The notes: a model not told the origin generated them from the letters alone. 64,000 bases of DNA from Protoeuglena noctilucae (GCA_958009085.1 OY253676.1:186001-250000); one strand, 5' to 3'. Shown: positions 1 through 64,000, counted from the first letter of the stretch. Translations and numbers: made by a program.

Positions 1-13
1 CATTCAAAGTCAC

Positions 14-782
14 CTGCCCTGCGGCGAGGCCTTGCCGTCGGGCTTGACGACCACCTCGCTCTGATCGACGCCCATCGCGTCCCAGAACGCCAGGAACTTG
101 TCACTCCTCTGCGGGCGTCAGAGAAGTCAACGCGTGTCAACTGGGGCTGTTGGGCAGGCCGAGCAGAGCTGCCACAGGGGGTGTTGGGCAGGGCTGCTGG
201 CCGCAGCGACCGGACGGCCAATGCGGATGTTGCGGATATTGTGTCACTGCGACTGCTGCTGATGCCTTGAAAGACAAACTACCGCTGTGACCCACCCACC
301 CCTGCCACCGCTCGCCTGCAGGGTGGTGAGGACTTGGCGCAGGTACAGCAGGGCGGGGACGCTGCCGGGCGACTCCTTGGGCGCCTCGGAGAGTCCCCAG
401 GAGACCAGCGATAGAAGCTCACGGAGCAGCGTCACGGAGGGGAAGTGGGCGTGGACCGACCGACGCAGGAGCGCAACGCAGCGGTCCACCACGGCCCAGT
501 TGCGCGGCTCGTCGCGGGCGCGCCTGCAACAACCCGGAACGGATTGCGATGCGAGCGGTTTCCGTGACTTTCCGGCGGCATTGAAGCGTTCGATTCGCAC
601 GAAGGGCCAGCGGACCTGATGATCGTTTCGTACGTGGCATCCGTGGTCCTCAGATCGGAGAGGAAGTCGAGAAGGTCCTTCGCCCGCCCTGGCTGCAGCG
701 ATAAGGGCTCGGGGCTGAACGGCTCCGTGGCCTCGGCGACCGCATGCCGAAGGCGCGGGGGCGGCGTGCCGCGGACCGGCAT
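14..782 (-). CDS. Hypothetical multi-exon protein; 3' part continues beyond the window start
   Basis: Coding-like segments (KDLLDFLSDLRTTDATYETII; NWAVVDRCVALLRRSVHAHFPSVTLLRELLSLVSWGL; RSDKFLAFWDAMGVDQSEVVVKPDG) are bounded by plausible GT/GC donors and CAG acceptors. No family recognised and the start codon is uncertain. Confidence 0.4.
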
Positions 783-1120
783 GCGCGCGGTGAGCCGGGG
801 AAAGCCCTGCGCGGAAGAGCGATAGCCGACATCTCGAAGACGGGATCAAATGCTTCTGCCAAAGGCTGGCGTCGCGGAGCAGGGGAGCGCGTGGATGCGA
901 AGGGCGGGCACCAGGCGGCTACGCGCGATGCGACGCGGGGACGCACCAAGGAGGGCGCGACGATTTAGCAGTCCACCACGCACGGGTCTGGGGAATCGGC
1001 TCTAACAGGGCACAGATCGGGCTCGGGATCCTCGTGCGCAGGGTGCAACCGGCATCGACCCCCCCAGCCCCCAGAGCCGCATGTGTCGATTGTCAGGGCC
1101 GTCTCTCGAGTCCTGGCTAC

Positions 1121-2430
1121 ATGAACGAGCTAATGCCGAAACCACCGAGCGAGAGACTCGCCGCGCTGCCCGATGCGACACGCAGGGCTCGGTTGAGCTC
1201 CGCTGACCCGGCCAGACGCCCAAGTCGCCAACCCGATGCCCTTCTGGCCCAGGCGACGGAATGGAGTCCTGACGAAGGCCACGGGGGCTCTTTCCCCGCA
1301 GTCTTGCGCCAGGTTTCTGTGCCAGCGCGAATTTTGAGCTGAGAAATCCGTGATTGTCCGCTTCGCCGCGACGATTCCAATATCGAACCATAACCGCCAG
1401 GCGTCGCAATCATCGCAGCTGTCTGCATCGCCCGGGGTCGTCAAATCCACCGGACTGCCTTCGTCGACACGGTAGGTGAGGGCTTCGGCCCATCGGCATG
1501 GCTCCTTGTGACAAATCATGCGCGCGTGGTTGTGTTCGGGACCTCGCCGAGGGTGCGCGACCGTGGAACCACGTGCCTACCCTCTGCAGGTTGGTTGGGG
1601 CCGCCATGGCCGCGCAAGCGGGCGTCTTGGGACGCCTGGTGTGTCTCCTGACTCCTGCGGCCTGTACGGTTTCCTCCACCTCGCCTGAGTCCCTGGCACG
1701 GCTGGCGCCGGCGCTCCAGTCCCTCGCGCGGATCGGCGCACGGATGTACAACTCCCGGGCCGGGAACGACGCGAGCGAGAAGCCGTCGAGCGAGGTTCGT
1801 TTGCACGATGGGCTGGCCGGGGCTCGCAATCCTCGGCAGCCGCCCAGCCCGCGGCAGCCGCTGCATCCGTTCCGATGCCCGCAGGCCCCGGGCGTGAGCA
1901 CCGCGCGCCTGGCGCCGGGCCTGGTCTGGCCTCCGCAGCCCGCACCGCACTCGACTCTGGGCCCTGCGGTTGACTACGAGAAGCCGATTCGTAAGCCGAC
2001 TTATAAGCCCAAGTACGCGTCGGTGTGCACCCAGGACGACGTGTCCGAGTCGCCCGACGCCGTCGCCGAGGAGGTCCGGTGAGGAATAACGAATGGTCAA
2101 TGCCGATGACTGGTGTTGCGGGACTCGACGGGCAGGCGGGATGGCACCGCTGGCGCTCCCCGGGCCCGCAGCCGCCTGTTTGGCGCCAATTCGGGCCCCT
2201 CGGTCAACACGGTTCGCAAGGCGGACACGCGCGGCCGCAACCCGGGTGTTCCCATGGGCGCGCGGCACATGTGCATCGGCGAGCGGGTGGCTCTGGACGG
2301 GGCTGCGCGCGTGACCGTGCCGCGTGCCCCGGCAGTCGAGGCGCCTGCCGGTCCCTCTGGGCCCATCGGCGTCCTCGGGACCAACGTCGTGCTGCCGGAG
2401 GACTACGGCAAGGTCGCTCAGCACAAGTGA
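1121..2430 (+). CDS. Hypothetical multi-exon protein
   Basis: Coding-like stretches (VDYEKPIRKPTYKPKYASVCTQDDV; IGVLGTNVVLPEDYGKVAQHK*) with high GC3 and GT..AG boundaries. No recognisable domain and the exon structure is uncertain. Confidence 0.35.
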
Positions 2431-2830
2431 GACCGCAGCGCCCAGGGCTGGCGTGTACGGGCGTGGCCGTGCTGGTGTGGGTTAAAGCGTGGAGATGATA
2501 TGATTGATTGCAATGTTTCGCAGGACTGGAGGCACGCCCTCGTCTGCGCAGGCCCCCGGGGGCCCTTTCACCAGGTCAGCCACTGCTGCTGCTGAGGGGG
2601 CTGCCCATGACACAGCAGCAACAGGTAGTAATCTGACCCTTTGCACACGCCTCTCTCACTCGCAGCCCGTACATGTACGTCCCTCGCGATCAGTAAAGGT
2701 CTGTGGAAGGCAAGACTCCTGACAAGACGCCAGGTGTGCAGCTCCCAGAGCACCGGCATGGGCGAGGGAAGCCTTTGACGTTCCAGTAGCTGCCACGCTC
2801 TCGATTTCATGCCTGGTGGCCTTAGCGGAG

Positions 2831-5052
2831 CTAGGCAGGGCCAGCCAGCGCGCTCGCCAGCCGCCGCATCGCCTCTGCGTCCCTCTCCCTCACCACGTTT
2901 GCGTATCTCGCCTCAAACGCCTCCTGCCACGCTGTGAAACGCGTATCGGCAGCACGGCAGGCGGCGGCGGCCAGGCTGTGTGGGTAGGAGAGGTGCTGCA
3001 TGAGCAGCGGCGCCACGCACGCTTTATACGACTGCCTTGCTCACCACCTTAGCAAAGCGGTGCTGAGCGCACCTCAGGATGTCCGTCGGCGTCACGACGG
3101 CGATCGGCCGACGTGTGACGTCCAGCACCCACACCTGGTGCCTCCGCGTGGCTGCCATTTCGCGAATCACCTCCCCCACTGTCGCCTCCGCCGTGCACGC
3201 CCCACCCGGCAGTTGCCTTGGGCCAGCGCCGCTCTCTGAACCCCCACCCATCCGCGCCTCCCTACCCTGCACAGGCCATGACACCGCAGCTGTGCCATGG
3301 GTGCCCTGATGGTCCCAGCAAGCATGCGAGGGTGGCCAAGCCCCTCACCTCGGTCGCTGCTGAGAAGAAAGCCCCAGAGGAGTGCCAGTGGGCCTCTGTG
3401 GCATCTGGGTCATCGTTCATAGTGCCTTGGAGGCAGGGATACCCAGCTATTGCCTTTTGAGTCGGGCGTGCCAGGAAGAGGCCGCAAGGCCACGCGAGGA
3501 CGGAGAGCTGGTCGGGGCGGATGTTGCGGAGGTCGCCGGAGCTGCGGGGGCGAGAGCGGGTGCTCTTGAATAGCGATCACATTGTGCATGGAATCAGGAC
3601 CCGGCCAATGACAGATGAGGAATGTTCATGGTGGACAAGCGAGGGACGTCGATGAGTTGAGTCCCGTCTCCTGGTACACCCCTCACACCTGATGCACCCC
3701 ACATAGGTGCCCTCATCGTCGACCACGGCGGCAGACGAGTGCCCGCAGTCTTGCACCAACTTGAGCGCCATCGCCATAGGCTGGGACGCCAGCACCGTCA
3801 CCAGCGGCCTCAGCGCGCTGAGCAGGGGAGTGTCCCTGCGAACGACACGCACACAGCAGACGTACAGGCACGACACCTGCACTTGTCCATTGCTTCCAGC
3901 ACCTCTTGAGCAGCTTCCGCATGAGTCATTCGTACCCTCGCACGCACCGCAACATCGTCCCAGCCCATCCGTCCAGCTCGCCCATGTGCTTATGCAAATG
4001 GCGGATGACGTCCATTTGAGAGACGATGTGCGTGATCTCGCCCCACTCATTAAACACCGCAGCCCGGTGCACCACCCTGCGAGACGAACGACCGTGCAGC
4101 TGATCACGAGCGGTCACAAGACATGACACCGTGACTCTTATTGGCGACTCTTTGCCGCAGTCCCCCGGCATAGTCGAAACCTGCCGCCTCAGGCCCCGCC
4201 CTCGCCTCGGCGTGGCCTCTGGCGGCGCCTGTGATCCAGATGGGGGCGGCTGCCTGGCCAGGAACACCTCCTGGATGACCCGCAGAACCGAGGTGGCGAG
4301 GTCCGATGTCGATAGGAGCGACCGGTCTTGGCCTCCGCCCAACGTGACGAGCGTGCGAGACAGGTAGGCCGGCCCAAGTCGCTCCAAGTCACGGGCGAGC
4401 GCCTCGGGCGTCGTGGACATGCCCGCGGGGCCGGCGCAGTCCGACAGGTATCGAAGCAGGCCCGCTGCCACGTCGTGCACGTCGACCCACCCCAGCCAGC
4501 TGGCCAGCCTCGTGGCAAAGGGCTCTGCGTCCATGCCCATTCCCTCGCTGCTGTCCTCCAAGTCGGGACTGCGCTCGCAACAGCGAAAGGCTGCTTGGCC
4601 AATCAAGGACACGCGTACAGCACGCACAGCACGGCACGGCACGCGCTGCAGCCCCGCGCTGTCACGTGATGACCAGGGGGGCGGACAGAACACCGCGGTC
4701 GGCGAGCTCCGTCAAAGCCTCGCCGATGGTCATGTTGTGCTGAAGGAGCACGGGGGCCCGGTCATCGAGCAGGGCGTCGCCGAGGGTGGCCCGGGAAAGC
4801 AGGTCTACGCGACAAGATTGCGACAGAGGGAGCTCTCCCAGATAAGTTTATGCAATACGTTTCTTGTTGCATCGCCAGGCAGGCGCGGAGCGTCTCACGC
4901 AGTAGACGGCCCTCCCCGGCGGCAGCGTCCAACTCCCACGCATCCAGCGGCCCGGCTGCGACCCTCTTTCTCTTCCCGGGGCTTCCCGGTGACTCCATGA
5001 CACCCGAGCTGGGCCCTTCCGGGGCAGCTTGGGCCGCGAGCGGCCCACCCAT
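2831..5052 (-). CDS. CBS-domain protein (AMPK-gamma/SNF4/KING-like), multi-exon
   Basis: CBS-like segments: MTIGEALTELADRGVLSAP, WLGWVDVHDV, VVHRAAVFNEWGEITHIVSQMDVIRHL, MAMALKLVQDCGHSSAAVVDDEGTYVG, ATVGEVIREMAATRRHQVWVLDVTRRPIAVVTPTDILR. Both ends are approximate. Confidence 0.75.
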
Positions 5053-5325
5053 GTCGTAACTACCAACTCGACCCTGTGCACGGAAGCCGTACCGCGCCCG
5101 CTTGCTGCCTTGCACCGCAGCTTCCTTTGCATCTCCCAACAAAAATTCCGAAATGGCCGCGTGCCACCAGGATTATGCAGTGGTGACATGCGTGCTGCTG
5201 GCACCTGCGCTGCCCCACAGTGCCCATTCAGCAAAATGCCGCCAAATCACGACACCGGCAGTGGCGCTCACCGCCCTACGCACCCAGCTACTGAGCAAAT
5301 CGGCAACCATCATCACGGCTCGGCC

Positions 5326-8300
5326 CTATCCGCCCACACCCCCTCCCCGCATCCTCTCCATGCCCCACAGCACTTGCAAAATGGTGTCCACAGCGTCGTC
5401 GCGATCCTCGACGGGCGTAAAGTACGGCGGGGGCCCCGCCAGGTACTCCCTGAGGTCCTTGTCGTCCACGAACCCCCGCAGATCTGCAATGGCCGACGCA
5501 AGACCGCGAGGTTCGCCACCCTGCTTACGTGCGCATGGTGGGCCAACCACGGACAAGTAGTGACACCCTTCCCCGCGCTCTCTCACCAGGCACGCTGCTT
5601 TCCACCCGCTCCGCGATCGCGGCCCTCCTCGCGGCCCCTCGCTCCCACTCCTTTGCGGTGGCCCTGGCTGCGTTGTCCCTCAGCACTGCGCCGGCCGCCT
5701 GCTGGGTCGCGCGGGTGCCCGTGTAGACGAACCGCGTCCACACCTGCGCCAGGTTGTGCTGCATGGCCTTGATCTCGCGCGGGGAGAAGGAGGAGAGGAC
5801 CTCGGGGAGCGTCTCCAGCTCCGACTCGCGGATGCGGACCGCGAACTGCGATGGGGAGGGAGAGGAGAGACAGGGGTGGTGGCAGACGGTGGTGGTCAGA
5901 GGAGCGATGGTCAGAGGAGCAACAGGTGGTGTCATTGGGTGTGCTAACGAGCCCTTGCATACGTCTCAGCCCTTCTGATGTTGAGAATCCACCACGCACC
6001 TTGCTCAGATCGATGGCCCCCTCGAGCTTCTCCAGCGTCCGGTCCATGACGATGACGGGGAGGCACCCGTTGGCGATGGCGTCCTCCAGGCGCCCTCCCC
6101 AGCCGTCCCCGGGGACCTCGAGGCAGAAGACGCTCTGCTGCATCTCACGGCTGTAGTCACCCGAATGGCCGCTGGGAGCACGCGAGGGGGGGCGAGAGGG
6201 GTGGGTGTCGCCAGCATAGATGGTATCTTTGCATGCAGAGGGCTGACGCGAGATGGCACAGTAACTCATAGCAAGCCGAGGGTGAGGTTGTCCGCTCTCT
6301 ACCCCTGCCGCCGCTAGTCACCTGGACATGCTGATGCCCCTCTCTCTACCCCTGCCGCCAATAGTCACCTGGACATGCTGATGCCCCTCTCGTCCCATGC
6401 CTCGTCGTCGTACAGTTGGAATAGTCTCTGCCGAATGCCCCGTGAGTAGAAGGGGGCCAGGAACTCCTCCCTCCCGCGGCCGCTGCGTGCGCAAAGGTGG
6501 GGGGGGGGGGCAGCCGTCGCATGCGATGGCATGTTAGACCCGTCCTCGTTTACCTAAGACACAGCCGTCATAGACCTTGAGTAGAACTACTTCTAAAGCT
6601 GAAAGCAGTCGTCACACACAGTGCAGCGTCGCCCTGTGCATGTCGCACGTCGCCCTGTGCATGTCGCACGTCGCATGTGACTCCGTTCAGCTCTCACCTG
6701 AAGAACAGCAGGTGCTTCTTGGACAGCGGCAGCGCCCCGAGCATCGGGGAGGAGGCGAAGACGCGCGAGGGGCGGAACACGGGGAGGGCGACATCCTTAG
6801 TTGGGTCGAAGCAAGGGTGTCGGCCGATCTCTGGCAACAGGCCCTCTGGCGCCAGGACCGGGTGCCGGTACAGCACGTTGGTGTAGTTGTCGTGCCAGTA
6901 GCCCGTCATGGACGCGTGCTCGTGGTCCATGCGGCCCCAGTGCGACAGCATGTGGGCGGGCTGCAAGGCAAGCGCATGGCGAGACAATGAGGTGGTGACC
7001 GTGACAGGATGGCCAGCAAGGGGCTCTCCTTCGTGAGACCATGCAAAACGCTCGTCAGTCATGGTTGTTTGTCAAAGGCAGAGAGCGGGCGCCGTGCGAC
7101 AGCGGCCCTTGCGCCACCGCCTCACCCAGATGTCTGGCGGGGCGTAGCACGCGCCCTCGTCGTGTGGCATGAGGAACACGTGGTCTCTGCCTCCGTTCTT
7201 AGCCCAGAAGGGGAACGTCTCGTTCACGAAGCGCTGCATGCCCACCAGCATGCGCGTGGCGGCACCTGCGGGTGCCAGACAGTCGAGAATCCACCGGTCG
7301 ACACGCGACAAAGACTAAGACGAAAGCGAGAGCAGCCCGTTTCGGTGCATGTTGTGTAGCACCAATTCCGCAATGTTCTGTCGCCATGGCCACCCCACAC
7401 GCACCCGTGCGCGTGCCCACGTGCCCGGCCTGCCCCCCCGCCTTGCCCGGCCAGTGGGGCCAGTCGGCGGCGCCAAACACGGGGTGAATATAACATGCGA
7501 TGTACCCAGGAACGTAGAACAAGTCAGCCTCGTTCGGGTTGTACGTTCGGTGCCGCGATTGGAGCATTGCCTCGTGCAGTGCCGTCTCCACACCGTACGT
7601 CTCAGCAGTGAAGTCCACGTGGTCACCCGGGGTGAAGCGCCGGTACACGCACTGGCCGCCCTCCAGACGCCACTGCGAGGGCGGCACCCTTGCAGCTCGG
7701 GAGTCTGTCTAGCACCACACCATCACAGGCACACTCCGTACGGTCACAGGCGCAGGCAATGATTGTCGCTCCATGCCCCCGTCGCCTTGACAGAGGGTCC
7801 CGGATCTCGCCTGGAGCATGTTTTGGTCAAAGATGGCGTCCATGTCGTAGACGTACACGAGCGGCCTGGCCCCGCCGTCCCTGGCGCTCCGTCGTTGGTA
7901 GACCTCCAGGGGCAAGGCGATCGTGTCGGCAACCGATGGCGGGAACGACTTGGACCGTGCCGCGGCGTGGGAGGCGGTGGGCGCCAGGCGCGAGAGGTGG
8001 GGAGCGGGGATGGGCACTGCGGGGGTCACTCAGCGAAACGTGCTGAGAGCAGGGGCCATCAAAGGGGCCAGCAAACAGCACGACGAGCGTCGCCGGGAAG
8101 CCTGCTTTCCGCAGACAACGCCTTTGCATAGCGTGGCTATCAACGTAAGCGGCCCTCACCGGAACAGTCTGGCCCAGTCCAGCCAGCGTCGCACCGGCAG
8201 TACCCCAAATAGCACTCCCCGTGCCCCCCGCACTGGTTGACGCACGTGTGCGTCACGGGCGTCTCGCACAGGAGGCCGAACGACCCGTCCAGGAGGCACC

Positions 8301-10124
8301 CGCAGTGGAAGATGAGCTTGACGTCCCCAGAATGGACCCGGGATGGGTCGGCGTTGCACCACCCGACGTGCGTGCCATTGTCGTGCTGCAGGACCCAGTC
8401 CGCAGGGACCTTGCCGTAGGAACCCGGGTGGTGCTCGCCCGTCACCGGGTGCGTGTTCATCTGGCACAGGTGGCTGATGGCTCGGTCCGGGTACGCGCTG
8501 CGGGGAGGGCGATGCTGGGACTAACCGTCAGCGCACCACAACCCAGGTGTGGTGAGAACGAGGCATAACCGCACCCAGACCAGTGCGGTCAGCGGGCCGC
8601 AGAGCGATTGTTCGCGGCTGTGGTGGTCCATTGCGCACCCCGCACCTGTCCTCTGGACACATGCACGTGCCGATGCCCTCGTCACACCGCGCCTCACAGC
8701 GGCTGAACGTCCACCCGTTGCTTTCGAAGTAAGCTCGGCCTTCCATTGACGGACCCTGCTTGGGCGCGTGCCCCGTCTCGTCGTACCAGTCTGTGCAGTA
8801 CCTCGGCATGGGCACCTCGCACCCCGCGCCAGTCCACCCCGCCGGGCACCTGCGCGACGATCAGGGTCATAAGAACACAAGGATCAGACATGCAAAGTTC
8901 CATGAGACCCACTTGAAACATCCAGGCGCTGTGTGAACACCCATCACGCATGCCCACACACCTGCACGTCCCAGCAACGTGGTCGCATCGGCCGCGGCCC
9001 TGGCAGTCGTCAGGGCAGGCCCGCGCCGTGCCCCAGTCGGGCTCCACCTGCGCCGCCGTCACTGCGCCGGCCGGCTGGCTGTAGTACTCGTAGCACCAGT
9101 CCCTGCAAGATGAGAGGGCAGTGCTGTTGCTTTGAAGTGCATGGCTTAGGGTAGGCATTGTGGCTTTAAAGGGTGCTCGTCAAATGTAACTCCGTACACA
9201 CCTGCACGAACCGCTTGCAATGTTCACCAACCCGCCAGACTCACCCGAGCGTGCCTCGGCACCTCGCCATCGCCTCGGCAGCGTACGCGCTGCCCTTGTC
9301 GGACTTCTGCAGATCCAATCGGCCCGGCTCAGGCAGCCGCACGTAGAGCTCCGCGATGCCACCCGCCACGCTCCATTCGACGCGCAAGTCTCCCCGCCGA
9401 CCCGATGTGCCAGAGCGAGGTTGGAACGGGTACCAATCTGAGGAGGGCAGCATGCACAAACACTGCTCGAGCAGCCGGAGCCAGCAGATGTCTGTCTGAG
9501 ACACGAAGAGCACCGATGTGATCTTACAGTGACTTACTTGAGTTTAACTGCTCTGGCCAGACAATGTGGCCCCCCGTGGTCGTGAGGTCCCTCTGAGAGC
9601 GGCCGCCGACAGTCGGCCGGGGTGACGCCTGCGAAAGCAGATAGACGACGATTGGGTTGGGCTGAAGGAGGCATGGGAAACGCTGCGGGCGCTTGCAATT
9701 CAGCAATCCAGCTACCCACCGCTGCGGTCGAGTCTGTGATGACCGTTGCTGAGGGCCGCGGGCTGCCGGAGATGTCGACTGCGGCACCGCTTCCGGAAGC
9801 GCGCGGTGTCGGGAACTGGAAGTCGGGTTCCTCGGGCAGGGGTCCCAGCGAAACGGCGAGGACGCTCGCACCCGACTCGGTGCGCTGAAAGGATACCCCC
9901 ACCATCCGCCACGCGCGCATCATGGCGCCCACGGACAGGCCAGCGACGAAGACCATAAGCGACGGCATCCATCCTCGCAGCGGGTGCGCCCTACGCGGCG
10001 GCGCGACCGCCCGCACGGTGCCCCTGCGTGCATCTCGGCTCTTTCGCTTGCTCGGGAGAATGTTGGAACGCGCAAACGCACCAGAAGCGCGCCGAGTTAC
10101 ACGCGAGGCGAGTGCGCACCTCAT
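5326..10124 (-). CDS. Exostosin-family (GT47) glycosyltransferase with N-terminal membrane anchor and EGF-like repeats, multi-exon
   Basis: Exostosin motifs RPLVYVYDM, LQSRHRTYNPNEADLFYVP, GGRDHVFLMPHDEGACYAP and SVFCLEVPGDGWGGRLEDAIANGCLPVIVMD. EGF-like CPDDCQGRGRCDHVAGTCRC and CVNQCGGHGECYLGYCRCDAGWTGPDCS. Hydrophobic LMVFVAGLSVGAMM near the N-terminus. Start codon uncertain. Confidence 0.9.
6295..6391. repeat. 47-bp tandem duplication spanning an exostosin exon end and 5' splice site
   Basis: ctctctacccctgccgcc..tagtcacctggacatgctgatgcccctct occurs twice at a 47-bp offset. Confidence 0.9.
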
Positions 10125-10411
10125 TCGCTCTCCCCTTCGCAGCCACGGTCCGCAGCCGCGTTTCGCATGGTCGATGCCCGCGATACTCACGAGCCCAGTG
10201 GCGAGAGGCAACAGCGACGAGTCCCTTTGCAGCTACAGGTCGTCGTCTGGACCCTGATTGCGGCGACGGCTGGCGAAGATCGAAGCGACCAGCGGTCGCC
10301 AGCGGCCTGTCAGTTTTGTCTGTGTCAAGTTGCTAAAAGAAGTCCTTGCCGCTGGCGGTTGGGTCCGTGGACCGCTTCACTAGCTGCAGGAGGTGCCGGA
10401 GTGCCTGTATC

Positions 10412-12564
10412 ATGCGGAGGGGCATGCTTCGCGCTGTGGACCGGGTGGCGGCAGGGTGGACACGTCAGGGGCGCCAGGTGAGCCCGATGGGGGGCCTGGT
10501 TGCCGTGAGAGAATGTGAGGTTGGTTTTACGCAGGCACACGCTGCGGGTTCGCGTCGAAACGCCTCTGTGCCCCGCCTGGGCAGGAATGGAGAGGACTGT
10601 GGGCTGGGCGTGACGTGGCGGCCGGGGAGCCTGCATGCGGGGAGCCGGGGACCTCTGGGCGGCACGAGCGACTGGGTTGGAGTTGGATCAGGGGTCTTGG
10701 CGCAGCGGGCGCCGCGGTTCTCGCTGGTAGCCTCCTGGCCCCGGCCTCAGCGGACGGCGTGAGCCTCATCTCCGCCGATGGGCAGCGCACGACGTTTTAC
10801 TTCTATGAGAAGCGGATGCGGGAGCGATCAACCAAGGAGAAAGGCGAGAGACGGCGCGGTTTTTGGACGTCTGCATGGGCAGGCGGTTGCGCGCCACCGT
10901 TGCGTCCCGGCGATAGCTCCGGCGGTTGCTACGTGGAGAGGGACACCTGGTTCGCGATCGCAGCGCATCTGTTTCTCGCCTCGTCTCCCCCGCAGTGTTC
11001 CAGTACTTTGCGTCCGTGCCTGGGGAGCCTGGGGAGCAGCCGCGAATGACGGCGCACGACGTTTTGCGGGCGTTTGTGCACGTCTTCGCGCCGGAAAATT
11101 CAACGGCTAAGCGATCGGGGTCGTTGGCCGGCGAGCCGCGACAGGCGAGGTCTTGCATGGGGCTGCGGGACGTGCCATGTTTCAGCCAGGGAGCTCAACA
11201 GCTGCCGACGCCTTCCGCTGCAGGTAGACAAGGAGGCGGAGGAAATCTTCAAAAAGCGCATTCCCAAGGCCTTCTTCCAGCTCCTGGGGAAGGAACCGGG
11301 CACGGAGGACGTCACGTTCCAGGAGTTCCTCGTGCTGTACAGGTACGTGACGTGATGAGGTCGAGGCTGGGGTAACAGCAGTACACATGCAATACGCGGT
11401 GTGCTGCCGAGCGTGGGCGAGGGGTCTGACTGTGTTGGATGTCATCCTGAAGCGACCAGACCGCCACGTCATGCGTATCTGACCTCTCCGCGCAGTTTGT
11501 GGTCGATCGACCCCGACTCGGTGGGCGCCGTGTTCGAGATCATGGACGAGGACGACTCGGGGTTCCTGGAGGCCGACGAGCTCGAAGCGACCGTGAAGAG
11601 CCTGACGGAGAACATCCCAGGGGCCGCCGTGGCGAGGCCCAGGACGGGGCTGACCGTGGCGCAGGGTGACGACGGGGGCGAGGGCTACGAGGGAATCAAG
11701 GCGCACCTGTTTGGGAAGGACCACCAGAAGTCCATCACAGGTGCATGGGGACGCGATGCGCATGCTCTGCCGCCACATGGCTCCCAAGCGGTCCGCAGTC
11801 CGCGCACTTGCAAGGTCTCGGCCTCGCGCCGCAGTCGCAGAATTCAAGGCCTTTCTGCGTGGGATCAACGATCTGCTGATGGAGCTCGAGTTCAACCACT
11901 ACGACTGCCGGGGCACGGGGGCCATTTCGGCACGGGACCTGGCGCTCTCCATCGCCAGCAACGCCGACATGGCCACCGTGCAGCACGTGCTCTCCAGAAT
12001 CGGTTCGATGCCTCCCGAGGTCAGCGGCAGCCCTGCTCATGATCAGCAAGCGGCCAGTGACGTGCACGCCACCCGAGCCAACCTCCATCACAGCAACCCC
12101 CTCCCCGCTCGCGCAGCTGAGCTCCGCCAAGGTCACGCTCGAAGACTTCCTGGCCGTGGGTAACGTGTGCCGGCACTACCACCCGATCGTTTCGGTGATG
12201 AAGTTCTTCTCGTCCCTGCGGTGCGTGGGCCTTGCTGCGATCGCCAAACGGCCGCGACGTGGATTGCGGCCTGGCAGCAGTCGAACGACCGCGGCTTCTC
12301 GCATGCAGGCACCTGGAGGGCGGCTTTAACCTGCAGCGCTTCGAGCGCGCCGTCACGAAACTGACGGGCATCAAGCTGCGCAAGCCCATTATGGAAATCT
12401 TCTTCTGGACGCTTGACTTAGACGACTCGGGCGCCCTGCACTGGTTAGAGGTGGAGAAGATCATGCACAGCCGCAGCACGGGGGCGTACGGCGACGTGTC
12501 CAACGACCGCGCCTCCCTCATGGAATGCATGCGCAACTGCGTCAAGAACGTGCGCGCCGCGTAG
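10412..12564 (+). CDS. MICU1: Mitochondrial calcium uptake protein (MICU1-like EF-hand regulator of MCU), multi-exon
   Basis: Spliced FYFYEKRMRERSTKEK|VFQYFAS matches the MICU family motif YEKRLR...EKVFEYFAS. EF-hand loops DEDDSGFLEADE, DCRGTGAISARD and DLDDSGALHWLE. Arg-rich targeting-like N-terminus. Confidence 0.85.
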
Positions 12565-12845
12565 GCGTCGAATTGAACTGCGATCCGTGCTTTGCAAACA
12601 GCTTTCAAAGACGCCTGCAAAAGCATTCAAAACCGAGTTGGCTTGGCATCTGGCCTGCGCGCTGGCAGGGCTTTCCCTAGCTCCCTATCCTCTGCCGGGC
12701 CGCCGCCCGCTGGCGCACCTGCCATTTCACCACCGAACGAAGGCGCAATCGCAAGGCGCCTAGGCCACCCGATCGCCTGACCGAGCACACCGGCACCCTC
12801 TCGGTCACCAGCGCCCGGATTGGTTCCCTCCCGGCCGTCGTCACC

Positions 12846-14098
12846 ATGTCAAAGTTTAATAGGTGTGGCAGGGACACCGGACTGGGCCAAAGGACCTTCC
12901 AGCTCTTCGCGGGCCGTTTTCGTGATGTTGAGACCGTTTTGCTTCCGCATTCCCGCTCGCGCCGCTCTTTGACGATGACCGGAGCAACGTCCGCGTCCTT
13001 CTGCTCGCAGCAACGACGCGCTAGTCAACAGCCTGAAGCAGCGCGGCCTCATCACCGACCGCCGGGTGGAGGACGCCTTTCGCTGTGTGGACTGGGGCAA
13101 CTTCATCCCATCGAACCAGGGACCGCCCTACGAGGACCGTCCTTATCCGATTGGATGGTGCGGCCTCGCTTGCCACCACACCACGCCAAGGCTCGCCCTC
13201 CTCCCAACACATGGCGCACCTCGCTCGCAGGAACGCCACCATCTCGGCCCCTCACATCCACGCCATCAACCTCAGCATCCTCGCCCACCACCTGCGCCCT
13301 GGGAGCTCGGCGCTGGACGTGGGCAGTGGCTCGGCTTTCTTCAGCTGCCTCATGGCCCATCTCGTGGGCCCCACGGTGTGTGCCTACACATGCTTACACG
13401 CTCGTGTCAGTTGCCGTGGCAGAGCCGAGCAATGTGACCTTTTTGTGCTGCGCAGGGCCGTGTCCTGGCGGTGGAGCACGTTTCGGAGCTGGTGACGCAG
13501 TCGAGGCGGAACGTGGAGCGGCTGGCCGTCTCTCCCCAGGGCGCCATCATCAGTGCGTCTGCTCGCGGCTTCCCTCTGACAATGCAGCGATAGGCAGGCT
13601 GATGCAGCTGTGCTGATGCAAGCTGATGCAGCTGTGCTGATGCGGGGCACCCTGCGCGTGGATTGCCTCGCAGGCAACATGTGGAGGGACGGGCGCTTCA
13701 ACATCCTGGTGCGCGACGCCCGAGCGGAGAACTTCGTGGGCGGTGGCTTCGACGCCATCCACGTGGGCGCGGCCGTGGACTCGCTGCGCAGCGCGGAGCA
13801 TTTGGCGGCCATGCTGCGTCCGGGGGGGCGCATGGTGGTGCCCGTGGGCAAGGAGTCGCAGGCCCTCATGGTCGTGGATAAGGGCATGAACGGACGGACG
13901 CATGAGGCGAGATACGACCGAAGCAGACCCCGGGGGTTGCATCGTGCTGCAAGGACATCACTCAAGCGTCCGCCGCTAGTGGCTCGACGGTGGGGTTTGC
14001 GATCCAATGTTGCCGCAACTCTCTCGCCGCAGTGGAAGGCCGGGGACGTGACGACGGTTCCAATCACGTCGGTAGAGCACCAGAAGGGCAAGCGTTGA
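12846..14098 (+). CDS. PIMT: Protein L-isoaspartate (D-aspartate) O-methyltransferase, multi-exon
   Basis: SNDALVNSLKQRGLI, PYEDRPYPIG, NATISAPHIHA, SAM motif ALDVGSGS, VLAVEHVSELV, FDAIHVGAA, LRPGGRMVVPVG. Confidence 0.92.
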
Positions 14099-14331
14099 GG
14101 GTTGCGCGAGTCGACGTGCGCAGTGCCTTCACACCAGCTAGCGGGGCACCTGCTGCAGAAACGCAAGCTGCAAGGCCAAAATCACCGAGAGTGCAGTCGC
14201 AGCAGCAGCCAGGGCAGGACGCCGTCCGGCCATTGAATCCCTGCAACGCCTCTGGTGCAAAATGCCAAAGAGCAGCCGTGGCGACCCGCATAGGCACCCC
14301 GCATGGCGTTGGGCGCGTCTGAACAGGCTAG

Positions 14332-17300
14332 CTAGCCACGAACCACAACCTCGCCCGCCTCCGCAACCGCCTCCGCAGCATGGCCCGCGGCGTGCCCGTC
14401 AGACCCCGAGTGGCCCTCCCGAGCGTCCTTGCCGCCCACGGAGTGCACCTCCCCATCGCTTGCCCCCTCGTGCTTCGCCGCCGCCCCGTGGCCCGACCCC
14501 GCACCGTCGCTCACGCCCTTGACCTCCTCAGCGTGCTCCTTCGCCTTCGCCGCGGCAGTGGAGTGCGCCGCGTCCACAACCGCCTCCTTCTTGGCAGGGG
14601 CCTCTGCGATCTGCTTGGGCTCCTCAGCCTTGGCAGGCGCCTCCGCCTTGGCCTCCGCCTTGGGCTCAGCCTTGGGCTCCGCCTTGGGCTCAGCCTTGGG
14701 CTCCGCCTTGGGCTCAGCCTTGGACTCAGCCTCAACCTTGGCAGGGGCCTCGGCCTTGGTCTCAACCTTGGCAGGGGCTTCCGCCTTGGCCTCAGCCTTG
14801 GCAGGGACCTCGGCCTTAGCAGGCGCCTCCGCCTTGGCATCGCCGGCGTGGGCTGCCGCCGCCCCCGCCTCCTTCACCTCGTGCTTGGGGGCAGCGGCAG
14901 CCTTGGCCGGCTCCGCAGTCGACTCCTTCGCCGCGCTCTGCGTCGCGGCCGGCGCCGGCTCCTCGACCTTCACGGCCGAGTGCGGCGCCGCGGCAGGGGC
15001 CGAGTGTGCCACCGCCGCCGCCGCCGCCGCCGCCTTGGCCGCGTCCTCTGTCTTCGTCTTCTGGGGCGCTGGGACCGCGTCCTTGTCAGCCCCGGCGCTC
15101 ACCGCCTCGGCCTTGGTGGACCGGGCCTCGGACGCGGCAAGGAGGCGGTCCGATGCGTCGTCGCCCATGTCCTCCATCCTGTCGCGCATCGAGTCCATCT
15201 GGGTCGACATGGCCTCCGACGCGGCCGTGAACCTCTCCGAGGCCTCGTCGCCCATGTCCTCCATCCTGTCGCGCACCGCCTGGGCGACGTTGGCCATCGA
15301 CTCGCCCACGTGCGCGTCGGACGTAGCCTCGCGCACCGCCTCCATCGTGCTCTCCATCCGGCTCGTCACGGCCTCCGAGGCCGCCGTGAACCTCTCCGAC
15401 GCCTCGTCGCCCATCTCCTCCATGCTCTCCCACACCGCCTGCGCCGTCCTCATCACGGCCTGCCGCAGGTCCTCGAGCTCCCGAAGGACCTCCGGGTCCG
15501 TGGCCACCGCCCTAACCGCCTGCACGAGGAAGATGGCGGCCTTGCCCGCCGGCGAGTTGGCCGCCGCCTTGCGCCACTCCTCCGCCTTGACCGTCGCCGT
15601 CTCCTGCGCCTCCGTCAGCTCCGTCGCCAGCTTATCCACGCGAGCGGCCATGTCGTCGAAGCGGTTCTGGATGCCCGTGAGCACCTCCGACACGTTGCCC
15701 GTGGCGGTGGCGGCCGCGCGGGCCACGCCCTCGGGCACCGGGATGCGCATCATGGGCGGCAGGTCCATCTCGGGGAGGCTCGGCAGCGAAGAGAGGTTCG
15801 CCGCGGGGAGGCTCGGCATGGGAGGGAGGCTGGGCGCCGGGAGGCTCGGCACCGCGGGGGGGCTCGGGAGCGGGAGGCTGGGCACCGCGGGGGGGCTCGG
15901 GAGCGGGAGGCTCGGCGCCGACACGGTGATCGTGGCGGGGGCGCCCGGCGGCGGGGGAGGGCTCGGCATCAGGAGGCCGGGGACCGTGGGGAGGCTGAAG
16001 GACCACGGCGCTACGGAGCTCGGGATCTCTCGGAGGGGCATCTCGGCCAGGCTGGGGTCGTGGTGGCCGGGGTCGTAGTTGGCGTGGCCCATGTCGCGCT
16101 CTTGCTCCGCCGGGTCGGCCGCGCCCTTCTTCAACGCAGCGGCCAAGTTGCCCAAGAAACCCTACAAAGACGCGGAGCGGGGGCGGGGAGTTGTTGCCCT
16201 TGCCTCGCTCCTGCCGGGCCGGAGGGCCCGCCGAACAGGGAGCAAAGGGAGAAACAGCGACATCGCAGCCGATATGCGCGGCGCAAGGTCAAGACCGGGC
16301 GGGACAGGCGGCCGAGGGCCTAACGCTCAAACGGAATAGTCAATTCCGAGCGCTGCCCGCCAAACTTGGTCGTACAGCACCGCTGCTCCACTACCTGGCG
16401 TGTCCCGAAGAACTCTTGCTTGTCCGGGCCGCTGGTGCTGATCATGATGTTCTCCACGATGAGCGCCGCCAGTCCTGCGGCGCGGGGAGGTCGGGCCGCC
16501 GCTCGGGGGCTCGCAGCGGGCGGGGCCGGTCAACGCGGCTGCGCAGCCCCGTCGCGCCTCACCTGCCACCGTCACGAGCGCCGCCGCGTTCCTCATGCCA
16601 CTTCGCCCGCACATCGACGCCTGCGCGGCCGACTTGTCGCGGCTCGCGGCCGCGGTGGAGCTGCCCGAGAACACAGCGCGCTGCAGCCAGGGAACACGCG
16701 CGGCGCTTCGTAAATTTCGGCGCCCAGGTCGCGATGCAATCGACATGGCCAGATTCGCTGGAATCGGGCACGGCGGCGCCGAAAGCGAGGAGCGGCGGGC
16801 GCAGCATGCGAGATAAACCCCCGCTCACCTCGGAGGACGTGCGTGGGGACGCCGAGGGCGTCGAGGAGGGCGCGGGGGAGGGGTCGCGCGCCGGAGGAGG
16901 GGGAGGAGACGCTTTTTTCTCCAAATCGACGACGGGCTGCTCGATGGCCACGGGCTGGGGTGCCGGGGGAGCCTCGCGGCGAGCCTCGGCCCTGGCCACG
17001 GCCGGCTCCTCCTTCCTCGACTCCTGCTGCTTGCGCTGAACATTGAGCTGGTCGTCCTCCTTCGCGATGTAGGCCGGGATCCACTCGGGCTCCGCGGGCT
17101 TCGGGGGCGCCTGTAGTAGGGAAGCGAAAACATAATTCGCCTCGCCGGTCGGCGGGGCGGGCGCCCGCGTCGGCCCCCGCGCGGAACCTGTGCAATCGCC
17201 GCTCACCTTTTCCAGGATCGGCTTCCGGAAGGCGGCAGCCAGCCGCGCGACCGTGGGCAGCGGGGCGGCCCTGCGCTCGGGGGCCTTCCGGCCCCCGCGG

Positions 17301-17999
17301 GCCGACGTGGCAGCGCCGGCGGCCTCCGAGTCCTTCTCCTCCTCCGTGGCGGGCTTCAGGACGCCGCCCGTGACGCCGTACTTGAGCACGACGGTGCCAT
17401 CCTCCTTCGGGAGAACACGGTTCTCGCCAGGCTCCCACTCGACCGGGCCGCGCTCGTCGCAGACGACCACTTTGTACTCCGATCCCTTCGCGGCGTCCAC
17501 CTCGAGGACCCAGACGTCGTCATCGGACCAAACCATCGTTGGCGCCGCTGCCGCGTCCCACGCCCCTGCAGGAAGGGCGGAAGCGACGGCGAATGAGCGC
17601 CGGGGCCCGCGGGGTGGCAAAAATTTCAAAAACGTCCCGCAGGCACCGCGCGGCGCCGGTCGCGCGGCCGCAGGCGGCTCGCGCGCGTCTCCGTGGCTCA
17701 ATTTGATCGGGACCCCACGCCCTGCCCTGCTACGCGAGCGCGGGCGTCGCGGGCCCTTGGAGCCCGCGTCGCGGGTCGCTGCGAGCGCACGCACCAAGAC
17801 TCTCGTCAGATCCGACGACTCGGAGGCTCTGGCCGAAGGCCACGCGCTTTTGGCACGTGAGCTTGATCGCCTCGGTCCGGACCAGGCCACGACGGCTCAC
17901 GGCCGCCCGCGCGGGCGCCAGGCCGGGCGACAAGCCATGAGGGACCTTGTGGACGCCGTCGACGCGGCGCAGGCGCGCGCCGGCCGTCGTCGCCTCCAT
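14332..17999 (-). CDS. CBM20 starch-binding protein with predicted TM segment and long repetitive C-terminal region, multi-exon
   Basis: Spliced CBM20: IKLTCQKRVAFGQSLRVVGSDESLG|AWDAAAAPTMVWSDDDVW...EYKVVV...VEWEPGENRVL. The exons join in frame through AAALVTVA|GLAALIVENIMI to a ~610-codon last exon with PSLPLPSPPAV, MEDMGDEASERFTAASEA and AKAEAP/AEPK repeats. Confidence 0.75.
14625..14840 (-). repeat. Coding tandem repeat (12-18 bp units) encoding AKAEAP/KAEP
   Basis: Repeated gccttgggctc(a/c) and ccttggcagg units. Confidence 0.85.
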
Positions 18000-18422
18000 G
18001 GGGGCGACCAACGCTGCGACGAAGCTTCGCGGGAGTGAGCGCGCCGAAGAGCTACGGGCGGCGATCGCCGTGTCGTCCGGACAGAGAGCGCCGAGCGAGG
18101 GCGTCGGCGTCGGGAAGGCCCGATTCCCGGTCAGACGGAGGGCGATTGGTCGGACTGGGGTGCCAGGCGCGGGAAACGGGATTACTTCCGACCACGGCGT
18201 AGCAGATGTGTAGAATTGCGCCGAAGCGCTCCAGCCTCGCGCAGGGTGTCACAGGGTGTGGCTTTTCTCGGAGGGTGCTGTGCGTGGCAAGCCAGATGCT
18301 CCTTTCGAGTGCTGTAGGGACATCTATGACGATTGGACGTCGGTAGGACCCCCTAGTCCCTTCCGCGGGGCAGCAACCTTGCATCTCTGCCCTGCGAGCG
18401 CCTGGTGGCGCAAGATGAGCGA

Positions 18423-21400
18423 ATGGGGGGCCGATTCTCTAAGAATAAGAGAGAGAAGGAGGCAGAAGAGGCCCTGAGCAAGGTGGGAGAGGCCACACCT
18501 GAAGCGAATCTGCACAGCGTGCGTGCGCTGTGGGCCACCCTCCTGAGCTAACATTGCCTCCCAGAGACGTCGTGAGGAGGAGGATAAGCGACGACAGAGA
18601 GATGAGGAAGAAGCAAGGCGACTCCAGCAGCTCAGGCAGGACCAGCGGGCGGAGGCGCAGCGCAAGCAGGAGCAGGAGCGCGAGGAGGCCCGACGGCGAC
18701 AGCTGGAGAACGAGCAACATCGTGCCCCACTTGGGGATCGCGAGGATGCGGAGGATGACGAGCGCGGCGGCCCTGCACGCGCTGGGCCGCCGGAGACCAC
18801 AGCATTGCCGGGGCAGGGCGGCGCGTCCCTGCCAGGGCGCTGGAGCGGGTGAGGGCCCGCCCAGAGGCGCGGCGCCCGGCAACGTGGCTCCTCCCTCATT
18901 GCCGAACGCTCGACCCTGCTCGCAGCATGCGACTGTGCGCGTGCTCCTTCCAGGCCCCGGCTGGTCTCATCCACCTGACGCTCTTGGTCGTCTGGCGCGA
19001 CGCCGTCATCGACCGGGCCAATCACCATGATGGTGACTCGCTGCGGCAGGAGCGCTTGGAACGCCTTCATCTGGGTTCTGCCCCTCAATGCCGCGTGTCA
19101 TTTGTGTGTCAATGACGATACGCTGTTCACTCTCGCAGGGGCCCGTCGCCAAGAGACCCTCCCAGCGCTGTCAGCGAGGGCCCTGCTGGAGCGCGGGATG
19201 GGCCTCTTACAGACCATCACGCAGGCCGCTCGGGGGCTACCCCAGCCGGGCCCTGACCCCGACCCCGACGTGGCGGTGTTTCTGGCGCACGGCGGCCGCC
19301 AGGTGGCGTCCGCCACGCTGCCCCGCTCCGAGTTCCGAGACTTGGCTGGGCAGCCCGTGCACTCGGGTGAGCCTGGCATGGCCTTGCCGACCGTGGCTCC
19401 GTGCGCTGAACAGGCTGCTAGAGATTGTTGCTGCGCGATGCTAAAAATGCACGCTTAAGCGACTGCCCTTGCAGTGGAGGTGCACGCGTCGGGGGGTCGC
19501 GTCGCCTTGACGGCTTGCGTGGGGAGCTGCATGTGGGTGTTCCCGCTCGCTGGGCCAGGCAGGACGCCGCTGGCGGACCCGAGGGCGTGGCCCTTCGTTG
19601 GCGAAGACTTCGACTGCATCGAGCTGTACCACGATGACCACTGGCACCGGCGGCCCGGTCGGGGCAGGCGAGTCAGTCTCTGTAGAAACGGCGTCACATT
19701 GGGCTGCAAGGCATCCTCGATCTGACAGCAGTGGGGACCTGTGCCGCTGCTCGCGTCCGCCGCAGGTATCCCCCAACCGATGGCCCGGCACCTGGTACTT
19801 TACCTGAGAGCCCAAAACCAGGCCAAGCATCGTTCGAGGAAGAGGGTCTGGGGTTCAACAGCGTAACGTTTGCAGAGGGTGTGGCTGCCAGGCCGGCGGG
19901 TGCAGCTGAGGCAGGGGTCGGTGAGGGGCCAGAGAGCACAGTGGACAGCCGGGGGGCGGCGGGGGGTGCGGTGCCACCAACAGAGGCAGCCGGCCCCGTG
20001 CCTGCGTGGGAGCTGCGTCCGGTGCGCCAGCTGTTGGACGGGAGCCTCCCTGGCGCCGGCGATGCGCGGGGCTCCGAGGCAAGCGCGGAGGTGAACGCCG
20101 CGGGCATGCCGCGGTCGACCCTGGGGTGCACGGCCTCGCCGGACGGCCTGCTGTGCTGCACGACGCCGGGGTCCGTGTCTCTGGTCAGCCCGTGCTTTGG
20201 AGCCATGGACCGCGTGCTCGTGCCCACCAACGACGCCTTCCCGGGCATCGCCGGCGCCGTCATGGTCCCCGCGCTGGACCCGGCCGTGTCGAAACGTGCC
20301 CCCGCCGCCGCTCACTCCTTCTACGACGCCCTGCTCTGGGACGGGGCTGGGGCTCTGTACGCCGTGCGCCAGGGCGTCGCGCCGGGAGAGGTGGGACTGG
20401 CGCCGCTGCTGAGCCTATCGATGCCCCACATCCGGGCAGCGGTCGTGCACCCCGTGCGCGTCCCGGGCACTGGGGTGTTTGGGGTGCTTTTCGTGAATGA
20501 GACGGGCGAGATGGCGTACGTAGCAGCCGAGGAGGAAGACAGAGGGACCGGGGGAGGCATGGCTGCGCAGCCGGATCGCAGGCGAGTGTGGGCTGCCATG
20601 CCAAGCGCTTGCGCCACCCGCGACGATGGCCGGCAGTGCTGACTTGCCGCCCTGATCTTTGTTCTCTGCAGCCCGCGTGCCTCCTCACCCAGCGCCCTCC
20701 ACCTACGCGTCTTGTGGCGTGCCGAGGCCCTGTGCCCGGTCGTCGGTGCTGTGTTCCTTTCGGATGTCGCGTGCGTGGCCACGTGGGGCACAGAGGGCGC
20801 CATGGAGCTCCGGTCCCTCCGCGTCGGGCCAGGCGCCCTCCTCGCCAGATTCCAGCGCGAGCCGGCGAGCCCCTTCCGCGGCGCGGTCGTCCTACCCGGC
20901 GGCGCCTTGGTCGCTTGGGATGCGGGGGGTGTCGTGTCGCGGTTCGATGCGGCGGCCGTGCTGCCGCGGCCCGGCCCTGGCTTCAAACGCGCGCCCGACG
21001 CCGGGCCGGAGGACAGAGACGCGCAGCAGGGAAAGCGGCACGCGCTGACCCGCGCAGCAGACGGGCACAGCGGGGGCGAGGGCGGGTTGGGCATCGATGG
21101 CATTGACGTGGTGCGTGTGTTGTCATTCGACGACGCCGGGCCTCCTGGGACGCCGGGGGAGAACGGCGGCTCGCCGCGAGCGGCGCCGCGGAACGTTGGC
21201 GGAGCGGGGGTCACTGCAGGGGCCATGCTGGGCCCGACCTGGGTTATGACGGACCATGAGGGGTCGGAAGGCGTGCAAGGCGTGGCGCTGCTCCCGGACC
21301 TCACGTACGGTCTGTCTTGGTCCGTCGGAGGGGACCGCATACTCTACTGGTCTGTCAGGCAAGTTGTCATGCGATGCCCCGCAGGGGTCCTGGTTTTAAT

Positions 21401-22185
21401 CTGACCCAGCAGTGGCGACGAACCAAGCGATGCCTGCACGCAGGGACGGCCAGGTCGCTTCGCACCTGCCCATGGTGTCGGCCATGCTGTGCCCGGAAGC
21501 GGCCATGCCCACACGGGCGCAGGCCCGAGGGCTGGCGAGGCCGCCCCCTCCAGCGCCAGGGAACCTGGGCCCTTCCACGCCCCGGCCTCTGCAGCCTGGC
21601 ATCGGATTTGATGATCCTGAGGAACTAACCAGGGGCCCGCTCGACCCCACGCATCCTGAGTCCCAGTCGTCCCGGCCCCCGTCCCACCGCAGCGCGCCGG
21701 GCACATCTCGGGGCTCGTCCGCCCGACGCAGCACGTCGTCGGAGCAGTGGAGCCACGCGAATGAAGCTGGCGCGGGCAGGGGTAGGGGGAGCGCCAGGGG
21801 CCGGGAGGGGCGCAGAGGCCCACCAGTGCGTGCCCGCGGACCCGACCACGCGGGCGTGGAGCTGGTGTGGGGCGGCACGGCCGTCGCGCTGGTCGATTCC
21901 AACGGGGAGCGATGCCAGCTGATGAGCCTCGCGCGCGCCGCGCGACGCATCCCTGCGTTCGTCTTCGCGGTCGGCAGCCCCGTCGCCGAGGTCGCCTACG
22001 CCGAAGCCCGTCACGCGAACGGCGCGGTCGATCGCGCCGTGGTTGCCCGCGACGTTCACGGCGTCGTGCATGTGCCCGCAGCCCGGCCAGTCCCTCCCCC
22101 GGGCGGGGGCAGAGGCCCGGCTTCGGGCAGCCCGCATCCCCCGCCTGGTCGCGGCAGAGGTCGGGCTGGCAGAGCGCCGCGGTAA
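18423..22185 (+). CDS. Hypothetical protein: N-myristoylation-type N-terminus, charged coiled coil, divergent beta-propeller (WD40-like) region, multi-exon
   Basis: Exon 1 MGGRFSKNKREKEAEEALSK splices in frame to RRREEEDKRRQRDEEEARRLQQLRQ. Later exons have beta-strand/turn patterns (CVATWGTEGAMELRSL; HEGSEGVQGVALLPDLTYGLSWSVGGDRILYWSV). Confidence 0.55.
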
Positions 22186-22767
22186 ATAGACTCTCTCTCC
22201 CCCCAATTGCATGATTCATTGTTGATGATTGATGATCCCCATCTCGGCAGCTGTCAGGCCTGACATTTGGATTTGGACGGACCCGCGCCAGCGCTCTAGG
22301 CGCGCGGCCAGCGAGCGACTCGAGTCATTGCATGCCTGTTGAATGGCGACGTGACACTTTATTCGACGAAGGGACTGTTTGGACTGCGTGCGGGTGAGCG
22401 TCGATTCAGGGAACGCGGCCAAATGGCCGTGATGGGGCTTTTGCGGCGCAAAATTGATGAGGAGTCTGCGCGGCGCTGCTGGGCCTCGCACTGCACGCTC
22501 GGGGCGCTTCAAATTTTGGAGCATGCGCATGCATGTGCACAGCGCCCCGGACGCTGTGCGAATGCTCACGCACCCCAGTCCCGCGTGTCCTGACAACCTT
22601 TCCATTGATAACGCGCCGCGGATCCGGAGCTCTGGACGAGGCCTGATCACGAACCCACCCTGCCCCCTGCAGCGACGAGTTAGATACGTGAGTTTGCCGC
22701 CACAAACATCAGTCGCTACATACGAGAAGCACAGTGCATGCAACAGTAGGGAGAGCAGACGAGGGAG

Positions 22768-25700
22768 ATGGAGGCTGAGGACGTGGGGGCTGAGGCCACC
22801 CCGGCACCGCCCCAGCCGCCCGCGGAGGACCTGCGGGAGGCCTGGCTGGTGTCCCGCGTGGCGGAGGAGCTCTTGGTTGATGAGACCATCGTGCGCCGGG
22901 CCATCAAGGAGGCTGATGAGGGGCTCCTGCAGTCTTTCCTCGACGGGGGTGCGTGCCGCGGCTTGGCGGAGCCACTGCGGCGCGAGAGACAGCCCTGGTC
23001 CGTCCTGCTTCATACATGACATCGTTGGCGTCCTGTCCCGCAGGAAGGGACGGCGTGCAGTCCCTCATTTTCACGGTGAACCGCAAGCGTCCCGTTGCAC
23101 CTGTGGACGCGCCCCCGGCCTTCGCGGCGCCCGAGTCCCGGTGGTCGCTGCGACAGCGGGTAGATGACGATGATATGGACGCGAACGATGACGGAGAGGG
23201 CGCGACGGTCCAGGAGGGCGAGGAGGCAGAAGCGGACGCGGACGACGCAGCAGCGACTTCCAATCCGGTGAGGCCACGGCGATGGAGATGCGTCGGCACG
23301 CTTGCGACAAAACAATGCAATGAATTTGGGAGCTGTGTGGCTTCCCGCTTTGCCGTCAATGGCTCATCGCAGACCCCTTCTGCTTCTCACAGGTCGGAGG
23401 CTCGAGCCCCGCCGCCGAGCCCGTCGCGCCACCGGAGGACGCGGCTGCAGATTCTCCGGTTGCGACAGAGGACGGCGCGGTGGCCGCGGAGGGCGACGCG
23501 GCGGACGGGGCGGGGAGTGCAAACGGTGATGCGGGCGCCGCAGCCCAGGAGGGCTCCGAGAGCGGATCTGGGGACGGCGCCGCCCCCCGCGAGGGCACGC
23601 CGGTTGAGGAGGACGGAGTGGAGGCCGCAGCTGCGGCAGCGATGACCCGGGACGCGGAGGCAGAGTCGCTGGTGGTCTGCGTGTTTTCGGTGAGCGGCTC
23701 GCATGCGGCACTGGCAGGCTGTTGTCCTTTCTGCTGTCGCCATCTCACTGCACTTGACTCATTCCGCGCGCTGAGGACGCTGTTGCCATTGCAAATGGCC
23801 CGTCACACCTCACTCGGTTCGCTTGCCATCCGTCCGCAGGCCCACCTGGTTCCTCAGTCCCACCGCGACCAGGAGTCCGTCTACTTCGTCCGCCAAGTCC
23901 CAGGATCGCTCGTCTTCGAGAAGATGAGCGAACAGGTCGACGTAGGCTACCTCACCGAGGGCCTCTCGCTGCCGAGCTGGGAGACGCTCTTAGGGAACGT
24001 CTTCCTTCCCATCCTCCAGGTCAGGACCCATGCAGATACTACCCATGCAGATACTGGGCAGTACCGCGCGGACGGTATCTTGCACTCAACCACATGCACC
24101 CGATGCGCTGGGCACCCACCCTCGCTGTCCCCCGCCCACGTGCCGCTCGTATCCGCCGCCGCAGTCCGCCAGCCAGTCGGCGATCTCGGCCTCGGGCATG
24201 CCGTCGGTGGCCAACGAGACCATCACTGCCCTGATGTCCGACATGGTGGCCCACGCCCAGCGGTTCCTGGCACAGCTGTCGCTGGGGGTGCAGCAACTCT
24301 TAGGCGACATCCAGCTGCCCATCCCGTCGGAGGAAATCGGGGACATTCACGCCGCCGCCGCCGACTACGACCTCGTGCACAGGCTCGAGCACGTCGTCAA
24401 CGAATGGGTGCTGATGGTCCAGCACGTCATCGCACAGGCAAGCGGCCACGCACACTAATGGTACTGCACACCCTCAGGCGCGCACCTGTCAGGCTCGCCA
24501 CACGCATGCCGCTCACAAAAACTGCACGTCGCACCTTCCCGCAGGAGATGCAAAAGACGCCCGTCGGCCCCGGCCCTCTGGCGGAGATCGAGTTCTGGCG
24601 CCAGCGCAACGCTGTGGTCGGTTCGCTGTACGAGCAGATGAACGCCCCGGCAGTCCAGCGCGTCGTGCAGGTCGTGGAGCTGGGGTCGCAGGACAAGAAG
24701 CTGCTGAGGTAAGCTCCGGCGCCTGCAGCAGGGAGCGCGACGGGCGAGGGTGGCAGGCGTGACGACACGGTCGTCGACCCGCCCTTCCCGCAGCACGTTC
24801 CGGGCACAGAGCCTGGAGCTCACCAAGGTCTGTTTGGAGGCCCGCGACAACGTCAAGTTCCTCACGACGCTCGAGCGCCACTTCAAGAACCTGGCCAGCG
24901 GGGACCTGGCACTCATGCTCGACACCCTCGTGTCGGAGCAATCGGAGAACCGTGATAAGGAGTCCGGGCCCATGTTCAGCGCGTTGCGCATGGTCTGGAT
25001 CATCTCGAGGCACTACTCGAACGACCAGCGCATGGGCACCCTGCTGGAGCGCATCAGCGCCGAGGTGCAGGGGCAGGTCAAGGCCCAGATTGACATCGGG
25101 CCCTCGCCCCGGGGGGTGTTTCAGGCGAGGGCCGCCGCGATGCCTCGTCATGCGCACTGCTGTCGTTGCCGGGCTTGGCCAGTGCCCCTGGCCGCATGGC
25201 AGCATGCATGGCGGCATGCATAGCACCGTGCGCCGTCGCCATGGTCGACCCGTGCTCGTTTGCCGCCTGCAGATCCCCGCGGCAGACGCGGTGCGGAGTC
25301 TGAGCACCGCGGCGTCTGTGCTGACCGAGTGGAAGGTGCGATACAACAAGACCCGCGAGGACCTGGCGAGCTCGGTCAACCGGTGGGAGTTCAACCGCTC
25401 GCGCCTCTTCGATGCCACCGACTACATGGCCGCCATCTGCGAGGACCTGCGCTTCATGGTCGTCGTCGTCGACGACTTCGCCAAGTTCCTCGGCCCGGAG
25501 CTCAAGGCCGTCACGGGCAACGCAGAGGTGAGACACGGCGCACTGCGCACGGGGCGCGGGGCTCCGCAGCGCTTTGCAGCCTTGCAGCATGTGGATGCTC
25601 GAGGCAGAGTCAGCCGCAAACCGGTGAAGTCAGCATAATTATCACGTCCTTTCCGCGCAGGGCATCGAGGCCGTGCGCGCCAAGGTGGTGGAGATGCGGC

Positions 25701-28700
25701 AGAAGGTCGAGTCGCTGCGGTTCGACGTCTTCAGCAAGGACAACCAGGCGCTGTGGGACGCGGCCAAGCAGCAGTTCCAGCAGGACAACGCCGAGATCGA
25801 GCGCGCGACGAAGCAGCTCATCGACATCAGCTTCAAGAAGCTCCGGTGAGGCCCGCGAACGCCGCAGCGAGCCCCTGTCAAGCGCGGCGCTGCTTCACGG
25901 CCCATCCTGTGGCGATGCGCGACATGCTCATGCAATTATGAACTCATGTGCTCGTTTTTCTACTTGCAGGAGCGCCGAGGCGGCGTTTGAGCTGCTGCAG
26001 AACTTCAAGTCGATCAAGATGGCGGGGGCGGTGAACAAGCAGATGCTGGCCAAGTTCAACGACATCCTCGCTCAGTTCAGCAAGGAGATCGACACGACGC
26101 GGGCCATGTTCAACCAGCACCGGGACAACCCGCCCATCACGCGCAACCAGCCGCGCGTGGCGGGGTCGATCAAGTGGAGCCGGAGCCTCTTCGCGCGCAT
26201 TAAGCGCACCATGGGCCGGCTGCAGGCGCTCGACGGCGACATGCAGAGCGAGGAGCTGGCCAAGGACGTGCAGGCCAAGTACATCGCGGTGGCCAAATCC
26301 ATGATGCACTTCGAGAACAACCTCTTCAACACCTGGCGCGAGTCGGTCACGCACGCCGCCAAGCGCCACCTGCGCGAGCCCATCCTGAAGATGCTCGACG
26401 ACAAGAGCATCATCGTCAACTTCGACCCGGAGCTCCACCTCATCACGCGCGAGACGCGCTACCTCGACCGCCTGGGCTTCCCGACGCCGCTCCCGGAGAT
26501 CGCTCTGAACATCGCGCTCAAGGAGTCCAAGTACCTCGCCAAGGTCTCCGCGCTCGAGGGCATGCTGGAGATGTTCGAGTCCAACACGCGCCTTGACGAC
26601 ATGGAGCGCCGGCTGCTCGACTCCAAGCTGCGGCAGCTGCAGGGGCGGCTCGAGATGGGCTTCTCGATCCTCAACTGGAACTCGCTGGGCATCGACCAGT
26701 TCGTCAAGGACACGCGCGAGGACATCAAGAAGTTCGGGTCGACGGTCGACGAGATCCGCAAGAAGACCAAGGACATCCAAAAGGAGGTCGAGCGCATCGC
26801 CATGACGGACCTCATCGGGGACCCCGCGCCCCAGGGCGGGGAGCTCCTCGACCTGGTCGGCTTCGTCGACGCGCTCGAGCGGAGGCGCAACACGATCGTC
26901 GAGGACCTGCGGAGCAAGTACGACGAGAGCGTGCCGGCGTACCTCCAGCAGATCGCCGAGCAGATCCTGCCCAAGGAGGAGCAGCAGGTCCTGGCGGCGG
27001 GGGCGGCCAACCCGGAGGATCTCGGGCGCAAGCTCCGCAAGCACCCGCTCCTGAAGCCCTACTTCTACCACTGGGAGCGCATGGTCTTCGCGGCGCTCAC
27101 GACCATGGTCCTGCGGGCCATGGACAGCCTCAAAGAGCTGTTCGGCTCCAAGGGCGCCCGGCCGCTCTTCCGCGTCGACCTGTCGCTGGCCAAGCCCGAC
27201 ATCCTAGTCAACCCGACGGTCGGGGAGGTGGAGAAGATCCTGCAGAAGGTCATTAACCTCCCGTCCCAGTGCACCAAGGCCTTCCGGCGCTGGGAGGACG
27301 GGTCCTGCAACCCGTGCCGCAACGTGTACCCGAACGGCCCGGAGAACGACCCGTTCGTGTACACCTTCTACGACCAGATGGAGCGGCACCCGGACGTCAT
27401 CCACAAGATGCTCAACCTGGCGCGGTCGGTCAAGAAGACGGTGGGCCAAATCTCGCGCTACCTCGACCAGTGGGCCGAGCCCCAGGTCTCGTCCATGTGG
27501 AAGGACGACCGGGTGTCCATCACCGACAACTTCCTCCAGCGGCGGCCCACAAACGAGGAGCTCGAGCGGGTCATGGCCCGGTACAAGAAGATGGCGGAGG
27601 ACTTTGGCGGGCAGACGCTCGTGCTGCGCCGGGGCTTCAAGCTCAACGTGCAGGGCGCGACCTGCGACTTCATCTACGTCTCCGCGGCCAAGCTGGCGCA
27701 GGGCGTGCAGCGGGAGGTGCTCGAGTGGCTGCGCTACATCATTGAGGCCACGGCCAGCCTCGACACCCAGCGGCGCCAGGAGCGCTTGGACGTGATCGAG
27801 GGGTACATGCAGGCGCTCAAGCGGGCGCCCGAGAGCATCGACGAGCTCAAGGCGGTGCTCAACGTGGTGGCCACCATCCGCGCCACCACGATGCAAGTGG
27901 AGCTCGACTACGCGGACCTGGAGGAGCGCTACCGACTGCGGGCGCTCTACGCGCTGCCGGGCGACGAGGCCGACGCCGAGGCGGAGCTGCGGTCGGCGGC
28001 GGAGCTGCGGGACAAGTGGGCGGCCCTTTGCGCCGAGGCCGACTTCGTCGACTGGTCCCTGAGCGAGACCAAGCACGACTTCGCCGACGAGACGCTCGTG
28101 CAGACGGCGGCGTTCGGCGAGGAAGCCGCGCAGCTGCTGGCGCGGCTCAAGGCGGAGGGCCCCGGGGTGGCCGGGACCGACCTGTCGCACGGCCTGGACC
28201 TGCTGGCGGCGTTTGAGGAGGAGGCCGCGGCGATGGCGCGGCGCAAGGAGGAGCTGATGACGGCCGAGCGGCTCTTCTCGCTCCCCATCACCTCCTACCC
28301 GGAGCTGGCCCGGGCGCAGGAGCACCTGGCCCAGCAGCGCGAGGTGTACGGCGTGTATGCTGAGCACCTCGAGAACGTGCGGCAGTGGTCGTCGATGCTC
28401 TGGGCGGACCTGGACGTGAGCAAGATGATGACGGGGACGGAGGACACGCTGGGCCGACTGCGCAAGATGAAGCACCTCAAGGGGCTGGCGTCGTACGAGG
28501 CGGTGGAGCAGACGGTCGTGGGCTTCGCGGAGTCGCTGCCGCTCATGCAGAGCCTCAAGAGCCCCGCGCTGAGGCAGCGCCACTGGAAGGCGCTGATGGG
28601 CGTGACGGGCGCGACGTTCGAGATCGACCCCAAGACGTTCACGCTGGGCTCCATGTTCCAGCTGCAGCTGCACCGGTTCGCCGAGGAGATCGGCGTTATC

Positions 28701-31700
28701 GTGAGCCGCGCGGACAAGGAGCTCACGATCGAGCACGAGCTGGGCAAGGTCGAGGCTGTGTGGCGCGAGCAGCAGTTCGACTTGTTCAAGTACGTCAAGA
28801 ACAACGAGGACCGCGGCTGGTGCCTGCGGAGCGTGGAGGGCATCACGACGCTGCTCGAGGACATGCACATGAACCTCTCGAGCATGATCGCGTCGCCGTT
28901 CGTGGGCCCGTTCCTCTCCGCGGTCCAGGAGTGGGAGAAGAAGCTCGGCCTGATCGAGGAGTCGATCGGCGTGTGGATGCACGTGCAGCGCAAGTGGATC
29001 TACCTCGAGTCCATCTTCGTGTCGGACGACATCCGGCAGCAGCTGCCGCAGGAGGCCAAGCGGTTCGACGACATCGACCGCGCGTGGAAGAAGATCATGA
29101 CCGACGTGGCCAAGAACACCAACGTGCTGCAGGCCTGCCTGGCCGAGGGGCGCCTCGAGACGCTCTCCGCGCTCGCCGACAAGCTCGAGAGCTGCCAGAA
29201 GAGCCTCAGCGAGTACCTCGACACCAAGCGGTGCGCCTTCCCGCGCTTCTACTTCATCTCCGATGACGAGCTGCTCTCCATCCTGGGCACCAGCGACCCC
29301 ACGAGCGTGCAGGAGCACATGCTCAAGCTGTTCGACAACTGCGCACAGCTCAAGTTCGGCCGGGGCAACAAGACGGTGGTCGGCATGACGAGCGCCGAGC
29401 GTGAGGGGTTTGACTTCGCCGAGCCGGTGGCCATCGAGGGCGCCGTGGAGGGGTGGATGACGGGCGTGGAGCGCGCGATGCGCGACAGCCTCTACGACCT
29501 CACGCGCACGGGGGTCTTCATGTACGCGCGCTCCGACCGCGCCCGGTGGATCCGGGAGAGCCTCGGGATGCTGACGCTGGCGGGGTCGCAGGTGTGGTGG
29601 ACCTGGGAAACGGAGGACGTTTTTAAGCGCGTGCAGGCGGGCAACAAGCACGCGATGAAGGAGCTCCTGGCCAAGCTGAGCCGACAGCTGGGCGACCTGA
29701 CGACGATGGTCCGCACCGATTTGGACGACCTGACGCGCCGCAAGGTCAACACCCTGGTCATCATCGACGTCCACGCGCGCGACATCATCGATACCTTCGT
29801 CCGCGACTCGGTCATGGACATCCGGGAGTTCGCCTGGGAGTCGCAGCTGAGGTTCTACTGGGAGCGCGACGCGGACAACATGTCCATCCGGCAGTGCACG
29901 GGCGTGTTCCGGTACGGCTACGAGTACATGGGACTCAACGGCCGCCTCGTCATCACGGGCCTCACGGACCGCTGCTACATGACCCTCACCACCGCCCTGA
30001 CGTATCGCCTGGGAGGCGCCCCCGCGGGCCCCGCGGGCACCGGCAAGACCGAGACGGTCAAGGACCTGGCCAAGTCCATGGCCATCCAGTGCGTGGTCTT
30101 CAACTGCGGCGAGGGCCTGGACCACCGCGCCATGGGGTCCAACTTCTCCGGCCTGGTGCAGTGCGGCGCCTGGGGATGCTTCGATGAGTTCAATCGGATC
30201 GAGCCCGACGTGCTCAGCGTGGTGTCGAGCCAGATCAAGCAGATCCAGGAGGCGCTCAAGAACGCCCACGGGCAGGACCGGGCGCGGTTCAACTTTGAGG
30301 GCCGCGACATCACGATCGACACGCGCACGGGCATCTTCATCACGATGAACCCGGGGTACGCCGGGCGCACGGAGCTGCCCGACAACCTCAAGGCGCTCTT
30401 CCGCCCCGTCACCATGGTCGTCCCCGACAAGGAGCAGATCTGCGAGAACATGCTTTTAAGCGAGGGGTTCGACATGGCCAAGATGCTGGCGCGCAAGATG
30501 ACGGTGCTGTACAAGCTGGCGCAGGAGCAGCTGTCCAAGCAGCACCACTACGACTTCGGCCTGCGCGCGCTCAAGTCGGTGCTGGTCATGGCCGGGTCGC
30601 TCAAGCGCGGCGCGGGCGGCATGTCGGAGGAGCTGGTGCTCATGCGGGCGCTGCGGGACATGAACCTGCCCAAGTTCGTCTTCGACGACGTGCCGCTGTT
30701 CCTGGGCCTGATCGGGGACCTGTTCCCCGGCATGGACTGCCCCCGGGTGCGGTACGAGACGTTCAACGACGCGGTCGAGAAGGATTTGGAGAAGAATGGG
30801 TACGTGGTACTGAGTCAGCCGTCGGGGCAGGTCGACAAGGTGGTGCAGCTGTACGAGACGATGATCACGCGCCACACGACGATGGTCGTGGGGCAGACGG
30901 GCGGCGGCAAGTCCGTCATCCTCTCCACGCTCCGCAATGCCCAGACCAAGCTGGGCAAGAAGACCACGCTGTTCGTCATCAACCCGAAGGCCATCACTAT
31001 CGACGAGCTGTACGGGGTGCTCGACAAGGACACGCGCGACTGGACCGACGGCCTGCTGTCCAACGTCTTCCGCGAGTGCAACCGCCCGCTGCCCGCGGGC
31101 CGCGACGAGGCGCGGTACATCGTCTTCGACGGCGACGTGGACGCCAAGTGGGTCGAGAACATGAACTCGGTCATGGACGACAACAAGCTCCTCACGCTGC
31201 CCAACTCGGAGCGCATCCGGCTGCAGGACCACTGCAAGCTCCTCTTCGAGGTGTTCGACCTCCAGCACGCGTCGCCCGCCACCATCTCCCGCTGCGGCAT
31301 GGTCTACGTCGACTCGCGCAACCTGGGGTACGACCCGTACGTGCAGCGGTGGCTGGCGCGCCACGAGCACGCCGGCGAGCGCGAGGCCCTCCGGCCCTTG
31401 CTGGCCAAGTTCCTCAAGCCCCTCGTGGACTTCGTGCTCGAGGGAGCCGACGCGTTCGAGGACAAGCTCGTCCGGCGCCCGCGCATGAGCGTGCCGCTGA
31501 CGAACCTCAACATGGTGACGCAGTGCCTGCACCTGCTGTCCGCCATGCTCGGCCGCGACGGCGCCGTCACGGCCATGGACGAGGGCGCGGTCAACACGGA
31601 CGTCCTCGAGGCCATCCTGGTCTTCTGCCTCGTCTGGTCGGTCGGGGCGGCCGTGTCCGAAGAGACCGATTTCAAGGACCGGTCGAGATACGACGAGTAC

Positions 31701-34700
31701 CTGAAGAAGGTGTCCGGGCGGGCCATCCAGGACGCGGACAAGGTGCAGCCCACGCACCTGCCCAACCGGAGCCTCTACGAGTACTGCTTCGACGCCGGCG
31801 AGCGGTGCTGGCGGCGTTGGTCGGCGTTCGTGACGCCCTACGAGCCGCCGGTTGACGGGAAGTTCTCGAAGATTCTGGTGCCTACCGTGGATACGGTCCG
31901 CACCACGTGGCTGCTCGACACGGTCGTGCGCACGGGGCGGCCCTGCCTGCTGGTGGGGCAGTCGGGGACCGCCAAGTCCGTCACGGTGTCCAATTACCTG
32001 GCGCACCTGGACCGGCAGGAGTGGACGAGCCTGGCGCTGGCCTTCTCGAGCCGCACCACGTCCATGGCGGTGCAGACGGCGATCGAGGACTCAACGGAGA
32101 ACGTGACACGCGACACTCTGGCGCCCGGGTTCGGCAAGAAGATGGTCATGTTTGTCGACGACCTCAACATGCCCAAGGTCGACCTCTACGGCACGCAGCA
32201 GCCCATCGCGCTCCTCAAGCTCTTCGTGGAGCGCAAGGGCCTTTACGACCGGGGCAAGGAGCTGTCGTGGAAGAGCGTCAAGAACGTCCAGCTCGTGGCG
32301 GCGATGGGGCCACCCGGAGGGGCGCGGAACCCCGTGGACCCCCGTTTCCTGTCGCTCTTCAGCGTTTTCGAGGTGCAGTTCCCCTCCAACGCCAACCTGT
32401 CGAGCATTTTCGAGAGCATTCTCACGGAGCACGTCCGCAAGCTGCCCCGTGAGGTGGCCCTGGCCTCGGAGTCCCTCACCGCGGCCACCCTGGAGCTCTA
32501 CAACTACATCGTCGAGAAGCTCCCGCCGACGCCGAGCCGCTTCCACTACATCTTCAACTTGCGCGACCTCAGCCGCGTCTTCCAGGGCTTGCTTCTTGCC
32601 ACGCCCGACAAGATGCCCACGCCGGCGGCGTTCCTGCGCCTCTGGCGCCACGAGTGCATGCGCATCTTCCACGATCGCCTCATCTCCGCGGAGGACAAGG
32701 CCATCGTCCTGGGCAAGATTGCCTCCATCGTCAACGAGCGATACGGATCCACCAAGTGAGCGTTGGCATGGGCCGCGGCTGCGCTCCCCTGTGCCTGCGC
32801 CTGCGGGCCCTCTCTGCGGCCCGTGTCTGCTCGGACCTTGCCGCGTTCTTCAGCACCCTCCTTTGCGCAGCGCACGCCACGCATTGCTGCCGTCAACCCC
32901 AACTCCCCACACCGCCCTTCAGCACTCCCGCCCGCTCACCCCTTAGCTGCCCCTCGACTGCCAGCCCATGTCATCCACCGCATCGCTCACCCTCATCTCT
33001 CTCCCTCCCCTCCCCGCAGGGATGCCATCCTGGCGGACCCCATCCTGTTTGGCGACTACTTGACGGCGCTGAACCCCGACGAGGTGCGTCTCTATGAAGA
33101 CCTCGAGTCCTACGACGCCGTTAAGCCCGTGATGGAGGAGATCCTCGAGCAGTACAACCAGAAGAAGAAGAAGATGAACCTGGTGTTCTTCGACGATGCA
33201 TTGGAGCACCTGACGCGCATCCACCGCACGATACGCCTTGAGCAGGGCAACTGCCTGCTGGTGGGCGTGGGCGGGTCGGGCAAGCAGAGCCTGACGCGCC
33301 TGGCGGCCTTCACGGCGGGCTTCGACGTGTTCGAGATCACGCTGACCCGCGGCTACGATGAGGTGGCGTTCCGTGAGGACCTCAAGACGCTGTACGGGCG
33401 CCTCGGCCAGGAGAACAAGCGAGTTGTCTTCCTCTTCACGGACGCGCACGTGGCCGACGAGGGGTTCCTGGAGCTCATCAACAACATGCTCACGGCCGGG
33501 ATGGTGCCGGGGCTGCTGGAGCAGGCAGACCGCGACGCGGCGGTCAACTCGGTGCGGGACGAGTGCGAGCGCCTGGGGCTGCCCAACACCCCCGAGGCGC
33601 TGTGGGCCTACTACGTGTCCAAGTGCCGCAACAACCTGCACGTGGTCCTGGCCATGTCGCCCGTGGGAGAGACGCTTCGCACACGGTGCCGCAACTTCCC
33701 CGGCATGGTCAACAACACGGTCATCGACTGGTTCGAGCCATGGCCGGAGCAGGCGCTGCAGTCCGTGGCCTCGGTGTTTTTAGAGGACGTGGCGCTGCCC
33801 GAGGAGGTGCGCCCTCAGGTGGTCGAGCACATGGTGCAGGTGCACCAGAGCGTGCGGCACTTCTCGCAGCGCTTCCTCGAGGAGCTCCGCCGCCACAACT
33901 ACGTCACGCCCAAGAACTACCTGGACTTCATCCACAACTACCGCAAGTCGCTGGTGGACGGCCGGCGGCAGGTGGGCGAGATGTCGGCGCGCCTGGACGG
34001 CGGCCTGCAGAAGCTCATCCAGGCCTCGCAGGAGGTCGCGGAGCTGCAGGAGAACCTGAACGCGGCCTCCGTGGTGCTGGCGGCCAAGACCAAGGAGGTC
34101 AACACCCTCATCGCGGAGATCCGCACGAACAAGGCCGAGGCGGAGGCGTCATCGGCCGAGGCCAAGAAGCGAAGCGAGGAGGTGTCGGTGATGAGCGAGC
34201 GCATCGCGGTGGACAAGGCCGAGGCCGAAGAGGCCCTGGACGCGGCTCTGCCTGCGCTCGAGGCCGCCAAAGAGGCGCTCAACAACATCGACGCCGACCA
34301 GATCAACGTGATCAAGTCGTACGCGAACCCGCCCAAGCTGGTGCAGACGGTGGTGGAGATGGTGGTGATCATCAAGAAGCACGGCGGCGGCAAGGACGTG
34401 TCGTGGGCCGCCGGCAAGTCGATGCTCAACCAGGCGGGCTTCCTCAACTCCCTCATCCTCTTCAACCTCGACACCCTCGAGGACCGGTCCATCTCCCGCG
34501 TCGAGAAGCAGTACCTGCGGCGCCCGGAGATCGTCCACGACGAGACGGTGCGTGGCGCGTCGCTCGCCGCGTACGGTCTCTTGCAGTGGGTCAAGGCCAT
34601 GGTCAACTACCACAACTTGGCGAAGGACGTGGCGCCGAAGCGCGCGGCGGTCGAGAAGGCGACGCGGGACCTGCAGTCGGCGAAGAAGGAGTTGAAGGAG

Positions 34701-37700
34701 ATGGAGACGAAGGTGGCGCAGTTGACGGAGCTGCTGGCGCAGCTGGACGCGCAGCTGCGGGAGAAGACGGTGGAGCAGGCGCAGCTGCAGCACGACAACG
34801 ACGTGATGCAGCGGCGGCTCGAGTCGGCGAGCAAGTTGATCGACGGGCTGGGCTCCGAGAAGCGGCGGTGGGGCGAGGAGCTGCAGCGGCTGGCCAGCAA
34901 GAAGGAGAAGCTGGTGGGCGACTGCTTGCTCACGAGCTCCTTCCTGTCGTACGCGGGCGCCTTCACGCACGACTTCCGGTGCCGGATGACGTACGAGGAG
35001 TGGCTCGAGGACGTGATGCGGCGGCAGCTGCCCGTGAGCCGCCCTTTCCGCCTCGAAGAGCTGCTGACGACCGAGGTGGAGATGGCGCAGTGGGCCTCCG
35101 AGGGTTTACCGAGCGACGAGCTGTCGATCCAGAACGGTATCCTCACGGTCCGCGCCAGCCGCTTCCCGCTGTGCATCGATCCCCAGATGCAGGCCGTGTC
35201 GTGGGTCAAGCGGCGGGAGGGCTCGCGCCTCGACGGCCGCGTCAAGACGTTCAATGACAGCGACTTCCTCAAGCAGCTGGAGCTGGCGATCCAGTACGGG
35301 TTCCCGTTCCTGTTCGAAAACCTCGACGAGTACATCGACCCCGTCATCGACCCCGTTTTGGAAAAGAGTCTCGTGGCGCAGCCGAGCGGGCGGTTCGCGG
35401 TGCGTCTGGGCGACAAGGACGTCGAGTGGGACAACAACTTCCGCCTCTACATGTGCACCAAGTGGGCCAACCCGCATTACGGCCCGGAGGTGTCCGGCAA
35501 GACCATGGTCATCAACTACGGCGTGACACAGCAGGGTCTCACGGAGCAGCTGCTCAACGTGACGGTGCGCCACGAGCGGGCGGACCTGGAGGAGCGCCGC
35601 GAGTCGCTCATCCACAGCATGAGCGAGGCCCAGGCGGAGCTGAAGGATTTGGAGGACACGCTCCTGAGCGAGCTGTACAAGGCGGAGGGCCTGATCCTGG
35701 ACAACCGCGAGCTGATCGAGACGCTGGAGAAGGCCAAGGCGCGGTCCGTGGACATCTCGCGGCAGCTGGCCGACTCAAAACGTGCTGCGACTGAGATCGA
35801 GGAGGTGCGGCAGCGGTACGTCCCCGCGGCCAAGCGCGGCGCGATCCTCTTCTTCGCGATGGCCTCGCTCAGCGCCATCAGCAACATGTACGAGTACTCC
35901 CTGGCGAGCTTCCTCACCGTGTTCCGGGGGTCGCTCGAGCACTCGCGCAAAGACGCCGTGCTGGACGTCCGCCTGCGCAACATCGTCGACAGCCTCACCT
36001 ACGACGTCTACTCCTACACGTGCCTGGGCCTCTTCGAGCGCCACAAGCTCACCTTCAGCTTCCAGATGGCGATTCGCCTGCAGGAGGGCGAGGGGCAGAT
36101 GGTGCCCCACTTCCTGGACTTCTTCCTCAAGGGCAACCTGTCGCTCGAGAAGTCCGAGCGCAAGCGGCCCTTCACGTGGCTGCCCGAGCAGGGCTGGGAG
36201 GACATGCAGCGGCTGGCGGCGCTCCCGCCCGCCCCGGGCGCCGACCGCATGCCCCTGGCGGGCCTGGCGGACTCCGTCGCGGCGCACGAGGCCCAGTGGC
36301 GCGCATACTACGACAGCGAGGCCCCCGAGGAGCTCCCGGTGCCGTTCTTTGAGGAAGAGATTGGGACGTTCGAGCGCCTGATGGTGTTGCGGTGCCTGCG
36401 CATGGACCGCGTCACGCTGGGGGTGCAGCTGTACGTGAGCCACCACATGGGGGATAAGTACGTCGCCCCGCCGGTCCAGGACTTCCGCAGCATCTTCCGG
36501 CAGTCGTCGCCGACCACCCCGGTCGTGTTCGTGCTGTCGCCGGGCGCCGACCCCTCCTTCGACCTCATCCGCCTCGGTGAGGAGATGGGGTTCAAGCTGG
36601 GCGCCAAGCTGAAGAGCATGGCGCTCGGGCAGGGCATGGGGCCTAAGGCGAAGGAATACATTGAGCTGGGCGCGACACGCGGGCTGTGGGTGCTGTTGCA
36701 GAACTGCCACCTGCTGCCCAAGTGGCTCAAGGACCTGGAAAAGATCCTGGAGAAGGTCCTGGACCCGCACCCCGACTTCCGCCTGTGGCTGACCACGGAG
36801 CCCACGGACAAGTTCCCCTTGGGCATCCTGCAGCGGTCGCTCAAGGTGGTCACCGAGCCGCCCAACGGCCTCAAGCTCAACATGCGCGCCAGCTACTCCA
36901 AGATCACGGACGAGTCGCTGGGGGAGTGCCCGCACGCGGCCTTCAAGCCCCTGGTGTACGTGCTTGCTTTCTTCCACGCGGTGGTGCAGGAGAGGCGCAA
37001 GTACGGCAAGCTGGGGTGGAACGTGCCGTACGACTTCAACGAGACCGACTTCCGCATCTCCATGGCCCTCATCAGCACCTACCTGGGCAAGCAGGTCGAC
37101 AACAACGACTCGCTCATCCCGTGGGGGACCCTGCGCTACCTTATCGGGGAGGTGAGGTGGTTGGTTGGTTGGCTGGTTGGTTGACGACATGGGTAGTGGG
37201 GGCGGCTGCCTTGGTCGAACCACCCCTGTGCTGCGCTCTGTACCTCTTTCACGCGCTCTCTTTGTCTGGCTTTTGTTGCGCACACCGGTGCCTTTCTCGC
37301 CATCACTCGGTTCCCACTCTCACCCTCACCCTCACCCTCACCCTCACTGCCACCCTCACCCTCACCCTCCCCCGCAGGCCATGTACGGCGGCCGCGTGTC
37401 GGACTCGTTCGACCGCCGCATCCTCACCACCTACCTCGACGAGTACCTCGGGGACTTCCTGTTCGACACCTTCCAGCCCTTCCACTTCTTCAAGAACGAG
37501 AACGTCGACTACTCGGTGCCGGACACGGGGCCCCGGAACGTGTACGTGGGGGCGATCGAGGCCTTACCGCTCGTGCAGACGCCCGAGGTGTTCGGCCTGC
37601 ACCCCAACGCCGACATCTCCTACTACTCCTCGTCCACCAAGGCCCTGTGGTCGAACTTGGTCGAGATGCAGCCCCGCACCGGCACCTCGGGCACCGGGAT

Positions 37701-38813
37701 GAGCCGGGAGGAGTACATCGGCAACGTGGCCAACGACGTGCGCGACCGCATCCCCGACCCCTTCGACCTGGCCGTGCTGCGGAAGGAGGTCGGGACGCCC
37801 ACGCCCGTGCAGGTCGTGCTGCTGCAGGAGCTGGAGCGGTGGAACTTGGTCATCCACGTGATGCGGACGTCGCTTAAGGACCTGTCGCGTGCGCTGGCGG
37901 GGGAGATCGGGTTCTCATCCAGCCTCGAGGCGCTCGCGAACAGCCTCTACAACGGCCAGCTGCCCGTCAGCTGGGCCAAGGCGAACCCCAAGACGCAGAA
38001 GATGCTGGGGTCGTGGATGCTGTGGTTCGAGAGGCGGTACCGCCAGTACCAGAGTTGGGCGCGCGAGGGGGAGCCCAAGGTCATGTGGATCTCCGGGCTG
38101 CACATCCCGGAGACGTACATTGCCGCCCTGGTGCAGACGGCCTGCCGCGACAAGGGCTGGCCCCTCGACAAGAGCACGCTGTACACCCAGGTGCGAGGCG
38201 CGGTGCATTGCATGGCGATGAGTCACTGCGAGTCACAGGCTGAACAAACGCTAGAAGACATGCAATCGGATCGCATGTTGTCAGCGAGATTTAAACCCCT
38301 GTCGCGTTCTCCCCTCGCAGGTCACGCGCTTCGCGAGCGCGGACCAGGTCAAGGAGAAGCCCAAGTACGGCTGCTACATCCAGGGGCTGTACCTGGAGGG
38401 CGCGGCATGGGACGCAGACCGCAACATGCTCACCAAACAGAACCCGAAGGTCCTGGTCACGGAGCTGCCCATCTTGCAGATCGTGCCGATGGAGGCGTCC
38501 AAGCTCAAGCTCTCCAACACCTTCAAGGCGCCTGTGTACACCATGCAGGACCGCAGGAACGCGATGGGGGAGGGGCTCGTGTTTGAGGCCGACCTCGCCA
38601 CCGGTGAGACCCCTGCAGTGGCTGGCTGCGTGCGGTCTCGCGCATGTTTCGATTACATTGCACTTCATGCCTTCGTCATCTTTGGATCGCGATGCGTGCT
38701 GGTTGCCGGACCGGGTGTCTGACCCCGCCACGCCTGCCCTTGCGCACGCAGACCAGCACCCCAGCCACTGGGTGCTCCAGGGCGTGGCCCTGTGCCTCAA
38801 CATCGACACGTGA
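22768..38813 (+). CDS. DNAH10: Axonemal inner-arm dynein I1/f alpha heavy chain (DNAH10 / Chlamydomonas DHC1 orthologue), about 14 exons
   Basis: P-loops GPAGTGKT, GQTGGGKS, GQSGTAKS and GVGGSGKQ; WGCFDEFNRI; FITMNPGYAGRTELPDNLK; stalk coiled coil. N-terminal DLREAWLVSRV and C-terminal HPSHWVLQGVALCLNIDT* resemble DNAH10 as I recall it. Confidence 0.93.
37159..37183. repeat. (GGTT)n microsatellite in a dynein intron
   Basis: ggttggttggttggctggttggttg. Confidence 0.8.
37320..37370. repeat. (CACCCT)n hexamer repeat at the 3' end of a dynein intron
   Basis: caccctcaccctcaccctcaccctcactgccaccctcaccctcaccctcc. Confidence 0.9.
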
Positions 38814-39717
38814 TGCGCTAGATCTCTGGAGAGTCACGTCAGAGATCGTGCTTTGTGATGTCTAGACCTAACAGGTCGCACCCATGCTGCTTTTCTGTCC
38901 GGACCTCTTTAGATGCGCCCTTTCTGCCACAGCCACGTAGCGCTCCACTCTGCTGCCGCAGTCAGCACCCCACACTTCCTCGCGACGATAGTCTTCTTTG
39001 AATAGCCGGTGATCATGGCGGTGCATCTTCGTTCGGAAAGCCCCCCAACAGCTGCCGCGCCCTGGCAAGCCACGCAGCCGGGGCTGCCGCGTGCAGGGCG
39101 GCAGCCCTGTGGGGGAAGTTCGAGATGCTCTCCTTCCTGATCAGCCGGGGCGGAGCGCGGCCCCGACCATCGCATGAGCGCATGACCCAACCAACGACCC
39201 AACCAACTCACTTCAAAGGTGCTGGGCCCTTAGGAACGAGGGCGGGTGCCCGTTAGGGGACGCAGGGCTGCACCAACGCAGCGGGGCCTCCAGCAAAGGT
39301 AGCGGGGCAGCAGGCGGGGCCCGCTGCAAGGCTCACAAGGGGGCCGGGCCGGGGCATAAACACTAGCTCTACCTCAGGGGAGGGCTGAACGGGCGACCGA
39401 GCAGCGGAGAGGTGCGGGTGAGAGGCGCCCGGACACGAGAGAGGGCAGCACAATGCAGCGAGCAGAAATGCGCGGGCGGGCAAGTGGAGAGGGCTGCAGC
39501 AAGAAGGCAAGCAGCGAGGCAGCGAGGCAGCGAGCAGGGCGCGGCGGGGGTGGCCAAAAGCGGACGAGCAGGAGGTGCGGCAGGCGGCATGGCGCTGCGC
39601 GCTTCCCCGGCGAGCTGCTCGGCAACGAGGCGCCGCCAGGCAGCGGCGGTGCGTGAGCCAAACGGGCACCGCGCACGGGAGGGAAGCTGCCGCTGGGCAG
39701 TGGCGCGGAGGGCCCCA

Positions 39718-40764
39718 TCACGCGGGCTGAAGGTCCCACGGCGCAGCCCAGCAGAGGGTGACGACCCCTTCTGCGTGGACAGCACTCCTGACCGCGTCAT
39801 CCATGTTGGGAGCAGCGAGGACGGCGGTCACGCCCGCCCTGGCCCCCGCCGCCAGCGCGGCCTCGACCTCCCCCTTGGTGGGTGGCGTGGCGTCCCACTG
39901 TGCCGCCAGCGCAGCCACCTCCGCCATCACACAATCCAGCAAGAACGCGAATACTGGGCCCCCCCTACCCGTGCGTCCCTCCTGGAGAAGGGCGCCCCAA
40001 CCGCCCCTGCTGCTGAAGAGTTGGGCCCTTGCGGAGCCCTTCTTGCTCTTCGAAACCGCCTGTCCCGACACCAGGTTGACGAACTTGCCGGCCACCGGCC
40101 AACTAACGCTCCCGGTCTTGCATTCCACCACAAAAGGCTTGAGCTGCACCTTGCACTTGCCCCCCTCCCCCTCAAACACCACCAACACCCCCGCCCCATC
40201 CACCTCCCTACGCTTCTCGCCACCACCCTTCACCTCGCAGAAAAACACCTGCCCTCCAACCACGACACCCCGCACGACAACCCCATCCTGACCCAAGCCC
40301 CCACCAAGCCGCTGCTCCTCCCGTGCCGCCAGCATTTCTGCTGCAGCCTGAACCGACGCCTGCTCCGTCCCCCAGGCGACGCCCCGCCGGGAGCCCTCCA
40401 AACTTCTGATCGACCTGGACATAATATTCATCTCATCTCCCACACTCCCAACCCAACCATTGAAGTCCTTCCGCAAACCCGTGACCCTCTCCTCCAGGGT
40501 ATTAAGCTGGCCTTTGACACCCGTGACCGTCTCCTCCAGGCTCTTGAGCTGGCCTTCGAACTTGGAGAATCCAAGCCGAACCTCGGAGAATCCAAGCCGG
40601 AGCTCGGCCAGGAGCTCGGCATTGGAGGCGTTTGCCGAAGCCTGCTGCTTCTCTGCGCCAAGCAAAGAACACAGCGCGCCGTCACCCAGCGGCGAGGGTA
40701 GACCCCCGAGACGAGCAGCACTGGCAGCTCCACCAAAGCAAAACAGGCGAGCGGCTGCAGTCAT
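39718..40764 (-). CDS. Coiled-coil + PD-(D/E)XK (restriction-endonuclease-fold) nuclease-like protein, 348 aa, apparently intronless
   Basis: Heptad repeats (LRLGFSE VRLGFSK; LEETVTG VKGQLNT LEERVTG) are followed by GTEQ ... REVDGAG ... FVVECKT, i.e. the E...D...ExK pattern. The ORF is G/T-rich, unlike the flanking host genes. Confidence 0.6.
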   Translation of the reverse strand: MTAAARLFCFGGAASAARLGGLPSPLGDGALCSLLGAEKQQASANASNAELLAELRLGFSEVRLGFSKFEGQLKSLEETVTGVKGQLNTLEERVTGLRKDFNGWVGSVGDEMNIMSRSIRSLEGSRRGVAWGTEQASVQAAAEMLAAREEQRLGGGLGQDGVVVRGVVVGGQVFFCEVKGGGEKRREVDGAGVLVVFEGEGGKCKVQLKPFVVECKTGSVSWPVAGKFVNLVSGQAVSKSKKGSARAQLFSSRGGWGALLQEGRTGRGGPVFAFLLDCVMAEVAALAAQWDATPPTKGEVEAALAAGARAGVTAVLAAPNMDDAVRSAVHAEGVVTLCWAAPWDLQPA

Positions 40765-42299
40765 GGCCTACAGCTATGCCAGGCTTGGCCAGCCATGGCC
40801 GGAGCTGCAGCACTCACCGGAACTTGAGGCGTCGGTGCCCCCCCCTCCCGCGTGCCCGCCCGCCTGCCTGCCCGTGCTCTCCGGGGCCGGCTCCCCACTC
40901 CCTTGCGATCCATCCCCACGCTTGGCTCGCAGAGCCAAGACGACCCGCGTCGCTCTGTTATAACCCATGAGGGGTCTCTGCAGCAGAAGCGGCGACAGCG
41001 CCCCGTCGAAGCCGCCCGCACACGCTTGTCAGCGAAATACAAGACAGCTGCCGCGCTCTCTGCGCCGCACCGGTGGGAGTGCAGGTCCCGGGGGCCCCGA
41101 CGCCCGCATGGCCGCAGTAGTGGAAAGCAACGGAGCTACGGCGATGCGTCTTGACGAAAATGCGCGCCCGGAACTCCAGGCGTGGGCAGCCTGCCCGAGC
41201 ATCTCTGCGGGCCAGCAGCTCGCGTTCGCAGGAATCGACTTCCAAGTATCCTCCAGTCGGGTACCCAGAAATGCAATCAGCAGTCTGAGGGCGGTCGGAA
41301 GGCGCGCGCGTCGGAAGGCGCGCTGAAAGACTGGCACCGCTGTCAGCCCCGAGGCTGTACCGGCCCTGGGTGCCAGAGGTATCACCAAGTTAATGCTCCG
41401 GCCGGCCACGACTTAATGCCATAAATTTCTTATAGCGCTCTTATTTGTCAAAAGGTCGTCGTGGTGCATCAGATGGGCATTTCAACGCATGTGGAAGCGC
41501 GACAGCCCCCACCAATACCCGCCCACAAGAAGCCACACCAGGGACAGATGAGGGCTCATGTCATGGATCTTGCTGTGAAGGCGGTTGATGAAACCGCGTG
41601 TGCATTTTCAGGCTCCGAAGCTGCCGCATCTGTCAGGTAATGCCTTGTACCCTGAGGGCCGTCTGCGGACATTTGTGCACCGTGCGACGCACGGAACCTC
41701 CAGAGACATGTATCATGGCATTACTACGGTAGTCACGGAAGCAGAGATTATGGGGCAGCCCCGCTGGAGTGGGGAGGAGGACGCACGAATTAGCGCAGCA
41801 TGCTACCTGGTGGGATGGCTGGCGCGTCGCCGTCTCCACGGATGGAAACGCCTGATAGATGATAGCATCCTTATCATTTATTCGATCTCGAACAGCAGTA
41901 TGTAAACGGATGGTCCGTTCATGTGAAAATGCCGATTCATGTGTGGGAGCTAAGAAAGCGATGCGCCGTGCGCGACGCGGGGCCCTGTGCACGAGATTGT
42001 GCTCGCAGTAACGGCGGCTGGCATGTAGACGCCTACAGGGGCTGCTTGAGCCATAACGCGCGTGTTTCTTGACAGGGCGGCAGACGTGCCCCACCGTATT
42101 GGGGCAGATGCAGCACTCCGGGGCTGAGCATGTACTGCGACAGTTATTGTATATCTCTGGCAACGCTCATATGATTTGGACTTGCCGCTGGCCGTCGTAG
42201 GGGGGGCTGATGCGTGCTTTCCACTCGTCGCTACACAACCCAACAATTAATACGATGCAATAGTCAGAGAGATGCAAGGCAGCTGTACTTCTTAATTGC

Positions 42300-45200
42300 C
42301 AGAAGCTTCTTCAATCGCTCAAGCGTATCGGGGGCTGGGCGGCAGGCTGGGGCGCTCGCCAGGCGTTCCTGGCTACCCAGGGGAAGCCAGAGACCTCGTT
42401 GCTATCGTCGATCTTTCTCTTTAGTTCCAAAAATCTGCATGCAACGCACGACGTGACAGTGGCGGATGCTGGCGTCGGGGTGGGGCCATGCCCACAGCAC
42501 AGAATCACCACAGCAACTCCTTGGCCTCACCTACACGTCCTCGACGCGGCGCGTCCTGCCACCCGCCATCCTGGTCGTTTCCAAATGTGCAAGGTACCTC
42601 TTGTTGGCCACGGCGTTGCCGAGTGCAGCACGCACACACCCACCCCTCGTCTCTTCCAGCACCAGCTTCGCCGCCGACGCATCAAATTTCCCCTTGCAGC
42701 CAACCACCAGCCCCGCAGCGTCAGCCAGTACCACAGCCGTGGGCCCCCCTGTCCTCTCAGGGTCGTCCACACCCCACTTGACCTCATCGATGTTCCACCC
42801 TTCCAGACCTCCCGGCAGAGCGGCGATGAAATTCCCGACGAGGCCGAGCAGGTCAGCTGGAGCGGACGCCATGGGCCCTTCGCATGGAATCACAACAGCT
42901 TGCTTGTGGGCCTTGTCGTAGCACGTCAGGAACCAGCGCTCACCCACCCGCCGAGGCCAGATGATGGCGTCGGCATCCGCCACGGTGGCCATCCCCGCGC
43001 CCCATTTGTTGAGCACCTTCTTCTCGTGCGCGGGTCCGTCGAAGAGGAGCCCCCCCCCATCGGTCACCGCTGCAGTCGATGGCAAGAAGAGGACGGAGCT
43101 GGTGTACAGCTGCGGCAGCGTGTTGCGCAACCGGCGATGCCTGTCCTGGATTAGCACCATCGCGGCGTCGACGAAGTTGGGGGACCCAGGGAAGTTGCCA
43201 AGGATGCTCTGCACGTCGGCGGCGGTGCACACGCTCTGCGGCTGCCCTCTCACTTGCTGCCACGGGACGGTCAGCACTGGGTCGTCCACTCGGTTGATGT
43301 TGTCAATGACGTTGTTGCGCTCCTTCGCGGCCTTGGCGATCATGTGGCGCGCACTGAATATGGCACGCGCCTCGGGGGTGACACTGTCGGAATCGTGCGG
43401 CACGGTGAGGTTGAGGCGCTTCCGCAAGAGGCGGATGCGCCGCTCGCACTCGGCAAGAGTGCGGATCCCGTTTAAGCGCGTCACCACCTCGCCCAGGACA
43501 GAGCTCGACACCTGTGCGAAGTTATGCCTTACTGTGGCGTCCACCAAGGCCGTCATGAGCTTCTCGTCCTCCTCCCTTGTCCACACACGCGCGCCGGCGA
43601 TCTTGAAGCCCCTGGCCCGCAGCTCGTCGATGGTGAGCGAGATTGGCTCGACGTCTTCGAACATGGTGAAGGCTTGGGCCCGCGTCATCTTCACTGCGCA
43701 GCTGCGACGCATGGACTCTGCCACAGATCCCTCGTCAGCTTTGAGCCCGGTGTTGTGCTCGAAGGCCAGCTCGTCGAGCACGGCCTGGGCGATGTGCAGG
43801 CTCCGTGGAACGCGCAGGTCGATTCGCCCACGCAGGATGGAGTGGAAGGTCTCGTTGACGCTCGTCCCTTGCTGAATCCCGTGGTTCACGTGGATGCCCC
43901 ACAGCGCGTCCAGAACTGGGTGCTTGGCAATGGCCTCGATGGCGGCCCGGACGGGGGTCCCGAGGGCCAGGAGGCCCCCCACGTGCCGCTCGCTGGGACC
44001 AACGGATCCGGAGTCCTCCTCGGACTCCGCGTCCCCACCGTAGCCCGCCACGTGCCTTGCGAACCTCACCAATTCCTCTTCCCGCCGGGGTGCCTCTCTG
44101 GACCGTGTCACAGCGTACCGCTCAATGACCCGTTTCAGCTCTGTTGCAAGCTCCTCCGCGCTCCTGTAGGGCTCCTTGTTGCCGTGCACGGGGTTCCTCA
44201 CCGCCCCGCTCCGGTGAGACCTCACCAACAGGCGATTGAGTACGCCCCTGACTTCCGCCATGAAGGCGGTGCTGTCGGGGTGCGTCTGGTACTTCCGCAG
44301 CGCGTTCTCGACGCGGTGGATGACGTGCCACAGGTCCTGGATGACGCGGATGTTGTCGATGTCGCTGTCGTCGGGCACCTCCAGCCCCGCGGCGCGGCAC
44401 GCGCTCGCGGCGTGCTTCAGGGCGTCGCGCACGAACGACCCGTCCTTGGCAGTCGCGCTCCCGACGCAATCCACCGTCACCGACTCGGGGAAGCAGTTGC
44501 GGTGGTCGAGGAGGATCATCTCGAACACGCGCTTGAAGGTGTCGTGCGATTCGTCGGGTATGATGACTGCTGCGATGACGTCCCCCGTGCTCTCCCATGA
44601 CCGTCATTACCTTCGCAAGCACCCGGCACCGCCTCGGCTTGCCCAGGTACATGCGGCGTGCCACGACGTTGCTGGCGGCCTTGTACGTCACGTCGACCTT
44701 CCAGTGCCTCGAGTCCGGTCGCACCTTGGTGACGCCGCGAACTACTTTCTTTCGCAGCCACGCCTCCCGCAGCGTCGCCCTCGCGGTGCGGTCGTAGAAG
44801 ACAACGCCTCGCCGCACAGCCTCGCGGCCGTTGCTCATGACGCCAAGCTTAATGACCTTGGCGACGAGGGTACGAAGCTCCTCATTAACCCTGTGGTCCA
44901 CGCATAGGCCCTCGTCAGCGTGCACCGGATGGGGGAGACCCTCAATGTCGGGGACGTTCCATGGCCGGACTGGTGCTCCTGTCCCTCCCGATGGTGCCAC
45001 GCCGTCCATGTCAGGTCCCACGGGTTCCTCTGGAGCCTGGCTGTCACCGTTGGACGGTCCCTCCACCTCACGACGCCCTCCCACTTGCCCAACCGCCCCT
45101 CTCCCCCACGCACCCTCAGCGCCCGGCACGTCCGCCTCCACTGCTGCTGCAAAGCCATGCCCGGGAGGTACACCGATATGCTCGTCATCCCCTTCCCCAC

Positions 45201-47379
45201 TCCCGCCACGAAGCCGCAGAACGTCTCCCGGCCTGCCATGGTCGTCGACGCTTCCATGCGCGGGGGCGCTGCCGGCCCCTCCCCCGGGCCCCAACGCCGT
45301 CGAGACCTGCTGTCCCGTAGTCTGTAGGACCCCCCCATCCATGCTGGGGCCCGCTCCGACCACGCCCACGCCTCCCACGGATCGACCCATCCAGCCGCTC
45401 GGCCCTTCGAGCCCACCGTTGGCCACGAGCGGCAGGATGAGCCCCGCAGCCGACCCCGGCATCCCGCCCAGCGACCCCCACTGACCCATAGTGCTGCCCA
45501 TGGACCCTCCCACACCGATGCCCGCGCTGCCAAGACCGGCTGGGGTACGACCCACCACAGCGCCCATGCTCACGCCTCCCGGTGCTACCCGCCCGCCCCG
45601 TATCGAGGCCTCCACCGACCCTGTCGCCGTCTGAGGAACACCGGGACGCCCTGGACGCGATACGTTGCCGGCGCCCTGCTCCAGGCGTGGCTCGGTGGCT
45701 GCCTCGCGCCGCGGCGCAGCCCGCGCCTGGGCTGCGTCGTGCCTCATCACCCTGGACCCCGCGGCCTTGCGCTCCGTCCCTGTGTACCTCTCGCGCAGGC
45801 CGCACGGCGTCATGGGATTGCTCCTCAAGCCGCGCTTCACGAGCATCTCCGCTCCCCACGCACGACTCGTGTCGTAGTGCAGCCTCGGCAGGTCCGCCGA
45901 CTTGACTGGCAGTACCGTGGTCTCGTCGTCGGGGGCGTACCGCGCGAGGAGTACCTCGTGCATGAAGTCCGGCGTCGGGCGGACGCGAGCGTCAACGTCC
46001 CGCTTCTGCCACGTCGCCACGAGGACCTCCATGGACCCGTCCACGATGCGGCCGCCGTTGAGCCCGTAAGGGGTGCGCTGGATGTCGCGGTGCTGGATGC
46101 TGAGAGCCCAGCCTTGCTTCCTTAATGCTTCTATCTCCCCCATCTGTGTGATATTGAGGCGAAGCAACGCCTCCCCTTGGTAGGCCTTGTTACGTGCCAC
46201 CCACAGGCCGTGTACCAGATCCCTGAGAGATAGTAGATATGCCTGCAAGACTTGCAGCGACTCCTCCGTCAGCAAGTCCCAGGAAGCGCGGAACGTCCCG
46301 ACCAAGAAGATGACTTCGAGGACGGACGGCATGCGTCCAGGTATGCAGTTCACCTCTCGCTTCAAGAGAGGGACAGCCTTGATCCGGGGGGCGCCAGGCG
46401 CTGCAAAGCACGCCTCGAGCGCGGCCGTGGCGCTCGGCAGTTGACTCATGGCGATGCCTGCACCCTGCAAGTCCCCGGGCCACACATCCCCTCGCATGAT
46501 GCCCTGGAACGCCGCCCTTGGCTTGACAGGAACGTCAAGATGCTCATGAAAGCGACGCGCCAGCATGTCGATGGCGTCGTCATTGCAGAGGTGCCCGTCG
46601 GGGGGGACGTACGTCGTGTCGAACTCCTCAGGGCAGAAATTCTCGTCCTCGTCCTCGGAAGAGGAGCTGCTGCCAGTCTGGCCATCACCGTTGGCCACGT
46701 CCGTCCCGTGACCGTCGTCAGCCACATCCACCCCCCGCCCAGCGTCCGTCTCAGCTCCCGCGCCACCCTCTGAAAGGTCTTGGAATGCCTGGTTGGCCCA
46801 GTGCTGCTCTCGAGCCCCATCAGTGCGAGGCTTCGCACGGCTGCATCGCCGGAGCGCCTCCTCGACGATCTCCCCCGTGTCCACGGCAACGCCTTGGGCC
46901 CTGCAGAAGTCCGCGAGGTCGGACAGCCAGTCGGAAAGGGTATCTTCCCTCTCCTCGAGCTCGGCCTTCGCAGCCGCACGCACGTTGAACTTGTTCCTCC
47001 GATAGAGGGCATGGACGTGGCGGAGCCACGCGGGGTGCAGGCATACAGAGCATCTTCCCCCGCCCATCTCACTTGGAGGCCCGCTGCTCTCCCTGTCACC
47101 CAATCAACGGCATTCTAATGTGAAAGACTACTGTGCTTCGACGTCGGGCAGGCGCATAAATGCTCACCGGCGCTGACCGCTTTGTGCAGGCCAGACACTT
47201 CAGCGCAGCGCGGGAGCGATGGCGGGGCCGCCGGGGCCTCCGCCCGTCACGGCGGCCCTATGCTGTAGTGCACTTTAGGCCTGTACCAGCCGATTGGAGA
47301 TCCGGAGGGCCGCCCTCGTACCCCGAGCTTGGGCTGAGCGAGAGGCTGCTGTTGCCTCTACTCGCTTATTTGCCTCTAG
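42300..47379 (-). mobile_element. Putative DNA transposon of the DxxH-motif group (Mutator/Novosib/Sola2-like); boundaries approximate
   Basis: Intronless transposase ORF in an otherwise intron-rich genome, flanked by AT-richer DNA, with an abrupt composition change after 47380. No convincing TIR or TSD found by eye. Confidence 0.6.
42531..47067 (-). pseudogene. DDE-type DNA transposase polyprotein (~1500 codons) interrupted by a single +1 frameshift at 44582-44586
   Basis: Motifs KVDVTYK (D ~44693), VMTVMGEHG/DVIAAV (joined across the frameshift), VTVDC (D ~44470), IQDLWH (44325-44342) and GTSVNETFH (E ~43852). Then a Myb/SANT repeat WTREEDEKL...RTLAECERRIRLL and a Ulp1-like fold. First in-frame ATG at 47067. 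The frameshift could be an assembly homopolymer error. Confidence 0.75.
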
Positions 47380-47837
47380 TCTAGCTAATTAATTCAAAAG
47401 TCTTTGAGTTGTTGCATTTGTTGGGCTATCAAAGCCTTCCCCCCCGGTGCCTCGCTGTATACCTCTGGCACCCAGGGCCGCGCCGCCCTCGCCCTCAGAC
47501 GGAGACCAAGCCATGGTGGTGCCGCGAATCGTCTCAAATACGAGGCTTGGTACGGAGCATAGCGCTGCCTGGTCCCCGGGGGACACACGGGGCACGCTCA
47601 GACTGCAATTTGCGGGCGCCGGCGCAGCAAATGTTCCGCAGAGAGCAGGTCATGTCTTTGTCCAGACTCGTCTACATGCACATAAGTAAGTGCATGGTGT
47701 CACAAAACAATGGGTCTTTGTGGGAAATATTGCCGCTTCAGGTCAGCCAGCCTGTAGGCCAGCCTGCAGCGCTGGGCAGCCCCATGACCAGCTCGGTTCC
47801 GAGCAACTTCTGCAATAACATGATTTAAAGTCCCACG

Positions 47838-48110
47838 ATGGAATGCGCACTGATGGATAGCGGCGCGTGTGCCAACACCTGTACACCGGCCACCCTGGGG
47901 AAATATGCCGCATTGGGCCACCCACTCTCGACCCAGCACGTGGGCGGCTGCCACCCTCCAAACCGCCCTTGCGTCCGGAGACACCATGGCCCCCTACGGC
48001 AGCCACGCGTTGCCGAGTACGTGTGCTTATCGTGTGCGAGGCCCCTGCCTCGTGGGTACCACCCGCCGCGGCCTGGGGATGGCCCACGCCCTCCACCCCT
48101 CGTACACCTC
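47838..48110 (+). pseudogene. Degenerate retropepsin (LTR-retrotransposon-like aspartic protease) relic
   Basis: ALMDSGACAN (active-site DSG), then in shifted frames ALASGDTMAPYG (flap-like), RVRVLIV and GLGMAHAL (ILG-like), in the expected order. Confidence 0.4.
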
Positions 48111-48590
48111 GTTGCGCATTGCCTTGTTCGGAGGGACGTCAGTTGGTGCCGCCCCAGTAACATAAAAAATGATGTATCGCAGGGGGTGGGACTTTCCATG
48201 CCGGGCAACTACAGGCAGCACATCCGGTTTGGGTCGTTATGGTACCTCGTCAAAGGCCATGAAGCCCCCTCTGCACGCCAAGTCGGAGTGAAGCCACTTG
48301 AGGATCAGCGTCAGGGTCCTGGTTCTCGAGCCACGTGTCGCTGCAGAGCGTGCAGGGACCCGAGAGGGTGTGCCCTTAACCCTGACGCCTGGAAAACAGC
48401 TTCAACCAGGACAATTTGGCCAGAAGTGAATGTAAGAGGGTAGGGCAAGGAAGGGGCAATGTCAACGACACGGGAAGAGCGAAAGGGAAGCGTTACGTTG
48501 GCATTCGAACAGCACCAGTCTCGCCACGCTCTCCGTACACACGCGAAGCACGTAGCACACACCATGTGCGGCACATCACCGTTGACTCAT

Positions 48591-50650
48591 TCAGTCGCTT
48601 TTGTCCGAGTCGTCGCCTCCATCTGACGAATCTGATGACGAGGACGATGACGACGTCGCGCTGGGATACCCCTGGTAGTCCCGCCTCGCATCAATGTCCT
48701 CCGCCACCCTCGCCAGGTCAGGGCGCTCCCTGCGGGGCTGAGCAGGGGTGATGCGGTGTGCGGTATGCTTGGCGACCCGTCACTCGCCATCGACACAGCG
48801 CCCACCACTCGCCACCAACACGCCACCCCCCGAGTCCCACTCGCCTTCTCAAGGCCTCGAGCCACCGCTGGGACGTCTTGGGCCGCCCCTTGCGCGTCCA
48901 CCGCCACGCCGCACCGAAGTTGGACGAAGCCACGTAGTTCTGCGTGACGGCCACGGTCGTGTCCAGATTCATCACGCAGTGCCACCAGCCGCAGGGCACG
49001 AAGATGGTCTCGCCCGGCTCCTGCACCACGTCGAGCGGCGCGGCGTGCGGCCACTCCAGGGTCTGCAAGCGACGAAAGCAGCGGCGGAAGCATGGCGCTT
49101 CACGGTCAAGACATGCCGCATGACATGCCACCACACTTGTCACTGCCACAGTCAGTCACCTTGGTCCTTGGGTACACTTCCTGGAACCACGTGCTCGCTT
49201 CCTTCTCCATCCCTGCTGGGACCAGGTCCGCACGGGGCACGCCCGGGGGATAGAGCGCCCACCGCTTGCGGCCCACGAGCAGGGCGTTCCAGGCGTGGGT
49301 GCTGCCGGGCACGAGGGGAGTGCAGTTTGCACAGGCACTGGGAAGATGGGGCATCCTCGACAGCCTTCATCACCCACCCCTCAGCCGCCACGCTGCCCCC
49401 TGCGCTCACCCGAGAGGGTCCACGTGCATGCAGGCGCCAGAGCGGGGCGGTCCAATCACGATCCACTTGTATGGGGGCCGGCGCCTCTCCCCCACGTACC
49501 TGCGACGGGCAACCAAGACATTGTAGACATGACTATGCGCTTATCTTATCGACCTGCTACCACGTGTGTCCCTCACTCACTTCAGCAGGTCTTCCTGGAA
49601 GAGCTCTGGGACGGCGTAGTCTTGAGCCAGCTCGCGTATCCCCGCACGCTCGGCAAACGAGCCCTCGAAGATGTAGAGAGGAGAGTCGTCGCGGCTGTGC
49701 TGCAGAGACGGCAGAAGATGCAGTGGAGAGGCACCCACCCATCACAGTGTCGTCCATCACAGCGCCCTGGCCGGACCGGCAACGCACCTTGGGGTGCTGG
49801 AGGAAGTCGTAGTAGTACTTGAACTTGAGCCGCACCGCGTATCCGTCGTCGTCCGTGCCGACCTTGAACTTGAAGTCCCCATACCTCTCTCGGAACCACT
49901 CCACCGTCCACTGCCGCGCCGCCGGCCAGTCGTCACTGCGTGCCAAGCGCTTCACGGTGTACTCAGGACCCGCTGCAATCGGACAACGACATTGTCAAGA
50001 ACAGGGAATCCACAGCCACACGCACCAGAGGCCCTGGATGATGACCGGGAGGCGGGCGCGCTCATACCGCGCCACGAACTCCCGGGGAGTGATGTCGCGG
50101 ATGTGCACGCGCGGGAGGCGGTCGTGGAGTCCGCTCGTGCTGAGGAAGGCGGGGATGCAAGCCAGCTGCGAGCGCGGGAGCTGGGTGCGTCTGCAAGCGA
50201 CACGCTGCGGGACGGCACGTGCATCCGTGCCCGCTCCGCAAAAACCTCGCCTTCCGCCGCTGCCAGTCGCCTCCCGTGACGCTTATTTCGCTCCTCACGC
50301 GCCGTTTGACCTTCCTGAGCTTTCGTTCGCGCTTCTCCGCCCACTGCGTTCTAGAGAAGCAGAGCAGCTCGCAGCGCGGGAGGCGCTCGCCAACCCGACT
50401 GACCCAAGCGGTTGAATGACATTGGCGAGGTGGACCTAGACACCATGCGCTGTTGCCGCCGCAGCAATCGCCGAAGAACCAGCGCCCGCACCTCCCCCTC
50501 GTCATCGGCGTCGTGGAGCCGCTCCAGCCGCGCGTCCAAGCGCACGAACACGATGCGCGACGTGTCCGCGGTTTGAGCACTCGTAGATGCGTCGTCCCCC
50601 CCGCTCTGGCTCTTCGTGCGCGCCGGGTACGGCACGGCGGCCTCCACCAT
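48591..50650 (-). CDS. JMJD6: JmjC-domain protein JMJD6/PSR (lysyl hydroxylase/arginine demethylase), multi-exon
   Basis: [57 protein letters not shown] (HxD), [49 protein letters not shown], and a poly-Ser tail [11 protein letters not shown]. Confidence 0.93.
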
Positions 50651-51310
50651 CCTGCATAAGCCTGCTGCGGCGCGCGGTTCGCAGGCGATGGCTCTAGCAA
50701 CCTAATGATGCATCTCCGGGCACATCGATGACGAGAAACGAGGAGGAGAGCACATGATGAGGCGATCTGGCGGGCACTGGCGCCTTGGCTTGGGGCCAGC
50801 TGGCCGCGAGCTGTTGGTCCCGGCTCCTCCCGCAGCCCCTCTACATCTGGCACCTGTGTGTGCTCATCCATGGGGCCTGCGCTGCTCCTCGCGCCGGAGA
50901 TTGGTTCAGCGACCTGCCGACGGTGGATGGCCGGCATCGGTGCTCCGATTTCTGCCCAGCCGCCGTGACATTGCTAGAGCAGAGTTGACTGCTTGTGAAG
51001 CTATCACCTGTGAGCCGCGGACCTCGCCAGAGATCCCATCCGGGCCCATCCGGGGGCCGCACCGCTTAAGCCCAAGTGGTGAGCACGCATCTGGGGTCAT
51101 CCCCGTCGTTGGTGATCTTGCTCCAAACACTTGCTCATACCTTGACGTTCCCGGGTTGCGTGGAGCGGCGATGGCTGCGCGTATGTGCATCATCAGCTTG
51201 GGCCGCCGGGACGGGCCCATCGCCTCCGGCCAAACGGCCCCTTGCCGCCGCATCACGATTCGCCGACTTCATCACGTGTTGCAGGACGTCTCATCGGGCC
51301 GGCAGCGAGC

Positions 51311-54300
51311 ATGAGCGCCGAGGCGCTGCAGGGCGTGGCGGAGCGCGTGCGCTCCCCCGACGTGGACGTCCACGCGCTGTTCGCGGAGGACCTCACCGCC
51401 GCGCTCTCCGATGCGGCGGCGGTCGAAACAAATGCGGCGGACTTGGCTCAGGTGCTGGAAGCGCGTCCGGGGCGTGCGGCGGGATTCCCGGCTCCGACTT
51501 GCGGCCTCCCCGATTTCGCCTTCCATCCCGACTCCGCAGGGCGTGATGGCTTTCCTCGCGGTGTCCGGGAGAGCTGGCGCACGTGGCACCGAGGCCGTGC
51601 AGGCGTTTGTGGACCGCGCTGTCGCGCAGGACGCGTTCATGAAGCAGCTCACTGCAGCCATCGTGAAGGCGAGCTGACTGGGACCAGCGCAGCAATGCGC
51701 TGAGAAGCGCACCACTCTGATCGTCTCTATGTGCTGCCACTCGTATCTGTCACACACCAACTGCGCCTCCCTTGCTGTGCCCTTCAGGCGGAAAAGGCTT
51801 TTGCAAAGGCCCGGCCCCAGCACTGCCTCATCTTGCTCGGATGGGTGGGGTCGCTGCTGCGCGTGGTGCCCATTCCGGCGGCGGCCAAGGCAGCGGAGGC
51901 GCTGGCCAAGGTGCAGGTGACCAGCGACCCGAGCGACGCCCCCAACGCTCAGCCATCCTCACGCATCGCAGCATGGCCATCGTCAATGCACCTGAACGTC
52001 TGATACGGTTCTGATCAAATTCTCCTTTATCTCTCGCAGCTGAGGCTCCTCGACCTGGCATCTGCGGACCCTGCCCTGGCCAACCAGGCCGTCGCCTGCG
52101 CCGCCGCTCCACTCCAGTCACGCCCCGCGGCTCTCGGCCCAGTGTACACTGCCCTGGACCCGCCGGCCTTTCCCTCCGCCGGCGCGGTGCTCCACGCGGC
52201 CTCGCTGGGCCTGGACGATGCGGAGGACACCGAGGGTGGCGCTGAGGGTGGCGCTCCGGGCCGTGACTGGGCCACTCGTGCTCTCGAGTGGTACCTTAAG
52301 GGTGTCCTGGGAGCCAAGGCACGGCCTGAGACGGGCGTCGTTTCTCTCTTCACCGACGTGGTCAGGTGTGCTGGCGGCCAGTGCCGTGGCGCATGCTGGC
52401 AACAGGGACGATCAATGAGTGGCGCACAGTCGCATGCACCCAACCCAACTAATACCACCCACCGCGTGTTCCGTGCTTGGCCTGCAGGTCTGCGCCTGCG
52501 CCGTTCCTGGAGGAGCAAATCCTTCCCACTGGTGAGCCTCTTGATTTACTTTCGAGTGACTGTGAGTTGTGAACCGGGGCCACCCCTACCAATACCGCCA
52601 ATCGACCCGTTGTGACACCATGGCGACAACGCGCGTGGATTTGCGCTCCATTTCCTTTCCCGCAGCGTCTCGCATGCTCAAGCGTGCCCCTGAGGTCGTC
52701 ATGGGCGTCCTGGCGCATCTCATGGCCAACCTGACCGACCCAGAGGCCGCGGCAAAGCTCATGGTGGAAGTGCAGGTAAGAGAACGCTCTTCGACGAGGA
52801 TTTGTAGGGTTTTACTAACGATAGCCTTGGTCCTCCTGGCTCTGCGCTGCAAGCATGACCGGTCATCGGAGAGAGTGACTGCCCTCGCGCCCTCCCCGTT
52901 TCGCAGCCGTCCCTGCTCGCCGCGCTGCGGCACACGGACCCGGGCCGCCAGGCAGACGCGGCCGCGGCGCTGGCCGCCTTCCTGCGCCTGGCACCGACGG
53001 CGGACGCGGTGGCTGGGGCGGTGGGGGCGGTGTCCGAAGCCTTGCTTAACAAGCAGCTGAAGGGTCCGTCAGAGAAGGAAGCGCACGCGCGCGCTCTGCG
53101 GGGAGCGGCGCTGGCGCTGTGTTCGCGGGGCATGGCGTGCGCGGCGTGCGCCGACGCGACGGTCGGGCGACTGGTGAGTCATCAAGTGCCAAGTGCCATG
53201 CGATCGCTTGTAATCCGTCCTGGCTGCGACTGCGTCATTGACTCGCTCGCTCTCGTCTCTCTCAGTGCACGGCTGCCATGGAGGAGCCCAATGAAGCCGT
53301 CAAGGGGGCATTCCTGGCGACAGCGGCCGCCTGGGCGCCGCTCCTGGGCACTGCCCTGCCCTCGGAGTACCTCGCGCTGCTGGCACAGCTCGACAAGGAC
53401 TTCGCCAAGGAGCCCGTCCGGCGGGCGCAGTGCGTGACGGCGTGCGACATCGGTGCGAAGCTTGTGGCGATGCCTTGCTCCGCCGCGATGCCTGTGCGCT
53501 GGCCACTCTTGCAACCCAGCCCGCGCTGCGCGCTCCGCAACGCTGATCGTCCGCATTTCTGTCCGCAGCCTGGGCGCGCCCCGACCTGGCCCCGGGTCTG
53601 GCACCCGCCACGGCGTCTCTGGCGCGCGTGGTGTCAGAAGGGGTGGCCAAGCCGACCGTGCGCGGTGATGCCCTCTGCGCCCTCCTCGCCCTTATCCTCT
53701 CCGCGCGGCACGACCCCGCCGCGCTCGCCGCCCTGCAGGGGCAGCCTTTCTGGCACCCGGCCCTGACGCAGGGCTCCCGGCTGCTGGAGCCGCCGTCCTC
53801 CGTGGCTCGGCTCCTCCCCGACCAGAGCCGCTGCTGCGCCCGCCTGTGCCGCGTGCTGCTGGCCCCGGCTACGGCCGCCTCTCTCCCCGACGAGGCGTGG
53901 GCGTCGGCCACGGCGTGCGACATTCTGGCGCACTGTCTGGTCCGGGAGGACGCGGGGGAATGCGCGGCTGCCGACTGCGCCCAGCAAGGTGCGCGCATGT
54001 GTGGCACACGAACGCGGCAATCGCAGGGCACACACCATCTATGCCTACGCCCTTCACCATGTGTGTCGGTTCAATTGACATACCGTTGACTTTGGTACCC
54101 CCGCAGTCGTGCACGACGGGGCGCATGTGGAGGCGTTGCTGGCATCGATTCTCGCGCTCGTCAGGGACACGGAGGGCACTGCGGCGCTGCTCAAGGGCGC
54201 TGGGATGGACAGTGAGCCTGCGGATGTATCTGACGCTCTCCGCCGGGCGCTGCTGCGCTGCTTGCCGCGGGAGGTCTGCAGCCTCACGCCACAGGTGACG

Positions 54301-57300
54301 CGCTGCTGAAAGCTGAGCCCAAACTGTAGTGTCGCTCAAGGGCAGGGACACGAGGCACAAGCGGGGGCGAAAGCGAATGGCGCACAGCACACAACTGCAT
54401 GGTTCGATACCCCTGTGCGACATGACGTCTTTTCGCAACCTCTTCTTGTCTGTTCTCACCATCGCAGTCTCTGGCGACGTGCATGGTGGCAGCCATGCAC
54501 GCCAACACGTTAGGCGGAGAGGGCGCGTCTGCAGCGGACAGCCCGTGGCAGGGGATGTCGGAGCGGTGCGGTGGCCTCGACTACTCGATCGCGTACCACG
54601 CCGGCGGGGTGTTCCGCGTTCTCCGCACGGACCTGACGGGGCTTGACGGGGACCTGCAGCTGGCGGCGGCGCGGGCGGCAGCGGCTGCGGTGGCGTGTGC
54701 ACCCGAGACAACCTGGCCCCACGCCCACGCTGCGTTGGCCGTCCTCCTGGACAGGTGACTGGGGCATAGGGGCTAAAGGAGCGTTGCGATAGGTGTCATG
54801 CATCAGCGTCGCCAGTAGAGAAACAGCAACGGCTTGGCTTCACAAACCCATCGCCTTGCTGGAATCGCGACGTTTGTTGTCGGTCCTTTGCAGGTCTGAC
54901 CACGATGCCCTGACTCCGATGGACCGGGTGGTGTTCGCCACTCCGCCGGACGCGCTGGGAGTCGAGACGGACGACGGCAGGGCGCTGGTGTTGGCGGAGA
55001 AGACCACGCTGACCATGACGGACGAGGACCGGGCTGCGGCCGAGTCTCTCAAGGCGAGTCGCAGAGATGGCATTGGTGGTGTTGGTGGTTACGAGCGATG
55101 CAGTGACTGCTGGCTAAGAGCGGCAGAGTCTCTCCAGGCTAAACGTGCACAAGGGCATCACGCATTGCATCGAACGCCTGCCTACTGGCGAGGCTCGCAT
55201 CGTCACCATCACAAACTTATTGAGCAAGTTCGTGTGCCCGCAGCTGCCGCTGAAGAAGGGCGAGAAGCCCAACCCGCAAGCGGAGAGCCGCGCGCGGCAG
55301 CTGGCCCGGGAGGCGGGGTCGCGGCGGTGGAGCGCCCGCATCTGCGCACGCCTGCAGCTGGGGCTGCGGCTGGTGCGAGAGCTGTGCGAGGCGGCCTCGG
55401 GGCAAGTATCGTCGTGTCTGGGCGAGCTCGGAGACCTGGGTGAGACAGCACAGCCCAGGCGGTGCCTCTGTCACTGCCACCGCATCGCAATGACGCCCAT
55501 CGCTTGCCCTGCCACGCCCCACCCGCAGTGCTGTACTGTACCACTAGCACACTCATCGCCCTCCCCGTTCCACCCCACCCGCAGTGCTCCCGCTCCTCTC
55601 GTCCTTCATGGTCGGCTCGACTGCCGCCGTCGACACCACCGAGTGCCTGGCACGGTGCCTGCCACCGCCCCTCCAGGCCTTGTCTCAGGAGATCGCCCGC
55701 GCCATCCATTTCGCGCGCACCACCGCCCCCGCTGCCTTCTTGGCAAACCCCATCGCCGGCTCCGTCGTCCGTGCCATCCAACTCCACACCGTGGGTCCGT
55801 CCCTGCCCCTCCCTTCTCCGGCATACGCCCTGGTCATCCCGATCCTCGAGGCGGTGCTCACCTCCGGTCTGCGCTCCAAGCTCCATGACCCGGCCATCTC
55901 CATCGTCGCTCTCCACGCCTCGCCCTCGGCGCCGCTCCCCCGCACGCGCCTCTTCCGCTCCCTCTACCTCTACCTCGAGGCCACCCCGGCCGCCAAGTAC
56001 CAGGCGAGACGCGTTGCAAGTTAATTATCGCATTCGTAACGAGTAGCCCTCGTGAGCAGTCATGGGGTGCACGCAATCTCGACTCTTGGCCACGGTCATC
56101 AACCCATATGGCTCTGCTTGGTCAACTAGCACGACGCCCTTGGCAGTCGACCAATGGACGCTTTGTGTACATTTCGCGTACCTGCATCCGTCTCCGCAGG
56201 TCACGCCCCTTCTCCAGCAGCTTGGGTCTGGCGTTTCGTCGCCCAAGGAAATCGGGGCGGTGCTGGAGGGTCTGGTGTCCGGCGCAGCCCATGTCAGGGT
56301 GGCGGCGCTCGCGGCCCTGTCGCGCGTGCCCGCCATCAAGGCAGGGTCCATGCCGTCTGACTGCTCCCTCACAGCCATGCTTTACACCGCATGCTTCGAC
56401 GCAGGCGAGGCTAAGCCTGGGCATCGGGACACTGTGCCACGTCACGAGGTCAAACAGCAGCGCTCCTTGTTAATCCCCATTCTGGACACTCGTCACTCAC
56501 TCTCCCCATCCAGTCAGGCGACAGCCCCACACACTGCGCTTGTGCTGAGCGTGAAGCCCCGCCCTGTCCGCAGCCGCCGCCAACGCCAGCTTCGCCCAGG
56601 CCATGTTCCGCCAGTCCGGCGCCTCGGTGACGGCGCACCCCGCCGCGGACCTGACGTCCGCGTTCCTGAGCCCCCTGCTCCTGGCGTCGCCCCATTCGGA
56701 CGTGCGCGTGTCCGCCGGGCAGGCCCTCGCCGCTGCCCTGGAGCGCCTGGGCCCGGAGGCCCTCGACGGCGCCCTCGCCCAGGTGCTGCTGTCCTACGTG
56801 CCCACCGCCACGGCCAGCGCGAGGGCCGGGGTCGCTGCAGGGCTCGGGGCGTGCGCGCGTCTCATGACCCGGGAGCAAGTGATGGCGGCGATTGAGTTCC
56901 TGCTGTCGCGGGGGCTCGCGGACCCCGCGGAGGAAGCGCGGTGAGCGGCGGGGGTGGCTGGGGCGAGAGCAGCGCGGTGCAGGGTGGCGGGGGTGGAGGG
57001 AAGACTGGCTAGTGCCAGCATGTGCGGTTGACAATCCATGGCAGCGACGGTGGGTCACAGTGGTAGACTTGCCAAATGGAGCTACACAGATGGGCAGTTA
57101 GAGATGTCATGATATCCGAATTGATGACCATCGTGTCTACATTGCGCAGGTCTGCGATGGTGGCGTCGGCGCAGCAGCTGGCGGACTTGCACGGCCAGGC
57201 GATGGCCAGTGAGCTGGTGCCTCTGTTCGAGTCGCGACTGGACCGAACGAAGGTCGACACGGCGATGGACGAGGACACGTACGATTACATCCGAGAGGGC

Positions 57301-60300
57301 GCCGTGCTCATGCTGGGAACGGTCGCTAGGCACATCCCGCCAGAGGATCCCAAGGTGGGTGCTGTGCGGGGGCGGATGTAGAGCGGGGTATGCTAAGCAG
57401 TGCTCAGCAGGAGTGGAGACTGTCATATGATACGGAGGGACAGTGCAGAGCATCGCTTGTGTATGGTCCGTTCGCACCGCCCCGTTCGCATCGTCCCTCG
57501 CTGCCCCCTGTGTCACCTCCCAGGCTCACGTGACAGCGACGTCCTCCACATACTTTAAATTGTACCACCCTTCGTTTTTCGCAGGTCAAGGAGGTGGTGG
57601 AGATCATTCTGGAGGCGCTACGCACTCCGTCCGAGTCGGTGCAGCGGTCGTGCGGGCAGTGCCTGGCACCGCTGGCCAAGCGCCTCTCGGGGGACCGGGA
57701 GTACGCCGCGCAGCTCGTGGACCGCCTGGCGGCGATCGCGGTGGCCTCGGACAGCTACGCTGACCGCCGTGGCGCCGCGTTTGGGCTGGCAGGCGTGGTT
57801 AGGGGGCTCGGCCTCGTCTCCCTCAAGCAGCTCAACCTCATGACGCGGCTGGTGGACAAATTCGAGTCCAAGAAGGACGTCACGGGCAAGGAGGGCGCCC
57901 TCTACTCCTTCGCGGCACTGACAGGTGCGGGCGCGGGCAACAAGTGCGCCGTGCGGGTGACGAGCATAGACGATGTTTGTCTCGAGAACAGAGAACCAGG
58001 CTATACATACGATGCTGTAATATAATATAACTTTTTCACTAATTACTTCACAGAGACGCTCGGGAAGCTGTTCGAGCCCTACGTGGTGCGGGTGCTGCCG
58101 CTCCTGCTCTCGAGCTTCGGGGACGGCGCAAGGGCCATCCAGGAGGCGGCGGGTGTGGCGGCGCGCGCCATCATGTCCAAGCTCACGGGGCACGGGGTCA
58201 AGCTGGTGCTGCCCCACATCCTCAAGGTGAGTTGTGGTAGCAGCGAGGGTGGCAGTGAGGGTGGCTGTGAGGGTAGCAGGGAGGGTAGCAGTGAGGGTAG
58301 CAGTGAGGGTAGCAGTGAGGGTGGCACTGCGGGTAGCAGTGAGGGTGGCAGTGAGGGTAGCAGTGAGGGTGGCAGTGAGGGTTACATTGATCGCGACAGC
58401 CACCGCCACCGCCACCACCATCGCCACCTCTCCTCCCCATCGTCCTCGCAGTCTCTGGAGGACCCCGCCTGGCGCGCCAAGCAGGGCGCCGTGCAGCTGC
58501 TGGCCTCCATGGCCTTCTGCGCCCCCGAGCAGCTGGGGTCGGCGCTGCCCCAGGTGGTGCCCAAGCTGGGCGAGGTCCTCAGCGACCCTCACCCCAAGGT
58601 GCAGGACGCCGCCAGGCAGGCGCTGGCGGAGGTGGGAGGGACGATCGAGAACCCAGAGATGAAGGCAAGTGGGTGGATGATTGTAGCGTATGTGGTGCCC
58701 GTCATGATCATCGGGCATCTGTGAGAGGACTGCGAGATGAGAGCGAGTCGACACGAAACAACAGGGCGCAGAGTGCGACCTGACACGATGCCAGGTCCCT
58801 TGAGCTGCCAAGCCTTTTGTTAGATGCGACGAGACGAGAGGTGCAGCAGCGGTGAGACTGATGCTGACATGTTGCGACCATGCCTCTTACTGTCTCGCAG
58901 GCCTTGGTTCCAGTGCTGCTGGACGCGATCAGCCACGCCACCGAGGAGCCCCGCAAGGCCTTGGACGCCATCCTCTCCACGACCTTCATTAACACCGTCG
59001 ATGCCGCGTCCCTCGCGCTCATCGTGCCCGTCATTGATCGGGGCATGCGGTCGCAGGTGAGGGGTCGCTCGGGTGGCATTGTTCTGTTCTCTATGCTGCC
59101 TCGGCAACTCGCCTGGCTATTTCATAACTCATGTCTACGCTTCCATGACTCACCCCGCAGGTCGGCGACGTCAAGCGCCGGGCGTGCCGCATCCTCGGCT
59201 CCCTCTGCACCGTCCTCACCGACCCCGCGGACATGGGGCCGTACCTGGGCCCGCTCTCGACCACCCTCCGCGCCTGTATCATGGACGCGGGTCCTGAGGT
59301 CCGCGCCACGGCCGCCAAGGCTCTCGGGTCGCTGGTGCAGGGTCTGGGAGAGGAGCGATTCGAGGGTTTGATCCCCTGGCTCATGGAGCGCATCCGCAGC
59401 GACCAGAGCGCCGTCGAGAGGCAGGGCGCCGCGCAGGGACTGGCGCACGTGCTGGCGGTGCTGGGCGGGGAGCGGCTGGCGGAGGCCATGCCGGAGATCG
59501 TGGCCAACACCAAGCACAAGGCGAGCTGCAAATGGGGGATGAGTGGTTGGGGGATGTCGTGTGCGGCTGATGCCAGGCACAAGGCGAGCTGGGGATGGGG
59601 ACGGGTGATGATGATGTCATGCTCTCGTCATCTTCCACCGTTGTTGCCTATGCAGATCCCTTGCGCACATGACGCTCCTCATCGTTTCCCTTTCACGCAG
59701 AGCCCGTACGTCCGGGAGGGCCACATGACGCTCCTGCGGTACCTCCCCATGGCCCTCGGCCAGGCCTTCCGGCCCCACCTGTCCGCGTCCCTGTCCTGCG
59801 TGCTGTTGGGCCTTGCCGACGAGTCCGAGGGCGTGCGGGACGCGGCCCTGCGTGCGGGGAGGACGCTGGTCGACATGTTCGCCGCCACGTCCATGCAGCA
59901 GCTGCTGCCCAGCGTGGAGGAGGCCATGTTCAGCGGAGACCACCGCATCCGGTGAGTCCGAGACTGCTCTGCTAACAATGCTTATAGTGTTCTTGACAGA
60001 GCCATGGCACAGTGGTCGATGGAGCAACACCCGGCATTCCGCTGCGAGAGGCGCTCCTGTAATGAGTAGCGACCAGGATGCCATTCTTTCGCGGTGCACT
60101 TATCACTATGCCGCACCAACACACCATCTAGTCCACTACGATCCACTACTACCTTCTAATCAACCCTGTCTCTCCCACTCACTCCTCCCTCCGCAGCCAG
60201 GCCTCGATCGAGCTCCTCGGCACGCTGCTCTTCTCCGCGGTGGGCGTGCACCACAAGTTCGACCAGAGCGAGCTCGCGGACGACGAGGAGGCGGCGCCGG

Positions 60301-63300
60301 TGTCCACGGCCGCGCAGGGCGAGGCGCTGAGGGCGCAGCTGGGCAACGACCAGTACAGGAGCGTCCTGGCGCGGCTCTTCATCGCCAGGTGAGGGTGGTG
60401 GAGTGCTGTGCGCATATACAACCATCACGGTCCCTTTGGGAATGCCCCACCCGCCTCTTCGTGCACATCCTGGCAGCGCAAGCCTGCACCATCAAGCAGG
60501 TGTCTGTGGGTGATTGTGAGCCAATAACCGTGATTGTAACTACGACTAACCTCCCCTATCGTCTCTGCAGGTCCGACGTGGTGCTCGTGGTTCGCAGCGC
60601 GTCCCTCCACGTCTGGAAGTCGCTGGTCGACAACACCCCGCGTGCACTGAACGAGATCCTGCCCACGATCCTCGACCTGTCCATCAGCAACCTCTCGCAC
60701 GCCGCGGCCGAGCGCCGGGAGATGTGCGGCAGGGCAGTGGGCGAGCTCGTGCGCAAGCTGGGGGAGCGCGTCATCGTCCGCGCGGTGCCGATCCTCAAGG
60801 AGGGCGTGGCGGACCCCGACCCGCGCCGGCGCCAGGGCGCGTGCCTGGGGCTGCAAGAGGTGCTGGAGTCGATGACCAGGTCGCAGCTCACCGAGCACCT
60901 CGCCGACCTCCTCCCGGCCATTCAGGACGCCCTCACCGACGACGTCGACTTCGTCAGGCGAGCAACCACGCGCGGGGTGCCTTCTGGGCCTGGGCATTCT
61001 GTCTTGCCCTCTGTCTGGGGAAGGCCCCGGCTCTGTGGGCTGGGAACTGGCGTGGACGGGCAGGGAGTCATTGCTACAATGTAGTCAGATCAGTCGTGTA
61101 TGACCTTGCAATGACATGCATCCGTCCTGATCCTCACTGTGTCGCAGGGAGGCAGCGGGTGGTGCCCTGGCGTCGCTGTTCCAGGGTGGCGGCGCGAATG
61201 TGGTGGAGTCGGTGGTGCCAGCGCTGATGGCCGGCCTCGAGGTGCAGGGCAGCAAGAGCCAGAAGGCGCTCGAGGGACTCTCCGTCATCCTCTCCGTGCG
61301 CCCGGGGTCCTTTGCCTCCATGGTCCCAAGACTGTCAGCCGCGCCCCTCACGCGCGCCCGCGTCCTCGCCCTCTCGGAGCTGGCCGGGAAGGCAGGCGCC
61401 GCCGCCGACGCCCACGTGCCGCGGGTGCTGCCCCAGCTCCTGACGGCCGCCGGGGAGGAAGGGGACGCCGACCTGGCCGCGGCATGCCAGCAAGGTGAGC
61501 CCTGCGGTGCTGCAACCACGACGACGCCCACTCTCAATGCACCACCCACCGCTCTCAGCAACTCATCAACCCACCAGTGTTCATGTTCCTGTCGCAAACA
61601 CCCCACTTCAGGCACCACCCCGTCTTCGGCAGCAGTACGAGACACCAGAAGCGTAGATGCCAAATCGCAACAGCTGCGTCGCTCGTCGTCGCCCCCGCAG
61701 CCGCCAACCACCTCGCGGTGCTTCCGGAGGACCTCGCGGAGATCGCCCTGACGGTGTCGACGATCGCCACGGCCCTGGAGACCCCGACGGGGGCCGTGGG
61801 GGCCTCGCGCGCAGCGGGGCACTTCTGCCAGCACACGAAGGGAGACCTCATGGAGCACATCCAGGCAAGCTACGTGAACAACTCTAGATGTCAACATGTA
61901 TGAGAATCGTCGCCCTGCGCCGCCTCTCAATACAGCCCTTCTTATCACACAGCCCGTCTTGTCACTGACCTATCCATCACAGCCCCTTCCATCACAGCCC
62001 TCCCCATCATAACCCTCCCCATCACAGCCCTCCCCGTCACACAACCAACCCTGTGTCTCTGCCATCACTCAGGTGCTCCTGCCTCCGCTCGTGTCGCTCC
62101 TGGCGTTGACGGACGCCGCGGCGGTCAACGCGGCGTGGGAGGCCCTGGGGACGCTGACGTTGTCCATTCCCAAGGAGTCGTACCCATCTCTCGTGCGCAA
62201 CATGCGGGACGCGGTGGGTGCCGCCACAGAGCGTGCGAGGTCCCGAGGAGAGGCCACGGTCGCTGGGCTCTGCCTTCCCAAGGGCATGCAGCCCATCGTG
62301 CCCATCTACATCCAGGGACTGCTCCAGGGCACGTCGACCGAGCTCAGGTGACGTGACGACTGCGCGTTGCTGGCGCCGTCTCGTGCACAGAATGATAGGT
62401 GTATGGATACTAGCATGGATACTAGCATATAGACTGCACAAACCCTCTTTTCTGCCATCGCTACCTACTAGTTATCAGCAGCATTTTTAACACCCAACCA
62501 CGTCTCCATTCCCGACGCAGGGAGTCCGCGGCACGCGGTCTGGGGGACCTGGTGGCCGCGACGACCGAGGAGGCCCTAAAGCCGTTCGTGCTCCAGATCA
62601 CGGGCCCGCTGATTCGCATCATCGGCGACCGCTTCCCGTGGGAGATCAAGGCCGCCATTCTGCAGACGCTGGGCCTCATCATCGGGAAGGGCAGGGCGGC
62701 CCTCAAGCCCTTCGTGCCGCAACTCCAGACGTCCTTCCTCAAGTGCCTGACAGACACGACGCCGCAAGTGAGAGCGGGCGCTTTGCTGGATACCCCAGGC
62801 GTGCCACTGCGTGTGTGGAGAGCCTGGGGCTGCGTGCGGCACGCGACTTGCCTCCTTGGCTGGGCGCTGCCGACTGCCCTTGTGCATGTGCGGTGGCTGA
62901 CGTGTTGTTTGTGGCTTGCTGACGCATGCAGACCCTCCCGGCGCAGGTACGGGGCACGGCTGCGGCCAACCTGGGTTCCCTGTCGCGCATGAGCGCCCGC
63001 GTCGACCAGCTTGCCACCGAGCTGGCGTCGTCGGCAAAGGTCCAGGACGCCGCCTCTGCCGAGGGGTTCCTGCGGGCGCTGCGTGGCGTTCTGCATGAGT
63101 CCGGGGAGAGGCTCAAGGAGGACTCGCTGGGCACTATCGGAGAGGCGCTGAGGTGAGTGGCTGGGCCGGTGAAGGTGGGGCCGTGCGCACATCAGATGAC
63201 GTGCGACGCACGGCCAGCCAGCCACGTCGACTGTGCGCCGCGTTGCGCAGGTCGCTGGCCGCGCAGCACCGGGGGAGCACGGAGCACGAGGCGACGCGGT

Positions 63301-64000
63301 CGGCCCTGGCCGGGTGCATTGGGGCGTTTGTCGGGTGCGCGACTCCCGCAGATGCCGGTGAGATGCTCGCCACGTACGCGGGTGGGGACCCGGGAGTCCC
63401 CCGCGAGGAGATCCACTTCCAAGCTCTGGTTCTCGTCGCGGCGGCGCGGTTCAGCGCCGCTCGGTCGTTCGAGGTGGGCAGGGGGGATGAGCGGCAGGGG
63501 AATGCACAACATGCGCTGGTCTGGCGTGTGGCAGCCGGGCGATGGCCTGCGGGAGAGCAAAGCGTTTTTTTTGTGATATGTGCAGGTCGCGGGTGCGGCT
63601 GAGATCGCCGCGGGTATCGTACGGCTGGCGCGCGTGGACTGCTTTGAGGCAAGGGACTGCCTGGGGGCGGCCATCGCTGGGTTCGCGGAGACCGAGCTGG
63701 CCCAAGGCCGGCGCGAGTTCACGCTCGCTGTCCTCTCCGCCTTCCCCATCCTGCTGGGCCCGGACATGTTCGCCTCGGTGCAGGTGAGGAGGGCGAATTG
63801 ACAGCGTAGCGCATGTTAATGCCCATCTTGTGGTCGCTGCTTCGCGTCCGCACCTCCCGCGATGGAATCTTCATGATCTGATCTTTGCGATGTCGCGCAG
63901 GTGAATGCGCTCCGCGCGCTGCGTCGGATGGAGGAGGCCAAGGAGGGCTGCCTGCTGGACCAGCAAAACGTGCTGCTGCCCGCGCTGTGCACGTCCGTGG
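51311..64000 (+). CDS. GCN1: GCN1 translational activator (HEAT repeats; ILITYHIA-like), more than 30 exons, 3' end beyond the window
   Basis: RRGAAFGLAGVVRGLG, LGKLFEPYVVRVLPLLL, LTGHGVKLVLP, AWRAKQGAVQLLASMAFCAPEQL, LSDPHPKVQ, AVERQGAAQGLA, ASLHVWKSLVDNTPRAL, LKPFVLQITGPLIRIIGDRFPW. Confidence 0.95.
58236..58385. repeat. 12-bp minisatellite (GAGGGTRGCAGT, about 12 copies) in a GCN1 intron
   Basis: Tandem agtgagggtagc / agtgagggtggc units. Confidence 0.9.
61930..62042. repeat. Degenerate ~15-18 bp tandem repeat (ccatcacagccctcc) in a GCN1 intron
   Basis: Repeated atcacagccc(c/t) units. Confidence 0.7.

Follow-up and report, generated by a model that had tools for sequence, protein, structure and literature searches.

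Transposases with Ulp1 domains are described in Mutator, CACTA and Ginger1 elements in the accessible sections of the respective reports (PMC2836005; PMC2528002), so that the combination of a DDE transposase with a Ulp1-like domain, presented as new in an initial annotation of the locus analyzed here, had been overstated. Mutator-like elements with ULP1, such as KI-MULE in Arabidopsis, MULE-ULP in melon, rice and grapevine, and MuDR in hydra and lancelet, are DNA transposons bounded by terminal inverted repeats (TIRs) (PMC5225508; PMC2836005; PMC2528002). As far as the available text goes, the residues of interest are D214, D283, CxxH307, W401 and E419 in Muta1 (PMC5225508), and D230, D303, D339xxH and E531 in the P element (PMC8230255). 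Ginger1 elements are 3-7 kb long, some of them intronless, with TIRs of 44-270 bp (PMC2836005, in part). Members of the CMC/CMCT clade (CACTA, Mirage, Chapaev, Transib, Plavaka) are characterized, in the portion of the source consulted, by C(2)C and H(3-4)H motifs in the interval from the second Asp (D2) to the Glu and by termini of the type CA..TG (PMC12730594).

The element described here lies in a window of 64,000 nucleotides of Protoeuglena noctilucae (GCA_958009085.1 OY253676.1:186001-250000), the whole stretch of DNA that was analyzed, to which all coordinates refer. It measures 6,142 bp (41350..47491, minus strand) and occupies a gene-poor stretch with a dynein heavy-chain gene on one side and a JmjC gene on the other, in a GC-rich marine genome, probably that of a green picoalga. 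Its boundaries are two TIRs of 33 bp each with a perfect core of 22 bp: the left one at 41350..41382 (plus strand; core 41361-41382, with the outermost five bases matching too) and the right one at 47459..47491 (minus strand; core 47459-47480). The termini read CGAGG..CCTCG. Within the 64-kb window the 21-mer core of the repeat is found at the two ends of the element only, and 0 of 100 shuffles produced a match. Between the TIRs and the coding region lie a 5' non-coding part (47068..47458, minus strand; GC 0.59 over 47104-47458) and a 3' non-coding part (41383..42530, minus strand; GC 0.56), the latter lacking a coding signal and containing an ORF of 177 aa without a Pfam match. A metatranscriptome contig spans 41460-41879, inside the 3' non-coding part.

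A second contig of run X1 joins 41353 to 47492: 6,138 bases (41354-47491) are missing, and the letters ACGC stand in between. This junction falls exactly at the outermost positions of the inverted repeats, and the 6.1-kb unit is therefore a discrete insertion. With its four extra letters between the two sides, the joined contig is not a simple empty site, and its flanks appear to be a second, diverged copy. Metagenome run X8 contains a third form, in which 41248 is linked to 47614. When four runs were compared, no difference was listed within 41551-47789; the differences listed (40 of 41) are confined to 40258-41550 and 47790-47989; the flanks account for 39, and the remaining one (41550) lies in the 3' non-coding part of the element. 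The mobile DNA element proposed in the initial annotation is thus borne out by the 33-bp repeats together with a joined form that lacks exactly the unit between them. As to the termini and the target-site duplication, which the same annotation had expected to be definable, the former are the 33-bp repeats, but a clean duplication is not visible: the left repeat is flanked by ...CAGCCC and the right one by CCCTCAG..., with a common sequence of at best 3 bp (CCC), and neither an 8-10-bp repeat nor a TTAA is present at either end. The element is known from a single copy, and the searches made gave no non-autonomous relatives.

Two overlapping ORFs on the minus strand, 44122..47103 (993 aa) and 42531..44603 (690 aa), merge into a single frame (47067..42531, minus strand) if one base is skipped between 44606 and 44580. 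Part A (44607..47067, minus strand) is in frame from the start Met (47067-47065) to the shift and comprises an N-terminal region, a linker and strands b1-b2 of a putative catalytic core, while part B (42531..44603, minus strand) extends to and includes the stop codon (42533-42531). In a codon-usage scan, frame B takes over from frame A at about 44620-44590, and the likeliest site of the +1 shift, or one-base insertion, is a run of five G at 44586-44582 (minus strand), which is the same in the contig of run X1. The frame-corrected protein has about 1,507 aa and is encoded without introns; no other ORF with a coding signal was found within the element. An ORF broken by one frameshift had been described by the initial annotation, and each of the motifs listed there could be located by coordinate. 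The run X1 contig, which stems from the assembly of a separate study, aligns to 41310-47543 with 0 differences and 0 gaps, and the 662-aa product whose start is the first post-shift Met has been recorded from 12 contigs (662/662 identical). The shift is therefore not peculiar to one assembly. A full-length, unshifted form of the protein was not found in the databases searched. Since the one-base insertion interrupts the putative core after strand b2 and before b3, no active enzyme can be expected from this copy.

The ORF is more than chance would give. By estimate, a stop codon would turn up about every 40 codons at this GC content, and the ORF shows coding periodicity, with a GC3 of 0.79-0.86 vs. 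a GC2 of 0.45-0.49 in four of its five segments; the linker differs (GC3 0.69, GC2 0.64). The GC3 of the dynein gene is higher (0.92-0.93), and the codon GGA is used 31 times per 1000 codons in the element vs. 4.5 per 1000 in the dynein and other host genes sampled; codon use of the element ORF is less host-like than that of the dynein gene. The scarcity of GGA in the host, where it is the rarest Gly codon in the genes sampled, could suggest programmed ribosomal frameshifting as the nature of the +1 shift at GGG-GGA-C: with a rare GGA still awaiting its tRNA, the Gly tRNA in the P site would slip along the G run, such that some full-length transposase would still be made. The slipped tRNA would re-pair perfectly on GGGGG, and the same shifted state recurs on 12 contigs. 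However, GGA is common in the element itself, where GGGGGA is also found in frame at 47061 and 45285, and no RNA structure is found downstream (z-score -0.05, with 89 of 200 shuffles folding at least as well). Moreover, the zero frame continues for 152 more codons, and the site is located within the catalytic core and not between domains, all of which makes a programmed shift highly improbable.

The putative RNase H-like DDE core (43800..44739, minus strand) is outlined by five short motifs with the order and spacing D-74-D-45-DxxH-142-W-16-E, all read on the minus strand: the Asp in HWKVDVT (44694-44692), the Asp in VTVDC (44471-44469), DLWH (44336-44325), 45 residues after the second Asp, a Trp (43901-43899), 16 residues before the Glu, and the Glu in VNETFH (43853-43851), 206 residues after D2. 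A Chou-Fasman sketch, a crude method applied here with parameters from recall, arranges the core as b1-b2-b3-a1-b4-a2-b5, with the Asp residues at the ends of predicted strands. At the level of motifs, the putative acidic triad D-74-D-206-E thus stands in the canonical order and in the canonical secondary-structure context, from which we infer an RNase H-like DDE fold. The core has no family or PDB match, and the matches listed by a structure search of the ESM Atlas are all C48 neighbors. Because no transposase profile or structure matches, the DDE assignment is built on the five motifs and the crude sketch.

The same lack of a match, which holds at E≤10, would also fit a unit that is a mobile, TIR-bounded insertion whose ORF does not encode a DDE transposase; the D/D/DxxH/W/E pattern would then be fortuitous, and the mover would be another part of the ORF (e.g., the N-terminal region) or would act in trans. 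The pattern is indeed built of common residues, and a target-site duplication is not recognizable. We consider this unlikely: the five motifs follow each other in canonical order within a strand-strand-strand-helix-strand-helix-strand context with Asp at the strand ends, the W-16-E spacing compares with 18 residues in Muta1 and the 74 residues between the first two Asp with the 73 of the P element and the 69 of Muta1, and the element offers no other ORF with a coding signal.

If the core is taken as a DDE transposase of the [C/D]xxH class, its close counterparts include Mutator-like elements with ULP1, with which it shares, according to the accessible text of the reports, an xxH motif after the second Asp, a Trp 16-18 residues before the catalytic Glu, and a Ulp1-type domain that lies downstream of the transposase or is fused to it (PMC5225508; PMC2836005; PMC2528002). 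In contrast to Mutator, the xxH motif carries Asp (DLWH) instead of Cys, the TIRs measure 33 bp without a visible 8-10-bp duplication, the Ulp1-like domain seems to be devoid of catalytic residues, and an additional N-terminal part of about 700 aa is present that carries VLRLRGG. Spacings also differ from those given for Muta1 (PMC5225508, in part), where D2 and xxH are 21 residues apart vs. 45 here, and D2 and E 136 vs. 206. Neither the whole protein nor fragments of it match Pfam MULE, Transposase_mut or Peptidase_C48, or any NCBIfam family, at E≤10, and the core accordingly shows no similarity to MULE / IS256 profiles. Myb-like and C48-like C-terminal domains, both discussed below, are not known as features of P elements. 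P-element and THAP9 transposases resemble the present one in having D(2)H and not C(2)H, in their spacing (73/36/228 in DmTNP vs. 74/45/206 here), and in an extended helical insertion domain that separates b5 from the helix with the Glu, to which the 142 residues between His and Trp would correspond (PMC8230255, as far as accessible). Nevertheless, the 8-bp duplication is not visible here, the N-terminus has no match to a THAP domain, and no PDB sequence match links the protein to the solved structure of the P transposase. Ginger1 shares a transposase with a C-terminal Ulp1 domain (or OTU in some), but its core is of the Gypsy-integrase type (YPYY, H2C2, GPY/F in the portion of the report available; PMC2836005), none of which gives a Pfam match in this protein. 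Three further groups were considered and rejected: the CMC/CMCT clade, since the D2-E stretch is without CxxC and the termini are CGAGG..CCTCG; Kolobok, for which the accessible text states a required TTAA target-site duplication (PMC9587614), TTAA being present at neither end here; and Zisupton/KDZ, for which an 8-bp duplication is given (PMC12730594, in part) that is absent here, where the core is also without any Pfam match.

Upstream of the core, the protein begins with CSVCLH, a CxxCxH motif at residues 6-11 (47035..47052, minus strand) without a match to a zinc-finger family. It is followed by a region of about 320 aa (45688..46650, minus strand), which is probably globular and throughout which frame A is the best frame; its only homolog is itself, with no match in Pfam, NCBIfam, PHROGs or PDB. 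A Gly-rich, acidic linker of low complexity (44968..45687, minus strand; GC1 0.80, GC2 0.64, GC3 0.69) leads to the core, and no host-like intron candidates were found in it. The linker contains VLRLRGG, followed by SGEGDD (45202..45222, minus strand). The heptapeptide is identical to the last seven residues of ubiquitin. From composition it is expected 9e-5 times in the ORF, and the six translated frames of the whole window contain a single LRLRGG, compared to an average of 0.07 and at most 1 in 30 block shuffles. The motif is real and improbable by chance, any function of it being putative.

Several observations nevertheless leave room for VLRLRGG as a chance product of a GC-rich, Leu/Arg/Gly-rich linker of low complexity, with no relation to ubiquitin, processing or the C48-like domain, in which case the element would be an ordinary transposon with a long spacer. 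From about 45991 to 44835, no position has fewer than two open minus-strand frames, and over 45250-44950, which includes the motif, frame A scores below frame B on host codon usage; the open frame around VLRLRGG is consequently weak evidence of translation. Shorter versions are common by chance (RLRGG 2 and LRGG 11 occurrences in the six-frame translation vs. shuffle means of 1.9 and 14.1). No ubiquitin-family Pfam match, and hence no ubiquitin-like (beta-grasp) domain, precedes the seven-residue tail, which is present alone, and its codons (GTT CTG CGG CTT CGT GGC GGG) are not host-preferred, which argues against a recent capture of the 3' end of a host ubiquitin gene. Against chance stand the low expected counts of the 7-mer and of LRLRGG, as well as the presence in the same protein of a C48-like fold, from a family that recognizes Gly-Gly tails; clan CE enzymes prefer diglycine (PMC6759571, accessible sections). 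A chance origin must accordingly be taken seriously, at somewhat less than even odds. A comparable idea exists for virus polyproteins processed at ubiquitin-like sites, in which a DUB-type peptidase, encoded by the host or by the virus itself, cleaves a long precursor behind a Gly-Gly tail (PMC3417536, as far as available). The likeness lies in the idea of processing a long precursor at Gly-Gly tails; the present protein differs in that its protease-like domain is apparently inactive and no ubiquitin fold precedes the tail. No link between processing at ubiquitin-like sites and a DNA transposase was found in the literature searched.

Downstream of the core, the putative Myb/SANT-like repeat of the initial annotation (RVWTREED...; 43413..43589, minus strand) receives weak support from Myb families, all of them below the family cut-offs (Pfam Myb_DNA-bind_4, E 0.075; Myb_DNA-binding, 0.15; Myb_DNA-bind_6, 0.19); a PDB search gave five weak matches, the best being the Myb-type Reb1 (E 0.43), with c-Myb at E 2. 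The C-terminus (42576..43331, minus strand) is a Ulp1/Peptidase_C48-like domain, a likeness likewise anticipated and here supplied solely by the ESM Atlas model, so that the C48-like fold is that of a predicted model. The model aligns over residues 425-676, and among the 10 matches listed, all 10 clusters carry PF02902, with TM scores of 0.74 and 0.76 for two clusters of 246-247 aa; the C48 scores are below the service's own bar for naming a family, and the mean pLDDT of the model is 0.55. Sequence searches gave no match to PF02902 even at E≤10, and a PDB search of the C-terminus gave none either. Inspected by eye, the domain has Arg-Trp where His-Trp is expected and no Cys at the expected start of a helix, and it apparently lacks the catalytic residues of C48 peptidases (His, Asp/Gln and Cys, in this order).

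Clan CE protease folds also occur in large DNA viruses and polintons, and with a single copy known, the unit could be thought of as a fragmentary polinton-like element or endogenous virus, or as a host gene bounded by chance repeats. To these origins we give the least credence of all: the unit is only 6.1 kb long with one ORF, neither protein half nor the repeat core has a relative among 2.9 million viral contigs, and the boundaries of the absent form are the outer ends of the inverted repeats. Since the ORF is frameshifted, the unit is also not a maintained host gene. In Pfam, NCBIfam, PDB, 1.84 billion cluster representatives and metagenome, viral and prokaryote contigs, the ORF protein finds only itself, and no part of it matches a transposase family, profile or solved structure even at E≤10. 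A full-length match to a described family was searched for and none was found; the undescribed family suggested initially thus remains without a detectable relative in any database searched, and an element family without described relatives is the best explanation.

Taken together, the locus most probably represents (at roughly 70%) a young class II (cut-and-paste) DNA transposon of autonomous type, now disabled, which belongs to the [C/D]xxH class and to an undescribed family. Its protein would be ordered as a lineage-specific N-terminal region with CxxCxH, a disordered Gly/acidic linker with VLRLRGG, a DDE core, a Myb/SANT-like repeat and a C48/Ulp1-like domain, and the core of the [C/D]xxH class would carry an all-helical insertion domain of about 140 aa. 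For DNA binding and for the roles of the C48-like domain and VLRLRGG, we infer the following scheme. The Myb-like repeat, the N-terminal motif or both may bind the 33-bp TIRs, whereupon the DDE core would excise the element and paste it in. In this particular copy, the one-base insertion in the G5 run would leave the element without active enzyme. The apparently inactive protease-like domain may serve as a binding module for a Gly-Gly tail, which could be the LRLRGG of the element itself or belong to a ubiquitin-like protein of the host.

The longest inverted repeat between 38 and 52 kb of the window consists of two 33-nt arms at 41350-41382 and 47459-47491, which agree at 85% and share a perfect core of 22 nt. 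The 21-mer core does not recur elsewhere in the window when up to three mismatches are allowed, and 0 of 100 shuffles matched. In the public sequencing run X1, one contig passes straight from 41353 to 47492, so that 6,138 bases are missing and ACGC stands in their place; this joint coincides with the outer ends of the repeat, give or take the four bases CGAG, which are compatible with both readings. A third form of the locus is found in the metagenome run X8: position 41248 is joined to 47614, and 6,365 bases are skipped. This form comes from a different population and appears to lack the element together with about 100 bases on each side. With respect to a target-site duplication, only CCC is common to both sides beyond the 33-bp arms, with neither an 8-10-bp repeat nor TTAA; the joined copy in X1 does not settle this point because it is diverged. 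Contig word depth is 83 for the element and 69-79 for its neighbours, which fits a single copy, depth not being in itself a copy number. No subterminal motifs common to both ends were detected beyond the terminal inverted repeats (TIRs), and the element contains no tandem arrays of note and no minus-strand TGTAA in its 3' part. No Rfam family or tRNA is present in 39-50 kb, and removal of the element restores no long open reading frame (ORF). A link to the introners of Micromonas was considered and dropped, as no short element in the window carries the repeat.

The element lies in a non-coding, lower-GC stretch between two host genes. The sequencing runs in which this DNA occurs are marine metagenomes and one labelled organism, and the host is presumably a marine green picoalga. 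The window is eukaryotic nuclear DNA: a Pfam scan places an ordinary dynein heavy-chain gene on the plus strand at ~23.3-38.6 kb (23324-38583), interrupted by one or more introns of the usual kind (GTGAGC...CAG, ~32756-32871), and a minus-strand exon at 48718-49155 that forms the last part of a JmjC-domain host gene. Further matches include GT47, EF3-type HEAT repeats and a CBM20 starch-binding domain (CBM_20, 16562-17896, minus strand), the scan covering 79 of the 103 ORFs of at least 200 aa (omitted were 11 overlapping the element and 13 in alternative frames within the dynein gene). The CBM_20 match falls into a block of GC 0.71-0.72 (14000-22000), where ORFs of 580-663 aa are open on both strands (14332-16320); these have no Pfam match, CBM_20 being the sole match nearby. 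Downstream of the dynein gene, contigs of the metatranscriptome runs X9 and X10 skip 443 bases at 39087-39531 and carry 16 other letters instead, which could reflect a sequence variant, an indel or splicing. Directly to the right of the element, the stretch 47807-48273 has a summed X1 contig depth of 330 compared to ~80 in its neighbours and is represented by several short divergent contigs; it is probably a multi-copy repeat, and its 204-aa ORF has no Pfam match.

In four runs, none of the 40 differences listed, out of 41, falls within 41551-47789, all 40 being located at 40258-41550 or 47790-47989. The flanks 40228-41353 and 47492-47990 are each represented in X1 by two variants, which have similar depths at the single-copy level. 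One is equal to the window and the other about 10% different, with deletions (joints 40301 to 40976 and 41087 to 41285). This suggests that a diverged second copy of the 1.6-kb flanking stretch, without the element, is present elsewhere in the X1 genome.

The coding part of the element consists of two overlapping minus-strand frames: a first of 993 aa (44122..47103) and a second of 690 aa (42531..44603), which corresponds to the first advanced by a single base. Both frames are open and sensible together only within 44606-44580, a stretch that includes a run of five G (44586-44582). Frame preference, scanned with codon usage trained on the neighbouring dynein gene, favours the first frame to ~44620 and the second from ~44590; the single frameshift proposed in the initial annotation is confirmed, and the motifs quoted there were all found, by coordinate, where they had been placed. 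Reading through the shift yields a protein of ~1,507 residues starting at the Met at 47067. The frame break is real. An X1 contig, from a study other than the likely source runs, equals window 41310-47543 with 0 differences and 0 gaps, and the post-shift product from its first Met is on record from 12 contigs, with 662/662 residues identical. No record equals the 981-aa product predicted from the first Met, and no unbroken form was found in the protein searches able to admit one. No frameshift-stimulating RNA fold was found, and the N-terminal part has no similarity to the 690-aa part. Codon use is less host-like than that of the dynein gene: GC3 is 0.79-0.86 and GC2 0.45-0.49 in four of five ORF segments (GC3 of the dynein gene, 0.92-0.93), the linker being the exception with GC3 0.69 and GC2 0.64; the RSCU correlation between element and dynein gene is 0.71, and GGA and GGT are far more frequent in the element than in host genes. 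Metatranscriptome contigs of X9 and X10 are colinear with the element on 45455-45984, 46407-46573, 46816-47125 and 41460-41879, which is not proof of transcription, and the uncovered parts are uninformative.

The encoded protein stands apart from catalogued families. Apart from the sub-threshold Myb scores given below, the whole protein and eight fragments have no Pfam match at E<=10, NCBIfam and PHROGs give no match, and sequence searches of the PDB return nothing related, one of them giving chance nanobody matches only (E 1.5-1.9). A word-indexed search of 5.8 billion proteins found nothing or the protein itself only (N-terminus at near and shorter lengths, core at near lengths), and an exhaustive phmmer search of the 690-aa part against 1,835,955,588 representatives found no relative beyond the window's own products. 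Likewise, nothing or the window's own products were recovered from metagenome, viral and prokaryote contigs, tblastn against plasmids gave no relative, and the repeat core was found neither in the metagenome contigs nor in the viral ones. The N-terminal region of ~320 aa is without a family match in Pfam, NCBIfam, PHROGs or the PDB; the best score of the N-terminal ORF in an ESM Atlas feature search is 0.75, to an unnamed cluster.

The middle of the protein carries the pattern D-74-D-45-DxxH-142-W-16-E. A crude Chou-Fasman sketch places strands at WKVDVTY, RVLAKVMTV, VIAAVII, SVTVD and IRVIQ/LWHVI with helices between them, which is the RNase H order. The corresponding residues are given as D230/D303/D339xxH/E531 for the P element (PMC8230255) and as D214/D283/CxxH307/W401/E419 for Muta1 (PMC5225508). 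In having Asp in DxxH and a long insertion domain, the putative core looks P-like; W-16-E resembles Mutator or hAT. Unlike the CACTA/Transib clade, the element has no C(2)C or H(3-4)H motif and no CA..TG termini, and its ends lack the 8-bp duplication of Zisupton (criteria from PMC12730594) as well as the TTAA of Kolobok (PMC9587614). For Mutator, P, hAT, CMC, Kolobok and Zisupton, the expected features are either missing or leave membership undecided.

The putative core is followed by a Myb-like repeat, which is placed between it and a protease-like domain. A 101-aa segment (43646-43344) gives sub-threshold scores for three Myb families in Pfam (E 0.075-0.19) and has five weak PDB matches, including Reb1 (E 0.43, entire repeat) and c-Myb (E 2). 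For the C-terminus, which the initial annotation had described as a dead Ulp1 domain, the likeness holds at the level of the fold, without extending to a family profile: PF02902 gives no match at all. In the ESM Atlas model of the protein (pTM 0.38, mean pLDDT 0.55), all 10 structural matches listed are Peptidase_C48 clusters aligned to residues 425-676. TM scores are 0.74 and 0.76 when normalised by two clusters of 246-247 aa, the first of them mostly Chlorophyta; because the Atlas itself regards such scores as too low for family naming, the prediction gives good support for a C48-like C-terminus at fold level and no further. By eye, the positions where His-Trp and the nucleophile Cys are expected show Arg-Trp and no Cys, and given the missing PF02902 match as well, the domain is therefore likely inactive. 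The association of Ulp1 domains with transposons is an old one, since they are described from Mutator elements of hydra, lancelet, Arabidopsis, maize, rice and melon, from Ginger1 transposases and from grapevine and rice CACTA elements (PMC2836005, PMC2528002). What is new is an orphan sequence with an apparently inactive protease-like domain, an interposed Myb-like repeat and a long N-terminal part with a ubiquitin tail.

This tail, VLRLRGG, which equals the last seven residues of ubiquitin, would be expected 9e-5 times in the ORF, and LRLRGG 0.07 times in the six frames of the window. Pfam finds no ubiquitin fold ahead of it, its codons are not host-preferred, and it sits in the stretch of least secure reading frame, the linker, where a crude rule detects no intron candidate. 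Clan CE enzymes recognise Gly-Gly tails (PMC6759571), and polyprotein cutting by DUB-type peptidases is an accepted idea for RNA viruses (PMC3417536); a search of a limited paper collection found nothing linking such processing to a DNA transposase. If the motif acts as a ubiquitin mimic, the precursor might be cut after LRLRGG by host deubiquitinases. Alternatively, the inactive Ulp1-like domain could clamp the LRLRGG tail, in cis or between subunits, and so exert control over assembly of the transposition complex. That we see here the first known representative of a novel superfamily-level lineage of cut-and-paste elements, whose transposase precursor is freed or regulated through such a mimic, is a speculative and rather improbable proposition.

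Taken at the level of the element itself, this is a real TIR-bounded insertion, and the multi-domain protein that it encodes is disabled. We put at roughly 70% the reading of this protein as a [C/D]xxH-class DDE transposase that belongs to an undescribed family. Should the DDE fold prove false, the finding shrinks to an unclassified insertion. If it is true, the element would represent a new branch of the [C/D]xxH group (hAT, Mutator, P, Kolobok) and a natural case for the role of the recurrent transposon Ulp1 domains when they are not proteases. The ubiquitin tail within the precursor provides a concrete and cheaply testable hypothesis. Transposons are scarce in small marine algal genomes, and little cataloguing has been done of the enzymes that drive mobile DNA there. 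A 1,500-aa protein of a TIR element without a relative in 1.84 billion cluster representatives shows that entire lineages of transposases have yet to be sampled.
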